Virus record (IMG/VR): IMGVR_UViG_3300032309_002930
Coordinates: 22,886 to 86,885 of that record
Strand: one strand, 5' to 3'
Origin: a virus
DNA length: 64,000 nt
Part shown: one piece after another, positions 1 through 64,000 of the stretch
Numbering within the stretch: the stretch's first letter is position 1
Layout of the letters: every line of letters begins with the position of its first letter
Made by a program: the position numbers and the translations under genes
The notes under the pieces: generated by a model
Database searches by the model: none
The model's input: the letters and a program-made list of their open reading frames with translations, nothing else
Told to the model about the DNA's origin: nothing

Positions 1-12
1 ATGAGGATTGAT

Positions 13-342
13 TTATTTTCTATTTAAATGGTTTTGTATTATATCAAAATTACGATCTAATTTAGCTTCGATTCTATCAAAATAAACTTCAAAAGATTCT
101 TTAGTAACATATGTAGTACTTATTTTTAAGGCTAAATCTGCTATCTCTTGTTGATGTTTCCTTCCTTCTAATTCCATCTCTTTTCTTAAAGTAATAAAAT
201 CACTAAAGGTTTTATCATTAATTTCTTTCATAAGATTCTCTTGCTTATCAAAAAGAGAGAATACTCTAGTGAATAACCATCCTCCAAGAAAGGATAAAGC
301 TCCTAAAATAACATTAAATAGCATTGTAATATCTAAATTCAC
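13..342 (-). CDS. Small membrane protein (N-terminal TM helix + coiled coil), possible holin/lysis-associated
   Basis: Hydrophobic N-terminus LFNVILGALSFLGGWLF followed by a charged coiled coil; GTG start 8 nt downstream of a GTGTAA motif. Confidence 0.45.
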   Translation of the reverse strand: MNLDITMLFNVILGALSFLGGWLFTRVFSLFDKQENLMKEINDKTFSDFITLRKEMELEGRKHQQEIADLALKISTTYVTKESFEVYFDRIEAKLDRNFDIIQNHLNRK

Positions 343-371
343 ATAGATAATTACACATCAATTAATAGATA

Positions 372-1436
372 TTATAGCTTTAAATCTCCAAAATCTTTGT
401 CTTCTATGTCTGTTTTTCTTGCGCCAACTTTATAGCTAGAAATCTCAGTTTCTTGAGGAGCAACTTGTACTTTGCTACTATCTAGATAACTATCATGCCA
501 TCCACCAATAGGGTTATCTTTTTGGTTAAATATCTTCTTATAACCTAAGCTTCTTAGTCTGCTGTCACAAAGCCACTTAGAGTAACCGTCTAGAACCTCT
601 GCATTTAATCCAAGTAAACTACCATTACTAAAAAGATACTTAGACCATTCACTTTCATTCTTGGCGGCTTGCTCATAAAAAGCATAGATTTTATCTTCGC
701 TTTTCTTGACTATACTTGTAAAACCTTCCTTATCTTCATCTCTTAATATTTTGAGTAAATTTTGGCTTACTGCAAAATGAAGAGCTTCATCACGTTGAAT
801 GAATTTAATAATTTTAGAATTGCCTTCCATCTTACCGCGATATCCAAAATAGAAAGAACAAGCAAAAGAAACGTAAAATACAAGACCTTCCATTACGTTG
901 ATAGAAAGAATAGCATCAAAAATCTTTTGTTTAGGATCTTTCTTCTCGTCATCTCCAAGAATTTTATCAAAGTTATTTCTAATTAACTCTGCGCGACTTG
1001 TAATTTCTTTATCTTCCATAATACTATCAAAAAATTTAGTAGCATCTGGATATACATTATTCAAAAGATAAGAATAAGAATAACTATGAATGCCTTCAAA
1101 TTGAGCCCATGTATTCATACAAATCTCAAGTTCTGGATTACTTACGTAGTCTTTAAGAGAATGGATACTTCTGGAAAGCATACTATCGCCAAGAGTTTGA
1201 AATCTTAAATTACTATCAAAAACAAATCTTTCTGTTTCTGTTAGGTTATTATAATCACTACGATCTTTTCCTAAAGCTATTTCATGAGGCCACCAAAAAT
1301 TTTCATTTTGTTTTTTAAATAACTCAAAGAATATTGGGTACTTAAACCGATCATATCTTTGAAGATTAAGATCTTCGCCAAGAAATAATGGTTGTTTAGT
1401 AGTATCTATATTTTTGAAATTTAATACTGTTTTCAT
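372..1436 (-). CDS. nrdB: Ribonucleotide reductase class Ia beta subunit
   Basis: FWWPHEI, QTLGDS, FEGIHSYSY (E/H ligands + radical Tyr), MEGLVFYVSF, IQRDEALH, C-terminal VAPQETEISSY. Confidence 0.97.
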   Translation of the reverse strand: MKTVLNFKNIDTTKQPLFLGEDLNLQRYDRFKYPIFFELFKKQNENFWWPHEIALGKDRSDYNNLTETERFVFDSNLRFQTLGDSMLSRSIHSLKDYVSNPELEICMNTWAQFEGIHSYSYSYLLNNVYPDATKFFDSIMEDKEITSRAELIRNNFDKILGDDEKKDPKQKIFDAILSINVMEGLVFYVSFACSFYFGYRGKMEGNSKIIKFIQRDEALHFAVSQNLLKILRDEDKEGFTSIVKKSEDKIYAFYEQAAKNESEWSKYLFSNGSLLGLNAEVLDGYSKWLCDSRLRSLGYKKIFNQKDNPIGGWHDSYLDSSKVQVAPQETEISSYKVGARKTDIEDKDFGDLKL

Positions 1437-1439
1437 AGA

Positions 1440-3701
1440 TTATAGTTTACACGCACCACTTGAACAGTCTCTATCTTCTTTTTGGTCTAGTGATTGTTCT
1501 CTATCTCCATCGTCTGTGTTATTATAATAAAGACTAATTAATCCAAGACTATATGCATACATGATTTCTTTCATCACTTTAGCGTCTGGTAATATATTGT
1601 TTTCATAATGACTATAATTGTAGTATACGTTAGTTGATATAGCCATGTCAATATATTTTTGAATTATTGCATTGATTTTTAATAATCCACTATTATCTTT
1701 AAGATCATAAGCTAATTCATAATTATCATCATACTTACCAATTCCTGGAACCATTACTGGAAGTTTACCCATTTTACTAGTTTTATAAGTGATAAGACTA
1801 CGAATAGGTTCAACTCCATTTGTAGAGGATTGAATAACCGAACTACTTTCACAAGGCATACAGGAAGATAATGTCGAGTGTCTTAAACCATGTTCTTTAA
1901 TTTGTTTTCTTAGCTTTTCCCAATCAAGAGATAGTTTTCTTTTACATATTTCGTCTACTTTATCTTTATAAGTATCAATTGGTAATATGCCTTTAGAGTA
2001 TTTTGTATGATTGAATTTTTCGCACTTACCTTTTTCTTTGGCTAATTCTAGACTACTCTTTAAAAGGTAATATTGAAAGTATTCCATCCATTCATCAATT
2101 ACTGGTAATGACTTATCTGAACTATATTTTAATTCATTTTTAGCAAGAAAAGCTGCAAGATTAGTAATACCAATTCCAAGACTTCTACGTTTTTTAGCAA
2201 AATTTTCAGCAGCAATATTAAAGTAATCTTGAAGTTCAATGATTTCATCAAGAAATCTTACGATAAGATCGCAAGTCTTTTCAAGATCCTGCCAGTTTTT
2301 TATTTCTAGCATATTTACTGCCGAAAGAATACACATACCGATTTCGCCTTCTTTGTCATTGTAATCGTTTAATGGAATAGTTGGATGGATAACTTCTGTG
2401 CAAAGATTACTCATTGTGACTTTATCATACCAAGCTCCATGCTCATTAGCATGATCTACATTAAGAATATAAATACGACCAGTTTCAACTCTTTCTTTAA
2501 TTATCAAAGAGAATAATTTTCTAGCAGACACTTTCTTTTTTAGTTTTAATTTTTTAGATTCACATTCTTTATATACTTTATCAAAGTCTTTAGTTCCCCA
2601 AGCTTCGTAAAGCTCTGGAACTTCTGAATTATTGAATAATGTGATATCTTCATCTTTCAAAACTCTATCATAGAATAATTTACTCATACCAACAGTATAA
2701 TCAAGCTTACGAACTCGATTGTCATCTGTTCCAGCGTTATTCTTTAATACAACAATATCTTCAATTTCGTAATGCCACCATTGAATATTGCAAGTTGCGC
2801 TACCACCTCTTAAGCCATTTTGTTGCCAAGCTTTTACGCTACTTTCATAAATTTTTAAAAATGGAATTAAACCAGTATGAACAACTTCTCCATTCTTGAT
2901 TGGTGATCCAATAGCTCTAATCTTACTAACATCAATACCAATTCCACATCTATTAGCTGTAGCTATACTAACAGCAGTTGCACTAGCTGTAATACTTTCT
3001 CTTGTGTCATCTACGCCAATTAAACAACAACTAGCATAATTCCTACTAGAAGTTCTTACTCCAGCCATTACTGGCGTTGGTAAATTAATTTTATGCTTAC
3101 TAATAGCATCATAGAATTTTCTTACATAATTCAATCTTGAATCTAATGGATATTTTGCAAAAGCATAAGATGCAATTAATATATAAGCAAATTGTGGAGT
3201 TTCATAAATTTGACCAGTGGTTCTATTTTTAATTAAATATTTATCGCAAAGTTGTTTAATTCCAGCATAAGTAAAAGTAAAATCTCTTTCGTGATCAATG
3301 AACTCTCCGATCTTATTTATTTCGTCTTCGGAATAATTTTCTAAAATTGAACTATCGTATACTTTATTCTTTATGCCTTGATTTAAAAACTCTAATAGTC
3401 TTGGAGCATGTTTTCCTTTCCAAACGTCTTTTCTTAATTGATAATTTAAAAGTCTAGCAGCAACAAATTGATAATTTGGTTTTTCAGTTGAAATAAGATT
3501 AGCTGCACTTTCAATCAATAGGTTGTGTATCTCTTTGCTTGTGATACCATCATGTATGTTTATTTTTGCGTTTATCTCTATATCTGTTAGACTTACTCCA
3601 GTATAACCATCAATTGCCCAATTGATAACTTTATTTATTTTCTCTACATCAAATTTTTCTGTTGCACCATTTCTTTTTTTTATAATAACGTTCTTGCTCA
3701 T
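1440..3701 (-). CDS. nrdA: Ribonucleotide reductase class Ia alpha subunit with N-terminal ATP cone
   Basis: IKKRNG ATP cone, YETPQ, PTPVMAG, ASCCL, SNLCTE catalytic motif, C-terminal CSSGACKL; normal length, no intein. Confidence 0.98.
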   Translation of the reverse strand: MSKNVIIKKRNGATEKFDVEKINKVINWAIDGYTGVSLTDIEINAKINIHDGITSKEIHNLLIESAANLISTEKPNYQFVAARLLNYQLRKDVWKGKHAPRLLEFLNQGIKNKVYDSSILENYSEDEINKIGEFIDHERDFTFTYAGIKQLCDKYLIKNRTTGQIYETPQFAYILIASYAFAKYPLDSRLNYVRKFYDAISKHKINLPTPVMAGVRTSSRNYASCCLIGVDDTRESITASATAVSIATANRCGIGIDVSKIRAIGSPIKNGEVVHTGLIPFLKIYESSVKAWQQNGLRGGSATCNIQWWHYEIEDIVVLKNNAGTDDNRVRKLDYTVGMSKLFYDRVLKDEDITLFNNSEVPELYEAWGTKDFDKVYKECESKKLKLKKKVSARKLFSLIIKERVETGRIYILNVDHANEHGAWYDKVTMSNLCTEVIHPTIPLNDYNDKEGEIGMCILSAVNMLEIKNWQDLEKTCDLIVRFLDEIIELQDYFNIAAENFAKKRRSLGIGITNLAAFLAKNELKYSSDKSLPVIDEWMEYFQYYLLKSSLELAKEKGKCEKFNHTKYSKGILPIDTYKDKVDEICKRKLSLDWEKLRKQIKEHGLRHSTLSSCMPCESSSVIQSSTNGVEPIRSLITYKTSKMGKLPVMVPGIGKYDDNYELAYDLKDNSGLLKINAIIQKYIDMAISTNVYYNYSHYENNILPDAKVMKEIMYAYSLGLISLYYNNTDDGDREQSLDQKEDRDCSSGACKL

Positions 3702-3839
3702 ATTTTCTTTCTAGCGTAAAGAATAGTTTACAGTATTTTTAATTTTTATAAAAGAAAAATAACTATATTAATGTTAATAACTTCATATCTTAATAAACAA
3801 GTGTACTGATCTAATATCTTTTCCTAATAAATATTTCCC

Positions 3840-4120
3840 AATGAGCTCCTTCAAAGCAGAGCTTTCCCTGTGTTTTACCACAAGTTCGCTTGAGCCGTTA
3901 GTTCAATTTCCCAATTGAGTCCATAAGCCTTTCGGCTCCCTAACACTTATCGGATGTCGGTAGGATCATCCATCGCGTGTTAGCCCTTTCACCTACACTC
4001 CCAGAATTTCTTCTGGTTTCTCAGGTCGCAAGCTCTGTTAGCGTTGCCTGACGTTAAGAACTAATCTAACTCACCATTTTAAGGAGTATGGCAAACCTTT
4101 TCGCCTTTCAGCGAGATGTC
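3840..4120 (-). ncRNA. Large structured non-coding RNA candidate (family not recognised)
   Basis: ORF-free, ~46% GC by hand count versus ~18% in 3721-3840; GNRA-capped hairpins, three nested long-range helices with G-U pairs only on the - strand, possible pseudoknot; dedicated TTGACA-N17-TATTAT promoter. Confidence 0.8.
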
Positions 4121-4125
4121 GTATT

Positions 4126-4154
4126 ATAATACATCAATAAATATATTTTGTCAA
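4126..4154 (-). promoter_or_regulatory. Sigma70-type promoter driving the ncRNA candidate
   Basis: - strand TTGACA (4154-4149), 17 nt spacer, TATTAT (4131-4126); predicted start ~4120/4119. Confidence 0.8.
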
Positions 4155-4161
4155 ATAAAAT

Positions 4162-4842
4162 TTATTCAATCATTTTATAGTAATCATGATCAAAATGTGG
4201 ATTTAAATTTATTATTCCATTTTCTTTTATACAAAGTTTTTCAGCCCAATCATAGATTTCTTTATTAGTTCTATTTCCCATTCCAGAAACATGATAAGTA
4301 TTCATTCCCCATCTATATATCATAGTAGGATTTTTTAAAGATGTGAAGACTTTAGCATTATAATTACCAAAAGTTCTCATATCTTCAAGATAAGTTGTAT
4401 CATTGCATACAAGTTTTTTTAAATATTTTTGAGTATAAATAACACCAGTGTTATAATTTCCGCTAGCACCCTTAAACTTATTATCTACAAAATAGTAATG
4501 AGCACTACTTCGATATATATCATATCCAGGATTTTCTTTTATTGTTTCTTTTGATAAATTGACTGCATTACTAGCTAGCAAATCATCATCCTCCAACCTA
4601 TAAATATAATCATTCTTACATTCTGTATAACCATAGTGATATTTACTCTCAATAGAGGCAAATCTTTCTTTTAAATTTACAATTTTAATATTTGGATGAT
4701 TTAAAATATATTCTACATTTTTATTATCATTAATAATAACCATCTCATCAGAATCATTTAAATTTTTTTGATTTAAAAAAGAATATATAGCTTCTTCTAA
4801 TAGATGTTTCCTTTGATATGTTATAGTAAGAAAGGAAATCAT
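4162..4842 (-). CDS. GT-A/GT2-family glycosyltransferase
   Basis: ISFLTITYQR..LLEEAIYSFLNQ, IINDN, RLEDDD (DxD-like). Confidence 0.8.
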   Translation of the reverse strand: MISFLTITYQRKHLLEEAIYSFLNQKNLNDSDEMVIINDNKNVEYILNHPNIKIVNLKERFASIESKYHYGYTECKNDYIYRLEDDDLLASNAVNLSKETIKENPGYDIYRSSAHYYFVDNKFKGASGNYNTGVIYTQKYLKKLVCNDTTYLEDMRTFGNYNAKVFTSLKNPTMIYRWGMNTYHVSGMGNRTNKEIYDWAEKLCIKENGIINLNPHFDHDYYKMIE

Positions 4843-4850
4843 ACTATATT

Positions 4851-4878
4851 TTACACATATTTGTTGATTTTAGTGTAA
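4851..4878. promoter_or_regulatory. Divergent pair of GTGTAA putative late promoters
   Basis: TTACAC 4851-4856 and GTGTAA 4873-4878, each 8 nt from an ATG (4842 on -, 4887 on +). Confidence 0.7.
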
Positions 4879-4886
4879 TGCTATAT

Positions 4887-5681
4887 ATGCCAATACCTCA
4901 ACCAAACGACAATGAAAAACAAAACGATTATATGGGTCGTTGCATGCATTTTTTAAATAAAAAAGGCGAAACAAAAAGACCTCAAAATCAACAAGTTGCA
5001 ATTTGCCTTAATACTTTTAAAGGACCAAAAAAGAAAAGTAAAGCAGAAGTTGAGATTGATTTTTCCGAACAAATTAAAAATCTGAAAAAAGAAGAAATCA
5101 AAACAGAAGAAGCTCCAAAAGTTGAAGCTAAAGTTGAAGAACCAATAAATACTGCTGTAACTGCACCAGCACCAGAAGTTAAAGCAAAAGAAGTAAAAAT
5201 AGAAGAAGCATCAGCTTCTTGTGGTAAGCCAAATTGTGGTTCAGTTCAACAATTCGAAGAAATAAAAACCGAAGAAGTTAAAATTGATGAGACGAAAGCA
5301 GAAACTGATGGCAAGGGCGAATTGATTCAAACAACCCTTCTTCAAATGCAACATCAATATAAAATTCTTCATTGGCAAACTCAATCATTCTCACAGCATA
5401 AATCATTTGATGAAATCGTAAGTAGCTTAATGGAAAATACTGATGAATTTATTGAAACTTACATGGGTAAATATAGTAGAGTAATTGCAGCTGGAACTTT
5501 TAATATTACTTTAGCTAATTATAAAGATACAGATTTCATGGCTCTTACAGATAAATATATTGAATTTTTAATTGGCTTATCTAATATACTTGACGCTTCA
5601 AAAGATTCAGATCTATTAAATATTAGAGATGAAATTCTTGGTTCATTAAATCAATTAAAATATCTATTAACACTTCAATAA
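4887..5681 (+). CDS. Phage protein: N-terminal MPIP..RCM..AIC module, Glu/Lys-rich linker, C-terminal Dps/ferritin-like four-helix domain
   Basis: KILHWQTQSFSQHKSFDE...DEFIETYMGKY resembles the Dps/ferritin-like HW..H..D..E pattern; start moved from 4878 to 4887 based on promoter spacing. Confidence 0.6.
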   Translation: MPIPQPNDNEKQNDYMGRCMHFLNKKGETKRPQNQQVAICLNTFKGPKKKSKAEVEIDFSEQIKNLKKEEIKTEEAPKVEAKVEEPINTAVTAPAPEVKAKEVKIEEASASCGKPNCGSVQQFEEIKTEEVKIDETKAETDGKGELIQTTLLQMQHQYKILHWQTQSFSQHKSFDEIVSSLMENTDEFIETYMGKYSRVIAAGTFNITLANYKDTDFMALTDKYIEFLIGLSNILDASKDSDLLNIRDEILGSLNQLKYLLTLQ

Positions 5682-5682
5682 T

Positions 5683-5982
5683 ATGAGAAGAATCAAAGTC
5701 TTAGAATTTGACATTACTCAAACTGAAGCTTATCAAAAAAACTATAAGGGTAAAAAAAGAAGCCAATTAAAAGATAGTGATTTTCTTTTTCCAGAAAAAC
5801 GTTCATTTCCAATAGTATCTCCACAAGATGTAAGAGACGCAATTAATAATTACGGTCGCATGGGTGGAGGAATGAGTTATGACGCATTTATTAAAAAATT
5901 ATATCAAAAAGCTAAAAGTAAAGGCCCAGAGTTCGTATCTGCTATTCCAGAAAAAACAAGAAAAGAACATAATTTAAGTTAA
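5683..5982 (+). CDS. Small phage protein with DSDF.FP..R.FPI motif (DUF6582-like, often head-associated)
   Basis: KRSQLKDSDFLFPEKRSFPIVSPQDVRDA motif. Confidence 0.5.
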   Translation: MRRIKVLEFDITQTEAYQKNYKGKKRSQLKDSDFLFPEKRSFPIVSPQDVRDAINNYGRMGGGMSYDAFIKKLYQKAKSKGPEFVSAIPEKTRKEHNLS

Positions 5983-5989
5983 AATTATA

Positions 5990-6018
5990 TTGACTTTTTA
6001 TTTTAATTAAACTATCAT
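5990..6018 (+). promoter_or_regulatory. Sigma70-type promoter of the glycan cluster
   Basis: TTGACT-N17-TATCAT. Confidence 0.65.
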
Positions 6019-6033
6019 ATAAATAACATTTAT

Positions 6034-6921
6034 ATGAATAAGAAGTATATATTGCTTGATGATCAATCAATAGAGATTGGCGGAACCAATTTAACCACAT
6101 TGTCTATCCTAGAAGACAGAAGTAATGAAGTGTTCACGTTAACTCCGAGTTCATTATCATTATATGATATTAATGACAATAAAGATAAATTATGGATAAT
6201 TGGTAATATAATGACTCTTTTAAATAATCCAAATAAAAATATAATTTTTGAATTATTTGAAAATATTAATTTTGTTAAATTAGAATTTGATTACAATTTC
6301 TGTCAATACAGAGGAGAAATTCCACATCAAAAATTAGCATCACAACCTTGTACTTGTCCACATGGTTTAACTGGAAATAAAGCCCTCTCTGATATCTATA
6401 ATTTAATTACAACAAATGCCAAACATTCGTTCTTTATGTCAGAAAGACAAAGAGCTATATATGCTAATCATATGCCTTTATTGAATTTTTCTAAAACAAG
6501 CATTCTTTCATCTTGTTTTTCAAAGAAAAATCTAGAAAACTTTATTTCATTAAGAGCAAATCCAAAAAATGAAAAATTTGCAATCTTAGAAGGTTTTGGT
6601 GGTTGGCACAGTACAGCTAAGGGTCTGGAAGAAGCAAAAAACTTCTGTACAATCAATAATATAGAGTTTGATATTTTGCCAGTTCAAGCTTACGATAAGC
6701 ATATACAACTTTTATCTACTTATAAAGGATTAGTTTTCTTACCTATTATTGATGATACTTGCCCTAGATGTATTATTGAAGCTAGGCTTTTAGGATTAGA
6801 CGTTATAACAAACATACATTCACAACATGTAACTGAATGGTGGTGGAAAAAACCGCATTTAACTGAAGAGTATATAAAAGATAGACCTAAGCATTTTTGG
6901 AATATAATAGATTCTTTATAA
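6034..6921 (+). CDS. GT-B fold glycosyltransferase-like protein
   Basis: N-terminal GG motif; C-terminal KGL...FLP..DTCPRCIIEARLLGLDVIT matches the GT4 E-x7-E-type region. Confidence 0.65.
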   Translation: MNKKYILLDDQSIEIGGTNLTTLSILEDRSNEVFTLTPSSLSLYDINDNKDKLWIIGNIMTLLNNPNKNIIFELFENINFVKLEFDYNFCQYRGEIPHQKLASQPCTCPHGLTGNKALSDIYNLITTNAKHSFFMSERQRAIYANHMPLLNFSKTSILSSCFSKKNLENFISLRANPKNEKFAILEGFGGWHSTAKGLEEAKNFCTINNIEFDILPVQAYDKHIQLLSTYKGLVFLPIIDDTCPRCIIEARLLGLDVITNIHSQHVTEWWWKKPHLTEEYIKDRPKHFWNIIDSL

Positions 6922-6958
6922 AAGTAATAATTATATTAAGAATATAATTAGCAAATAT

Positions 6959-7675
6959 ATGAAATTAGGAATTTTATTACCCATCAAAAATTCTGCAGAT
7001 AGTATAGACGCATGTTTATCTAGTATACAAAATCAAACTAGTTTTTTAAATAATAATTTTGAATACGAAATAGTATTGATAGATAATAATTCCAAAGATA
7101 ATTTAAAAGAAAAAATACAGAAATATAAAAATATAAAGTATTTATCTTGTGATATTGATGGTATAGTTCCCACTTTAAATACTGGGTTATTTTATATATT
7201 AAATAATTCAAATATAAAATATATAGCTAGAATTGACGCAGATGATGAATGGCTTTCAAGTAAAATAGAAAAACAAATGACTTTTTTATTAAATAATAAG
7301 CATATACACATCTGTGGAACTCAAATGAATTTTATAAAAGCTAATGAAGATGTTAATCTACCATTTAAAATAACTCCATACCCAATTGATGATGCATCAA
7401 TAAAAACCTCCTTAATTAATGGAATGAATCCAATTGGTCATCCAAGTGTCATCTATAATAAAGAAATTTTTTTAAAATTTGGCGGATATGATGAAACATA
7501 TAAACATGCAGAAGATTTAGACTTATGGTTAAAATGTTTAAAATTTTTTAATTTTGCAAATATTAACGAACCACTAGTTAATTATAAATTTGGAAAAAAA
7601 TGGTATAACGAAATTCAAAACAAAAACTGCAAACTTTTAAATAAAAGAACTGGGGATTTATATTTTAGTATATGA
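6959..7675 (+). CDS. GT2 glycosyltransferase
   Basis: ILLPIKN, IDNNSKD, ARIDADD, HPSV, AEDLDLW. Confidence 0.9.
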   Translation: MKLGILLPIKNSADSIDACLSSIQNQTSFLNNNFEYEIVLIDNNSKDNLKEKIQKYKNIKYLSCDIDGIVPTLNTGLFYILNNSNIKYIARIDADDEWLSSKIEKQMTFLLNNKHIHICGTQMNFIKANEDVNLPFKITPYPIDDASIKTSLINGMNPIGHPSVIYNKEIFLKFGGYDETYKHAEDLDLWLKCLKFFNFANINEPLVNYKFGKKWYNEIQNKNCKLLNKRTGDLYFSI

Positions 7676-8457
7676 TTATTTCTAAAATTCAAGGAGGACT
7701 AGGAAATCAATTATTTCAATGGGCAATAGCAGAAAATTTAGCCAATTTAAGTAATACAAATTATTCATTCGATATATCTTTTTATTTAAATCAAAATCAT
7801 AGAAAGTTTGAACTTTATAAATTTAAAAATATTCCAATAAATATTAGTCAAGTTAAAGATATAAATATGTCAATGTTAAATATAATTAATGAATCTTCTA
7901 TCTCATTCAATGAAATATACTATAAAGATCCAACATATTTACATGGATATTGGCAAAATGAAATCTTTTTCAGAAAATCTAAAGATTTAATAAAATCAAA
8001 ATTAAAAATAGATAATAATTTAGATATTTATATTAAAAATAAATACCCTATACTTAACGAAAATACAGTATCAATGCACATAAGAAGAACTGATTATCTA
8101 TCTCTTTCGGACTATCATTATAATCAATCTTTAAATTATTATAATAATGCATATGATATTTTAAATGATAAAAATATAAACGTCATAGTATTCTCAGACG
8201 ATATCAACTGGTGCAAAGAAAATATGAAATTCAATAATATTCATTATATTGAGAACGAAGATAATATTGTTGATCTTTATATTATGTCAAAATGTAAAAA
8301 TAATATTATAGCAAATAGCACATTTAGTTGGTGGGCAGCATGGCTAAATGAAAATACAGAAAAAAAAGTTTTTGCTCCTAAAAACTGGTTTAGCCACAAA
8401 GGTCCAGAAAAAACAAATTTACTTTTAGATCAATGGATTATTATTGACAATAATTGA
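7672..8457 (+). CDS. GT11 alpha-1,2-fucosyltransferase-like
   Basis: GGLGNQLFQ, GYWQ, HIRRTDY, FSDD, IIANSTFSWWAAWL. Confidence 0.92.
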   Translation: MIISKIQGGLGNQLFQWAIAENLANLSNTNYSFDISFYLNQNHRKFELYKFKNIPINISQVKDINMSMLNIINESSISFNEIYYKDPTYLHGYWQNEIFFRKSKDLIKSKLKIDNNLDIYIKNKYPILNENTVSMHIRRTDYLSLSDYHYNQSLNYYNNAYDILNDKNINVIVFSDDINWCKENMKFNNIHYIENEDNIVDLYIMSKCKNNIIANSTFSWWAAWLNENTEKKVFAPKNWFSHKGPEKTNLLLDQWIIIDNN

Positions 8458-8472
8458 TTATTATAATATAAT
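8444..8472 (+). promoter_or_regulatory. Consensus sigma70 promoter, leaderless-type
   Basis: TTGACA-N17-TATAAT; ATG only 6 nt after the -10 box. Confidence 0.8.
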
Positions 8473-8478
8473 AACAAA

Positions 8479-9780
8479 ATGCAAGATTTAAATTCAATTC
8501 TTTCTTCTTTAGAAGATTATTTAAAGAACAATAAACCCAAATATCTTTACAATAAATCATTTATTCCTGGAAAAAGCACTGTATTATACTCTGGACCATA
8601 CTGGGATGAAAAAGAAATTATGGCTGCAATCAGTACTTTCGTCACAGGAAAATGGGTTGTAGCTGGAGAGAATGTTCATAAGTTTGAAAGTGAATTTGCA
8701 AAAATGTTTGGAGTTAAGTACGCGCAGATGGTTAATTCTGGAAGTTCTGCAAATTTAGTTATGGTTGCATCGCTTAAAAAACATTTCAATTGGGAAGATA
8801 ATTCAGAAATAATAGTTTCCCCAGTAGGTTTTCCAACCACAATTTCTACTATTATCCAAAATAATTTAAAACCAGTATTTGTAGATATAGAATACAAAAC
8901 ATTAAATTTTGATATTTCTAAAATAAAAGAAAAAATTACAGACAAAACTAGAGCTATTTTTGTATCACCAGTTCTCGCAAATCCACCAGATATGGATGAA
9001 TTAACTATATTATGTAATGAACATAATATTAAATTAATTGGTGATAGTTGTGATAGCATTGGTTCAAAATGGGATGGAAAAGATTTGAGTAGCTATTACA
9101 CTGCTTGGTCATGTTCATTTTATCCTGCCCATCATATCTCGACTGGAGAAGGAGGTATGGTTTGTACCGATATATTAGAATTAAAAAAATTATTTACTAG
9201 TTTTTCTTGGTGGGGTCGCGATTGTTATTGTATTGGTTCGGCTAATTTACTAGCATGTGGAACATGTGGAAATCGTTTTGATAAATGGTTAGAATCATAC
9301 GACGGAACAATTGACCATAAATATGTTTTTACAAATATGGGATACAATCTTAAACCAATGGATTTGCAAGGCTCAATTGGGTTAGTTCAATTAACTCGAT
9401 TCAAAGAAATAGATAGAAAAAGAAAAGAAAGTAAATTAAGAATTGAGTCAATTCTTCTTAAATATGTATCTGGACTCAAAGGAGTTCAAACTCTAGAAAA
9501 AGCTGATACTTGTTGGTTTGGTACTCCATTTATTTGTGAAAATAAAACTTTAAAAAATAAATTGGTGACATTTTTAGAAGAAAATAAAATTCAAACTAGA
9601 AATTATTTTGCTGGAAATGTTTTAATGCATCCAGCGTATAAACATCTTGATGATTTAACTAAATATCCAAATGCAAATCAAGTTTTAGATAAAGTATTTT
9701 TTTTAGGAGCAGCTCCACATTATGATGAAAATGTTTTCAATTACGTAGAAAATATTTTTAAAGAAAAATGGATTAATTAA
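8479..9780 (+). CDS. rfbH: NDP-4-keto-6-deoxyhexose 3-dehydrase (RfbH/DdhC, E1-type)
   Basis: VNSGSSANL, SFYPAHHISTGEGG (His in place of the PLP Lys), WGRDCYC..CGTC Fe-S motif, GYNLKP, TRNYFAGN. Confidence 0.88.
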   Translation: MQDLNSILSSLEDYLKNNKPKYLYNKSFIPGKSTVLYSGPYWDEKEIMAAISTFVTGKWVVAGENVHKFESEFAKMFGVKYAQMVNSGSSANLVMVASLKKHFNWEDNSEIIVSPVGFPTTISTIIQNNLKPVFVDIEYKTLNFDISKIKEKITDKTRAIFVSPVLANPPDMDELTILCNEHNIKLIGDSCDSIGSKWDGKDLSSYYTAWSCSFYPAHHISTGEGGMVCTDILELKKLFTSFSWWGRDCYCIGSANLLACGTCGNRFDKWLESYDGTIDHKYVFTNMGYNLKPMDLQGSIGLVQLTRFKEIDRKRKESKLRIESILLKYVSGLKGVQTLEKADTCWFGTPFICENKTLKNKLVTFLEENKIQTRNYFAGNVLMHPAYKHLDDLTKYPNANQVLDKVFFLGAAPHYDENVFNYVENIFKEKWIN

Positions 9781-9781
9781 A

Positions 9782-10315
9782 ATGAATATTATTAAAACTC
9801 CATTAGATGGATTGTTTGTTATTGAACCAAAAATTTTTGAAGATGTCAGGGGTTATTTTTTTGAATCTTATAATGCAAATGATTTTAAAAAATATGGTAT
9901 ACATACAAATTTTGTTCAAGAGAACCAGTCTAATTCATCCAAAGGTGTTTTAAGAGGTTTACATTTTCAATTTCCTCCATATGCTCAAGCTAAATTAGTT
10001 AAAGCAGTTACTGGATCTGTTTTAGACGTAGCTGTAGACATAAGAAAAGATTCAAAAACATATGGAAAATACCATTCAGTTGTTTTGACTGGAAAAAATA
10101 AAAAAATGCTCTATATTCCAGAAGGATTCGCTCATGGTTTTTTAGCCTTAGAAGATGACACGACAATTCAATACAAGTGCTCAAATTTTTATAACAAAGA
10201 GTGCGATGCTAGTATCATTTGGAATGATTCAACTATTAATATTGATTGGGGTATAGATTATGAACCAATTATTTCTGAAAAAGATAAATTAGGAATGAAA
10301 TTAGCTAATTTTTAA
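9782..10315 (+). CDS. rmlC: dTDP-4-dehydrorhamnose 3,5-epimerase
   Basis: DVRGYFFESY, FVQENQS, GVLRGLHFQ, DVAVDIR, GFAHGF, SEKD. Confidence 0.95.
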   Translation: MNIIKTPLDGLFVIEPKIFEDVRGYFFESYNANDFKKYGIHTNFVQENQSNSSKGVLRGLHFQFPPYAQAKLVKAVTGSVLDVAVDIRKDSKTYGKYHSVVLTGKNKKMLYIPEGFAHGFLALEDDTTIQYKCSNFYNKECDASIIWNDSTINIDWGIDYEPIISEKDKLGMKLANF

Positions 10316-10328
10316 TCATTATTTTAAT

Positions 10329-11012
10329 ATGAAAAAAATACTTGTTCTTGGGGATGGATTGCTAGGCAAAGAAATAGTCAAACAGACTGGATGGCAATAT
10401 GTATCCAGAAGATGTAAGAATTTTGATATAAACAGAATTGAAGAGTCTTTAAAAGATTTTGATATTAATATTATTGTTAACTGTATTGCAAATACGCAAA
10501 CTTATTCCAAAGAAAAAGAATCTCATTGGGATGTCAATTGTAAATTTTTATCTAATCTAATTAATTACTGTAATCAAAAATCTATTAAATTAGTTCATAT
10601 ATCAACAGATGCTGTATATTTTAATTCTGTAAATAACGCTTCAGAAGAGGATATTCCAATACATGGTAATAATTGGTATGGATATACAAAATTAATTGGA
10701 GATGCGCTAGTGCAACTACAATGTAATAATTATTTATTAATTAGATGCCAACATAAACCAACTCCATTTCCATACGAAGCAGCTTGGATGAATCAAATAG
10801 GTAATTTTGATTATGTAGATATAATATCTAATTTAATATGCAAATTAATTAATAGCGAACAATCTGGATTATTTAATTTAGGAACCCAAATAAAAACAAT
10901 GCATGAATTAGCAAAATCAACCAATCCCTTAGTAAACAAATCGTTCACTCCACCTTATGTACCATCTAATACAAGCATGAATATTGATAAACTAAAAAAT
11001 ATTATAAAATAA
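10329..11012 (+). CDS. RmlD-like NDP-sugar reductase (short)
   Basis: LVLGDGLLG, HISTDAVY, YGYTK. Confidence 0.8.
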   Translation: MKKILVLGDGLLGKEIVKQTGWQYVSRRCKNFDINRIEESLKDFDINIIVNCIANTQTYSKEKESHWDVNCKFLSNLINYCNQKSIKLVHISTDAVYFNSVNNASEEDIPIHGNNWYGYTKLIGDALVQLQCNNYLLIRCQHKPTPFPYEAAWMNQIGNFDYVDIISNLICKLINSEQSGLFNLGTQIKTMHELAKSTNPLVNKSFTPPYVPSNTSMNIDKLKNIIK

Positions 11013-11728
11013 TGCAAACTCAAACTATTTCTCCTTTTTTCTCTATTGCAATCCCAGCTTATGGATACAATGGTAAAGGTGTAGAATTTTTACAATATAA
11101 TTTAGATATACTTATAAAACAAAAATTTAAAAATTTTGAAGTTATTATAGCTGATCATAGCTCAGATGATACAATTAAAGAAGTTTTTAATCAATACGAA
11201 TTTAAGCAAAATTTATCAATTTATTATCACAGAACTAATTATGGACACGGATTCACTGCGCCTAATTTAAATAACGCCATAAGAAATTCTAATGGGAAAT
11301 GGATTAAAGTATTATTTCAAGATGATTTTTTATTTGACGAAAATTCTCTTCAATTTCAATATGAAAAATTAAAATCTAATTCAAACATAAAATGGTTAAT
11401 TACAACATTTTGCCATAGCAATGATGGAATTAATTTTTATAAATTATACAAACCATTTTTAAGTCCAAATATTTGGTCTGGAGCAAATACTCTAGGAAAT
11501 CTTAGCAACTTAACTTTTGTAAACAATGACGTAATTTATTGTGACGAACAATTAAATTGGTTAATTGATTGTGATTACTATTATAAATTATTTTTAAAGT
11601 ATGGAGAGCCAGAGATATTAAATGAAATAACGGTAGTCAATAGAACTCATGGAAATGGATTATCAAACACTATTTCCACAGATCTAAAAATGCGAGAATT
11701 TGAAATGTTAAAAAAACGATATGCTTAA
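11012..11728 (+). CDS. GT2 glycosyltransferase
   Basis: SIAIPAY, IADHSSDD, NLNNAI, LFQDD, LIDCDYY. Confidence 0.85.
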   Translation: MQTQTISPFFSIAIPAYGYNGKGVEFLQYNLDILIKQKFKNFEVIIADHSSDDTIKEVFNQYEFKQNLSIYYHRTNYGHGFTAPNLNNAIRNSNGKWIKVLFQDDFLFDENSLQFQYEKLKSNSNIKWLITTFCHSNDGINFYKLYKPFLSPNIWSGANTLGNLSNLTFVNNDVIYCDEQLNWLIDCDYYYKLFLKYGEPEILNEITVVNRTHGNGLSNTISTDLKMREFEMLKKRYA

Positions 11729-12380
11729 TTTAGATAATATAACACTAGTAGCTTTAACTTCTGTAAAATTAGAAAATACAGTAAAAGCTTTAATGCATAG
11801 TTGTAAAGATATTAATTTTAATTCTATAAAATTAATTTCACATGAAATTCCAAAAAATTTACCATCTAAAATACAACATGAATTTTGTTCAAAAATGTCA
11901 AATATTGATGAATGGAATTATGCTGCAATTTATGAATTGCCAAAATACATAAATACAAAGTTTTGTATATTGATTCATGATGATGGGTTTATTGTAAATC
12001 CAGATTCTTGGAGATCAGAATTTTTAGAATACGATTACATTGGTGCTCCATGGCCATTACCAAAAGATGATTTTTCATTCAAAACAATAGACGGTGAAAT
12101 TATTCGAGTAGGAAATAGCGTTTCTCTAAGAAGTAAAAAGCTATTAGATTTACCAATTAAATTAAATATGAAATGGGAGTCTTTTCATGGATATTATAAT
12201 GAAGATGGTTATATTTGTGTTAATAATAGACATATATATAAAGAACATGGATGTAAATTTGCAGATATAAATGTAGCAAAATATTTTTCACATGAGACAA
12301 TGATACCAGAAATTGAGGGGATAAAACCATTTGCTTTCCATAGGCATAATGGAACAAATTCAATTTATCCAAAATTTTAA
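11721..12380 (+). CDS. DUF5672-like GT-A-type protein
   Basis: IHDDGFIVN, FLEYDYIGAPW, VGNSVSLRSKK, NEDGY, PFAFH. Confidence 0.75.
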   Translation: MLNLDNITLVALTSVKLENTVKALMHSCKDINFNSIKLISHEIPKNLPSKIQHEFCSKMSNIDEWNYAAIYELPKYINTKFCILIHDDGFIVNPDSWRSEFLEYDYIGAPWPLPKDDFSFKTIDGEIIRVGNSVSLRSKKLLDLPIKLNMKWESFHGYYNEDGYICVNNRHIYKEHGCKFADINVAKYFSHETMIPEIEGIKPFAFHRHNGTNSIYPKF

Positions 12381-12381
12381 A

Positions 12382-13044
12382 ATGACTAAAGAAATTATTG
12401 TTGCGGCATACGACAAACCATTAGACTGGATATCAAATATTAATAAAGATGTAAAAATAACAATATATCGCAAAGGAAATATTCTTAATTCTTCTTTTGA
12501 TGAAATTAAGATTGAACCTAATGTAGGAAGATGCGTTCATACATTTTTTAATCATATATATACAAATTACAATTCTCTCGCAGATTATACTTATTTTTGT
12601 CAGGATTTCCCATTCGATCATTGGGGAAATATAATAGATATTATAAATAATGATCCTAATTTTTTAAATAAAACAGCATCATTAAATATTGGTGGGTATT
12701 ATGGTTATCATAATAATTTCTTTGGATCAGCATGGAATATGTTAAATTCTAATCAATTTGGTACAGGTAAAGTTTTAACTTGTTTAAGTAATGGATATCC
12801 ACAAGATACAAATCCACAAATAGATGTTAATAAATATTGGGAAATTCTATTTGAAGGTTGTCCACCTCAAACTTATGAATTTATTCCTGGAGGACATTTT
12901 TGCATTACTAGCGAGCATGTTAAACTAAGACCTTTGTATTTTTATTCTAAAATTACTGACTTATTAGAAAAAAATCCAATAGCTCCATGGTTAATTGAAA
13001 GATTAGAATGCTATATATTCAACCCCAATTTTACAATTAAATAA
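12382..13044 (+). CDS. DUF3431-like putative glycosyltransferase
   Basis: IVAAY..LDW, PNVGR..HTFFNHI..NY, FCQDFPFDH, ERL; start placed at the ATG right after the upstream stop. Confidence 0.65.
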   Translation: MTKEIIVAAYDKPLDWISNINKDVKITIYRKGNILNSSFDEIKIEPNVGRCVHTFFNHIYTNYNSLADYTYFCQDFPFDHWGNIIDIINNDPNFLNKTASLNIGGYYGYHNNFFGSAWNMLNSNQFGTGKVLTCLSNGYPQDTNPQIDVNKYWEILFEGCPPQTYEFIPGGHFCITSEHVKLRPLYFYSKITDLLEKNPIAPWLIERLECYIFNPNFTIK

Positions 13045-13089
13045 TTATTTGATTTTAATATAAAAATAATTATAATATCTTAAGATAAA

Positions 13090-13902
13090 ATGATAACTAC
13101 AGAAATATATAATGGACAAGGCCCTGGAGATCAATTATGGGTTTATTTAACGACTAGATATATAGCTTATAAAAATGGTTATGATTTTGGCATAGGTCAT
13201 CCAGAAAGATGGAAATTAAAAAATTTGAATATTAATTTTGGATTACCAGTAGTTGGTGGAAGCAATGTTAAAGAAGGTGGACCATACATCTCTCTACCAG
13301 ATGGAATATCTAAATATTATAAAGAAAAACATACTTGGAATATGAATTTTGATGATTGTAATGTTAGCGATGTTGATTGGGATTCATTTAAAGTAGAAGA
13401 CTCTACAAAATTAGAAGGTTTATTTCATTATTCTTTTTTAATTAAAGAAAATGCAGAACTTTTTAAGGATTGGTTAGACTTTAATTCTATCATAGCTAGA
13501 AATCCAGTTGTACCTGGAAAAGTCATAGCTAATATTCGTGGTGGAGAATATAGGGGCGTTAGCGATTTAATTTTACCAAAAAGATATTGGGATATGGCTC
13601 TAGATCGTTTAGGAAATCCTCCAGTAGAAATAGTTACTGATGATCCTATTTATGCATTAACCTTAATACCTAGTGCAAAAATATTCGAAGGCAATATGAT
13701 TGATCATTTTGAAAGATTATTTACTGCTGATAAACTAATATTATCTAATTCAGCTTTTGGTTTTTTTCCAGCAGCTTTAGGAAAAGCGTCAGAAGTTATT
13801 GCTCCAAAATACTGGAGTAGATGGAATGTATCTGATGGTTTTTGGGCCATGGAATGCGACAGATATGATGGATTTACATATATTGACAGAGACGGAAAAT
13901 AA
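13090..13902 (+). CDS. Divergent GT11-like fucosyltransferase
   Basis: GQGPGDQLW, NIRGGEY, VTDD, ILSNSAFGFFPAAL, VIAPKYW. Confidence 0.75.
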   Translation: MITTEIYNGQGPGDQLWVYLTTRYIAYKNGYDFGIGHPERWKLKNLNINFGLPVVGGSNVKEGGPYISLPDGISKYYKEKHTWNMNFDDCNVSDVDWDSFKVEDSTKLEGLFHYSFLIKENAELFKDWLDFNSIIARNPVVPGKVIANIRGGEYRGVSDLILPKRYWDMALDRLGNPPVEIVTDDPIYALTLIPSAKIFEGNMIDHFERLFTADKLILSNSAFGFFPAALGKASEVIAPKYWSRWNVSDGFWAMECDRYDGFTYIDRDGK

Positions 13903-13908
13903 CAGCTA

Positions 13909-14727
13909 ATGAATATGAAGAAAAAAATAGCATTAGTAACAATGGCAAAAGAAGAAGATCTATATTTACAAGAATGGATTGATTATCATCTTAAATTAGG
14001 ATTTGATGCAATTTATATATATCAAAATAACTGGAGATTTAAAAATCAAATACCCAATGATAGAGTCCATTTTCTTGAATGGGATTTAGATTCATTGCCA
14101 CAAAGTAATCCTAACGCTCCATGGGAATGGAACAGGCATGCTATATGTTATAGTACATTTGGTAAAGATTATCATAATGAATACGAATGGGCTGCATTTT
14201 TTGATGTTGATTGTTTTTTAGATCTTAAAAAGACAGATAATGTAAAATCATTTATATCGGAATATGATAATATTAAAGAAAGCCATCTAGTAATTGATTT
14301 TGCAATTTTTGGAGATAATGGGCATTCTGATTTTAGCCTAGATAATACGAGCGTCTTAGAAAGATTTACAAAACGTTGGGGTAAACCTTATAATCATTCA
14401 TATTATGGATTTTTACCAATTTGTAAGCTACATTCAAACTTTGGAAAACATGCTATACATTTTATCGATGGAGAAGAATGGTCAGATGTGAATTTCGTTA
14501 TAGGTTCTGGTTTTGGATCAGTTTTAAATCATAATAGAATCATAACTTATGAAAAAGCTCAATTAAATCATTATTTTTGTAAGACATTACCAGAATGGAT
14601 GATGAAAATGCAAAAAACTAGAGCTGAAGGAGATTCTTTTAAAAACTCAATGGAGGCATTTCATCAACATAATTTTAATGATATTGAAGATGCGCATGCT
14701 TTAGATTTTTTTAAAAAAAATATCTAA
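13909..14727 (+). CDS. GT92/GT2-like glycosyltransferase
   Basis: MAKEEDLYLQEWIDYH..LGFD, FFDVD, QLNHYF. Confidence 0.75.
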   Translation: MNMKKKIALVTMAKEEDLYLQEWIDYHLKLGFDAIYIYQNNWRFKNQIPNDRVHFLEWDLDSLPQSNPNAPWEWNRHAICYSTFGKDYHNEYEWAAFFDVDCFLDLKKTDNVKSFISEYDNIKESHLVIDFAIFGDNGHSDFSLDNTSVLERFTKRWGKPYNHSYYGFLPICKLHSNFGKHAIHFIDGEEWSDVNFVIGSGFGSVLNHNRIITYEKAQLNHYFCKTLPEWMMKMQKTRAEGDSFKNSMEAFHQHNFNDIEDAHALDFFKKNI

Positions 14728-14736
14728 AATAAATTT

Positions 14737-15303
14737 ATGAAACCAATACACTTAAGAAATATACCGCCTCCAGGCGAAACATTCAATCATGTGGTTTTTT
14801 TAGATGGATTATTGCAATGGATTAAGCCAGAGCTTTATCTAGAATTAGGAGTTAGAGATGGTAGAAATTTTATTACAGCTGCAAAACATTGTACAAAAGC
14901 AATTGGTGTTGATATTTCTGCTCCGCCATTTCAATTACAGCCAAACATGGAATATCATGTTTTAACTACCGATGAATATTTTAAAAATTTAAATCCAGAG
15001 ATTAAATTTGACGTCGTGTTTATAGATGCTGATCATTCACACGAACAATCACTTATAGATTTTATGAATGTTAAGGATAAAGTAATTGAAGATGGTTTTA
15101 TATTTCTTCATGATACATATCCGTATGATCCAATTTTTTTTGATAAACATGCTTGTAATGATGTCTACAAAACAGCATTATATATAAAACAAAATTTAAT
15201 TGATGATTTTGAAATAGTAACTTTACCAATTAATCCTGGAGTTACAATCGTTAAAAAGATCAAAAGAAATAAACAACTCATCTATATTAATAATGAAAAA
15301 TGA
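14737..15303 (+). CDS. Class I SAM-dependent methyltransferase (Methyltransf_24-like, probably sugar O-methyltransferase)
   Basis: YLELGV..G, FDVVFIDADHS, GFIFLHD. Confidence 0.85.
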   Translation: MKPIHLRNIPPPGETFNHVVFLDGLLQWIKPELYLELGVRDGRNFITAAKHCTKAIGVDISAPPFQLQPNMEYHVLTTDEYFKNLNPEIKFDVVFIDADHSHEQSLIDFMNVKDKVIEDGFIFLHDTYPYDPIFFDKHACNDVYKTALYIKQNLIDDFEIVTLPINPGVTIVKKIKRNKQLIYINNEK

Positions 15304-16219
15304 AAAAATTTTTATAACAGGTGGAGCTGGATTTTTAGGTAAAAATTTAATAAAATTATTATATAACGAAAATGAAATAACTGTATATTCAAGAGACGAA
15401 TCTAAACATTATTTTTTAAAAAAACAATTTCCATCCGTAAATTTTATTATTGGAGACATAAGAAATAAAGACCTTTTAATTAGAAAATCTAAAAATCATA
15501 CAGTAGGAATATTTGCGGCTTCATTAAAACAAATAGAAGCTTGTGATGAAAATTACGAAGAAGCGGCTAAAATAATAATAGATGGAGCTTTTAATTCTAG
15601 ACTAGCTGCGGAAGAAAATAAATTTAAATCTGCATGCTTTATATCATCTGATAAAAGCAGAGCAGCTACAACTATTTATGGCGCCATGAAATATGTTGCT
15701 GGTGAAGGTTTTATATCTGGAAGTTCTAACGTTAAATTAACTACAGCGATTTATGGAAACGTTATGAACTCAACAGGATCTATTATACCATTAATTTGGA
15801 ATTTTATAAATAATAATAAATGTTTAACTTTGTATGGAGAAAATATGACTAGATTTTTACTGGATGTAGAAGACGCTATTAATTTAATACTTAAATCTAG
15901 CAAATATGAAAATTGTAGTTTAATTCCTACTGCTAATTCATTTAAAATACAAGATTTATTTGAAATATACTCTAAAGAGTTTAAATTAAAATATAAAATA
16001 TCTAAACCCAGAACAGGTGAAAAAATACACGAAATAATGTCATCAGCAGAAGAGATTAGAAGACTAGAATTTATACAAAATGATAATTTATATTTATTGC
16101 ATCCTAAAAAAGAAATCAATACAGTTTCATTTCAGAATGATGAATATTCTTCAAGAGATAGATGTTTAAGCAAAGACGAACTTTACGATTACTTAAAAAG
16201 TAAAAATTTTTATAAATGA
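15293..16219 (+). CDS. UDP-GlcNAc 4,6-dehydratase (FnlA/PseB/CapD-like)
   Basis: ITGGAGFLG, YSRDE, GDIR, AASLKQ, SSDK, YGAMK, YGNV..S.GSIIP, MTRF, GEKIHE. Confidence 0.88.
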   Translation: MKNEKIFITGGAGFLGKNLIKLLYNENEITVYSRDESKHYFLKKQFPSVNFIIGDIRNKDLLIRKSKNHTVGIFAASLKQIEACDENYEEAAKIIIDGAFNSRLAAEENKFKSACFISSDKSRAATTIYGAMKYVAGEGFISGSSNVKLTTAIYGNVMNSTGSIIPLIWNFINNNKCLTLYGENMTRFLLDVEDAINLILKSSKYENCSLIPTANSFKIQDLFEIYSKEFKLKYKISKPRTGEKIHEIMSSAEEIRRLEFIQNDNLYLLHPKKEINTVSFQNDEYSSRDRCLSKDELYDYLKSKNFYK

Positions 16220-17025
16220 AATTAATATTATTTGGTTCAAATGGTATGCTTGGAAACTATTTAAAATCTTATCTTTCGGATAAATATCATACTTTAGCTT
16301 TAACTAGAAAAGATATAGATTTAGCTCACGCTAGCGAATCTGAACTATTAATTTTTTTACAAAATAATGTAAAAAAAAATGATATTATTGTGAACGCGGC
16401 TGGAGTTATAAAACAAAGAGAATACGACGCAAAGGATATGATAATGGTTAACGCAATATTTCCTAATATATTAGCTAAATTTAAAGATGAAATTGGTTGT
16501 GAAATTATACATATAACAACTGATTGCGTTTATAGCGGAAACAAAGGATCATATGATGAATCTAGTTTACATGATTGTACAGATGACTATGGCAAAAGTA
16601 AGTCTTTGGGTGAAAATATAAAATTAACAAACATTAGAACTTCAATTATTGGCGAAGAAAAATTAAATAAAAAATCTTTACTAGAATGGCTCAGATCTAA
16701 TAAAAATAAAACAATAAATGGTTATGACAATCATTTATGGAATGGTATCACTTGTTTAGAATTATCTAAATTAGTTAATGATATAATTAAAACGAATTCT
16801 TATTGGCATGGTATAAGACATGTATTCTCACCAAATACTGTAAGTAAATACGAATTAACGAATATGATCAATGAAATTTATGATCTAAATATAAAAATTA
16901 ATAAAATAACGACAAATATAAATTGCTATAGGAATTTAAGTTCAAAATTTCCTAAATTAATAACAAAAATACTATACGAACAAATATTAGAATTAAAAAA
17001 TTATAGCGATTATAATATAATATGA
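16216..17025 (+). CDS. RmlD-family NDP-4-keto-sugar reductase
   Basis: GSNGMLG, VNAAGVIK, HITTDCVYSG, YGKSKSLGE, RTSIIG. Confidence 0.85.
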   Translation: MKLILFGSNGMLGNYLKSYLSDKYHTLALTRKDIDLAHASESELLIFLQNNVKKNDIIVNAAGVIKQREYDAKDMIMVNAIFPNILAKFKDEIGCEIIHITTDCVYSGNKGSYDESSLHDCTDDYGKSKSLGENIKLTNIRTSIIGEEKLNKKSLLEWLRSNKNKTINGYDNHLWNGITCLELSKLVNDIIKTNSYWHGIRHVFSPNTVSKYELTNMINEIYDLNIKINKITTNINCYRNLSSKFPKLITKILYEQILELKNYSDYNII

Positions 17026-17876
17026 GAAAATTATACGACTGTTTTAATTTTTTTAATGAGTTGGATATTCTTGAGTTAAGATTAAATATTTTATACGACG
17101 TAGTTGATTTTTTTATAATAGTTGAATCTGACTTAACTCATAGTGGACAAAAAAAACCTTTTTATTTTGAAGAAAATAAACATAGATTTTCTAAATTTTT
17201 GGATAAGATTATATCATATAAAATATATGACAATCCTTCTGATTTTGTAAATTTACCTAATACACAAGATGTGGAATTGCAAAAGATTTATGATTTTATG
17301 AAAATTACAAAAAAATTTAATCCATATTTTCAACCTGATTATGGTAGAGATTTTTTTCAAAAAGAAAGCGTCAGAAGAGCTTTGCAGAATTGCGATGAAA
17401 ATGATATAATTATTATTTCAGATGCTGATGAAATACCAGATCCTAAAGTACTTAAAGATATAGAAAAATTAGATCTAGATAATACCATATACTCTTTAAA
17501 TCAACCCATGTATTGTTTTTATTTAAATGTTTTAAAAGAAAACGAATGGTGTGGTTCAAAAATTGGTATTTATAAGAATATGAAAAAATATTCATTTAAT
17601 GAAATCCGAGGAGATCATTCTTTAAGTTCTATTATACCCAAAGCTGGTTGGCATTTTAGTTTTATGGGTGGAGAAGAAATGGTTAAAAATAAAATACTAT
17701 CTTATTCAGCCAGAGATATGGTAGATAACAATGTTTTATCATCAATTAAAAATAATATGATTAATAATATTGACCCATATTTTAGATCTACCCTCACTAA
17801 AGTAGATATTCAATCTACGCACCCAAAATATATTTTAGATAATATTGAAAAATATAAAGATATGATAAAACTATAA
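17022..17876 (+). CDS. GT17-like (beta-1,4-GlcNAc transferase family) glycosyltransferase
   Basis: YDCFNFFNELDILELRL, VES..THSG..KP, SDADEIP, GWHFSF. Confidence 0.85.
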   Translation: MRKLYDCFNFFNELDILELRLNILYDVVDFFIIVESDLTHSGQKKPFYFEENKHRFSKFLDKIISYKIYDNPSDFVNLPNTQDVELQKIYDFMKITKKFNPYFQPDYGRDFFQKESVRRALQNCDENDIIIISDADEIPDPKVLKDIEKLDLDNTIYSLNQPMYCFYLNVLKENEWCGSKIGIYKNMKKYSFNEIRGDHSLSSIIPKAGWHFSFMGGEEMVKNKILSYSARDMVDNNVLSSIKNNMINNIDPYFRSTLTKVDIQSTHPKYILDNIEKYKDMIKL

Positions 17877-17877
17877 A

Positions 17878-18780
17878 ATGTTAAATAAATACAAAGTAAT
17901 AATTTGGGGACATAAACTCCATTCGCACACCCATTCTTATATTCATAATGCTTACTACAAAGCTTTTAAATTTTTAGGATTTGAAACATATTGGCTTGAT
18001 AATAGTGATGATATATCCAATTTAAATTTTGATAATTGTATATTTTTTACAGAAGATCAAGTTCAACATAGCATACCATTAAACAAAAATTCATTCTATA
18101 TTTTGCATCATTGTAAACTAGATAAATATATTGATAATGGACTTAGATATATAAATTTATGCAATTATGTAAATGATTGTCAATTAGGCAAATCTTATAA
18201 TTATGAAAATTCAAATGTAGAAAAAATAAATTATTATACATATTACGATTCAGTAAATAAAGCTTTATATCAACCTTGGGCTACAGATTTATTTCCAGAA
18301 CAAATGGCTGATAATTTTGTAAAACTAAATAAAAGTTTAAATAATATATATTATATAGGTTCTATTTGGGAAGAAAATATAAAAGAAATTCAAGATTTTA
18401 ATAAAGCTTGTGTTGAAAATAACAAACAAATAGTTTCTATAAGAAACGTTGATGATGAAACAAATAAAAAATTAATAAATGAATCATACATATCTCCAGA
18501 TATAAGATGCAAAGGACATAGAGAAGTAGGATATATCCCATGTAGAATTTTTAAAAATTTAAGTTACGGACATATTCCAGCTACGAATTCTATTTATGTA
18601 AGAGATTTTTTTGGAATAAATTCTCTCCCATATGCATCAAACTGTTATGATTTATTTAAAGTTAATGAAAATTTTATTAATAGTGATGAAAATTTAGAAA
18701 ATTCAAAATTTCTCTTATCTGAAATAAAAAATAATCATACCTATATTACTAGAGTAAATTCTTTATTGAATTTTGTATAA
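17878..18780 (+). CDS. Putative GT-B (CgeB-like) glycosyltransferase
   Basis: HTHSYIH, PWATD, YIPCRIFKNLSYG, HTYITRV. Confidence 0.55.
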   Translation: MLNKYKVIIWGHKLHSHTHSYIHNAYYKAFKFLGFETYWLDNSDDISNLNFDNCIFFTEDQVQHSIPLNKNSFYILHHCKLDKYIDNGLRYINLCNYVNDCQLGKSYNYENSNVEKINYYTYYDSVNKALYQPWATDLFPEQMADNFVKLNKSLNNIYYIGSIWEENIKEIQDFNKACVENNKQIVSIRNVDDETNKKLINESYISPDIRCKGHREVGYIPCRIFKNLSYGHIPATNSIYVRDFFGINSLPYASNCYDLFKVNENFINSDENLENSKFLLSEIKNNHTYITRVNSLLNFV

Positions 18781-18794
18781 TAAAATCATACAAT
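18766..18794 (+). promoter_or_regulatory. Sigma70-type promoter upstream of gmd
   Basis: TTGAAT-N17-TACAAT, ATG at 18803. Confidence 0.5.
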
Positions 18795-18802
18795 CAATAG
18801 TT

Positions 18803-19975
18803 ATGAACGCAAATATAAAAGATACTTATTACGGTAAAAAAATAGATACAGCTAATATCTTAAACATTGAAGACGCAAGTAAACTAATTAATAATAGGAA
18901 AACAATTATTGTAACTGGAGTCACTGGTCAAGATGGCAGTCATATGGTGGATTTCCTACTTAAAAATACTGATTATCTTATTTTTGGTGGAGTCAGAAGA
19001 TTAAGCGTATATAATCATGAAAATATTAAGCATATTAATTCTGATAGATTTTATCTTATTAATTTTGATTTAACTGATGCTCATGCGATATCAAGGACAA
19101 TAGAGAAGCTACAGCCAGATTATTTTGTTAATTTTGCTGCTCAAAGTTTTGTTGCAAGTAGTTGGGATTTTTCTAGACAAACTTGGCACACTAATTCAAC
19201 GGCTGTTCTAGATATACTTGAAGCAATTAGATTGTATAAACCATCTTGTAGATTATATCAAGCTGGCTCTAGTGAAGAATTTGGAAATGTAAAATACTCT
19301 CCACAAGATGAAGATCACCCATTAAAACCAAGAAGTCCATATGGAGCAAGTAAAGCTGCCTCTAGACAACTAGTAAAAGTATATAGAGAATCTTATGGCA
19401 TATATGCAATTCAAGGTTGGCTATTTAATCACGAAGGGACAAGAAGAGGCGAAGAATTTGTCACAAGAAAAATTAGTAAAAATGTAGCGCGTATTTATAA
19501 TGCAATTAAAAATAATGAAGATTTTCAACCACTTGAATTAGGAAATATTGAAGCCAAAAGAGATTGGAGTGATGCAGAAGATTTTGTAGAAGGAGTCTGG
19601 ATGATGTTGAATCAAGATAAATATAATAAAAATTATTCTGGCGAACCAAAGGAGTATATATTTTCATCAAATGAAACTCATACTATTAGAGAGTTTGTTG
19701 AAAAAGCTTTTCGATACGCGGATATTAATGGATCTTGGATTTACTTAGATCCAGACTGCAAAGCAGAAGATGAAATTTTTTGCACAAAAAAAGATAATGG
19801 TGAATACAAAGTACTAGTAAGAATTAATCCTAAATTCTATAGACCAGCAGAAGTAGAATTACTTCTAGGAGACTCAAATAAAGCAAGAGAAGAATTAAAT
19901 TGGAAACCTAAAATTTCTTTTGATAATTTAGTCAAAAAAATGGTAGATTGGGATATACAGAAATCTAAAGAGTGA
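18803..19975 (+). CDS. gmd: GDP-mannose 4,6-dehydratase
   Basis: TGVTGQDGS, AAQSFV, YQAGSSEEFG, PRSPYGASK, FNHEG.RRG..FVTRKI, LGN..AKRDW, YRPAEVELLLGD. Confidence 0.95.
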   Translation: MNANIKDTYYGKKIDTANILNIEDASKLINNRKTIIVTGVTGQDGSHMVDFLLKNTDYLIFGGVRRLSVYNHENIKHINSDRFYLINFDLTDAHAISRTIEKLQPDYFVNFAAQSFVASSWDFSRQTWHTNSTAVLDILEAIRLYKPSCRLYQAGSSEEFGNVKYSPQDEDHPLKPRSPYGASKAASRQLVKVYRESYGIYAIQGWLFNHEGTRRGEEFVTRKISKNVARIYNAIKNNEDFQPLELGNIEAKRDWSDAEDFVEGVWMMLNQDKYNKNYSGEPKEYIFSSNETHTIREFVEKAFRYADINGSWIYLDPDCKAEDEIFCTKKDNGEYKVLVRINPKFYRPAEVELLLGDSNKAREELNWKPKISFDNLVKKMVDWDIQKSKE

Positions 19976-20949
19976 ATATACTAGTAACTGGTGGGCTGGG
20001 TTTTATTGGTTCTAATTTTATTAAATTTATAATTAATAAAAAAGAAACAAATATTATCATAAATATAGACACGACAACAAAACAACATTCTGCAGCCAAT
20101 GAAAAAAACGTAAAAGATTTTAAAGATAACCCTAAATATAAATTTTATGATTTTTGGTTAGAGATGCTAGACAATGCTTTTATTAAAGATCAATTTAAAC
20201 AATTGATCAAAGATCATAATATAACTCATATAGTTCATTTCGCAGCCGAATCACATGTAGATAATTCAATATCTGATCCCAAACGATTTATTCAATCGAA
20301 TATATTAGGTACATTTAATCTCTTAGAAATTATTAGAGATTTTCCAGAAATTAGATTTCATCATATATCTACTGATGAAGTTTATGGCAGTTTAGGAGAT
20401 GAAGGAAAATTTACAGAAACAACAGCTTACGCTCCAAATTCTCCATACTCCGCTTCAAAAGCTTCTAGTGATATGTTGGTAAGAGCATATCACCATACAT
20501 TTAAAGCTTTAGTTACAATTTCTAATTGTTCAAATAATTATGGACCAAATCAACATAATGAAAAATTTATTCCAGTTGTCATAAATTCTATATTAAACAA
20601 TAAAAAAATACCAGTTTATGGTAATGGAAAAAATGTAAGAGATTGGATTTTTGTTGATGATCATTGTGAGGCCATATGGTTTGTACTTAATAATGGCAGG
20701 ATTGGAGAAACTTATAATATAGGTGGAAATTGCGAAAAGACAAATCTAGATATCATTAATGATATTTGCAAAGTTTTAAATTTAAATCCTCAAGATCATA
20801 TATCTTTCGTAGAGGACAGAAAAGGCCATGATTTTAGATACGCAATTGATAATTCAAAAATTAATAAAGAATTAAATTGGTTTCCAACAACATCATTTGA
20901 AGATGGAATATTAAAGACTATAGATTATTATAAAAATAAAACTTGCTAA
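19972..20949 (+). CDS. rmlB: dTDP-glucose 4,6-dehydratase
   Basis: VTGGLGFIGSNF, HFAAESHVDNSI, HISTDEVYG, PNSPYSASKA, SNNYGP, RDWIFVDDH, DRKGHDFRY. Confidence 0.96.
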   Translation: MNILVTGGLGFIGSNFIKFIINKKETNIIINIDTTTKQHSAANEKNVKDFKDNPKYKFYDFWLEMLDNAFIKDQFKQLIKDHNITHIVHFAAESHVDNSISDPKRFIQSNILGTFNLLEIIRDFPEIRFHHISTDEVYGSLGDEGKFTETTAYAPNSPYSASKASSDMLVRAYHHTFKALVTISNCSNNYGPNQHNEKFIPVVINSILNNKKIPVYGNGKNVRDWIFVDDHCEAIWFVLNNGRIGETYNIGGNCEKTNLDIINDICKVLNLNPQDHISFVEDRKGHDFRYAIDNSKINKELNWFPTTSFEDGILKTIDYYKNKTC

Positions 20950-20977
20950 TATTATAAACTTATATTATAAATATAGC

Positions 20978-21331
20978 ATGTCTAGTAGTAAATTTACTCC
21001 CCATAAACTGTGTCAATTTATAGTTAAAAAATATATTAAGAATAATGTAAATTGGCCTAGAGAAATAAAGATCGCTAAAACTTTAATCAAAACTAATAAA
21101 GGATACTCTTTTTGGAATAGTTTAAAGGAATTAAAATTACCTAGTTTGGCTTGGTTTTTAACAGATCAAGGAAAAGCTTTTCTAGCCATAGAACATAAAA
21201 AGAATGAATTATGTTTAGATAATAAACAAGAAAAAATAGTACTTAATGAAAATAAAGTGGGAGAAGATAAAAAAGTTTGTCAAAAACCTAAAAGTCTGTT
21301 AGAATTTATTACATATGGCAAAAAAATCTAA
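20978..21331 (+). CDS. Hypothetical protein
   Basis: Basic 117-aa ORF overlapping the recA start; no motif recognised. Confidence 0.6.
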   Translation: MSSSKFTPHKLCQFIVKKYIKNNVNWPREIKIAKTLIKTNKGYSFWNSLKELKLPSLAWFLTDQGKAFLAIEHKKNELCLDNKQEKIVLNENKVGEDKKVCQKPKSLLEFITYGKKI

Positions 21332-22457
21332 AGAAGAAATTATTGAAGCATCTGGTCCAAGTGCATCAGATAGATTATTATCGTTTTTAAAAGACAACAA
21401 AGAGGATCATTATAATTTTGAAGATGAGATATATTATAAGGTATCTACTGGTAGTTTAAATTTGGATATCGCTACGGGTGGTGGTTTATGTCCAGGTTTA
21501 CATAGATTTATTGGAATGAATGAGGGTGGTAAAACCTCAGAAGCATTAGAAGTAACAAAGAACTTTCTTAAATCAGTAGAAAACTCTAGAGCTTTACTAT
21601 TCAAAGCAGAGGGTAGATTAAGCAAAGAAATTAAAGAGCGTTCTGGAATTAAATTCGTAACTGATCCCAAAGAATGGGTTGATGGAACTTGCTTTGTATT
21701 TGAATGTAATATTTTTGAAACTGTTTCAGAATTGATGAAGGATCTTATTCAATCTAATGATGAAAATAAAAGATATATGTTTATTCTTGATTCAGTTGAC
21801 GGCTTGATGACAAAAGGTGATGCTCAAAAAAGCATGACAGAAGCAACAAAAGTTGCTGGTGGAGCAGTTATTTCATCAATGCTAATGAAGAAGATTTCCC
21901 TCGCTCTTTCTAAACGTGGTCACATGGCAATCTTTATTAGTCAAGTTAGATCAGATATTAAACTTGACCCTTATGCAGCAAATAAGGATATTCGTCAAAC
22001 TACTGCAACTGGTGGAAATGCATTATTACATTTTGCTAATTGGATTCTAGAATTCGAACCAAAGTTTAACAAGGATCTTATTCTTGAAAAACCAAATGAC
22101 AGATATGACCCAGTAAAGAATAAGATAATTGGACATAATGTAAAAATTGCAATTAAGAAATCAACTAATGAATCCACAAATTCAAAAGTTCAATATCCAA
22201 TTAAATATGGTCGCAAAGATGGTTCGTCAGTTTGGAAAGAATATGAAGTAATTGATCAAATTCTTTCTTGGGAATTTGCATCAGCTAAAGGGGCATGGGT
22301 AACATTCTCAGATGAAATTATCGCCGAACTAAAAGAACAAAATTTAGAACTAAAAAAGCAACACCAAGGTATAGATAATCTAAGATCTTATCTAGAAGAA
22401 AATAAACCAATTGTTGATTATTTTTATAATAAATTTATTCAAACCCTTGCTTCATGA
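21315..22457 (+). CDS. recA: RecA/UvsX-family recombinase
   Basis: STGSLNLDIATGGG, Walker A GMNEGGKTS, ILDSV, IFISQVR, TGGNALLHFA, GAW. Confidence 0.9.
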   Translation: MAKKSKEEIIEASGPSASDRLLSFLKDNKEDHYNFEDEIYYKVSTGSLNLDIATGGGLCPGLHRFIGMNEGGKTSEALEVTKNFLKSVENSRALLFKAEGRLSKEIKERSGIKFVTDPKEWVDGTCFVFECNIFETVSELMKDLIQSNDENKRYMFILDSVDGLMTKGDAQKSMTEATKVAGGAVISSMLMKKISLALSKRGHMAIFISQVRSDIKLDPYAANKDIRQTTATGGNALLHFANWILEFEPKFNKDLILEKPNDRYDPVKNKIIGHNVKIAIKKSTNESTNSKVQYPIKYGRKDGSSVWKEYEVIDQILSWEFASAKGAWVTFSDEIIAELKEQNLELKKQHQGIDNLRSYLEENKPIVDYFYNKFIQTLAS

Positions 22458-22873
22458 GATTATTAAATGTTAACGGAACTCTCGTTAACAAAAATGTAAG
22501 GAAATATCTAGTAAATTGGGATGGCAAATGCAGAAGCAAACTGCAATTTAAATTCAAACAATTCTTTTATCCTTACTGGAAAAATCACATTGTATACGAA
22601 GAGTTTCCAGTTTATGGAAGCATGCTTAAAGTTGATTTATTAAATGCAACAAAAAAGATAGCAGTTGAGATACAGGGTGACCAGCATGAATCTTTTAATA
22701 AATTCTTTCATGATAATTCTAGATTAAAATACCTTCAAAGCATCAAAAGAGATGTTAAAAAAGAAAAATGGCTTGAAATAAATGAATTTAAATTCCTTCA
22801 ACTCTATGAATCTGATTTAAAAACTTTATCACCACAATACATAGAAGAAAAGTGTGGAATTTTAATTATTTAA
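22454..22873 (+). CDS. Vsr/DUF559-like endonuclease
   Basis: EEFPV..LKVDL....IAVEIQGDQH..FH...RD..K. Confidence 0.75.
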   Translation: MRLLNVNGTLVNKNVRKYLVNWDGKCRSKLQFKFKQFFYPYWKNHIVYEEFPVYGSMLKVDLLNATKKIAVEIQGDQHESFNKFFHDNSRLKYLQSIKRDVKKEKWLEINEFKFLQLYESDLKTLSPQYIEEKCGILII

Positions 22874-22885
22874 GTGTAAAATTAG

Positions 22886-23152
22886 GTGGTGACTAATAAG
22901 AAAAAATTCAATTTTCCAGATGCACTTTTAAAGCAAATTGATGAATGCAGTTTCGGTGGATATGTTCTTTTTAATTTCTCAAATAAAGGCGAGCCTCAAG
23001 TATTCACAAAGTTTGATAATCAAATAAATGCTATGGCGCTTTTATATTATTTAAATACTTGGAGCCAAAGCGTAGATCAACTTAATTTAGAAGCCACAAC
23101 AGATTTAATTGCTAGAAAAAATGACGAAGAAGACCAAGAAGACGAAGATTAA
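22886..23152 (+). CDS. Hypothetical protein with acidic tail
   Basis: GTG-start ORF preceded by GTGTAA (22874-22879). Confidence 0.6.
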   Translation: MVTNKKKFNFPDALLKQIDECSFGGYVLFNFSNKGEPQVFTKFDNQINAMALLYYLNTWSQSVDQLNLEATTDLIARKNDEEDQEDED

Positions 23153-23153
23153 C

Positions 23154-23182
23154 TTGACTTTTAATTTTTAATATAGTATCAT
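23154..23182 (+). promoter_or_regulatory. Sigma70-type promoter upstream of dnaB
   Basis: TTGACT-N17-TATCAT; ATG at 23191. Confidence 0.7.
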
Positions 23183-23190
23183 AATTGTTG

Positions 23191-24675
23191 ATGATTTATT
23201 CTATTCAAGTAGAAAGACATGTTTTAAGTGGTTTAATTAAATATCAAAATTTATTTGCAGAAGTAGATATTTTCTTAAATGATACTGATTTCTTTAATGA
23301 AGTTCATTCCACGATATATTCTGTTTACAAAAGCATAGCTCATAAAGGTGAAAAAGTAGATAAAGTACTTTTAGCGGAAAAGATTAAAAATCTTGGGATA
23401 TCTTTTAAAGATGATATTAATATATTTGATTATATTGAGAATTTAGTTTTCTCACAAATCACAGAAGAAGCTACTATGAACGCTTGTAAAGAACTAATGA
23501 AATTAAGAATCCGCAGAGAGATAGTCCAAACAGCAGATAAACTAAAATCTTTTGTCACAAAAAATGGCGAAGATGCAATTGACAAGATCATCGCGGAAGC
23601 AGATTCTATTTATAATAATAAAATTTCATCTTATATTTCGAAAGATGAACCAATTAATTTATTTGAAGGAGTTGAAGATATAATTGAGGAGTTAGGAAAT
23701 AATCCTAGAGAAGACTCTGGTTTGATTACTGGTTATCCAGAGTTTAATAGACTTTATGGTGGTTTAAAGAATGGAAACATTTACGCAATCGTAAGTCGTC
23801 CAGGCCAAGGAAAATCTACTTGGATAAATGATATATGTTTTAATGTAGCGAAGAACCCAAAGAATAAAGTTAAAACGTTAATTCTAGATACCGAAATGCA
23901 GACCTTTGATATTCAATTAAGAATGGTATCTTCTATATCAGACGTACCAATGTGGTATCTCGAAACTGGAAATTGGCGCAAAAATGAAGATATGACTAAA
24001 AAAGTTAGAGCAGCTTGGGCTCATGTTAAAAATTACGAACATTACCATTATCACGTTGGAAGTAAAAATATTGATCAAATCTGTTCTATGATTCGTAGAT
24101 GGTACTTATCAAAAGTAGGAAGAGGAAACCAAGCTTTGATTGCTTATGATTACATTAAACTAACTGGAGAAAAGGTTGGGCAAAATTGGGCAGAACATCA
24201 AGCTATTGGAGACAAGATTGATAAACTTAAAAGAATTTCAGAAGAAATTAATTGCCCAATCGTAACCGCTATGCAACTTAATAGAACTGGAGAAAACTTT
24301 AATAGAAATGCTTCAGCAGTTGTTGATGATAGTTCTGCGATTTCTTTGTCAGATAGACTACAATGGTTTGCTTCATTTGTAGCGATTTTCAGAAGAAAAA
24401 CATTAGATGAATTAGCTTTGGATGGCCAACAATTTGGAACTCATAAATTAATTCCAACCAAAACTAGATTTCAAGGTAGAGAAGCAGCTGGACATCAAGA
24501 CTTGGTTAGAAGACTAGACGCTACTGGTAAAGAGACTTGGGCACAAAATTATTTAAATTATAATGTACAAAATTTTAAGATTGAAGAACGAGGATCTTTA
24601 CATGATATCGCTACAAGACAAAGAGAGCAATATCAATTAAATGATCAAAGCGCAAATGACGGAGAATTATTGTGA
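23191..24675 (+). CDS. dnaB: Replicative DNA helicase (DnaB family)
   Basis: N-terminal E..VL..L, SRPGQGKST, DTEM, YDYIKL, MQLNR; no intein. Confidence 0.92.
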   Translation: MIYSIQVERHVLSGLIKYQNLFAEVDIFLNDTDFFNEVHSTIYSVYKSIAHKGEKVDKVLLAEKIKNLGISFKDDINIFDYIENLVFSQITEEATMNACKELMKLRIRREIVQTADKLKSFVTKNGEDAIDKIIAEADSIYNNKISSYISKDEPINLFEGVEDIIEELGNNPREDSGLITGYPEFNRLYGGLKNGNIYAIVSRPGQGKSTWINDICFNVAKNPKNKVKTLILDTEMQTFDIQLRMVSSISDVPMWYLETGNWRKNEDMTKKVRAAWAHVKNYEHYHYHVGSKNIDQICSMIRRWYLSKVGRGNQALIAYDYIKLTGEKVGQNWAEHQAIGDKIDKLKRISEEINCPIVTAMQLNRTGENFNRNASAVVDDSSAISLSDRLQWFASFVAIFRRKTLDELALDGQQFGTHKLIPTKTRFQGREAAGHQDLVRRLDATGKETWAQNYLNYNVQNFKIEERGSLHDIATRQREQYQLNDQSANDGELL

Positions 24676-25331
24676 ATGTAAAATTAGTATCTATAACGAA
24701 ACCAGATATTGAAGGATTACAAAATGCAGAAGATCTAGTAGCTTATTGTGCCAGAGTAAGCAATCCATCTAATCAAATGAATTCTGAAACCGCTCCAAAA
24801 TTACTTGGATTTCTAATTAAGCATAAACATTGGAGCCCATTTGAAATGGTTGATATGACAGTGGAAATTAAAACAAGCAGAGCAATTGCAACCCAAATTT
24901 TAAGGCATAGATCATTTAGTTTTCAAGAATTTAGTCAAAGATATAGCGCGGCAACAGATTTTGAAGATATTGAATTTAGATTGCAAGGAGATAAAAATCG
25001 TCAAGTAGGAGAGAATTTATTAGATCCAACAGATTTAAGATATGCAGATTTATATACTTCAGTTAAAGAAGCTATGGAAGCTTCAATTATTGCTTATAAT
25101 AAAATGATCCACAATGGAATAGCAAAAGAAGTAGCGCGAATGATTCTTCCACTAACAACCGAAACAACAATGTACATGAAAGGCTCGCTTAGAAGCTGGG
25201 TTCATTATCTTGAGTTAAGAACAGAGAAAAATACTCAAAAAGAACATAGACTGATTGCGGATGAATGTAAAAATATTTTTATTAAAAATTTTCCAACAAT
25301 AAGCGAGGCATTACAATGGAAAGCGGAATAA
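24672..25331 (+). CDS. thyX: Flavin-dependent thymidylate synthase
   Basis: AYCARVS, HWSPFE, QILRHRSFSFQEFSQRY, EVARMILP. Confidence 0.96.
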   Translation: MNVKLVSITKPDIEGLQNAEDLVAYCARVSNPSNQMNSETAPKLLGFLIKHKHWSPFEMVDMTVEIKTSRAIATQILRHRSFSFQEFSQRYSAATDFEDIEFRLQGDKNRQVGENLLDPTDLRYADLYTSVKEAMEASIIAYNKMIHNGIAKEVARMILPLTTETTMYMKGSLRSWVHYLELRTEKNTQKEHRLIADECKNIFIKNFPTISEALQWKAE

Positions 25332-26230
25332 ATATTCACGAAGTGTTAACCAATATAGGTTATTCACTTAAGGATTGCGGAAAAGAATATAGAACAAGAC
25401 CAATCTATAGAGATAGCGACAATGATTCTGTTTTAAGAATTTATAAAGACTCTGGAAATTGGGTTGATTTCAAAGAGAATATAAGTGGCGATTTCGCTAG
25501 TTTAATTAAACTTAGTTTAAAATTAGAAACTCAAGATCAAGCAAAAACATGGTTAAAAGAAAAGAACTTCGTAGGAACTACAGTTCTTAAAGATGAAAAA
25601 CCAAAGATTAAATCTGCAAAAACTTTTGATAAAGATTTACTTTTGAAACTTAAAAAAGATCATTCTTATTGGATTAATAGAGGAGTATCACAAGAAACTT
25701 TAAACTTGTTTTTAGGTGGAGTAGCCGATAATGGAAAGATGAAGAATAGATATGTATTTCCAATTCTTAATAGCAAAAAAGATATTGTGGGATTTTCTGG
25801 AAGAGATTTGAATTCTCAAAGCAAAATTAAATGGAAACATTTGGGAGAAAAAATTAATTGGTGTTATCCTTTATTTTTGAATATTGATGAAATTCAAACT
25901 TCTAAAGAAGTATTCTTAGTAGAAAGTATTGGTGATTGTTTATCTTTATGGGAATCTGGAATTAAAAATACTATAGTCACTTTTGGGTTAGAAGTTAGCG
26001 TATCAATTTTAAATGTTTTACTAAAAGTAGATCCTACTAAAATTTATATATCATTTAACAATGATCAAGAAAAGAATAGCGCTGGTAATATTGCAGCAGA
26101 TAAAGCTTATAATAAATTATTAAGATATTTTGATTCAAAACAATTAGAAATTAAATTACCATCCAAGAAAGATTTCGGGGAAATGAATACCGAAGAAATA
26201 TTACAATGGCAGAAGAAACCAAAAATTTAA
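25316..26230 (+). CDS. dnaG: DnaG-like primase (Toprim), degenerate zinc-binding domain
   Basis: RYVFPI..IVGFSGR, VFLVESIGD, SFNND, KDFGEM. Confidence 0.82.
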   Translation: MESGINIHEVLTNIGYSLKDCGKEYRTRPIYRDSDNDSVLRIYKDSGNWVDFKENISGDFASLIKLSLKLETQDQAKTWLKEKNFVGTTVLKDEKPKIKSAKTFDKDLLLKLKKDHSYWINRGVSQETLNLFLGGVADNGKMKNRYVFPILNSKKDIVGFSGRDLNSQSKIKWKHLGEKINWCYPLFLNIDEIQTSKEVFLVESIGDCLSLWESGIKNTIVTFGLEVSVSILNVLLKVDPTKIYISFNNDQEKNSAGNIAADKAYNKLLRYFDSKQLEIKLPSKKDFGEMNTEEILQWQKKPKI

Positions 26231-27168
26231 AAGTTCTTTCAGCTTCTAGAATCAAAACTCTTGAAACCTGTTCTTGGGTTTACTGGAATAACTATCATAC
26301 TAAAGTTCCACAATCTCAAAATGATGGAGCTTTAAGAGGAACTATTTGTCATACAGTTTTCGAATTACTTTTAAACAAAAGACATCTTAATAATTACAAA
26401 AGAATAATAAAAAAGAACGCAATTAATGGAGATAAAGGTGTTGATGCACTAGTTAAGAAATTAGCGAAAAAAGTTAAGCTAGATGATAGTAATTATAAAT
26501 TATTAAATGATATGATTTTGGTAGGTTTAAAGCATGATTTCTTTGGTGAAGCTGGAGATATAGTTAAACCAGAATATCCATTTGATATTGAAAGTCAAGA
26601 GCCTAAATATCGTATCCGAGGTTTTATAGATAAGCCAATTAAAACCAAAAAAGAAATGCATATAATCGACTACAAGAGCTCCAAATATAAATTCAGGGGT
26701 GATGACCTTGAGGCTAATATTCAAGCTATGATGTATAGTCTAGCGAGTAAAAAATTATGGCCAAAATTAAAGCCTATTGTAAAGTTCTTATTTCTTAGAT
26801 TTCCAAAGCAACCTATTCAAGAATTAACTTTTACTGATGAGCAAATTACTGGATTTGAGCACTATTTAGAGCATATCAATGACTATGTTGATAAGTTTGA
26901 TGAAAATTCTGCGAAAGCAAATTTTGCAATAGATAATGAAAAAAATAAATGGATGTGCAAAATAGGTGGCTGGAAATGTCCATATAAAGATCCTTATGAA
27001 TATTATGTTAAATTAAATGACAAAGGCGAAGTAGTTGAAACAAGTTTAGAGGATAACTTTAAAGATGTTAAAGGATTTAAAGTAGAAACTAGAAAATATG
27101 AAGGTTGTCCAAAATGGCCACAGCTTAAACAAGGTGAGAATCATGATGCTTTTGCTGATTTAAATTAG
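26206..27168 (+). CDS. PD-(D/E)xK exonuclease, Cas4/RecB/AddB-like
   Basis: LSASRI..C, GTICH, RGFIDK, IIDYKS, QAMMY, C-terminal C..C..C. Confidence 0.85.
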   Translation: MAEETKNLKVLSASRIKTLETCSWVYWNNYHTKVPQSQNDGALRGTICHTVFELLLNKRHLNNYKRIIKKNAINGDKGVDALVKKLAKKVKLDDSNYKLLNDMILVGLKHDFFGEAGDIVKPEYPFDIESQEPKYRIRGFIDKPIKTKKEMHIIDYKSSKYKFRGDDLEANIQAMMYSLASKKLWPKLKPIVKFLFLRFPKQPIQELTFTDEQITGFEHYLEHINDYVDKFDENSAKANFAIDNEKNKWMCKIGGWKCPYKDPYEYYVKLNDKGEVVETSLEDNFKDVKGFKVETRKYEGCPKWPQLKQGENHDAFADLN

Positions 27169-27171
27169 CTA

Positions 27172-27200
27172 TTGACACTATAATATATATTAATTATAAT
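27172..27200 (+). promoter_or_regulatory. Consensus sigma70 promoter, leaderless-type
   Basis: TTGACA-N17-TATAAT; ATG 6 nt after the -10 box. Confidence 0.8.
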
Positions 27201-27206
27201 ACCCAA

Positions 27207-27959
27207 ATGGAAGTATTGCCATTATTTAAGTCTCATTTTAGTATTGGAAGATCTATTCTTACTCTTGAAGATGAAGAGAAAGAAGAAAATCAACCAGATT
27301 CTATTATAGATATAGCTAAAGATAATAATTTAAAAGAAGTTAATTTAGTTGAAGATAATATGACTTCGTTTTTGCAAGCTTATACTAATACTAAGAAGTA
27401 TAATATTAACTTAAGATATGGATTAAGAATTTCTATAAATGATGATATGAACGAAAGGTCAGAAGAGTCTCGCCAAAAAACTTCTAAAGTAGTTATATTT
27501 TTTAAAAATGAACAAGGCTACAAAGATTTAATTAAAATATTTTCAACCGCTGCAAAAGATGGTTTTTATTATGAACCAAGAATAGACTTCAAAACTTTAA
27601 AATCATTATGGAGCGACAAGAATTTGCTATTATGTATTCCATTTTATGATTCTTTTATTTTTAACAATACATTAAGGAGTATGGTTTGTGTACCAGACTT
27701 AGAATTCACCAAACCAATATTATTTATTGAAAATAATAGCCTTCCATTTGATCATATTATTAAGAATAAAGTTTTAGCTTACGCCAAAGCTAATAAATTA
27801 GAAATGTTAAATACTAAAAGCATCTACTATAAAAATGGCAAGGATTTTAAAGCGTATTTAACCTTCAGATGTATTAATAATCGAACCACTTTAAATAAAC
27901 CAGAATTATCACATATGACCAGCAATCGATTTTCTTTTGAAAGCCTAAATATTAAATGA
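27207..27959 (+). CDS. Stand-alone PHP domain of DNA polymerase III alpha (split DnaE N-terminal part)
   Basis: SHFSIGRSIL, KNEQGYKDLIKI.S, GFYYEPRID match the DnaE PHP domain; metal-binding His residues partly lost. Confidence 0.8.
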   Translation: MEVLPLFKSHFSIGRSILTLEDEEKEENQPDSIIDIAKDNNLKEVNLVEDNMTSFLQAYTNTKKYNINLRYGLRISINDDMNERSEESRQKTSKVVIFFKNEQGYKDLIKIFSTAAKDGFYYEPRIDFKTLKSLWSDKNLLLCIPFYDSFIFNNTLRSMVCVPDLEFTKPILFIENNSLPFDHIIKNKVLAYAKANKLEMLNTKSIYYKNGKDFKAYLTFRCINNRTTLNKPELSHMTSNRFSFESLNIK

Positions 27960-28444
27960 ATAAAAAAGTAAATGAGTATGGCACTAAATGCCGACAAAGA
28001 GAAGATACAGAAGATCGTCTTATAGACTATAGAAACTGGAAGTATAAACAAAAATATTTATGGACTACAGATTTAGACCAAATAGAATGGACCAAACAAA
28101 ATGGCGAAGATATTCCAGTAGCAATTTTAGAAATGACCAGAATAGATAATGATTATTCAATACCACCAAATTCATATTTTGATAGCATAATAGAAAGAAT
28201 GTTCACTAGAGATACTCAAGGAAGAAAAGCCGTTATTTTAGCCGATAAATTAAATGTGCCAGCTTTTATTGTAGCTTATTTAAAAAATATGACTTACTTT
28301 ATAATGTATGATATGAAAAAAAGAGATGGATGGAAAGTTTTAAATGAAGATGAATACATAGACTGGCATTATAAAATTAGAAATATAGAAAGACCTATTC
28401 AGAAAACTCAAATAGAAGAAGATCCTTTCGCGGATATAATTTAA
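27956..28444 (+). CDS. Hypothetical protein, possible restriction-endonuclease-fold nuclease
   Basis: TDLDQIEW...PVAILEMT resembles a PD-(D/E)xK core. Confidence 0.4.
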   Translation: MNKKVNEYGTKCRQREDTEDRLIDYRNWKYKQKYLWTTDLDQIEWTKQNGEDIPVAILEMTRIDNDYSIPPNSYFDSIIERMFTRDTQGRKAVILADKLNVPAFIVAYLKNMTYFIMYDMKKRDGWKVLNEDEYIDWHYKIRNIERPIQKTQIEEDPFADII

Positions 28445-28445
28445 T

Positions 28446-29084
28446 ATGGACGAGCATTTATTAAGATACGATAAAAGTAAAACTTTTGTTTTTATTGATT
28501 TAGAAACATTTAATCTTTGTTTGAATTTCTGCCATAATCTACCTTGGCAAATTGGAATGATAAAAGCTAAAGGTGATTTTAAAATTGATAGCAAGAATTT
28601 TTATATTAAATGGAATACTGATTTAAAGATCAGTGATGATGCAGCGAGAATAACAAGATACGACCACAAGAAAGTGCAAAGAGAAGGTCTTGATATTAAA
28701 GAAGCGTTTCCCACAATAAAAGATTGGTTAGATCATGCGGATTATATTGTTGGACATAATATTCTTGGTTTTGATATTTTCTTAATTAAAGAACTATATG
28801 AATCCATGGGTTGTCATTGGGATCATTTAATGAATAAGATAATTGATACTAATTGCATGGCTAGAGGAATAAAATATGGAACTCCATATAAACCTAATAC
28901 TGATTTATTAGAATATCAATATAAAACGTATCATACAAAACGAAAAGATGTAAAAAGTAGCTTGACATTCCTTGGTAAAGAGAATAGTATAGATCATGAC
29001 TATGATAAATTGCATGATGCAATTAACGATCTTGACCTTAATTTAAAAGTTTGGAATAAATTAAAGTGGCAAATTGAGTTATAA
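28446..29084 (+). CDS. DEDDh 3'-5' exonuclease (DnaQ/epsilon-like)
   Basis: FIDLET, VGHNILGFD, IDT, LHDAINDL. Confidence 0.88.
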   Translation: MDEHLLRYDKSKTFVFIDLETFNLCLNFCHNLPWQIGMIKAKGDFKIDSKNFYIKWNTDLKISDDAARITRYDHKKVQREGLDIKEAFPTIKDWLDHADYIVGHNILGFDIFLIKELYESMGCHWDHLMNKIIDTNCMARGIKYGTPYKPNTDLLEYQYKTYHTKRKDVKSSLTFLGKENSIDHDYDKLHDAINDLDLNLKVWNKLKWQIEL

Positions 29085-29085
29085 T

Positions 29086-29307
29086 ATGGGATCTTTAGAT
29101 GATGTATATGATTTGACGCAAAAGCTAGAAGATAATGGCATAGAGTATCTTCTTATAACTGTTCAAAAGGGCAAAAAGCAAGGCAAAGCAGATGTATTCT
29201 TTCATTTAAAAGATAAGTCCTCTATGAGAATTCTGGCTACTGGATTATCGGCTTTTGACAAAGAAATAGATAAAATACAAAAAGAAGAGGAAGAAGATGA
29301 CGAATAA
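29086..29307 (+). CDS. Small hypothetical protein
   Basis: ORF filling the gap, overlapping the dnaE start; ATG at 29086. Confidence 0.55.
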   Translation: MGSLDDVYDLTQKLEDNGIEYLLITVQKGKKQGKADVFFHLKDKSSMRILATGLSAFDKEIDKIQKEEEEDDE

Positions 29308-31858
29308 AGATTTTAATAGTTTATTTGATCAAGTAGATTTAGCTCTTTATGGAGTAAGACTTCCAGAGTTTAAAATTGATAATGAATACAAGCATGACTT
29401 AGAAGTAAGTGAAGATGTATCAAATTACGAATTTCTTAGAGCATTAGCTTTAAAAGGTTTTAAAAAATTAAATCTTAAGAAAGACTCAGATTTATATAAA
29501 AAATATATTGAAAGAGCAAAGTACGAATTAGAAACTCTTAAAGAACTAGAGTTTATTGATTATATTATTTTGGTTTGGAGTGTTATTGATTATTGTAATA
29601 AGAACAATATTCCAGTTGGATTAGGTAGAGGTTCAGCAGCGGGTTCTCTGATATTATATCTAATCGGGGTTACTCAAATTGATCCAGTTAAATATGATCT
29701 TTATTTCGAAAGATTTATATCCAAGATTAGAGCTAAAAAGCAAGTCGTTGATGGAGTAACCTATTTGGATGGCAGTTTAATGTGTGACGTAGATTTGGAT
29801 ATTTGTTATTATAATAGACATAAAGTTCTACAATACCTAGAAGAACAATTCAAAGGTAAGACTAGCAAGATTTTAACATTAAATACATTAAGCGGAAAAT
29901 TATTGATTAAAGAGTGCGGAAAAATTGTTGGAGAAAAATCAGAACAAGAGATGACGGAAGTATCATCTTTGATTCCTAAAATCTTCGGACAAGTTAAAGA
30001 TATCACTACAGCTTATGACGATGTACCTAAATTTAAAGAATGGTGCGACAATAATAAAGATATTTATGCTATTGCTCTTAGACTAAGGAACTTAATTAAA
30101 AATAAAGGTGTTCATCCATCTGGAGTTTTGTTGTCTTATAATGATCTAGAGAATTCTTGTCCAACTGAATTATCTGGAGATAAAGAAGCAGTATCAAGTT
30201 TTGACATGAGCTGGGTTTCATTATTTAATATTAAACTTGACATTCTAGGTTTAAGAAGCGTTTCTGTAGTAGATGACGTTTGTAAAAGTATTGGTAAAAA
30301 AATAACGGACATTGATTTAAATGATGAATCGATCTATAGAAATCTACAAGATTTAAGAAATCCTCATGGTCTATTCCAGATTGAAGCGGAAACTAATTTT
30401 AAAGTTTGTCAAAAAGTTAAGCCCAAGAATCTAGAAGAATTAAGCGGAGTTTTAGCTTTAGCTAGACCTGGAGCTTTGCAATTTGCAGATAAATATGCTG
30501 CTCATACTAATTTTCAACAATCAGAAAGTATTCATCCATTCTTTGATGATATATTAAAAGATACTGGTGGAGTAGCTTTATACCAAGAGCAATTAATGAA
30601 GATGGCTAATAAGATTGGATTCACGCTGGATGAAGCAGAAATCTTAAGAAGAATTGTAGGTAAAAAGAAAACAGAAGAAATTAAAGCTTGGAAGAAGAAG
30701 ATTGAAGATAAGATTAAACAAAATAAACTTCCAAAAGAAGTAGGAGAAATCTTATGGAAAATCTTGGAGGATTCAGCAAACTATTCATTTAATAAATCGC
30801 ATTCAATTGCTTATGCAGCTTTAGCCGCGATTACTATTTATTTGAAGTTTAATTATCCTCAACAATTCTTTTTGTCTCTATTAAAGATGACCAGAAACGA
30901 ACCAGATCCAATTGGTGAAATATCTAAGATTCAAAAAGAAATGGGACATTTTGATATTAAATTATTAAAACCCCATATTATTAAATCTGAAATGGATTTC
31001 TCTATAGAAGGTTCAGATATCAGATTTGGACTATTATCAATTAAAGGCATTTCAGATAAATCAATTGAAAAGCTAAACGGATTTAGAAATAAGTATTCTA
31101 ATAAGTTTGAAATTTTTCAAGCAGCAGAAGAAGCAGATCTTAATATTGGAGTATTGTGCTCCTTAATTCAAGCTGGAGCTTTAACTGGATTTAAACAATC
31201 TAGAAGTAAAATAGTACTAGAAGCACAACTTTGGAATATATTAACAGCAAAAGAAAAGAAGTATTCGATTTCATTTGCAGAGCAATTTGATTATGATCTT
31301 ATTAGAATTATTAAACATTTAAATACATTTACTGATGAAAAAAATAAAGTTATAATTAAGAGTTCTAGATTAGATACAATTAAATCTAAATATGAACCTT
31401 ACCTTAAAATCTACAATCAAAATAGTAAAAGTGAAAGTTTCGCTAATTGGTATTATGAAAAGAGACTTTTAGGTTATACTTACGAAAGAACATTAAAAGA
31501 TATTTTTCACGAAAAGAGAGAAGACTTATTGAGTATTAACGAAATACTTGATTCACCAGTTAATACAAAAATAGCATTGGTCGGAGAGATAACAGATGTA
31601 TACTCTGGAACATCAAAGAATGAAAAGAAAACAAAATACTTAAGACTTAAAGTATCCGATGAAACTGGAGATATTACTGTATTATTATTTAACGATAAGA
31701 TAGAAAATTGTAAAACTCTTAATGGTAATAAAAATCCAGATGAAAAGAATATTGTAATAGTTAAGGGCATCAAAAAAGAAGATTGTATATTTGCTGATTT
31801 AGTGGCAATTCAAGATCATGAAATATATATGAAATTAAGCGAAATTAAAAAGATTTGA
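29297..31858 (+). CDS. dnaE: DNA polymerase III alpha catalytic subunit lacking PHP domain
   Basis: GLGRGSAAGSL, LYFERF, DVDLD, GVHPSG, KLDILGL, LYQEQLM, YSFNKSHS, RFGL..IKGI, C-terminal OB fold. Confidence 0.95.
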   Translation: MTNKDFNSLFDQVDLALYGVRLPEFKIDNEYKHDLEVSEDVSNYEFLRALALKGFKKLNLKKDSDLYKKYIERAKYELETLKELEFIDYIILVWSVIDYCNKNNIPVGLGRGSAAGSLILYLIGVTQIDPVKYDLYFERFISKIRAKKQVVDGVTYLDGSLMCDVDLDICYYNRHKVLQYLEEQFKGKTSKILTLNTLSGKLLIKECGKIVGEKSEQEMTEVSSLIPKIFGQVKDITTAYDDVPKFKEWCDNNKDIYAIALRLRNLIKNKGVHPSGVLLSYNDLENSCPTELSGDKEAVSSFDMSWVSLFNIKLDILGLRSVSVVDDVCKSIGKKITDIDLNDESIYRNLQDLRNPHGLFQIEAETNFKVCQKVKPKNLEELSGVLALARPGALQFADKYAAHTNFQQSESIHPFFDDILKDTGGVALYQEQLMKMANKIGFTLDEAEILRRIVGKKKTEEIKAWKKKIEDKIKQNKLPKEVGEILWKILEDSANYSFNKSHSIAYAALAAITIYLKFNYPQQFFLSLLKMTRNEPDPIGEISKIQKEMGHFDIKLLKPHIIKSEMDFSIEGSDIRFGLLSIKGISDKSIEKLNGFRNKYSNKFEIFQAAEEADLNIGVLCSLIQAGALTGFKQSRSKIVLEAQLWNILTAKEKKYSISFAEQFDYDLIRIIKHLNTFTDEKNKVIIKSSRLDTIKSKYEPYLKIYNQNSKSESFANWYYEKRLLGYTYERTLKDIFHEKREDLLSINEILDSPVNTKIALVGEITDVYSGTSKNEKKTKYLRLKVSDETGDITVLLFNDKIENCKTLNGNKNPDEKNIVIVKGIKKEDCIFADLVAIQDHEIYMKLSEIKKI

Positions 31859-31883
31859 CATTTTATTAAACATAATATATTAT
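31855..31883 (+). promoter_or_regulatory. Sigma70-type promoter, leaderless-type
   Basis: TTGACA-N17-TATTAT; ATG 6 nt later (31890). Confidence 0.75.
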
Positions 31884-31889
31884 CACTAT

Positions 31890-32438
31890 ATGATATCATT
31901 CTACAAACCTAATAGTAAAAATACTGGAACTGCTTGCAGCTTTACAGTAAACTCAAAAGATGCTTCAATTTGGAGTTCATTAATTAAACAGTCTTCTTGG
32001 AATGAAGCCAAGAAAATTGGTTCATTTTCTGAAAATCAAAATAACCCAAATAAAAGTGTTAAAATTAAATTTTCTCTAACAGAAGCCGCTGGCCTTTTAG
32101 ATGCTCTAGAAAGAAATAGTGAATTTTCAGCATACCATACATCAGAAAAACAATCCACACAAATTAAATTATCTCCTTATCTTCGAGATGATAAGCAAGT
32201 TGGATTCTCTTATATGGTATCTAAAACAGATAAGCAAAATAGTGAAAATAAACAGTCATATCTAATTGGTTTTTATTTTAATGAAGCACGTTTATTGAAA
32301 CAGTTTTTATCTTACGCATTGGATTCTGTATTTGAATCTCAAAGAATAGAAACAATTAAAAAACTTAAAAATTCTAAAAAAGATAATGACGAAGATCAAA
32401 ATGATACCAAAGTTGATAATGATGGCGAGCTTTGGTAA
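31890..32438 (+). CDS. Putative ssDNA-binding protein (PC4/Whirly-like pattern) with acidic tail
   Basis: Twice-repeated beta-beta-beta-beta-alpha pattern (KIKFSLTEA / LIGFYFNEA); acidic C-terminus ending DNDGELW; lies directly after dnaE. Confidence 0.5.
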   Translation: MISFYKPNSKNTGTACSFTVNSKDASIWSSLIKQSSWNEAKKIGSFSENQNNPNKSVKIKFSLTEAAGLLDALERNSEFSAYHTSEKQSTQIKLSPYLRDDKQVGFSYMVSKTDKQNSENKQSYLIGFYFNEARLLKQFLSYALDSVFESQRIETIKKLKNSKKDNDEDQNDTKVDNDGELW

Positions 32439-34360
32439 TGTCTAGAAAAAAGAAATTTTTATATCATTCTGATTTTGCTTTAGCTAAAACTGGCTTTGGC
32501 AGAGTATCGAAATCTCTTTTAACTTACTTATATAAAACTGGTAAATATGATATCGTACATTATTGCTGTGGTATGCAAGAAGGTAATGCTGATCTATCAA
32601 AAACACCTTGGAAATCTTTAGGAACATTACCAAATTCTCAAGCCGAAATAGAGCAGCTAAACAAAGATCCTAATCAAGCTAGAATGGCTAGTTATGGATC
32701 TTATTATATAGATAAAATTATTGAAACTGAAAAACCAGATGTTTATGTTGCTGCTCAAGATATTTGGGGAGTAGATTATAGCATAGCAAAACCTTGGTTT
32801 AGCAAAATTAAATCAGCGATTTGGACAACTCTTGACTCTTTGCCAATATTACCATCAGCAGTTTCATGCGCTTCAAAATTAAAAAACTACTGGATTTGGA
32901 GCGATTTTGCTACAAAAGCCTTACATGATTTAGGTCATAAAGATGTAAAAACGATGCATGGTCCAATTGATATAAATAATTTTTATAGATTATCTGAGGA
33001 TGAAAGAAAAAATTTAAGAATTAAAAATAATATTAATCCAAACGCTTTTATTATTGGTTTTGTTTTTAGAAATCAATTAAGGAAAAGTGTTCCAAATCTA
33101 TTAGAAGGTTACGCCATGTGGAAGGCAAGAAATCCAGAAGTTAAAAATACTTATTTGCTTTTACACACTCATTGGGGTGAAGGATGGAATATTTATAAAT
33201 TAGCAGAGGAATATAATATACCAAAACAAGAAATATTAACAACCTACGTTTGCAGAACTTGTGGTAATTATGAAATAAAAAATTTTACTGGACAAGAACT
33301 TAATTGCAAATTTTGTAAAGCTGAAAAATCTCAAATAACTACTAATGTAGGAATTGGAATTAGTGAAAAGCAACTTAATGAAGTTTATAATTTAATGGAT
33401 GTATATTGCCATCCATTTACAAGTGGTGGACAAGAAATACCAATTCAAGAAGCCAAATTGACAGAACTTATTACTTTAGTTACAAATTATAGTTGTGGAG
33501 AAGAAATGTGTCTAGAGGAAGCTAATTCGCTACCTTTAGATTGGGCAGAATATAGAGAACATGGTACAGAATTTAGGAAGGCTTCAACTTTACCAAGTTC
33601 TATAGCTAAACAATTACAAAAAGTATGGAAAATGCCGATAGAAAAAAGAAGAGAAATAGGCAAAGAAGCGAGAGAATGGACAATAGATAATTATTCATCC
33701 GAAGTCATTGGTGAAAAATTTGAAGAATTTATAGATTCAGCGGATTTTGCTGATTATAGTGATATATCAGTACAGCCAGAACAGCAAGATCCTTTATGCA
33801 AAATTCCACTAATACAAGATAATTCTGAATGGTTAAAAGCTTTATATGCTAAAATCTTAAAAAGACCAGAAGTAGATGAAAATGATGATGGCCATAAATA
33901 TTGGATGCAAGAATTATCAAAAGGACAAAAGCGAGAAGATATTGAAAATTACTTTAGACAAGTAGCTTGGCAAGAAAATCAAAAGAATAAAAAAATAGAG
34001 TTCAAAGATCTTTTAGATAAAGATGATGATGGCAAAAGAATTTTGTATGTTATACCAGAAGATGAATCTGATGTATTTATTAGTACTAGTTTATTTCCAT
34101 CAATTAAAAGATTATATCCAGATTATAATTTATATGTTGCTACTAAAAATGAATATTTTGATATTTTAGATGGCAATAATAATGTTCATAAAGTTATACC
34201 TTTCGTTCCTCAAATGGAAAATCAGATATGGTGTGAAGGTAATAAAGATTTCAAAGGCTATTTTGAAATTGCATTTTTACCTTATTTTGGAACACAAAAA
34301 ATATTAAATTATCTTCATAATGGAAAAGATAAAATTGAATTTGATATAAAGAATTTTTAA
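32438..34360 (+). CDS. Multidomain GT4 (GT-B) glycosyltransferase with Zn ribbon, DUF4214-like and GT9-like C-terminal parts
   Basis: TGFGRV, RNQLRK, CRTC..CKFC, SGGQEIPIQEA, LYAKILKR....DDGHKYW, SIKRLYPDY.L.VAT. Confidence 0.75.
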   Translation: MSRKKKFLYHSDFALAKTGFGRVSKSLLTYLYKTGKYDIVHYCCGMQEGNADLSKTPWKSLGTLPNSQAEIEQLNKDPNQARMASYGSYYIDKIIETEKPDVYVAAQDIWGVDYSIAKPWFSKIKSAIWTTLDSLPILPSAVSCASKLKNYWIWSDFATKALHDLGHKDVKTMHGPIDINNFYRLSEDERKNLRIKNNINPNAFIIGFVFRNQLRKSVPNLLEGYAMWKARNPEVKNTYLLLHTHWGEGWNIYKLAEEYNIPKQEILTTYVCRTCGNYEIKNFTGQELNCKFCKAEKSQITTNVGIGISEKQLNEVYNLMDVYCHPFTSGGQEIPIQEAKLTELITLVTNYSCGEEMCLEEANSLPLDWAEYREHGTEFRKASTLPSSIAKQLQKVWKMPIEKRREIGKEAREWTIDNYSSEVIGEKFEEFIDSADFADYSDISVQPEQQDPLCKIPLIQDNSEWLKALYAKILKRPEVDENDDGHKYWMQELSKGQKREDIENYFRQVAWQENQKNKKIEFKDLLDKDDDGKRILYVIPEDESDVFISTSLFPSIKRLYPDYNLYVATKNEYFDILDGNNNVHKVIPFVPQMENQIWCEGNKDFKGYFEIAFLPYFGTQKILNYLHNGKDKIEFDIKNF

Positions 34361-34367
34361 TATATAT

Positions 34368-35528
34368 ATGCATGTTTTAGAAGCATTCGCTACATCTTCT
34401 GGTTTAAAAATATCAAAGCCATATATTTATGATAAATATTATCCTTTAAATTTTGAAAAATATATAATAATTGAAACAAATGATGCGAAATATCAATCTA
34501 GAAACTATGATTATTGGCAAGAAGTAATAAATTTAATTCTACCCAAATTAAGAGAAAACAATATAAATATTTTACAATTTTGTGGGCAAAATGATCCTAG
34601 ATTAATCAATACTTATACTATAGTTGGCTGTACTATTAACCAAAAAGCATATTTAATTAAAAACTCGATAGTTTATATAGGATCTAACTCACTTGGTTTA
34701 CAATTAGCTTCAAATTATAACAAAAAAATTGTAGGTTTATATGGTAATATTTACGCATCTCAAAATAAACCTTATTGGAGTAAAGAAGAAGATTTAACAT
34801 TAATTCAAGCTTTTGATGAAAAATCAAAACCATCATATGCTCCTCAAGAAAATCCAAAAGTTATAAATAATATAAAACCAGATGTTTTAGCTAGAGCAAT
34901 TTTAAATAATTTAAATATAAATTATAATATTAAAACTAAATTTTCTTCTATAGGTTTTGGATATATGAATAAAACAATAGAACTTGTACCAAATATGGTA
35001 GTTAATCCATCTTCTTTTGGCGCACCAAGTATCATCGTAAGAATGGACATCGAATTTAATGAAAACGCTTTACAAGCTCAATTGACACAAAGTAAATGCT
35101 TGATTATAACAAATAAAGTTATTTCAGAAAATTTAATAAAAAATTATAAATCAAACATTACTCAAATAGTTTATAAAATTGAAAAAGAAAATAATCCTTC
35201 ATTTGTGAGTTTTCTTAAAAGTGAAAATATTAGTTTTGTATTAATTTCAGATTTATCAGAAGAAGAAATAAATAATATTAAAATTAATTATATGGATTTA
35301 GGTTTAATATTAAAATTAAATCATAAAAATAAAAATGATTATGATTATAAAAATATAAAATACTATAAAAGTAATCATTTCATATTAAGCAGCAATAAAT
35401 TATACATGAGCGAAGCTGCGGTGGAAAAAGATTTGCCAATCAAAGATTTTGATCAAAACACTCAAGAAATTATAGATACTGATAAATTTTGGAAATACGC
35501 AGATAATTATGCTTTTTTAGTTGACTAG
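34368..35528 (+). CDS. GT9 (heptosyltransferase)-like protein with C-terminal extension
   Basis: SRNYDYWQEV, AYLIKNS..YIG.NS..LQLAS...KKIVGLYG. Confidence 0.6.
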   Translation: MHVLEAFATSSGLKISKPYIYDKYYPLNFEKYIIIETNDAKYQSRNYDYWQEVINLILPKLRENNINILQFCGQNDPRLINTYTIVGCTINQKAYLIKNSIVYIGSNSLGLQLASNYNKKIVGLYGNIYASQNKPYWSKEEDLTLIQAFDEKSKPSYAPQENPKVINNIKPDVLARAILNNLNINYNIKTKFSSIGFGYMNKTIELVPNMVVNPSSFGAPSIIVRMDIEFNENALQAQLTQSKCLIITNKVISENLIKNYKSNITQIVYKIEKENNPSFVSFLKSENISFVLISDLSEEEINNIKINYMDLGLILKLNHKNKNDYDYKNIKYYKSNHFILSSNKLYMSEAAVEKDLPIKDFDQNTQEIIDTDKFWKYADNYAFLVD

Positions 35529-35549
35529 TTTATATAAATAGATTATCAT
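35521..35549 (+). promoter_or_regulatory. Sigma70-type promoter, leaderless-type
   Basis: TTGACT-N17-TATCAT; ATG 7 nt later. Confidence 0.7.
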
Positions 35550-35556
35550 ACTAATA

Positions 35557-36363
35557 ATGAGTCCAAAAATTAAACAACAAGATCAAACAGCTTCAATTGG
35601 AAGCTCTGCGCTTTTCGATACCAATATTGCACAGGAATTAAATGAATCATTACTAGAAGTTGTTCCTCCAAAACTTATCACTAGAAATAAATATGGTCTA
35701 ATTGAAGATAAAAATACTAATTATACATATAATGATGATGGAACTATTAATTGGCGCAAAATGGTTAAACAAGAATATCTTGTACCAAATAGACAAAAAA
35801 CTCAAGAGACAGATGTATCTAAATTAGAAGATAAGGATCTACTTATTCTTTTGGGTGGTATTAAAGAACTTGCTCAAATTAGAGGTTATACTAGCGTTGA
35901 ATATAAAGTAGTTGCTGCCAGTGAAAATTATTTCGCTACATCTTGTAAAATTACATGGATTCCTAATTATGAAACCAACGAAAGAGTTATTGAATTTGAA
36001 GCACTTGCAGATGCTACTTTAAATAATACAAAGAGTTTTGCTAGATATTTTTTAGCTGCAATCGCAGAAAATAGAGCATTCGTAAGATGTGTTCGTAATT
36101 TCTTGAAGATTAATATCGTCTCCCAAGAAGAATTGGGAGATGCTAAACTTCTTGAAGAAGCAGTAGCCTCAAATGAGAATCCAACTTCTCCACAAGTTCT
36201 ACTAGAGAAAGTAATGAAAGACAAAGGCGTTTCTTTTGATTATCTTAAAGAAAAATTAATTAAAGAAAAATTTGAAGGCGCAGAGAATCTTAGCACCGTT
36301 CAAGATATACCTAAATCAAAGATATTTGAATTAATTGATAGAATTAAAAAAATTAAAAAATAA
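35557..36363 (+). CDS. Rad52/ERF/RecT-like single-strand annealing protein
   Basis: LGGIKELAQ.RG, beta strands, AIAENRAFVRCVRNFLKI..VSQEEL helix motif. Confidence 0.6.
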   Translation: MSPKIKQQDQTASIGSSALFDTNIAQELNESLLEVVPPKLITRNKYGLIEDKNTNYTYNDDGTINWRKMVKQEYLVPNRQKTQETDVSKLEDKDLLILLGGIKELAQIRGYTSVEYKVVAASENYFATSCKITWIPNYETNERVIEFEALADATLNNTKSFARYFLAAIAENRAFVRCVRNFLKINIVSQEELGDAKLLEEAVASNENPTSPQVLLEKVMKDKGVSFDYLKEKLIKEKFEGAENLSTVQDIPKSKIFELIDRIKKIKK

Positions 36364-36369
36364 AATTAT

Positions 36370-39300
36370 TTACGCAAACCAAATTCCACTAGCTCCAGAG
36401 AAACCAAAAACAAAATTTCTATTAGCTAAATTATTTAGTCCAAGAGAAATACTTGATAGCAATAAATTTCCATTACTATTATCAAGTATTCTATTTGTTC
36501 CAGTTGCATAAATAACTAATGATTGATTAGATCTATTTCTTATTTCTATTTCTGCACCATGTATTCCAGTTGGAAGAACTAGTGCACCACCAGCTACAGC
36601 TCCAGTTACTATAACTTTATCAGAATTTATTACTGTGGCAGAGAGTTGTGTTGTATTAGGCGCATTATAAGATTTTATACCTCTTAAAAATTTTCCAGTT
36701 ATTAGAATCGTATTGTCATAATCTTTTCCAAGAGTTGCATTTCCATTTAAATTTAAATTTCCAGAAAGCACATTTATATTATAACCATTAGCTAAAGTTA
36801 AATTACCACTATTAACTGCATTTAAAACAAAAGCATCTGCGGATGTTGTTAAATCTATACCATTACTTGTACCAAAAAGCGGCTCTGGATTTATTTGATC
36901 TAAAAACATTAAATTATTTGCAGCATTTCTATTTTTTGGTGGGGTAGCAGTAGCAGTAAATATAAAATTTTGAGTTATTCCGCTTGGAAGACTTCCATAA
37001 TTAATACTAGCAACAGAAGTAGATGTTCCATAAACAGTTGCACTTCCATTTGCAAAATCCTTACTATAAGAATTAATTAAATTTTGATCAAAATTTGTTC
37101 CAGCGCGAATTGCGAAATATCCACTTTTTACTATTCCTCCACCAACAGTATTTTTAAAACCTTCTTCAGTTAGAAAAACATTACCATTTTGAAATGCTTC
37201 TCTTAATTGTATACCGCTTGCGGCCAAGTTACTTATAAAATTAGCATATGGACTTGAATATTGAAGTTGCATAATTCTATTCAAATTACTTTCAGTTAAA
37301 AATCCAGTTCTAGAAATAGAATTTGTAAAAAATAAATAAAGACTTCCCATGTTAGCTGGAACACTATTTAATATAATTTTAGCATTTCCATTTAAATCTA
37401 TAAATCCATCACTAATTTTAGTTTCATCAAAAGATAATTTTTCATTTTGAAAATTTCCTAAAAGATAACCATCTGTTCTGTCATATTCTGGTGAAGCTAA
37501 TGTTGTTTGAGAGGTATATTTTCCATTTCCATTTCTAATTTTTGCATCAACTGCAAAGAAAAATTTATCTATAACTTTATTTCCTAGTATTGATCTAAGA
37601 TTATCTGAACTATAACCAGTGCTTACTACAAAATCTCCTGCAGTTGCCTCTGGTTCATAATACTGTGTATCAATAAAAGCTTTATCATTCCAATTTCCAG
37701 TACCTAATCTAACTCTAAAAATAAGATCTTTAGCTTTAAGAATTTTTATTACAGGAGCTAGATTTGTTATCGACCATTCATAATCTATTTCATTATCATG
37801 AATTAAATTGTAATTATTTAAATCTGCAAATGTTTTACTATCACTAGATGTTTGATATGATAAATTATTTAATTGCAATAAATTTGTATATTCACTTGCA
37901 TAAATTGAGTTATAGTAAAAACTTCCAGTGACTACCCCAGCAGAATAATAATCTTTTTCATTAACTCCATAAACTCTAAAATAATAGGTCGTGTCATTTA
38001 TTGTTGGAATAGTTCTGCCACTAATAAATGGATTAGTTACAGTTAAATTATCCACAAGATAAATTCCAGATGGAACTGATACGGTTGCACCATTTGAATT
38101 AATATATTGCAATTCATAATCTTGGTTATTAAAATTAGTTCCACTTTTCATGTATACTCTCCAACTAGATGTTTGATAATTAACTGTATCTACTGCTCCA
38201 CTTACTCTATATTGTATATATATATTTTCATTTAAAGCTAAACTTAAACCACTTGGATAACTTGCATCTTTATATACTATTGGAGTTAAAACTGGAGAAT
38301 CACTAAATGTAAATCCAGACTCTACAAATGCATATTTACTTGGATTATATTCCATTGCACTTACGCTAAATCTATTTGGGTCTATTTCGTTTATTGCTAT
38401 TACCCTGTATAATTCAGTTTCTGTATTTAATCCATAACCAACGCCAGTTGTTTGACATGCCCAAATTGCTCCAGTTAATAAATTATAATTAGTGGTATCA
38501 AATACTTTATTGCAATTTATTTTAGTCAATACTTTATCTTCATTATAACCCACTGCAGCTTGTAAAGAGTTTAAATTAAAATATCCAGATTGAATATCAC
38601 TTTTATCATATCCAGTCAAAAAATCACTATAAGCATTACCTGTTACTCTATATCTTGGAGTATAGATTTCTAATTTATAAGTTTGATTTGGAAAATTATC
38701 ATTAAAATATCCAGTTATATTTGAAAACTCTTCGTCTAAAATAAAATTATGTACGCCGCCTACACCAGTGCTTATATTTAAAATTCTACCACCCAAACGA
38801 TTTAAAATCCTATTAGAGTCTTGTATTTTTATTACATCACCTGGTTTTAAATATAAAGAATCATAGCCCGCTACAAAATCTACAATTTCCGTTTCTAATT
38901 GTTCACTAGCTAGTGCCCATTTTCCGAGTCTATAAGCTTGACCACGACTTGTGCATCCAAATGCACCTAATTCAATTTTTCTAATTCCATATTTTCTAAT
39001 ACCCTCTGGATCCTCTACATGTTCTACTACTGGTTTATAAAAATTATTATTATCATTAAATCTAACTACCGCAATAGTATTTCTAGTTTTCTTACTACTA
39101 CTTCCATAGCTAAAATCACCATTTTCAACATTAGAATTAGTAAAAAGAATCATTGGATTTTTTGGCATATCAGCAATTGCAAAAATTGATCCATTTGCAT
39201 AATATGACATTCCCCTGAATATACTAGTAAAATCATTTAGCATACTATAAGCATCAGAAAAATCATTTATTATAGCGTTACAAGTAAATCTTGGTTCTTT

Positions 39301-40587
39301 ATCACCATACCCATCATCAACAATTGTATCACAATATTGAGCAATTTGATATAAACTCCATTTATCAACTTGTTGATTTTTTATATACTTTCCTAAACCA
39401 TACCTTTTATTTGTTAAAAGATCGTAATAACACCAAGCTGGATTATCTGTCCAATACAATCCTACTCCAGATGGATGATAAACATCAGAAAATCGACCAT
39501 CCCAATCTCCAGCGTATGTTTTGCTAATTGGATTATAATTACTTGGAATTTTTACTTTTAATAGTTTAACATCATATGATCTATCTGGAGCATTTGAAAA
39601 ATATTCAGAAGTAAACAAACTTTTAAAAATTGCACATTTTGGATATATATACTCTTCTTGAAAAACTTCTGTTAAAGCATGTACAGTAATGGAATCCCTA
39701 GCGTTTAAAGTTGTACTCTCTTGGCTTCCTCTCTCTATTTCTATTCTCCATCCTAAATGAGATGTATCATTCGAGTCAAAATAATTTGTCAATGCAAATT
39801 CATGTTTTTCTATCATTCCACTTGAAATTTTACCAGTTGTTGTAATATTTTTAGTTAAATTTGGCACAGAAATAATTCCATTTTTTGTTATTTTAGATAC
39901 ATATATAGTATATCCAATAGATCTGTCTCTTGTATCTCCAGCTGTTGTAGACATTTTTACTCTAACGCCACAACCTAAATTATAAGTTACCCTGTCTACA
40001 TTCGGATCATTTTGTTGAAAAAACAAATTTTCAATTTTCATTGAAACAATTAAACTATTTATATTTGTGGTTCTAAAATCATAAACTTTTTTAAAAGTAC
40101 TACCATATCTTAAAATATCTCCAACTGATCTTGTTCTAGATGATTGCGGTAGAGAATTACCACCTATTTGACTAGTTAATCCGACTGCTGTTTTTTGAGT
40201 TCCATAATCTGCTTTAAAATTGATAGATGTAAAATTATATTGTCCAGCAGAATTCAATAATGGAACATTTTTCCAATAAACAGATCTCAAGTATGGATAA
40301 ACTCCTGGATAAGGAATAAAATTAGTATTAGTCCATCCAATATTTCCTACGGTTCCTATATAATTATATTTTCCAGATACTAAGCCTTCTATTGGTCCTT
40401 CTGAAATTAAATCAGTTATTTCTGTTTCTGTTCTTGATAATTTTTTAACTCCATTTATTATTAATCCTTCGGCAGCTTCTACTGGAGTATGAGGATCTGG
40501 AGGCGCTCCAGGAGTACAGCTGTCACCTCCTCCTCCTCCTGCTCCTCGAATTATTTTAGGATATATTTTTTTTATTTCTGTAGGCAT
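36370..40587 (-). CDS. Tail tip / host specificity protein J-like
   Basis: IRGAGG, DLISEGPIEGL, VKIPSNYNP, WDG.F, WTDNPAWCYYDLLT..RYGLG, EPRFTCN, GCTSRGQAYR.GKW, LKPGDVI, FnIII-like and C-terminal fibre domain. Confidence 0.93.
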   Translation of the reverse strand: MPTEIKKIYPKIIRGAGGGGGDSCTPGAPPDPHTPVEAAEGLIINGVKKLSRTETEITDLISEGPIEGLVSGKYNYIGTVGNIGWTNTNFIPYPGVYPYLRSVYWKNVPLLNSAGQYNFTSINFKADYGTQKTAVGLTSQIGGNSLPQSSRTRSVGDILRYGSTFKKVYDFRTTNINSLIVSMKIENLFFQQNDPNVDRVTYNLGCGVRVKMSTTAGDTRDRSIGYTIYVSKITKNGIISVPNLTKNITTTGKISSGMIEKHEFALTNYFDSNDTSHLGWRIEIERGSQESTTLNARDSITVHALTEVFQEEYIYPKCAIFKSLFTSEYFSNAPDRSYDVKLLKVKIPSNYNPISKTYAGDWDGRFSDVYHPSGVGLYWTDNPAWCYYDLLTNKRYGLGKYIKNQQVDKWSLYQIAQYCDTIVDDGYGDKEPRFTCNAIINDFSDAYSMLNDFTSIFRGMSYYANGSIFAIADMPKNPMILFTNSNVENGDFSYGSSSKKTRNTIAVVRFNDNNNFYKPVVEHVEDPEGIRKYGIRKIELGAFGCTSRGQAYRLGKWALASEQLETEIVDFVAGYDSLYLKPGDVIKIQDSNRILNRLGGRILNISTGVGGVHNFILDEEFSNITGYFNDNFPNQTYKLEIYTPRYRVTGNAYSDFLTGYDKSDIQSGYFNLNSLQAAVGYNEDKVLTKINCNKVFDTTNYNLLTGAIWACQTTGVGYGLNTETELYRVIAINEIDPNRFSVSAMEYNPSKYAFVESGFTFSDSPVLTPIVYKDASYPSGLSLALNENIYIQYRVSGAVDTVNYQTSSWRVYMKSGTNFNNQDYELQYINSNGATVSVPSGIYLVDNLTVTNPFISGRTIPTINDTTYYFRVYGVNEKDYYSAGVVTGSFYYNSIYASEYTNLLQLNNLSYQTSSDSKTFADLNNYNLIHDNEIDYEWSITNLAPVIKILKAKDLIFRVRLGTGNWNDKAFIDTQYYEPEATAGDFVVSTGYSSDNLRSILGNKVIDKFFFAVDAKIRNGNGKYTSQTTLASPEYDRTDGYLLGNFQNEKLSFDETKISDGFIDLNGNAKIILNSVPANMGSLYLFFTNSISRTGFLTESNLNRIMQLQYSSPYANFISNLAASGIQLREAFQNGNVFLTEEGFKNTVGGGIVKSGYFAIRAGTNFDQNLINSYSKDFANGSATVYGTSTSVASINYGSLPSGITQNFIFTATATPPKNRNAANNLMFLDQINPEPLFGTSNGIDLTTSADAFVLNAVNSGNLTLANGYNINVLSGNLNLNGNATLGKDYDNTILITGKFLRGIKSYNAPNTTQLSATVINSDKVIVTGAVAGGALVLPTGIHGAEIEIRNRSNQSLVIYATGTNRILDNSNGNLLLSSISLGLNNLANRNFVFGFSGASGIWFA

Positions 40588-41279
40588 TACGAAGTCCTTG
40601 TTGAAGAATTGTCAACATAATTAGTATTAAATGTAGCGCTTATACTTTTTGATCCGACTAGTACTGTTCCATAACCAATTGGAATTGGACCACCTTCACC
40701 ATTAACATTAGTTGGTCCATCAAAAAGATATGATTTATTTCCTCCAGCCTTACTTTGAGTATTGGGCGAAGCAAATTCTGGAGCAACAAAAGGTGGAGGA
40801 GATGATAAAAGTGATAAAAAACCTGCTGCAGCCAATCCAATACCAGCTACAACTAAACTTGCAGCAAGTGTAAATCCAATAATACCAGTAAGAGCTAATC
40901 CAACTCCAGTGGCGGCTAAAGCTACGCCTGCAATAAGAGCGCCAATTGCTAAAAAATTTCCACCACAACCTTCTAATATTGGAACAATATCGATACTTTG
41001 TAAATCATTATCTTTATAAATAGTAGATAAATTTGAATATACAACTTTTTCAAAATCATTTTTTATATCTTCTTGATTTTTAAAAATTTTAAAATCTTTT
41101 TTATTAATTAATACTCTATATTTTATATTTTCTTTATCTAATTCATATAAATTTTTATACAAAGCATTAGTATTAGCTTCTATTGCTCTTACCGCTTCAC
41201 CTACGCTATTTACAGCTAAAGTCCATTTACTTTTTTTTATTTTTTCTCCTAATATTCCATGTAATTCTATTTCGACCAT
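40587..41279 (-). CDS. Tail assembly protein I-like
   Basis: IELHGILG..EAVRAI, IVP..EG.G, hydrophobic segment, SYLFDGPTN, PIPIGYG..LVGS. Confidence 0.88.
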   Translation of the reverse strand: MVEIELHGILGEKIKKSKWTLAVNSVGEAVRAIEANTNALYKNLYELDKENIKYRVLINKKDFKIFKNQEDIKNDFEKVVYSNLSTIYKDNDLQSIDIVPILEGCGGNFLAIGALIAGVALAATGVGLALTGIIGFTLAASLVVAGIGLAAAGFLSLLSSPPPFVAPEFASPNTQSKAGGNKSYLFDGPTNVNGEGGPIPIGYGTVLVGSKSISATFNTNYVDNSSTRTS

Positions 41280-41281
41280 AA

Positions 41282-42409
41282 TTAAGCCTCCTTTGATGTT
41301 GCAGGGAATCCACCAAATGGTAATTCTCCATTTGTGCCATATCTTTTTCTACATCCTTTTAATCTTTTTGAACAAAGATCTGCAAGCCAATAATTACTAT
41401 TAAATGGAGAAAAAGTATTACCGTTAGTTTTAGAAACAAAAAAATATTTAATATCATTAATAACAACATAAACAAATTGACCTTTTGAGTAAGAAACTAC
41501 GGGTGTTTTTGACCATATAACAGGACTTCCAGCGGTGAGAGTTGTTCCACCTAATAAATCTCTTATATCTTCATCCTTATCCGTTGCTATAGGGTTTCCA
41601 GAATTTTTTTGAGAAGAAGAATAAACATTGTTACCGTATTCACATCCATCTCCTCTATAATCTAAAGAACAAGACTCGCTATACATTGTCCTAAGAGGTA
41701 ATTTTAAATTTTCTAAATCTATAATTGAACTTAATTCATATTGGATAATTTCTTTATTTTCTTTTAATTTTCTATCTACATAAAAAATATCATCTGCTAA
41801 AGCTGCATAGCTATCTGGGTCTATAATAAAATTATCATCATTTATAATTCCACCATAACTTTTAAAATTAACTGCATCAAGATATTTTAAAAAAGTTCTT
41901 TTTCTTGTAACTTCTAATCCAATAATATCTCCTATTGATCTAATTGTATTTTTAATTTTTGTAAAGAAAAAATTATAACTTGAATTTTGTATTTCATTTG
42001 TGAATGTTAATTTTGGTTTTGGAAGGGTTCCTCTGGATGCAGTTTCTATTCCATCTAACATGATTGGAAATGGAATATATCTTTTATTTTGCCAAATTAT
42101 TTGTCCAAATGAATTTAAAGATCCTAATGTTGAATTAGAGCTTGAATTTTCTACATTGATATTAAGATTATGAAATCTTAAAACTCCTACTGGATCATCT
42201 GCGGTTGATGAAATGTAACCATTTCCATCATTATAAGGTGAAGTTAAATTATTTTTAAAAGTTAATTCTGCAAGGTCTATATCATCTCTATTAATACCAA
42301 AAGTTCTAAAGTCTAATTCATAAAAAGTTACCAAACTAGTTGGACTAAATAATGAAGCTTCGGAAATAATTTTTTTAGATCCAGCAACAAGATTACTATT
42401 AATACTCAT
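41282..42409 (-). CDS. Minor tail protein L-like (Fe-S)
   Basis: YIPFPI, PKPKL, VTRKRTFLKYLDA.NF, CSLDYRGDGCEY, DLCSKRLKGCRKRY, LPFGGFP. Confidence 0.9.
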   Translation of the reverse strand: MSINSNLVAGSKKIISEASLFSPTSLVTFYELDFRTFGINRDDIDLAELTFKNNLTSPYNDGNGYISSTADDPVGVLRFHNLNINVENSSSNSTLGSLNSFGQIIWQNKRYIPFPIMLDGIETASRGTLPKPKLTFTNEIQNSSYNFFFTKIKNTIRSIGDIIGLEVTRKRTFLKYLDAVNFKSYGGIINDDNFIIDPDSYAALADDIFYVDRKLKENKEIIQYELSSIIDLENLKLPLRTMYSESCSLDYRGDGCEYGNNVYSSSQKNSGNPIATDKDEDIRDLLGGTTLTAGSPVIWSKTPVVSYSKGQFVYVVINDIKYFFVSKTNGNTFSPFNSNYWLADLCSKRLKGCRKRYGTNGELPFGGFPATSKEA

Positions 42410-42951
42410 ATATTTGAAGTTTCAGAAATTTTTATTGATATATTATAATTATCATAAAAATTATATGACACATTCCACTCTTCACAAACAAATCTTTTTG
42501 GATATAATTGAGAACTGTCAAAATTATAAGGAAATGGCGCATCACAAAAAAATGAATCACTAGCTTTTCTTTTATGCAAAAAATGAGCAATTGCACGGGT
42601 TTCGTTTTTATCTCTACCTTCTAATAATAAATCAAATTTTAAAAGATTATTATTAACTCCATCTGGTGTTCTTTGTTCGTAACCATTACCAAATTTTATA
42701 ACATTTACTGCAGGTTTTATTTGTAATTGAGATGAATAACTTGGGTTCCAAAAAAATTCTGGTCTTGCTAGACCACTATAACTTCTATATCCTCCCCAGT
42801 AAATATTTGAAGTAGAAGAAGTTGGAGTATTATTGGAATTATTATTAACTAAACTATAATAATAATTATTACTAGCTAATACTATATCATTTTTAACATA
42901 TGATATGTTACTCTGATAACCACTTACGCTATATAAAGATAGATCAGCCAT
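42406..42951 (-). CDS. Minor tail protein M-like (distal tail) with small N-terminal domain
   Basis: FFWNPSY, KFGNGYEQR.PDG.NN, F.CEEW. Confidence 0.85.
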   Translation of the reverse strand: MADLSLYSVSGYQSNISYVKNDIVLASNNYYYSLVNNNSNNTPTSSTSNIYWGGYRSYSGLARPEFFWNPSYSSQLQIKPAVNVIKFGNGYEQRTPDGVNNNLLKFDLLLEGRDKNETRAIAHFLHKRKASDSFFCDAPFPYNFDSSQLYPKRFVCEEWNVSYNFYDNYNISIKISETSNI

Positions 42952-42958
42952 TTTTACC

Positions 42959-42995
42959 TTACACCTTTAGTATTATTACACTTAATATAGTGTAA
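42959..42995. promoter_or_regulatory. Divergent GTGTAA putative late promoters
   Basis: TTACAC at 42959-42964 and 42976-42981 (- strand), GTGTAA at 42990-42995 (+ strand, ATG 10 nt later). Confidence 0.7.
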
Positions 42996-43005
42996 GTATT
43001 ATACA

Positions 43006-43881
43006 ATGTTAGGTAGAATTTCTAAAGAAGAGCAGCGGCTTTTTATAAACTCTAAACAGGTTTTAGGTATTCAGAATTTAAATGTTAACTATGATTTACC
43101 TATAGATGAAGTTAAAAGTTTGGGAATGCAAACGGTTGTTTTTAGTAATACTAGACCAGTAACAGCAGAAATAACAGTAAATAAATTAATGGTGGATCAA
43201 GATAACTTCCTTCCATTTACTGGAGATGTTTTTTTTAGCGGATATGTAGAATATAAAGATAAATATTTTGCTTTTAATTCTGGAATATTAAACAACTATT
43301 CTCTTTCTTGCGGAGTGGGTGAAATACCGTCTTTAAGTCTTGGGTTGACTGTTTTAGGTGATTTTGGTGGAAATATACCGAAGAGTTCTTCTACCGTTAC
43401 CCAAAATGATATTAAGATAATGGATTATGCAGATATTGAAGTTAGTCTTAATGATTTTAAAATTAATCGTTTGCAAAATTTTCAAATAACAATTGATACA
43501 AATAGAAATATATTGTATAATTTAAATAGCTCATATCCATTTCAAATTATATCCAATCCCCCAGTAGTTACTAATATAGATTTTGGAATGAAAATAGATA
43601 ATTATCAAATTAAAAATATTAGGGATCTTTTATGCACATATCAAGTAACTGGCGTGAATATAACTTTTAAGAATTATTGTGATCCAAATGGTAGTTCAGT
43701 TTTATCATTTAATTATAATGAAGCTATTTTTCTAGGAGAAGCATATCAAGCTTCTGTGGATGAATCTGCAATAGTTAATTTAAAATATAAAGCATTTAGC
43801 ACACCAACGCTATCAAAACCTATACCAAGTAAAATTCCAAATTCAGACGCGAGAAATTTAACTAATAATATTAGTTTTTAA
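43006..43881 (+). CDS. Tail tube protein paralogue (two tandem tube-like repeats)
   Basis: GIQNLNVNY..LG..LNNYSLSCGVG and RLQNFQI..R..LY.L..P..T parallel the two halves of 59917-61023. Confidence 0.65.
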   Translation: MLGRISKEEQRLFINSKQVLGIQNLNVNYDLPIDEVKSLGMQTVVFSNTRPVTAEITVNKLMVDQDNFLPFTGDVFFSGYVEYKDKYFAFNSGILNNYSLSCGVGEIPSLSLGLTVLGDFGGNIPKSSSTVTQNDIKIMDYADIEVSLNDFKINRLQNFQITIDTNRNILYNLNSSYPFQIISNPPVVTNIDFGMKIDNYQIKNIRDLLCTYQVTGVNITFKNYCDPNGSSVLSFNYNEAIFLGEAYQASVDESAIVNLKYKAFSTPTLSKPIPSKIPNSDARNLTNNISF

Positions 43882-44161
43882 TTTTGAAATAAATTTTATA
43901 TAAAAAACAAGCAAAAAGATGAGTTGCTAATCCACAGAATGGAAAAGAGAAAATTCCAAAAGTATAATAAAGTGGATTATAAAATAAAGTAGTAAAAATC
44001 CCCATCCAAAAACTAGAACATTCTGGACATAGTAGTGGTCTTCTAATATATGGAATCTTAGCGATAAGATTTCTTATTGGCGCAAATATATCAGAAAAAC
44101 TCCAAACAAAACTAACACCCAAACTTAGTATGATATAAGTAAGAAGTTCAAAAAATATCAT
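43871..44161 (-). CDS. Small membrane protein with CxxC (DUF1360-like)
   Basis: Hydrophobic helices, IFAPIR, LLCPECSSFW. Confidence 0.55.
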   Translation of the reverse strand: MIFFELLTYIILSLGVSFVWSFSDIFAPIRNLIAKIPYIRRPLLCPECSSFWMGIFTTLFYNPLYYTFGIFSFPFCGLATHLFACFLYKIYFKIKN

Positions 44162-44571
44162 AAAAAGAATACATTAACATATTCATCATCAATTTTTGAA
44201 GTTGAAAATGCTCTATAATTAGCTCTTTCTTGAATAAGACGATTTTGAAAAGCTTGCCATTCTGAAATTTTAACTTTTTCTACAACTCCAGCATATGGTT
44301 TTACAATATATCTTTTAGTTATTTCATCTAAAGAAATTGATGTATTATTTTTTTGAATAAAATTATTTAAGAAATCCAAGCATTTTGGTTTATTATTATT
44401 AACATATGCCTCTACTTTTCCTCTGCAAGAGCAGTTTGGATTTGTACGGAAACTTTGTATATCAGCATAAATTTCTGGAGCAAAAGCTTGAAATTCAGTT
44501 TTAAATTGTTCATTCGGAATAAGTTCTAAAAATACTTTAGAAATAAAAGGATAATTTGGTTCAATGTTCAT
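44158..44571 (-). CDS. Hypothetical protein
   Basis: 137-aa ORF with NPNCSC, overlapping the next gene. Confidence 0.55.
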   Translation of the reverse strand: MNIEPNYPFISKVFLELIPNEQFKTEFQAFAPEIYADIQSFRTNPNCSCRGKVEAYVNNNKPKCLDFLNNFIQKNNTSISLDEITKRYIVKPYAGVVEKVKISEWQAFQNRLIQERANYRAFSTSKIDDEYVNVFFL

Positions 44572-44614
44572 ATATATATTATATAATAGAACATTAAAAT
44601 TTCTAAAATTTATA

Positions 44615-44620
44615 GTGTAA
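44615..44620 (+). promoter_or_regulatory. GTGTAA putative late promoter
   Basis: AGTGTAA, 9 nt before ATG 44630. Confidence 0.65.
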
Positions 44621-44629
44621 ACTATTTAT

Positions 44630-45448
44630 ATGGATAGCATTTCCTTTAAACATGTACCAGTAAGAGTAGGCACAACTCTTAATAATTTAAAGTATCTTGT
44701 AGCTACAAGTGTTGATGTTAATACAACTAATTCAATAAATCAAGTTAAATCTTTAGGTTACTATAATTCGTATCCGTTACAGTTTGCTAGTAATTTTGTA
44801 ACTAATAATATATCAATACAATACGCGATTCAAAGCGGCGATCCAATAAAACCAATAATAGATGATATTAAAACTACCCAAAATAACGATGCTTCTGGGT
44901 TTTATTTGGACGTAGGTGGGCTTACTTTTTCAGGTATATATTTAGAAAATTTTTCTTTTAGCATCAATCCTAATACCCCTGTTTCTGCACAAGCTACTTT
45001 CGTTAGTTATTCTCCAGTAACTGGTCAATTTGGAAGAGATTCTGATCGTTCTGATGATAGAGTTAATGGAGTTATTAGCGCTAATTTTTTATATGGACAT
45101 AAGACAAACGTATCAATATCTACCGCATCAGAAGATCTTTCTAATTATTTTGGACTAAGTTACAACTTTAAAGCGGATTATTTACCAGTTAATACTATTG
45201 GTTCGAATTATCCAAAAGTTATAAAATTAAATGGCGCTCAAGAAGATTTAGAAGTGACAGAAAATCTTTATAGAAGAGTGTATTATACTGGAGAAGCTAG
45301 ATCAATCACAGTGAACATTTCTGGATTATGTTATAATACTCCTCAATATTCCTTATCTATAAATAATGCTCAATCTATATCTTCAAATATGAATTCTCAA
45401 AATAACGGAGTCGTAATAGCTTTAAGAAAGTTTACGAAATACTATTAA
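44630..45448 (+). CDS. Tail tube-like protein paralogue
   Basis: VKSLG, YLENFSFSINPN.PVSAQATF, LSYNF...PV.TIG...P. Confidence 0.55.
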   Translation: MDSISFKHVPVRVGTTLNNLKYLVATSVDVNTTNSINQVKSLGYYNSYPLQFASNFVTNNISIQYAIQSGDPIKPIIDDIKTTQNNDASGFYLDVGGLTFSGIYLENFSFSINPNTPVSAQATFVSYSPVTGQFGRDSDRSDDRVNGVISANFLYGHKTNVSISTASEDLSNYFGLSYNFKADYLPVNTIGSNYPKVIKLNGAQEDLEVTENLYRRVYYTGEARSITVNISGLCYNTPQYSLSINNAQSISSNMNSQNNGVVIALRKFTKYY

Positions 45449-46296
45449 TGTTTTATTCTTATAAAAATTTTCCAATTACAATACAAAGTTATAATGCAGC
45501 TGGAGCAAAAAATTCTTCTTTTGCAGATTACAGTTTTGTAGCTCAAAACATTGGATTAAATATACAGCCAAATGCAGATTTTACTTTTCCTATTGATCGC
45601 AAAAAACCTTACAGAGGATTTAATAAAGAAGGATTAACTTCAACAATTCAAATAGACTTTATAAGCCAAGTGCCATATGATAAAATATTTTTTAATAATA
45701 TATTTTTGGAAAGTGGAATTAAGCATAATTTTAAAATAAATTGTGGAGATAGTGTTTTTGTTAGTGGTTATTTAAAATCTTTTACCTCTTCTGTAAATCC
45801 TAATAATTTAGTACAAAATCAAGCTCAATTTATCTTTTTTTCTACTGGAAGTGGAACAAATGGATTTACTGGTTCAAATGGAACAACAACTTATCCAGTA
45901 AACGCAGATTCAAGTAGTTTTTATGCACATGGAGCTAATACTCTGATAGCTTTTAATGATACTTATAATGAATATAGTAAACATGAAGTTCAAAAAGTAG
46001 ATTTCACCTATAATGCAAATATTCAACCAATATATGATATTAATACAATTTATCCATCTAGAGTTGCCTTTAATAGAGAAGAAATAGAGTTAAATGTTGA
46101 ACTAGACAGCTATGGCATTGGTATAAGGAATATAAATAATATAATAGATGGCACAAAAATCGTTTATACTGGTTATCAAGGGTCTAATAATGGTATACAG
46201 CTGTATTTAAGATCTGGATATTTAATTAGTAAAAATTTTAATGCCAAGGTTAATGATGTTATAAATTCTAGAATTTCATTAAAATATTTCGTATAA
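45448..46296 (+). CDS. Tail tube-like protein paralogue
   Basis: GYLKSFTSSVNPN.LV..QAQF, VDFTYNA..QPIY.I....P; similar pattern to 44630 ORF. Confidence 0.55.
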   Translation: MFYSYKNFPITIQSYNAAGAKNSSFADYSFVAQNIGLNIQPNADFTFPIDRKKPYRGFNKEGLTSTIQIDFISQVPYDKIFFNNIFLESGIKHNFKINCGDSVFVSGYLKSFTSSVNPNNLVQNQAQFIFFSTGSGTNGFTGSNGTTTYPVNADSSSFYAHGANTLIAFNDTYNEYSKHEVQKVDFTYNANIQPIYDINTIYPSRVAFNREEIELNVELDSYGIGIRNINNIIDGTKIVYTGYQGSNNGIQLYLRSGYLISKNFNAKVNDVINSRISLKYFV

Positions 46297-46303
46297 TATT
46301 CAA

Positions 46304-47137
46304 ATGGAAAGATATACAGCTTCGATAGTTAAAGATGGTGTTATCATTCATGCAAATCCATCTCTTTTACCATTAAGAAAAAATACATTTTTAGTTTTTG
46401 AAAAAGACTTATTAACATTAAGAATTGATGATTTTCAAAATTATCAAGTAAATAAAAATTTCAAAACTATAGAATCAGATACCAAAATACATATTTTTGA
46501 AAATACAAAAGATTTTTCTATTGGTGATTATATTGATATTTATTATGAAGATTATGAATTTTTTGGTTATAGGAATATTTTAGAAAAAAATGGAGAAATA
46601 TATAAGAATCAAATTTTTTATCCAGAAAATGGATTGGAATCCAAAGGAAATAAAACAAGGCTATATGTTTCTAGTATTGATCAAAACGAAGTAGAATTAG
46701 AAGTAGAAGAAAAAGGAACTTATATTACTCCACCAGATCAAGACTCTCGCTTTATAAGTGAGAACGGAGCAATGATTCATTTGGATCATTTTTATAGAAA
46801 AACAACTATTAAAAATTATCAAAATAATATGATTAAAGATATAACATATGGAGATGGATTCTTAGTGCTACATCTATTAAACGCTTTGCCAACTAATGTA
46901 AAAGAAGGCTCTATAAACTTAACTAAAATTTTAATTAAAACTTATTCTGATATATCCAATATAGAAAAGCAGAATGAATTTTTTTATATTGTAAACAATA
47001 GACTTCCATATTTAAATCTTCCATTCCCAGAAATAGAAGATGAAGTTGCTCATAAAATGCTTCAAGATATTTTCTTTAAAATAGACAATAAACTCACTTT
47101 GTTAGAACAAGAAATTAAAAAATTATCTAATAAATAG
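46304..47137 (+). CDS. Hypothetical protein (beta-rich, C-terminal coiled coil), possibly structural
   Basis: Co-oriented with the tube paralogues; no motif recognised. Confidence 0.5.
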   Translation: MERYTASIVKDGVIIHANPSLLPLRKNTFLVFEKDLLTLRIDDFQNYQVNKNFKTIESDTKIHIFENTKDFSIGDYIDIYYEDYEFFGYRNILEKNGEIYKNQIFYPENGLESKGNKTRLYVSSIDQNEVELEVEEKGTYITPPDQDSRFISENGAMIHLDHFYRKTTIKNYQNNMIKDITYGDGFLVLHLLNALPTNVKEGSINLTKILIKTYSDISNIEKQNEFFYIVNNRLPYLNLPFPEIEDEVAHKMLQDIFFKIDNKLTLLEQEIKKLSNK

Positions 47138-47152
47138 TAAATTAAATTAAAA

Positions 47153-47866
47153 TTATTTTTTTGAATGCAAGACGATATCTTTCTTTTTATCTAACTCTAT
47201 AGAGAATTCGGGACTTCCAGGAGTATTTAATAAAATTGCATTAACATTTAATTTATTATAATCCACGTAACTTGAAAAATAAAATTGTTCTGCAAAAATA
47301 GATTGATCAAAAGTATTAAAATAATCTATATTGCAAAAAAATCTTTTATTTTCTTCTGCTAGAATAAAATTAAGAGATCTTTGAGAGTAGTCATATATAG
47401 ATTTTGAATTTCCGCTAAAGATTGCCATATTGTAAAAAATTTTTGGAGTTATTGACATTTCATTAGGTATATAATCTAAAAATTCTTTTTTATTATATTC
47501 TTTATAATAAGTGCTATTATCTTTATAAAAAACTGTAAAATCAAAATTATTATTAATTTCTAATGGTTTGAATATGGTAATATCTAAGTCTAAATGAATA
47601 AAATTATCAAACATTTGAGAGGCTAAAAAATAGGTCATTATTTTACCTAAAGACCAAGTAAATTTATACTCTTTATTTAATTTTTCTAAATCAAAATGTA
47701 CAGAGTCCCATGGTTCATCTTTTAGTATATCATAAGATTTATTGCAACAAAATAAATGTACTTTATAACCAAGTTTTTTTGAGTGATATATGGATCTTTT
47801 AAAATTTGTATTTTCTAATCTAATATTATTATTAAATGGGCTCCAACTTGAATATATTATATTCAT
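47153..47866 (-). CDS. GT-A-like nucleotide-sugar transferase (DUF6734-like)
   Basis: WSLGKI..Y, FIHLDLD (DxD), YNMAIF.G, FAEQ; likely ATG at 47866 just after the upstream stop. Confidence 0.6.
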   Translation of the reverse strand: MNIIYSSWSPFNNNIRLENTNFKRSIYHSKKLGYKVHLFCCNKSYDILKDEPWDSVHFDLEKLNKEYKFTWSLGKIMTYFLASQMFDNFIHLDLDITIFKPLEINNNFDFTVFYKDNSTYYKEYNKKEFLDYIPNEMSITPKIFYNMAIFSGNSKSIYDYSQRSLNFILAEENKRFFCNIDYFNTFDQSIFAEQFYFSSYVDYNKLNVNAILLNTPGSPEFSIELDKKKDIVLHSKK

Positions 47867-47870
47867 ATAA

Positions 47871-50330
47871 CTAACAAGTCGATCCTGGTGATAAACAATA
47901 ATAACAAGTACATTCATCAACAGGAACTGAACAGGTTACTCCATTTCCACAATCTGGCGAAAATACAAATCCAGTGCCTATACAAACAAATTCGCAATCT
48001 GGGGTAGTAGTAGTGGTAGTTGTCGTAGTAGTCGTGGTGGTGGTGGTGGTGATACCTGGATCAGGTGTTGTAGTAGGTTCTGGAGTTGTAGTAGTAGTGG
48101 TAGTTGTTGTAGTAACACTAATACAGCCCCAACAAGTTCCGCAGATCGTGGAAATTTCATAAGGAGTTTGACAATTAACCACATCCCAACGTGCCTCTTC
48201 AGCACTACTATAAAGATTTAGATTAATACAACAATCATCTGCTATGTATACTCTGATTGTTCGATTTTCGTCATAATCAATCCAAACATGTTTTATTCTT
48301 CCATCAGAAAGATCTGTTGGGCAAATTGATACTTGTTCTGAAGCTATATTGCCATCTAAATTTAATTCAACATGATTATTATTTATATCATTAATGTCAG
48401 GATTATAAAAAGTATCAAAACCTACTCCAATGCTTTGTGGGATTCCATAATATCCCATTCCACCTCCTACTCCACCAGCGGTATCTGATGCACTTTGAAT
48501 AATGAATGTAATTCCATCTGCTCTGCCTAGTCCAGGATCTGGTCCAGTAGTCATTCTCATAGCAAAATGAACACTAAATGGGAAAACTTTAGCTTTGCAA
48601 TCTCTAAATAATATTGGATTTTTATAATAAAAATTACCAGCCTGTCCAAATTCATCATCTGTTAAAACTACATTATTATTTGTATCTATATATGCATCAC
48701 CTATAATATTAAAATATTCATTTAAAAATTCTTGATTATAAGTTATATATGCATGAGGATTTTTAAAAGTAAAAGCTAGTATTTCATGTTTCTCTCTACC
48801 ACCTCCAGTGCTTCCGCCAAATCCAATATAAGCATAATCGCATCCTAGTTCAGGACAACATTCAAGATCATCTTCTAGAATTTTAGTATTATTAGCTAAA
48901 CTTTGACTTAAATTTAATAATCTAGCCTTCAAATCTCTTTGCATTTGTAAATATGCTGGATCGTATTCACCCGATTTATAATGAACATTTGTTATTGAAG
49001 CGCTAGTATATCCATGAGATGGAGTATGGTTATAAAGATCTAAGCTTTGATCGCCTGTATAAAAAGTACCTGCTAAACTACTTATAGAATATAAGCAATT
49101 ATGCATTTTCCTAGATAATTCATCTAAAGCTTGTATATAACTTTCTGCAAACGAAAATTCATTTACTGAATTTATTATTTGAGAGCTTTGAGAAGAACTC
49201 AAAGAAGCAACTGGACAAGGCAAACTAAAATTTATTGTATAAAAACATCCAGTACATTCATTATCATATATATAATTTATAGCGTTTTCTTTATCATACC
49301 CTTGTTCAGAGTTAACTAAATTTTGAGCATTATTTAATGATACATAATTATTCTCTGATGGTAAAATTAAACCAGTAAAATAACAGTTATTATCATATTT
49401 ATTATTTGTACTCAAACTACCTCGGCCACTTAAAAAATCTAAAGGCAAAACTCCAGGATTAGATATAGTTAAATTTAATCCATTAGTTAAATTTACAGTT
49501 CCACCTATCATAAAATTGTATTGAGTATTTTCTGCTATTTTTCTTTGAACTATTCCAGGATAAATTGAATCTGTTCCTATTAAAGCAGTATTATTAGTAA
49601 TTAAAGTTGAACTTCCAGAATAATTTACTATTAAAGAAATTCCATTGGATAAATATGGATCAAACGTATTAGTAAGTGTAGTTAATTTTCCACTTAAATA
49701 TATTCCAGTAGTCAAATCCGTAGGTGGTATATACAAATTAAAAAATCCACTTCCAGTATCTAGTATCATAGATAGTTTCTTTTTTAATGTTAAAGATGGT
49801 ATTGGATTATATACATTATTAGATCTAATACCATTTAATGTAAATAAATTATAATAATCCCAATTTATTGCATCTGAAGGATAGTAAACATCAGAATTAG
49901 ATTTATAAATATTATTCATAGAATTAGGATCTTCTCGATTATAAATAATCCATTTATTACCAGACCAAAAGATTTCTTGATTATAGTTATTTTTACTATA
50001 TCTTGGCTTATCATTATAACTCATATATTCTTTATAAGTACCATTAACAGAAGATAATCCAGCGTTTTCTACTAATATTCTGTCAGATGCAAAATCTGAA
50101 ATATTGAAATTTGTATATCCTACTGCTGAAAAAGTACCACATATTATATCATATTCAGCAGACCTTTTTGAATATTTTCCAAATGAATTATAAACTTCCT
50201 TTAATCCTGATGATAAAGCTAATCCGCTTTTTAAATAACCTGTAAGAGTATTAAAATTTTGAAATACATTATCTGTACAAAAAACTTCATAAGATCCATA
50301 GGCCAACGCAGAGGGTTCATTTAATTTCAT
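47871..50330 (-). CDS. Large virion-associated protein with legume (L-type) lectin domain, Thr-rich tract and Cys-rich C-terminus
   Basis: LTDDEFGQAG..YY, ADGITFII, GGGMGY.G, IGVGFDTFYN..D...NHV, HVWIDYD; poly-Thr; multiple CxxC/CC. Confidence 0.7.
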   Translation of the reverse strand: MKLNEPSALAYGSYEVFCTDNVFQNFNTLTGYLKSGLALSSGLKEVYNSFGKYSKRSAEYDIICGTFSAVGYTNFNISDFASDRILVENAGLSSVNGTYKEYMSYNDKPRYSKNNYNQEIFWSGNKWIIYNREDPNSMNNIYKSNSDVYYPSDAINWDYYNLFTLNGIRSNNVYNPIPSLTLKKKLSMILDTGSGFFNLYIPPTDLTTGIYLSGKLTTLTNTFDPYLSNGISLIVNYSGSSTLITNNTALIGTDSIYPGIVQRKIAENTQYNFMIGGTVNLTNGLNLTISNPGVLPLDFLSGRGSLSTNNKYDNNCYFTGLILPSENNYVSLNNAQNLVNSEQGYDKENAINYIYDNECTGCFYTINFSLPCPVASLSSSQSSQIINSVNEFSFAESYIQALDELSRKMHNCLYSISSLAGTFYTGDQSLDLYNHTPSHGYTSASITNVHYKSGEYDPAYLQMQRDLKARLLNLSQSLANNTKILEDDLECCPELGCDYAYIGFGGSTGGGREKHEILAFTFKNPHAYITYNQEFLNEYFNIIGDAYIDTNNNVVLTDDEFGQAGNFYYKNPILFRDCKAKVFPFSVHFAMRMTTGPDPGLGRADGITFIIQSASDTAGGVGGGMGYYGIPQSIGVGFDTFYNPDINDINNNHVELNLDGNIASEQVSICPTDLSDGRIKHVWIDYDENRTIRVYIADDCCINLNLYSSAEEARWDVVNCQTPYEISTICGTCWGCISVTTTTTTTTTTPEPTTTPDPGITTTTTTTTTTTTTTTTPDCEFVCIGTGFVFSPDCGNGVTCSVPVDECTCYYCLSPGSTC
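48001..48116 (-). repeat. (ACN)n Thr-codon low-complexity tract with 20-bp direct repeat
   Basis: gtagtagtagtggtagttgt at 48004-48023 and 48088-48107. Confidence 0.85.
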
Positions 50331-50333
50331 GAA

Positions 50334-53300
50334 TTAGCTTTGACTTGTTTTACTTAATAAGCCTCCTGGACGTTTTTGCTCAATAATAGTTGTTATTACA
50401 TTTGATTTAATTAAATCGGTGAACTCTCTCATATCTTTCCCAACTCCAGGACCATTATTATTTGTTTGATTATCTTCATCAGAAGATTCAGTTGTCTTTC
50501 CATCACTTTCCATATTAATGGATATCGTTATATTATTTGTATCTCCTCCACTAGAGGTATTTTGATTTTCTATAGATGATTGTAAATCTGTTATAGCTTT
50601 TGTTAACGAATCTAAAGTTAGTGATGGTCCATTTCCACCTAATACTTGATTTCCTACTTGTCCTCCTTCAGCGTAACCTTTAACTTGTCCTCTATTTAAT
50701 TTTTCAAAAAAGTTAGAACCATATCTTTTAACAGCATTTTTATTAACCACAAATTCTCCACCCATCAATAAGGCTGGAATATCATCTTGAGCTTCTCCAC
50801 CAGAAGCATATCCTTTAAAACTTGCTCCAAATCCACTCGATGAACTTCTATAAGTATTTTGTAAAAATGGTGAGCTTGTTGAAGAACTATATACTCTACC
50901 ATTTGAACCCACACCATAACTTGCTCCAAATCCACTTGATCCTCCAATACTTCCTCCTACTTTTCCTGCGCCTCCAAGCATATTACCTATACCACCACCG
51001 TATGAACTTATAAGTCCACCAGCTATTCCCATTCCAGCCCCTATGAATGCTCCAATTAAGCCTTGTTGCTTTTGTCTATTATATCTATCTAATTGTTCAT
51101 TATATGCTTCTTGAGCATTAGCAAGAGCCATGCTATTTGAATTTAAACTATCTTGTAAAGAATTAACATAATCATAATAATCTTGTTCTGCTTGCATTCT
51201 TTCTTGATTTTTTATAGATTCTGGATCAACAAGAGCAAAATTAGAAAGTTCAGAACTAGTAATATTTTCTCCCTTTAGTTGCTCTATATAAGCATCTAAA
51301 CTACTGATTCCAGCTTTAATGTCTTTTGTATCTAAACCTCTTTTATTTTCTAATCCAGAAACATTGAATCTATTATCAAAATTCTTACTAAATGTAAATC
51401 CTCCATCTGCCATTCCTCGAGCAGATCCTTCGTTTATTGAATTTAAAAATCCTGATCCATAAGCTTGTTGAAGAGTTCTTACTGCTCTTTTATTCAATAC
51501 AAACTCTCCTTTGGAAAGCATAGCTGGAACATCATCCATATTTCCAGATCCAGCATTAACATATCCTCCATCAGCATAACCTTTTACTAAACCACCTTTT
51601 GAAAAACCAAGTAATGAACCTAAAATTCCTCCACCACCTCCGCCACCACCTAAAGCTCCTTGTAATTGATTAAAGATTGCTCCCATAAATAGTTTAGTTG
51701 ATATTTCTGTAGCTATTTGTTGGATTTGTTGAAGTATTTGAATACTAAAATCTTTAAATGCATCTCCAGCAGTTTGAGTTCCATTAATAAAGCTTAGGAA
51801 AGCGTTAGAGAATGATGATTTTATATTTCTTGCTGTATCTACCGCTGAAGTATTTAAGTCTTGGAAGAACTGAGTTCCATTGTAACTCATTTCATTTACA
51901 AAATTAGTTGCGGCTCCAGTTATTGGATTATATCCAGGTTTACGAGCAGCGTTTTGTTGTCTTTCTAATTCTTTATTTGCATATTCAGTAGAACTTAAAT
52001 AACCATTAGCAAGATCTACTAAATCATTCATTTTATCAATTTCATCTTGTCTAAATTTTAATCTTCTTTCATCTAATTGTGCATCTCTTGTATGTAAATC
52101 AATTAGCTTTTGATTTTTTTCTAATATTGATAAAGTTGAATCATCTAAAATTGCTTGATCTCGTATTAAATTTTTTTGAGCATTTTCTTGATTTATTAAT
52201 TGTTGAGCAGAATTGGTATAATGCTCTAATATCCTCTTTTGAAGTAATTCCTGATTAATGCTTGCTTCTAACATTGATTTAGCAGTAGTTAATGCATCAA
52301 CCTTTCCAGGATTAGTTGGTGTTATATTATTTAATTCACCAAACAATGGAACATTTGCTAATCGCGCAGAACCTGGAACAAAAGGAGAAAGTGGTATATT
52401 CATAAAAGGAGATTGACTAATTATTTCTCCATTTGCATTTGTTGGTTGTCCATTAATAGTTCCAGGATTTTCAGCATTGCTTTTACCTTTTATTACTTCT
52501 GCAAGTTTAGTTATACTAGAATCATCAATTTTTATTCCTTGATCTTTAAGTTGTGTAGCTATATCAGATACAGTTGTATCAATATTAGGAATATTAACTG
52601 TCATCGCCTCATCTTGTTTAGCGTAATTTTTTATTTGCGTTTCAGCTATTTTACTAATTTCTTCTTTTGAAAGATTTTGACCTGTTGCAGCTAAATATTT
52701 TTTAAGATCTGACTCTAATCCAACTTGAGCAGTATTTAGTAATTCTTTAGGAAGATTTGTTGGACCAATCCCAAGTTGTTTTAATTGATCTAATATTCCT
52801 AAAGCTCCTCTGCCTCTAGTCCCTATATCAGAAGCCCCTAAATTCATTCGTGAGTAATTTAATTCTGCTATTCTATTTGGAAATGCATTTTGTTGATAAG
52901 ATTGTATTCCTCCTGCAAATGAAACTGCTTGTTGAACTCGCAATAATTTTTCTCGTGCAGCATATTCTTGATCAGACAATCTTTTACTATTTGCAGTTGT
53001 TGAATCTAAAGCTTGTAATTGATTAGATGCATCATTTGTATTTCTAGATAATTCAATTAATTGATTTCCAACTGACTTAGCTTGATCTACAAGATCTTTA
53101 TTTGCATTATAATTTTCAAAATAACTTTGAGATAATTCTTTAGCTTGTTTAGATAATTCATCAAAACTTGTTATGCCTTTTAATTTATTAACATCTGTTT
53201 CTAATTTATTTATAAAATCAACTATTTCTGGGTTTGGTCCTGGAATTGCTCTAAAATTAGCTATTTCTGTTCCTCCTAAATTATTTAAATTTCCAGTTGC

Positions 53301-56300
53301 TTTTTGAGTAATTTGTAGTCTTGATCTTTCGTATTCTGCATTTCTAATAGCGTCGTCAAATTGTTTTGATACATTTAATTGAGTAAATTCACCAAATAAA
53401 TCTTTTATAGATTCTAAGAAAGTTCCACGGCGACTTTGAATTTGAGCTGTAACATTTGCTATGTTAGTTTCTCCTTCTGAAAAAATTCTATTTGTTTCTA
53501 TTATATTATTTTCTAAACCATTTAAAAATCCTTTTGCTGCATCTAGTACTTTTTGTACGTTTACTTGACGTATATCATCTACTTCTTCTACTTGATTAAG
53601 TGATTTTCTAAATGCTTCTATATCTAAATCTTTTATATATTTATCATATATCGCTATATTTTTAAAGTTAGATTTTAATTTTAATAATTTTGATTTAATT
53701 TCTTCTGCATTCAACCCTTCGTCACTTAACTTTGCAATAATCTCTCCATAAGTTTGATTACTACCTTCTGGACGTAAAGTAGTAAATTCTTGTAATTGAG
53801 CTTGACGTGCGGCAGATGCTTTTTCTATTTCTTGTGAATTTGATTCTAATCTTATTTGTTCTGGAGTTACTAATGGAAGATTTGAACTTTCTCCAGCTCC
53901 AACATTTGCACTTGCAGCTAAAAGTCTGTCCATAAATCCTGGCTTTTTAGCCAAGTCTAATGCTTCCGCAACTTGTTCTGCTTGTTGAGCTTTAACTTTT
54001 GATTGCTGAGTTTCTAATATATCTGTTTGTATTTCTTGGACTTTAAGAGTGTCGCCTTTTCCTAAAGCATCTAATATAGCGTTTCTTGTTTCAGCTGGCA
54101 AGGAAGCTAAAGTGGCAACTTGAGCAGTTTGTAGCTTTTGTAATTCTTGAGTAGACAATCTTATATTACCAGTATATGCTTGATTTAATTTTTCTGATAT
54201 TCCATTAAATTTAGTAAATGAATCATTTAAAGAATTTAATTTTTCTTGAGAAAGTTGAATTGATTTTTCTAACATTTTAAATGGTTTTTCATCTAATTCT
54301 TTTTGGACAGATAATAGAGTTGTCGCTATGCCAAATGCTCCACCAATAACTGCTCCAGGAACTCCTCCACCAAGAGCTGCTCCAGTAAAAGCGTAACTAC
54401 CAATATTTCCTAATCCAGAACTTATTGCTCTTCCAGTAGTATTATCTTCTGACATAGAAGATGAAATTGCTCCAGTAATTGTAGGCAATAAAATTGATGC
54501 AGCTAAAGCTCCTCCACCTTGACCAAAAGGAACTTTATTACCACCTGTCGTTAAACCGCGTGAGTTTAAAACTTTTTGTCTATAATCTGGATCAAATGCT
54601 CTACTTGCATAATTTGGAATAAATCCTTTAGCTGCTCCAGATTTTCTAGCTGCAAATAAATCTTTAAATCTAGCAATACCTTGTCCTAAACCAGCTGGTT
54701 CATCTTTTGTATTATATACTCCAAGACCAAGTGGATTTTCTGAACTAGATAATCTTGAATCTTGCCCTACTCTAACAGAAGATGGGGATACCCCCGCTGA
54801 CATTTCTCTAACCATAGAAGCCATTAATGGAGAATAATTTGGTATGAATCCAAGAGCTTTATTTAAATTATTAGCTTTTATAAATTTACTAACTGAACTT
54901 TGTCGATTTAGTAGATTTTTTTCATTTCCACTAAATATTTCTTTACCTAAAACTCCAGATGCTGATATAATTTTTTTAGCCATACTTTTTCTATTTTCAG
55001 CACTACTATCGTTAATTTTAAAATCTGCTAATGGAGTATTATAACCAAATAATTTCTTAAGTTCTGGATTAGGAGTTAAAACGTCAAAATTTACACCTTC
55101 TACTGCTGCAGTTTCTTTTCCAAGTGCTAGCCCCATTCCAACTTCGAATGCTGCTCCAGCAGCAGCGCCCAAAGCTCCAGCTGCTCCAGGAGTTCTTTTA
55201 ATTGCAGCGATAACACTTTGTCCTTCGGGCTCAAAAGCTGGAGGTTTAATTGAGGCAGCATATTTTTTTGTACCAGCCGCAACGCCTTTTTCAATTTCTT
55301 GATAAATACTTCTTATTCCAGTTTCAGATCTTGAACCATAAGTACGTACTGGCCATTTTACAGTAATTCCATTATCAAAAGAGTATTCACCAAATGGAGA
55401 AGTTAGTCCTCCATTAGGAACAAGCATTGTTGCAATACCACTTGCATCTAATATTTGTTTTTTGACAGGAATTCCTGAATTAGATTTAATTGCTTGAACT
55501 CTTTGATTTATTTTATTAATATCACTTTCACCAGTAATCCATTCTGGAATTTGAGAAATTTTTCCTTGAGCTAATGATGTGGCGACAGAGTTTATCCTAT
55601 TTCCAGTTAAGGCAAAATTTGGTATATATCCCATTGCCGCATATGGATTAAATCCTAATTTATTTTGAAATGCTTGAGCGTAATTTTTTCCAGCAGAACT
55701 TCCTTGTGGTGGCATTATAGCTGGTTGAGACATTCCAGGGAATTGTTTTACTTCTTCCGCTTTATTATAAACTACTTCACCTTCCCCAGGAATATTCATT
55801 CTTGAAACTGATCCAGGTTTATATCCTCCAAGGTATGCACCATAAACTTCTGCTTGTTCTGCTGAAGAGAAATTAGGAATAAATCCACCACTTTTTGCTG
55901 AAATCTTTCCTCCTACAGAAGTTACTCCTCTACCCATTAAACTTGCTGTTAAACTTGCTGAAACTGCTCCAGCTTGTTCTCTAGCTACTGTTTGAGCTTT
56001 AATTACAGAAAGAATTTGATTTTCTACTTGAAGAAGACTTATTTGTTTAGTTAAAATTCCTTGTATTAAATTTGGATTTTGAGCTAGAATTGAATTGATT
56101 CTTTCTTGAATTTGAGCTTGTTGTTGAGAGCCTTTATTAATATCTAATATTTGTCCTACTGCTTGACCGCTGAATTTAGCAAGATTAATAAATAACTTAC
56201 CAATTACGGCGCCAATTAATGCTAATCCTGGTCCACTGATATAATTTCCTAAACCTTCTAATAATCCTTTTGCTAATTTTTCTCCAGGACCTTTTGCATC

Positions 56301-57503
56301 TGCTAAATTAAATGATTCAAGTGCAGAATTAATATTTCCCAAAACTCCTTCTATCGCTGGAGCAAGAGTTAATCCGCCAACATCTGCTGCAAGTTTTGTA
56401 AAATTTGTTGTTGTTTTATTTATTAATGCAGCTAAAGTTTGATTTAATTGTTCGTTTCTTTTTACCGCTGTATCTGTTGCGTTTGTACTTGTATTTAATG
56501 CACTATTATAAATAGAATACTGTTTTCCTAAATCTCCTAATGCAGCTTTTAAAATATTAATTTGAAATACGCCACCAACTAATTCAGCGACATTAGCTCT
56601 TTGAGCATCAGATAAACCATCAAAGGTTGTAGCTAATTGAGTTAATGTATCAATTGCTGGCTTAAAACTTCCATCAACGTTTCTAGCTTGAATTCCTAAA
56701 GCTTCTAACTGATCTAATACGTCAGTTCTTTCAAGACGAGTGAAAATAGTTTTTAAAGAGTTACCAATAACTGCACCACCTCGGGCAGTAGTTTGCTGAA
56801 CGCTAGTAACTAATGCTACTAATTGATCTAAATTAACTCCTACGCTATCAGCAGATGAACCTACTCTACTAATTGCATCAGCAAGATCCGCACTACTTAC
56901 AGCAAAAGCAGCATCGACTGTTGCTAATTTATTTACGATTTGAGTTGAATCTAAAGCTACTTTATTAAAACTATTAATTGTTGCGGTTAGAGCTTGAGTA
57001 CTAGATACAACATCTAATCCACTCAATCTAGTTAAAATCAATGCATCTCTTGTTCTTTTTAAAGTTTCTTCTACGCCAAGACCTTGTCGAGAAAATTCAA
57101 CTGCTGCTTGAGAAACGGTTTCAAAACTTTGCCCTGTTTGACCAGCTACTTTAAATAATTGATCACCAAAATTAGAAAGATTTTTTGCACTTAAACCTAA
57201 TATAGTATTAATATCTGTTAGATTTTTTTGAACATTAATTGTGGTTTTAACTAAATTTTCAAAACCTTTTTGAATAGCAAAAATTGCACCAGCAGAAGCT
57301 CCGAACGCAAGAACACGAGCGTTAGATGCATCTAATGATTTTCTAAATTCATCTACTGCACCAGTAATTCTACCAAGAGGTTGAGAAAATGCTTTTTCAT
57401 TTAATCCTTTTAATTGATAACCCTTACTAAGAGCCCTTGAGATATCATTCTCTAATGGTCTTGTATCTGCACCTACTGGAAGTCTTCCGACTACATTAGC
57501 CAT
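50334..57503 (-). CDS. Tail tape measure protein (2389 aa) with internal repeats and embedded domains
   Basis: N-terminal TP901-type TMP core (AAVEFSRQG, ARGGAVIGNSLKTIFTRL), long helical regions, C-terminal GYAxGG / DDVPAMLSKGEFV motifs; position between chaperones and tail tip genes. Confidence 0.93.
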   Translation of the reverse strand: MANVVGRLPVGADTRPLENDISRALSKGYQLKGLNEKAFSQPLGRITGAVDEFRKSLDASNARVLAFGASAGAIFAIQKGFENLVKTTINVQKNLTDINTILGLSAKNLSNFGDQLFKVAGQTGQSFETVSQAAVEFSRQGLGVEETLKRTRDALILTRLSGLDVVSSTQALTATINSFNKVALDSTQIVNKLATVDAAFAVSSADLADAISRVGSSADSVGVNLDQLVALVTSVQQTTARGGAVIGNSLKTIFTRLERTDVLDQLEALGIQARNVDGSFKPAIDTLTQLATTFDGLSDAQRANVAELVGGVFQINILKAALGDLGKQYSIYNSALNTSTNATDTAVKRNEQLNQTLAALINKTTTNFTKLAADVGGLTLAPAIEGVLGNINSALESFNLADAKGPGEKLAKGLLEGLGNYISGPGLALIGAVIGKLFINLAKFSGQAVGQILDINKGSQQQAQIQERINSILAQNPNLIQGILTKQISLLQVENQILSVIKAQTVAREQAGAVSASLTASLMGRGVTSVGGKISAKSGGFIPNFSSAEQAEVYGAYLGGYKPGSVSRMNIPGEGEVVYNKAEEVKQFPGMSQPAIMPPQGSSAGKNYAQAFQNKLGFNPYAAMGYIPNFALTGNRINSVATSLAQGKISQIPEWITGESDINKINQRVQAIKSNSGIPVKKQILDASGIATMLVPNGGLTSPFGEYSFDNGITVKWPVRTYGSRSETGIRSIYQEIEKGVAAGTKKYAASIKPPAFEPEGQSVIAAIKRTPGAAGALGAAAGAAFEVGMGLALGKETAAVEGVNFDVLTPNPELKKLFGYNTPLADFKINDSSAENRKSMAKKIISASGVLGKEIFSGNEKNLLNRQSSVSKFIKANNLNKALGFIPNYSPLMASMVREMSAGVSPSSVRVGQDSRLSSSENPLGLGVYNTKDEPAGLGQGIARFKDLFAARKSGAAKGFIPNYASRAFDPDYRQKVLNSRGLTTGGNKVPFGQGGGALAASILLPTITGAISSSMSEDNTTGRAISSGLGNIGSYAFTGAALGGGVPGAVIGGAFGIATTLLSVQKELDEKPFKMLEKSIQLSQEKLNSLNDSFTKFNGISEKLNQAYTGNIRLSTQELQKLQTAQVATLASLPAETRNAILDALGKGDTLKVQEIQTDILETQQSKVKAQQAEQVAEALDLAKKPGFMDRLLAASANVGAGESSNLPLVTPEQIRLESNSQEIEKASAARQAQLQEFTTLRPEGSNQTYGEIIAKLSDEGLNAEEIKSKLLKLKSNFKNIAIYDKYIKDLDIEAFRKSLNQVEEVDDIRQVNVQKVLDAAKGFLNGLENNIIETNRIFSEGETNIANVTAQIQSRRGTFLESIKDLFGEFTQLNVSKQFDDAIRNAEYERSRLQITQKATGNLNNLGGTEIANFRAIPGPNPEIVDFINKLETDVNKLKGITSFDELSKQAKELSQSYFENYNANKDLVDQAKSVGNQLIELSRNTNDASNQLQALDSTTANSKRLSDQEYAAREKLLRVQQAVSFAGGIQSYQQNAFPNRIAELNYSRMNLGASDIGTRGRGALGILDQLKQLGIGPTNLPKELLNTAQVGLESDLKKYLAATGQNLSKEEISKIAETQIKNYAKQDEAMTVNIPNIDTTVSDIATQLKDQGIKIDDSSITKLAEVIKGKSNAENPGTINGQPTNANGEIISQSPFMNIPLSPFVPGSARLANVPLFGELNNITPTNPGKVDALTTAKSMLEASINQELLQKRILEHYTNSAQQLINQENAQKNLIRDQAILDDSTLSILEKNQKLIDLHTRDAQLDERRLKFRQDEIDKMNDLVDLANGYLSSTEYANKELERQQNAARKPGYNPITGAATNFVNEMSYNGTQFFQDLNTSAVDTARNIKSSFSNAFLSFINGTQTAGDAFKDFSIQILQQIQQIATEISTKLFMGAIFNQLQGALGGGGGGGGILGSLLGFSKGGLVKGYADGGYVNAGSGNMDDVPAMLSKGEFVLNKRAVRTLQQAYGSGFLNSINEGSARGMADGGFTFSKNFDNRFNVSGLENKRGLDTKDIKAGISSLDAYIEQLKGENITSSELSNFALVDPESIKNQERMQAEQDYYDYVNSLQDSLNSNSMALANAQEAYNEQLDRYNRQKQQGLIGAFIGAGMGIAGGLISSYGGGIGNMLGGAGKVGGSIGGSSGFGASYGVGSNGRVYSSSTSSPFLQNTYRSSSSGFGASFKGYASGGEAQDDIPALLMGGEFVVNKNAVKRYGSNFFEKLNRGQVKGYAEGGQVGNQVLGGNGPSLTLDSLTKAITDLQSSIENQNTSSGGDTNNITISINMESDGKTTESSDEDNQTNNNGPGVGKDMREFTDLIKSNVITTIIEQKRPGGLLSKTSQS

Positions 57504-57529
57504 TCCTTATACCTCTTTCCTGTGATAAA

Positions 57530-57535
57530 TTACAC
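57530..57535 (-). promoter_or_regulatory. GTGTAA putative late promoter of the tape measure gene
   Basis: TAGTGTAA on - strand, 26 nt before the start; leader contains AGGTATAAGGA. Confidence 0.65.
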
Positions 57536-57541
57536 TAAATA

Positions 57542-58531
57542 TTAAGCATTATGTAATTTTATGAAGTCTTGGAATGATAAAGATCCGCCTTTCTTCTTTG
57601 CTTCTTCTGTTAAACTTATACCTTTTTCATTTTCTAACCCAATTTTCTTTAAATCCTTAGATGAGGCGCCAACTAAAGATGCTCCTAAAGTTTCTTTATC
57701 ATTTGCTTTAGTAATAGTAGTACTAGCATTTTTAGATCCTTCATACCAATCTATAAGAGCATCTGGATCATTCATAACGTCATCTGGAGGTCTTGTTGTT
57801 GAATTAGTTAATATGCTCTTAAAATATTTAGCCGAAGAAAATAACTCATTTTGCACAAAAGTTAAATTAATTATGGGCTTACCAAAGAATACATATGGAT
57901 CATCATCACATAAATAAAATGAATTTAAAAAGAAACCAGAAAGTGATACTTTTTTAATATTCTTTTCTATTAATTTGGATAAACCTATATTATATTTAGC
58001 ATATAATTCATATAATTCTTCATATTCTAACTCTTCAAATTCTTTTAAATTTAAAAATCTATTATTTAAATTTTCGTCTTTATATAAAGATGTATAAACA
58101 TAATATTCACTTATCTTCTTATTTGTATAAGATTCTAGGGTCGTACCTAATACTTCTTGTCTTTCTTTTAGTATTTTATTTAATTTATTTTCGTTATCTT
58201 TTATTTCAGATGATAGTTGATCAATTTCTCTAGATATAACTAATTTTGATTTAGTTAATTTTAAAGTTTTAATAAAATCTTTAATTTCATTAATCTCATT
58301 TTCTTTTTCTTGACTCCAACTATCTTTTTCTATTAGATTTTTTAGTTGAGTTTCTTCATCTAATAAGCCTAATTTCTTGGCTTTATTCTCTATCTCTATT
58401 TCTCTTTTATTAATTATATTTAAATCTTTTAAACAAAAGTGCTTTATATAAAATGATACTTTATCGTCTTCATAAAACGAATGACCATTCAATATGTCAT
58501 AATATAGTAGCTTTAATTCTTCTTGGTTCAA
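57542..58531 (-). CDS. Putative tail assembly chaperone (downstream)
   Basis: Position between tube and TMP genes; helical, charged; TTG start. Confidence 0.5.
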   Translation of the reverse strand: MNQEELKLLYYDILNGHSFYEDDKVSFYIKHFCLKDLNIINKREIEIENKAKKLGLLDEETQLKNLIEKDSWSQEKENEINEIKDFIKTLKLTKSKLVISREIDQLSSEIKDNENKLNKILKERQEVLGTTLESYTNKKISEYYVYTSLYKDENLNNRFLNLKEFEELEYEELYELYAKYNIGLSKLIEKNIKKVSLSGFFLNSFYLCDDDPYVFFGKPIINLTFVQNELFSSAKYFKSILTNSTTRPPDDVMNDPDALIDWYEGSKNASTTITKANDKETLGASLVGASSKDLKKIGLENEKGISLTEEAKKKGGSLSFQDFIKLHNA

Positions 58532-58533
58532 GA

Positions 58534-59274
58534 TTATACATTTTCAAATGTTACTAATTTTTCAAATTCCTCTTGAGTGCTAGCTCTTCCCATATACCAA
58601 AAGCTAACATAAAATGCAAATTTTTTAACTACAGATTTAAGCCATTCATCTTGATCTTCTTCTACAGCATCATAAATAGCTAATCTCTCTTCAAATGAAC
58701 CATCTCCAAATAATGGAGCTTCTTTTCCATCTTTTTCAATTATAAATGATAACTGTAAAATCCACCATAGAATGGTTTTATTTCTAGCTCTATTTTCAGC
58801 AGTTTGATCAAATAAACTAGCTTGTGCGATTTCAAAATCTTGAATTTCTGTTCTTAGATTAATGATTTCAGCACTTAGTTTATCAAAATATTCTTGATCT
58901 TCTTTGCTTCTATCATTTTTATCTGTGGTTGATAATTTTTGAAATTCATTTTGCTTTTCAAATAATTTAATATAAAGTTCTGCATATTTGCCCTTATCTT
59001 GATCGCTTAAAGCGCCACCATCATTTGAGTATCTTTTAGAAAGCAATGACCTAGTTAATAAACCAGCTTTAATTCCTTCGGATAGTTTAACTGCATAAAA
59101 TAATTCTGCCTCTTCAAATAATCCTCTAGTTGGTTTTTTAATAAAAAATTTTCTTGGAGTTATTTCTTTGACTTTAGAGGTAATAGTAATTTCTTTACCA
59201 TCTTCATTTTTGGTTTCAGTTTTATCTACTTCTTGCTCTTTACTCATTGTAAATTCATATATTTTTTTATTCAT
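58534..59274 (-). CDS. Putative tail assembly chaperone
   Basis: FFIKKPTR..AEL.Y pattern; position upstream of TMP. Confidence 0.55.
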   Translation of the reverse strand: MNKKIYEFTMSKEQEVDKTETKNEDGKEITITSKVKEITPRKFFIKKPTRGLFEEAELFYAVKLSEGIKAGLLTRSLLSKRYSNDGGALSDQDKGKYAELYIKLFEKQNEFQKLSTTDKNDRSKEDQEYFDKLSAEIINLRTEIQDFEIAQASLFDQTAENRARNKTILWWILQLSFIIEKDGKEAPLFGDGSFEERLAIYDAVEEDQDEWLKSVVKKFAFYVSFWYMGRASTQEEFEKLVTFENV

Positions 59275-59277
59275 AAT

Positions 59278-59538
59278 TTATTCTCCTACTTTTAAAGATT
59301 CAATAAAACCTTTTGTTTTTTTATAGTTGGCATTTCCACCTATAAGTTTTATAAAAACATTTTGCTTTTCTTCGTTCCAAGAGCTATATTGATTTAAAAA
59401 ATTCTTATTTTTAAATGTATTTAAAGAAGGATTTTTGATTCCTAATTTATTCAATTCTCTTTGTATTGCTTGCATCTCCAAGTTTGCTTGGATAATCGCA
59501 TCAATAGGAAAACTAATGTATTTATTTTTCATTTTCAT
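59278..59538 (-). CDS. Hypothetical protein
   Basis: Short ORF in tail operon; exact start uncertain (59532/59538). Confidence 0.5.
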   Translation of the reverse strand: MKMKNKYISFPIDAIIQANLEMQAIQRELNKLGIKNPSLNTFKNKNFLNQYSSWNEEKQNVFIKLIGGNANYKKTKGFIESLKVGE

Positions 59539-59821
59539 CTTTAAATTCCATTTTAATAAAGTCAAAATTTTTCTCTATTTCTCTTATTGTTTCATTACCT
59601 ATATCAAGTATTTTCTTCCTTAAGTAATTATATTTATTCTCATCAAAATAGTCAATATTTTTTAATGTATTTTGATCTATTTTACTTGATATTTTATCTA
59701 TCATTGCATTGTGATCTTCTTGAATATCTTCTATTAAATTAAGATATCTTTTATATAAATTAACTAAACTTTTATGTATCTGAAAAGATACGTAATCTTT
59801 TACTTTATTATCGTTTTGCAT
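59522..59821 (-). CDS. Hypothetical protein
   Basis: 99-aa helical ORF after a GTGTAA motif (59860-59865). Confidence 0.6.
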   Translation of the reverse strand: MQNDNKVKDYVSFQIHKSLVNLYKRYLNLIEDIQEDHNAMIDKISSKIDQNTLKNIDYFDENKYNYLRKKILDIGNETIREIEKNFDFIKMEFKDENEK

Positions 59822-59866
59822 AACTTATACCTTTTAACCGACCTTTTACCTACATATCTTTACACT

Positions 59867-59892
59867 AAAAACCCCGCCGAAGCGGGGCTTTT
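59867..59892 (-). terminator. Intrinsic terminator with C(UUCG)G loop after the major tail gene
   Basis: - strand AAAAGCCCCGC-TTCG-GCGGGGTTTTT; U tracts on both sides, possibly bidirectional. Confidence 0.9.
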
Positions 59893-59916
59893 AATATCTA
59901 ATATTTACTATTTAGA

Positions 59917-61023
59917 TTAGAATCCTGCCTCTGTTCCTTCGATGAAGATTCCGTTATCAGAATCTGTTGGACCACCGATTTGAGCGCTAAATTGAAGGCT
60001 AACTGATTTGTTTGCTCCAATTGAACTTGTGAATGATTGAGAATCTAGCTTTGCTCCCTTGAAGTAGAACTTTAGAGCTTGCTTTGTGCTTGTGACTCCG
60101 CAACTTGCGCCCTTTAATGTAACTGCTAGACTATATTTTGAACAATCTGCATTCACCAAGGTAGCAAGATTATCAGCTTCTATATCGCCCAAAGTTGCCT
60201 CAATTGTCATTGTTGTGGTCAATGGGAATTGTAATGGTTTAGAGAAAGCAAATCTGCTTCCTAATTTTTGAATCTCTTCTCTTGTTAAGTCTAGGTTCAT
60301 GGTTACGCTTTGGACTTTTAAATCTGTATTGCTGATACCAATATCGCCAGAAACATCAACTGTGATATCTCCTGGTTTTAAAACTGATATGAAGTTTCCA
60401 GTAGAGATTCCGCTTATCTGGAAAAATTTATCAGATACACTACTTCCATCGGCTGTATTAATTGTTGGTACTGCTCCACTTGATGTTGAATAGAAACGCA
60501 TATTATATGCTTCTACATTAACAGTACTTGTGATAAAAGATCCAACGGCTGCATTTAGTGAGTAAGAACTTAAGAAGCCATTTCCAATACCGATTGTGCT
60601 TGAACTTCCTGTGATGGAAGTATTTGTATTAACATCTGAACCTTCTGGAGCAACCAAAATATAGTAATTCTTAACATCATTAATTCCTTGCATGATATTA
60701 ACTAGTGCTCCTGATAGATTAGCAGTACCAGTTGGATTAATATACAATCCTAAATTTGATTCATTTGTTCCTGTGGTTGTATAGTATGAAAAATCCAGAG
60801 CAACTGTTGGTTGAGCTAAAATAACACGATCTAATGCAGCGAGTTGTCCAAATTGATTTACATTCTCACGAGCTACATTAAAACTATAGTTTGCATTTTG
60901 AACTCTATGTAATTGAGCTAATGTTCCAGTTGTATAAAGTCCATTTGGTCCTGCGCCAGATACTCCTCCAGTTGGACCAACGAAAAGTGCCTCTGATTGA
61001 TAAATTACTCTATTTCTTGCCAT
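59917..61023 (-). CDS. Major tail tube protein (internally duplicated)
   Basis: RVQNANYSF..RE.V.QFG / KVQSVTMNL..REE..KLG repeats, strong SD AAGGAG, higher GC codon use, followed by terminator. Confidence 0.8.
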   Translation of the reverse strand: MARNRVIYQSEALFVGPTGGVSGAGPNGLYTTGTLAQLHRVQNANYSFNVARENVNQFGQLAALDRVILAQPTVALDFSYYTTTGTNESNLGLYINPTGTANLSGALVNIMQGINDVKNYYILVAPEGSDVNTNTSITGSSSTIGIGNGFLSSYSLNAAVGSFITSTVNVEAYNMRFYSTSSGAVPTINTADGSSVSDKFFQISGISTGNFISVLKPGDITVDVSGDIGISNTDLKVQSVTMNLDLTREEIQKLGSRFAFSKPLQFPLTTTMTIEATLGDIEADNLATLVNADCSKYSLAVTLKGASCGVTSTKQALKFYFKGAKLDSQSFTSSIGANKSVSLQFSAQIGGPTDSDNGIFIEGTEAGF

Positions 61024-61083
61024 ATTAAAATTCTCCTTAAGTTATACTGTTTATTACATTGTTTTTCTAGTAAAGAGAAATAA

Positions 61084-61935
61084 TTATGTTCTTGGATATC
61101 GAATATCTGATAGTTCAAAATCCACAAAAGCAGTAAATATTTCTGGATTAATATTTTTATACTCGTACCTAAAGGGTACGACTTTACTAACATTAACAGA
61201 TTTAATATAAATTAAATTAGGATAACTTATATTAGCTATTAAATTATTATAATTATAGTTATTATTTCTAATAATACCATAATTGTCAAAAGGCATATTA
61301 CTTTGAGATATTAAAGGAAGGTGCTTTCTAGCTGTATCTCTTAATATACTGCATACAGCATCTAATGAAAATAGATTATCTGCCATTATTATAGCTCTTA
61401 TTTGAATAATAGTCTCATCTTGACCTCCAAGAGCAAATGGCTTATTTTGTCCACCATTACTTTTTAAGAATATAGCTGGATAAGTTAAGGCAGATGTTGC
61501 AAGACCAGTAGGATTTTGATCTACTAGAGGATTTACTTCAAATTTAGTTTCAAATATTAATTGCTCTTCTGCTAAACTAGTTAAATATATATTAAAATCT
61601 TTAACAGCATAATTGCCACTAATAGTAACTGATGATTTATCAGATGAAAAGAATGAATATCCTATATTCGGATTAATACCAGAAAAATTACTATTTCCTG
61701 GGGTAGTATATATATTATTTAAATAAACTCCAGATATTATATTAGCACCATTAATAGATGCATCTGCCACTAATTGTTTAAATGGTACACCATATGTATA
61801 AAATCCATTTACCAAACTATCAACTGGATAGAAATTGCCAGAATAATTAGTAAAAGCTTCGCCCTTAGATAAGATTTCATGATCTATCCATAATAGCATA
61901 TTTGACATTAATATATTATCTTGTTGGGCTTTCAT
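61084..61935 (-). CDS. Putative tail terminator / neck protein
   Basis: Position upstream of the tube gene; YPAIFL, FALGG.D.T, FVDFEL. Confidence 0.5.
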   Translation of the reverse strand: MKAQQDNILMSNMLLWIDHEILSKGEAFTNYSGNFYPVDSLVNGFYTYGVPFKQLVADASINGANIISGVYLNNIYTTPGNSNFSGINPNIGYSFFSSDKSSVTISGNYAVKDFNIYLTSLAEEQLIFETKFEVNPLVDQNPTGLATSALTYPAIFLKSNGGQNKPFALGGQDETIIQIRAIIMADNLFSLDAVCSILRDTARKHLPLISQSNMPFDNYGIIRNNNYNYNNLIANISYPNLIYIKSVNVSKVVPFRYEYKNINPEIFTAFVDFELSDIRYPRT

Positions 61936-61936
61936 A

Positions 61937-62533
61937 TTATTTGTTTACTTTTAAATAAAATTTTGTCATTATCTCTGATATATATCTTACAGATATAAAC
62001 GCGCCTTGTCTAAATGATTTTTTAGATTGAAGACCTTTACCAGATCTGCTATTAGGAAACATCTTACCATAAATATAAGCTCCAAAACCAGATATACCAT
62101 TTTCAATTCCTTTTATCCAGCTTTGGCCTGGTTCAAATGGAAGATATCCAACTGATTCCACTTCTTCAATTGATGGTGCGGTGACTTGAAATTCAAATGA
62201 TAAATTATCACCTTTAATAATTTGTTCTTCTTTAGAATTTAATTCAACAGTTTTTAAAATTTCTTTAATTGGTTCAGTTGGATTTGCGTCTGGAGTAAAT
62301 CCAATGTAAGTAGTTAAGTTTCCATTTCCATTTAATGTTTGAGAAATATTTTCTGATTCAACTCCAGCTTCTAATTCTCTAGTAACAGGATGATTTTCAA
62401 AATCATTAATTAATTCTTGTTCAAGTTTTAATACTTCTTTTTCTGCAATTTTTCTGGCTTCTTTTTTAACAGAAGATAAATTGAAATTTTTTAATTCTTG
62501 ATATAAAACTGATTTGTCAATGGCTACTGGCAT
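61937..62533 (-). CDS. Putative neck / tail completion protein
   Basis: Position; SWIKGIE.GISG, basic Gly-rich C-terminus. Confidence 0.45.
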   Translation of the reverse strand: MPVAIDKSVLYQELKNFNLSSVKKEARKIAEKEVLKLEQELINDFENHPVTRELEAGVESENISQTLNGNGNLTTYIGFTPDANPTEPIKEILKTVELNSKEEQIIKGDNLSFEFQVTAPSIEEVESVGYLPFEPGQSWIKGIENGISGFGAYIYGKMFPNSRSGKGLQSKKSFRQGAFISVRYISEIMTKFYLKVNK

Positions 62534-62982
62534 TATGTAATCTCCTGTGCTATGAATTCGTAGTATTCAACAGAAAAATAATATTTTAAAGTTGCATGAG
62601 AAATAACATTAAAAGCTTTTCCATCAAATACAATTTTTTCTGTTTTTTCTTTTGAAATATAATCTTTAGCTGTAGAGTCTACAATCATGGTAACATAATT
62701 TTGACTTGAAACATATGATTGAATATCAGTGAGTAAATTTAAATCTTGATTATTATTGTATTTTATAACAGCATAAAAATCTTGGCTCCTTGGAATGTAT
62801 TCTATTTGCTGAGAAGTAGCTTGACCTTGTTGACCATAACCAAATAATTGAGTGGTTGTATTGTTTTTAATTTTTTTAATTGGTTCTTTATGAATGGTAA
62901 TAAGTCTTTTGAATGTATCAAACCATTGAGTTGCTGATTCAGAAAACCAAGCTTCATCATTTGCTGATATAAAGCTTGCCAT
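62533..62982 (-). CDS. Putative head closure protein
   Basis: Position and beta-rich pattern (FDTFKR.ITI, I.FDGK.F). Confidence 0.45.
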   Translation of the reverse strand: MASFISANDEAWFSESATQWFDTFKRLITIHKEPIKKIKNNTTTQLFGYGQQGQATSQQIEYIPRSQDFYAVIKYNNNQDLNLLTDIQSYVSSQNYVTMIVDSTAKDYISKEKTEKIVFDGKAFNVISHATLKYYFSVEYYEFIAQEIT

Positions 62983-62986
62983 AAGT

Positions 62987-63499
62987 TTATAAACTTTCTA
63001 TATTTCTACTATAGCTATAAGATCTACCTGGAGCTTCAATTGTATCATCTCCAGCAACTTGAAGCGGACGAGCTTCATTAAGATTATAATTCTTAGTTAA
63101 CACTTGCAACTCGTCCGCAATTTGTTTTCTAAGATCAGAATAAGTTTTTGCTAATTCATTTTTATTAACTCTTTTTGCTCTGAAACCATTTTGATCAATT
63201 TCAATTGTGCTATCTGTGCTAGCTGCGCCAAGTGCATTTCTAAAAAGTCTTTCATAATAGTGCATACTATAAATCATCTTAAATATACTTTTTTCTATAT
63301 CTTTAAATTCGTCACCACTATCTGCTTCTATGCCAATTTCAAGAGTATCATCAGTAATATAGAATTTTTTATTAATAAGAATATTAAGATCGCCAATATT
63401 AGTGCGTAACCAAAAAGCTATAGAGGCGATATTTAAATCTGATGGTTCGCCTAATTCACGATATATTTCATCTGCAATATCTACGATTTTATAGGTCAT
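62987..63499 (-). CDS. Putative head-tail adaptor protein
   Basis: Helical N-terminus, position at head of neck operon; GTGTAA 8 nt upstream (63508-63513). Confidence 0.45.
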   Translation of the reverse strand: MTYKIVDIADEIYRELGEPSDLNIASIAFWLRTNIGDLNILINKKFYITDDTLEIGIEADSGDEFKDIEKSIFKMIYSMHYYERLFRNALGAASTDSTIEIDQNGFRAKRVNKNELAKTYSDLRKQIADELQVLTKNYNLNEARPLQVAGDDTIEAPGRSYSYSRNIESL

Positions 63500-63530
63500 A
63501 ATAGATATTACACTATATAATAATGATTTT

Positions 63531-63974
63531 TTAGCTCAAATTTAAAAATGGATATAAAAATTGAATAGACCCAGTATTTAAGCCAGAACCATCATCAAGA
63601 TAACTATTATTTTCGCAAAAGCATAGTCTAAGGGTACAGGTCTGTGCTTTACCAGTAGTTCCGTCGTCTTGTGGAGTATTTACAAATGTTGGAATTGTAA
63701 CCCTATAACTTAAAAATTGCCATTGATTAAATACTGAACTTTGGTTTATTTCATCAAGTTTTTTAAACTTAATATATGCTGACCCAATCCATTGATTATA
63801 TGCTTCATAAGTTTTAGCTGGATCATATGTATTAAAATATGTATAAGTAGAATTATTTCCAAGAAGATTAACTCCACCACCATGTATTATTGAGTAATTT
63901 AAATAGCTATTAGAAAAAACAGGTGTAGATCTTGAAAAATTTATAGCAATTGCTCCAAAATTTAATGATCTCAT
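63531..63974 (-). CDS. Hypothetical protein
   Basis: 147-aa ORF, no motif recognised; start uncertain near window edge. Confidence 0.45.
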   Translation of the reverse strand: MRSLNFGAIAINFSRSTPVFSNSYLNYSIIHGGGVNLLGNNSTYTYFNTYDPAKTYEAYNQWIGSAYIKFKKLDEINQSSVFNQWQFLSYRVTIPTFVNTPQDDGTTGKAQTCTLRLCFCENNSYLDDGSGLNTGSIQFLYPFLNLS

Positions 63975-64000
63975 TGGGTCATTACTAGTTACTCTATAAA

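Follow-up and report, generated by a model that had tools for sequence, protein, structure and literature searches.

A twin-box structured RNA gene in a clade of uncultured lake phages

What is encoded in the 460-nt ORF-less gap that precedes nrdA in this phage genome? The window analysed here is a stretch of 64,000 nt, part of an 86.9-kb IMG/VR virus record that is ~57% complete, and it carries nrdB (372-1436) and nrdA (1440-3701), both on the - strand. The gap (3702-4161) is the sole ORF-free GC island of the window, an island being a gap of at least 150 nt without ORFs of at least 80 aa whose best 150-nt stretch exceeds 40% GC; the one further ORF-free gap of qualifying length (29085-29296) reaches only 36% GC in its best 150 nt. 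The GC content is 46.3% in 3835-4115, the region of the - strand RNA described below, and 42.5% in 3840-4154, compared with 18.3% in 3721-3840 and 28.6% over the whole window. These values bear out a first-pass annotation, made from the sequence alone, which had described a single ORF-free GC island (~46% versus ~18% GC) headed by a TTGACA-N17-TATTAT promoter on the - strand. The promoter is also confirmed, as it scores 11/12 against the sigma-70-type consensus, is the top score in 3400-5000 and, in 26 of 27 representative homologues, has an equally distant sense counterpart of at least 10/12. A scan of 3400-5000 revealed no terminator-like site at the locus, including between the RNA and nrdA, and no conserved antisense promoter was found within or after the RNA in the 27 representatives. 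The RNA gene is not inside any gene, and a small conserved ORF, the alternative cause of the unusual composition, was looked for and not found, the longest ORF per homologue measuring 19-83 aa (median 39).

Distribution of the RNA and its position relative to nrdAB

A search with NrdA gave 80 IMG/VR loci, and single-sequence nhmmer detected the element at the same place in 19 of them. Divergent versions were recovered through profiles, type B in one locus (L069) and type C in six, likewise upstream of nrdA. In 25 further loci, with types D and E, the RNA sits downstream of nrdB in the opposite orientation and converges with another ORF. The RNA core was turned into a covariance model (R1, 134 positions) that matches 48 of the 80 loci; 47 of these matches have E <=6e-8, and the remaining one, truncated where the locus ends, has E 0.0035. 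An extra match inside nrdA (E 0.048) was taken as false. R1 finds one copy in the window, at 3938-4055 on the - strand, and the 11 clade records that were searched in full contain exactly one each. No credible copy occurs in the more distant records G007 and G008 or in the Pelagibacter phages HTVC008M and Mosig (best E 0.18). A degenerate pattern scan returned 112 stretches and 90 new loci, 61 of which were confirmed by R1 and 29 of which were chance matches. In total, model matches place the RNA on 91 distinct IMG/VR contigs. Sixty of the 80 nrdA contigs hold it somewhere within the parts examined; of the remaining 20, eight carry a distant nrdA (77-81% identity) and five are short (11-14 kb). 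The other seven are longer contigs that were searched in the nrdA flank only, three of them giving partial nhmmer matches. No constant or informative neighbour gene emerged among the relatives' loci with Pfam and PHROGs. A GT2 glycosyltransferase is encoded upstream in the window, and small ORFs of no assigned family are seen in type D loci.

One option put forward in the first-pass annotation was a leader regulating nrdAB. A cis-acting leader or riboswitch would suit the window and 25 further loci (types A, B and C), where the RNA precedes nrdA by 130-430 nt on the same strand, with no terminator between them. However, the RNA is 7-10 kb upstream of nrdA on the same strand in three records (G001, G005 and G006), and elsewhere (for example L053, G003 and G009) it comes after nrdB on the other strand, as in the 25 loci of types D and E. 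Moreover, nrdA keeps the same conserved promoter-like block of its own whether or not the RNA lies upstream, no expression platform such as a terminator-like site was found, and no riboswitch or leader model of Rfam 15 matches. Since the RNA changes both place and strand relative to nrdAB, the leader is refuted, and we give it next to no credence. The three placements, together with the single copy in each of the 11 records, support instead the option of a stand-alone phage RNA.

The RNA resembles no catalogued family. No Rfam 15 family reaches its gathering score anywhere in the window, and searches with types A, E, D and C at E up to 10 returned unrelated weak noise in which no family recurs. 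Among the Rfam 15 models without a match are those of group I introns, RNase P RNA, tmRNA, riboswitches, ribozymes and GOLLD/ROOL, and ARAGORN detected neither tRNA nor tmRNA genes in the window. Likewise, blastn against 50,697 phage records gave no match, and we found no paper describing an RNA of this kind. A riboswitch scan of pelagimyophages is reported to have found nothing (PMC7029224). In the IMG/VR-wide catalogue of Fremin et al. (PMC10690425), the reported candidates measure 29-151 bases and nrd does not come up in the main text; fragments of the twin-box RNA might be present in the supplementary tables. The description of the island as an unrecognised, multi-helix, pseudoknotted ncRNA with its own promoter is thus supported, Rfam 15 being negative for four subtypes, and the Rfam comparison proposed with it leaves the novelty standing. 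Altogether, the ~290-nt structured RNA is shown to be a stand-alone gene and a single-copy core gene of its clade, and it belongs to no catalogued RNA family. It would found a new RNA family; its mechanism, considered below, is a proposal.

A conserved fold with two pseudoknots

The strand of the RNA cannot be assigned from folding energy alone, because both strands of the single sequence fold better than shuffles (z of -3.4 for the - strand and -4.2 for the + strand). The - strand is indicated by the promoter and by the abundance of G-U pairs in the conserved helices (17/20, 14/20 and 11/20 at three pairs, for example), in agreement with the G-U argument of the first-pass annotation. From 5' to 3', the RNA consists of P1, a conserved AGUUU(U)G linker, P2, the 5' strand of a long-range closing helix, P3, whose loop opens pseudoknot 2, and P4. 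These are followed by the 5' strand of pseudoknot 1, the P5/P6 element that carries its partner, P7, box 1 and the 3' strand of the long-range helix. P8, a GG(G/U)AAA stretch, the 3' strand of pseudoknot 2 and box 2 complete the molecule. P4 has a GNRA loop in type A; its hairpin is longer in types C, D and E. Overall, the RNA combines conserved GNRA loops on co-varying stems with many invariant unpaired nucleotides.

Table 1. Positions of the RNA, its structural elements and its promoter in the window.
Feature	Position	Strand	Remarks
Promoter, sigma-70 type	4126-4154	-	TTGACA (4154-4149), N17, TATTAT (4131-4126); consensus score 11/12
RNA body, ~290 nt	3831-4122	-	alignments A1 and A2; limits as aligned
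P1 hairpin UCGCU-GAAA-GGCGA	4101-4114	-	weakly aligned, 54.8% of cells paired; 3 double-change pairs
P2 hairpin GCCAU...AUGGU	4073-4092	-	100% paired; double changes in 3/5 pairs
Long-range closing helix, 5' strands	4058-4072	-	LRa 4072-4068, LRb 4064-4058; both 100% paired; double changes in 2/5 and 5/7 pairs
P3	4021-4051	-	P3a 4051-4047/4025-4021, P3b 4043-4041/4029-4027; loop 4037-4031 is the 5' strand of pseudoknot 2
P4 hairpin, GNRA loop	4001-4016	-	98.3% paired; double changes in 4/6 pairs
Pseudoknot 1, 5' strand GUAGG	3992-3996	-	partner 3964-3960 in the P6 loop; invariant in type A, covaries across types
P5 and P6	3940-3983	-	P5 3983-3977/3946-3940, 100% paired; P6 3971-3967/3956-3952, 94% paired; internal loop between; 2 double-change pairs each
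CCUAC in the P6 loop	3964-3960	-	pseudoknot 1 partner, within the P5/P6 element
P7 hairpin AGCC-GAAA-GGCU	3926-3937	-	100% paired
Box 1, GACUCA-A-UUGGGAAAU	3906-3921	-	unpaired in consensus structure
Long-range closing helix, 3' strands	3892-3904	-	LRb 3904-3898, LRa 3896-3892; covariation
P8 hairpin, variable	3867-3884	-	82.8% paired
Pseudoknot 2, 3' strand AGCUCUG	3857-3863	-	partner 4037-4031; covariation; 3 double-change pairs in type A
Box 2, GAGCUCA-UUGGGAAAU	3833-3848	-	at or near the 3' end; 10 nt after UCA match box 1

In the 20 type A sequences (alignment A2), 94.8% of cells are paired in the 13-helix model. The compensatory changes that the first-pass annotation proposed to look for in homologues are present, with double changes at 27 of 70 pairs compared with 15.6 +/- 2.0 in shuffles that ignore the relatedness of the sequences (0 of 500 as high). 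When the model is slid to other registers, only 1-8 double-change pairs are obtained. The two pseudoknots were compared across types on 44 of the 45 sequences (one was dropped), the helix strands being taken by anchors of our choice and kinship being ignored. For pseudoknot 2, 12 haplotypes pair at 6.83 of 7 positions versus 5.34 with shuffling (0 of 10,000 as good). For pseudoknot 1, the GUAGG/CCUAC interaction already proposed in the first pass, nine haplotypes pair at 5.56 of 6 positions versus 4.86 with shuffling (2 of 10,000 as good), and that proposal holds.

All the helices listed in the earlier annotation exist in the sequence at the positions given for them, and seven of them are backed by covariation (UGAGUU/GGCUCA, UUAGUUC/GAACUAA, UCAGG/CCUGA, CCAGAA/UUCUGG, CUAACAC/GUGUUAG, GGAUG/CAUCC and AGCC/GGCU). 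Of its three nested long-range helices, the inner two covary, whereas the outermost, AGGUUUGC/GCGAACUU, is no better than shuffles. The same applies to the box-1 hairpin AAUU-GGGA-AAUU, and neither is supported: these two helices together show 76.3% of cells paired versus 76.2% in shuffles, a value equalled in 310 of 500 shuffles. Its list did not include P1, P2, P3b, P8, pseudoknot 2 or the twin boxes.

Twin boxes that drift together

Box 1 has the layout ...UCA-A-X and box 2 the layout ...UCA-X, where X is a purine-rich stretch of 9-10 nt, and the extra A of box 1 relative to box 2 is seen in every type. X reads UUGGGAA(A/G)U in type A (variants CUGGGAAGU, UUGGAAAGU and UUGGGAAAAU), GGGAAAAAGU in type B and AAGAAAAGU in types C, D and E, and GGA stands before nearly every box. 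Five box variants exist in type A (UUGGGAAA, UUGGGAAG, CUGGGAAG, UUGGAAAG and UUGGGAAAA), every one of them matched in both boxes. The first nine positions of X are equal between the boxes in 44 of 44 sequences. Over 16 haplotypes, box 1 and box 2 agree at 9.44 of 10 positions, versus 6.62 when partners are shuffled, and none of 10,000 shuffles was as good. In these haplotypes, the changes are transitions or A-run expansions matched in both boxes, and all single-base variants are transitions. The spacing between the boxes is 66-76 nt and varies. On this sequence comparison, the boxes differ between lineages yet stay identical inside each RNA, and their evolution looks like that of the two strands of a helix, the partner being the complement of one box.

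No such partner was found inside the RNA, as RNAduplex runs of each box against the rest of the molecule in 45 homologues gave no site consistent across types. The P1 loop CCCAAUUAG was considered as the complement of box 1 and rejected: it fits one type A subgroup and also occurs in type D, whose boxes differ. In its own 87-kb record, neither the box motif nor its complement is enriched and there is no perfect complement, and the complete 172-kb relative G009 contains no complement of the box 10-mer. Two uses of the boxes as DNA were also discarded. Iterons were ruled out because the 66-76 nt spacing is not phased, and a telomere-like use because the 357-bp repeat at the ends of G009 results from assembly overlap within repetitive coding sequence and is not box-like. 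We could not match the twin-box signature, unpaired, drifting and kept identical, to any described RNA mechanism.

The carrier phages and possible functions of the RNA

The window encodes a DnaB-type helicase, a DnaG-type primase (25316-26230), a PHP protein and DNA polymerase III alpha, as well as RecA, ThyX, a PD-(D/E)XK nuclease, and lambda-J-like and minor tail proteins. The carriers of the RNA are shown to be a clade of uncultured, AT-rich, siphovirus-like lake phages of 130-170 kb with a DnaB/DnaG/Pol III alpha replisome. A T4-like phage was ruled out, since, of 26 HTVC008M proteins compared with three clade records, only NrdA (53%), NrdB (42%), PhoH and, weakly, gp41 match. Because the closest named NrdA sequences are nevertheless those of pelagimyophages and cyanomyophages, nrdAB looks to have been exchanged between unrelated phages. 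Similarly, G007 and G008 share nrdA alone with the clade (78-79% identity for NrdA, only 22-24% for the helicase). The Pelagibacter phages HTVC008M and Mosig encode a DNA primase (gp61) immediately before nrdA, and this primase matches none of seven RNA-bearing records and does match Mosig, G007 and G008. The idea of the RNA as a replacement of this primase was rejected: the clade is not T4-like, and a primase of its own, of the DnaG type, is encoded in the window. A reverse transcriptase (RVT_1, PF00078) was detected in none of five records that are 57-87% complete, while controls matched in three genomes. Searches of seven records detected neither a phage RNase H nor a 5'-3' exonuclease, an absence that is neutral because host enzymes could serve. 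In three of five long records (G000, G001 and G002), no more than 1 kb separates the RNA gene from the main cumulative GC-skew minimum and the divergent strand switch. In G003 and G009, it lies 9 kb and 8.5 kb from the minimum, respectively, pointing towards it and head-on to nrdAB. Skew in phages mostly tracks transcription.

ColE1 RNA II is the primer of plasmid replication and forms its hybrid through a G-run/C-run mechanism, and T4 oriF and oriG are R-loop origins. We propose that the phage RNA may act at its own locus in a manner similar to ColE1 RNA II, by hybridising to template DNA, with a probability of roughly 0.3. The RNA would be transcribed early by the host RNA polymerase, without a terminator, and its folded core would hold box 1 single-stranded. 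During passage of the polymerase, box 1, having the same sequence as box 2, would pair with the template DNA strand at box 2, and a persistent purine-rich RNA-DNA hybrid (R-loop) would be anchored there. This R-loop could then open the AT-rich DNA beyond and provide a primer or a helicase-loading site for phage replication. On such a hybrid reading, the DNA encoding the other box would be the only partner that co-varies automatically, so that the boxes could drift and yet stay identical. As the RNA, its own record and G009 offer no complement, and neither an antisense promoter nor a reverse transcriptase was found, template DNA would be left as the ever-present complement. The replication primer RNA, third option of the first-pass annotation, is the leading mechanism, as a proposal only.

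Several features count circumstantially for this hybrid at the locus itself: the host-type promoter, the missing terminator, the lack of translation, the purine-rich boxes, the AT-rich DNA after box 2 and, in three of the five long records, the proximity to the skew minimum. With ColE1 RNA II and the T4 origins, the RNA shares being an untranslated, structured transcript with a strong promoter for the host polymerase and no terminator, and also a location near a divergent strand switch in those three records. As in RNA II, an upstream stretch of the RNA equals a downstream stretch and could therefore pair with the template, next to AT-rich DNA. The differences are also substantial. There is no similarity to RNA II in sequence or model, and the phage RNA has a conserved double pseudoknot with GNRA loops. 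No conserved antisense promoter that could serve an RNA I-like regulator is present in the 27 representatives. The carrier is a lytic-type phage of 130-170 kb with its own DnaB, DnaG and Pol III alpha, and the likeness is one of sequence features alone. Against the hybrid also stand the two long records with the gene 8.5-9 kb away from the skew minimum and facing it, the DnaG-type primase of the phage and the extra A in box 1. Intergenic DNA is moreover AT-rich on both sides: the 100 nt beyond box 2 average 19.6% GC (28 representatives), which discriminates little since the intergenic DNA upstream of the RNA averages 22.5%. Finally, a double pseudoknot with conserved GNRA loops is commoner in ribozymes, riboswitches and RNP scaffolds than in known primer RNAs.

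About as likely as the hybrid is that the RNA works in trans as an RNP, the folded scaffold presenting the boxes as twin sites for one phage or host RNA-binding protein, bound as a dimer or in two copies. Its role could then be that of a decoy or sponge, or of an enzyme's RNA subunit, and the boxes would co-evolve with the protein. Stand-alone, highly structured bacterial and phage RNAs of known function mostly work with proteins. A single-copy core gene with an early-type promoter would be in line with this, as would boxes that are unpaired in the consensus structure and preceded by GGA nearly everywhere, and a variable spacing of 66-76 nt suits flexible recognition at the RNA level better than helical phasing on DNA. 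On the other hand, the five type A variants, all matched in both boxes, would need repeated shifts of protein specificity among close relatives, and no gene is consistently adjacent. A known case of co-evolution of this kind is that of the lambda-type nutL/nutR boxB sites with N, boxB being a hairpin bound by N. There, too, two short RNA copies are alike within a phage and differ between phages. However, boxB is a hairpin and the hairpin at box 1 is no better than shuffles; here a single RNA contains both copies, at a spacing of 66-76 nt, and we know of no N-like partner.

The remaining readings follow the hybrid and the RNP. A ribozyme or a self-assembling RNA-only particle like GOLLD and ROOL, in which the boxes would make tertiary or inter-subunit contacts, is rather unlikely. 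The double pseudoknot, the GNRA loops on co-varying stems and the many invariant unpaired nucleotides would fit such a molecule, and conceivably box 1 and box 2 form a parallel purine-purine pairing, since parallel homo-base pairing would demand identity and not complementarity. However, parallel purine duplexes are not known to us from any natural RNA of this sort, no ribozyme or ornate-RNA model of Rfam 15 matches and no cleavage-site signature was identified. GOLLD and ROOL, found in phages and prophages, are, we take it, Rfam RF01998 and RF03087. Like them, the present RNA is phage-borne, elaborately folded and stand-alone, was first seen as a conserved intergenic island, and has no assigned function. 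At ~290 nt it is far below the size of these RNAs, which are several hundred nucleotides larger; it matches neither covariance model, no tRNA genes accompany it in the window, and its twin boxes have no counterpart known to us.

It is improbable that the boxes are two identical seeds through which the RNA pairs in trans with host RNA or host DNA at a pyrimidine-rich target. Such a regulator would offer accessible purine-rich stretches in two identical copies, as seen here, and single-base variants that are all transitions would be tolerated by wobble pairing. Yet neither the 87-kb record nor the complete 172-kb relative contains a perfect box complement, and wobble pairing to a fixed target predicts occasional differences between the boxes, whereas none is seen in the first nine positions over 16 haplotypes. 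Less probable still is a template RNA on which a polymerase jumps between the boxes, as in DRT2 rolling-circle reverse transcription or telomerase-like realignment. The DRT2 ncRNA and telomerase RNA templates are likewise segments of a structured RNA bounded by short identical sequences, and identical short repeats bound a ~70-nt segment here. But no reverse transcriptase is present in the five records, the inter-box segment is structural, as it contains the 3' strands of the long-range helix and of pseudoknot 2, and the unit would vary in length from 66 to 76 nt. Nor do the ends of G009, an assembly overlap in a repetitive gene, look like box repeats.

Returning to pairing with DNA, a broader version of the proposal, which we hold only tentatively, is that of a new RNA class in which two identical 'reader' segments on a double-pseudoknot scaffold read one DNA sequence twice, either the RNA's own template strand or a host site. 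In this way the RNA might program a DNA transaction, such as replication licensing or priming, or recombination, without a known partner protein family. If the fold and the twin boxes hold experimentally, the RNA would be a widespread new family, present on 91 IMG/VR contigs, in abundant and uncultured lake phages. If the RNA-DNA hybrid is true, it would explain how replication begins in a large phage that uses a bacterial-type replisome; even if it is wrong, the RNA would still be a well-defined candidate for a new RNP or ribozyme.

Promoter-like sites around the RNA gene and nrdA

The RNA gene adjoins a strand switch at which a long run of sugar-modification genes begins, including those for GT2 and GT11 glycosyltransferases, a DegT aminotransferase and a nucleotide-sugar epimerase. 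Of the 27 representative homologues checked for promoters, 12 carry a further promoter-like site near the RNA gene, on the strand opposite to it; this site ends 46-55 nt upstream of where the aligned RNA begins. Since this site and the RNA promoter have a near-palindromic TTTGACAAA -35 region in common, back-to-back divergent promoters are predicted in these 12.

A separate promoter-like block, reading TACAC ... TGTTAATAA ... TTTTTCTTTT ... AATRCTGTAAYAT, precedes nrdA and was also found in six other IMG/VR loci (L007, L009, L013, L024, L042 and L044). The block is kept both with and without the RNA gene upstream, and it is therefore possibly the promoter or operator of nrdAB itself.

Coordinates of the features discussed
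Feature	Location	Strand
Promoter-like block 5' of nrdA	window about 3725-3820	
Opposite-strand promoter-like site	window 4149-4200 and equivalent place in homologues	opposite to RNA gene
Sugar-modification genes	window 4162-20949	
Bacterial-type replication module	window 21315-31858	
Second ORF-free gap	window 29085-29296	
Lambda-J-like tail fibre	window 36370-40587	
2389-aa ORF	window 50334-57503	-
NrdA	window 1440-3701	-
P4 of RNA types C, D and E	L053 7640-7690; also L021, L047	

Variation of the P4 hairpin

The P4 hairpin differs among the sequence types of the RNA, being lengthened in types D and E, where the type A counterpart is a simple hairpin with a GNRA loop. The apical part of the lengthened P4 is conserved, as UGUACAUUAUAUGGCU or UGUGCAUAAGAUGGCU, and includes short self-complementary runs.

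Kind of phage and possible exchange of nrdAB

The replication module codes for RecA, DnaB helicase, ThyX, a DnaG-type primase and a PD-(D/E)XK nuclease, with a PHP-domain protein and DNA polymerase III alpha as separate proteins. Because this module is of bacterial type and the tail fibre is lambda-J-like, the window phage is a large siphovirus-like virus and not a T4-like one. The window's second ORF-free gap (212 nt, 33% GC) directly precedes the DNA polymerase III alpha gene. The 819-aa and 329-aa ORFs beside the 2389-aa ORF had no PHROG match.

In the related phage record G009 (171.9 kb), the same 357 bases stand at the start and the end (loci L257 and L265), within a repetitive Ala/Gly/Val-rich coding region. 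This end repeat is an assembly overlap and indicates a circular or permuted map.

Finally, NrdA of the window phage was compared with that of two more distant records, G007 and G008 (loci L076 and L078), and shares 78-79% identity with them, whereas the helicases of the same phage pairs are only 22-24% identical and the remaining genes gave no match between the two sides. Such a disparity at the sequence level suggests that nrdAB has been exchanged horizontally between phages.
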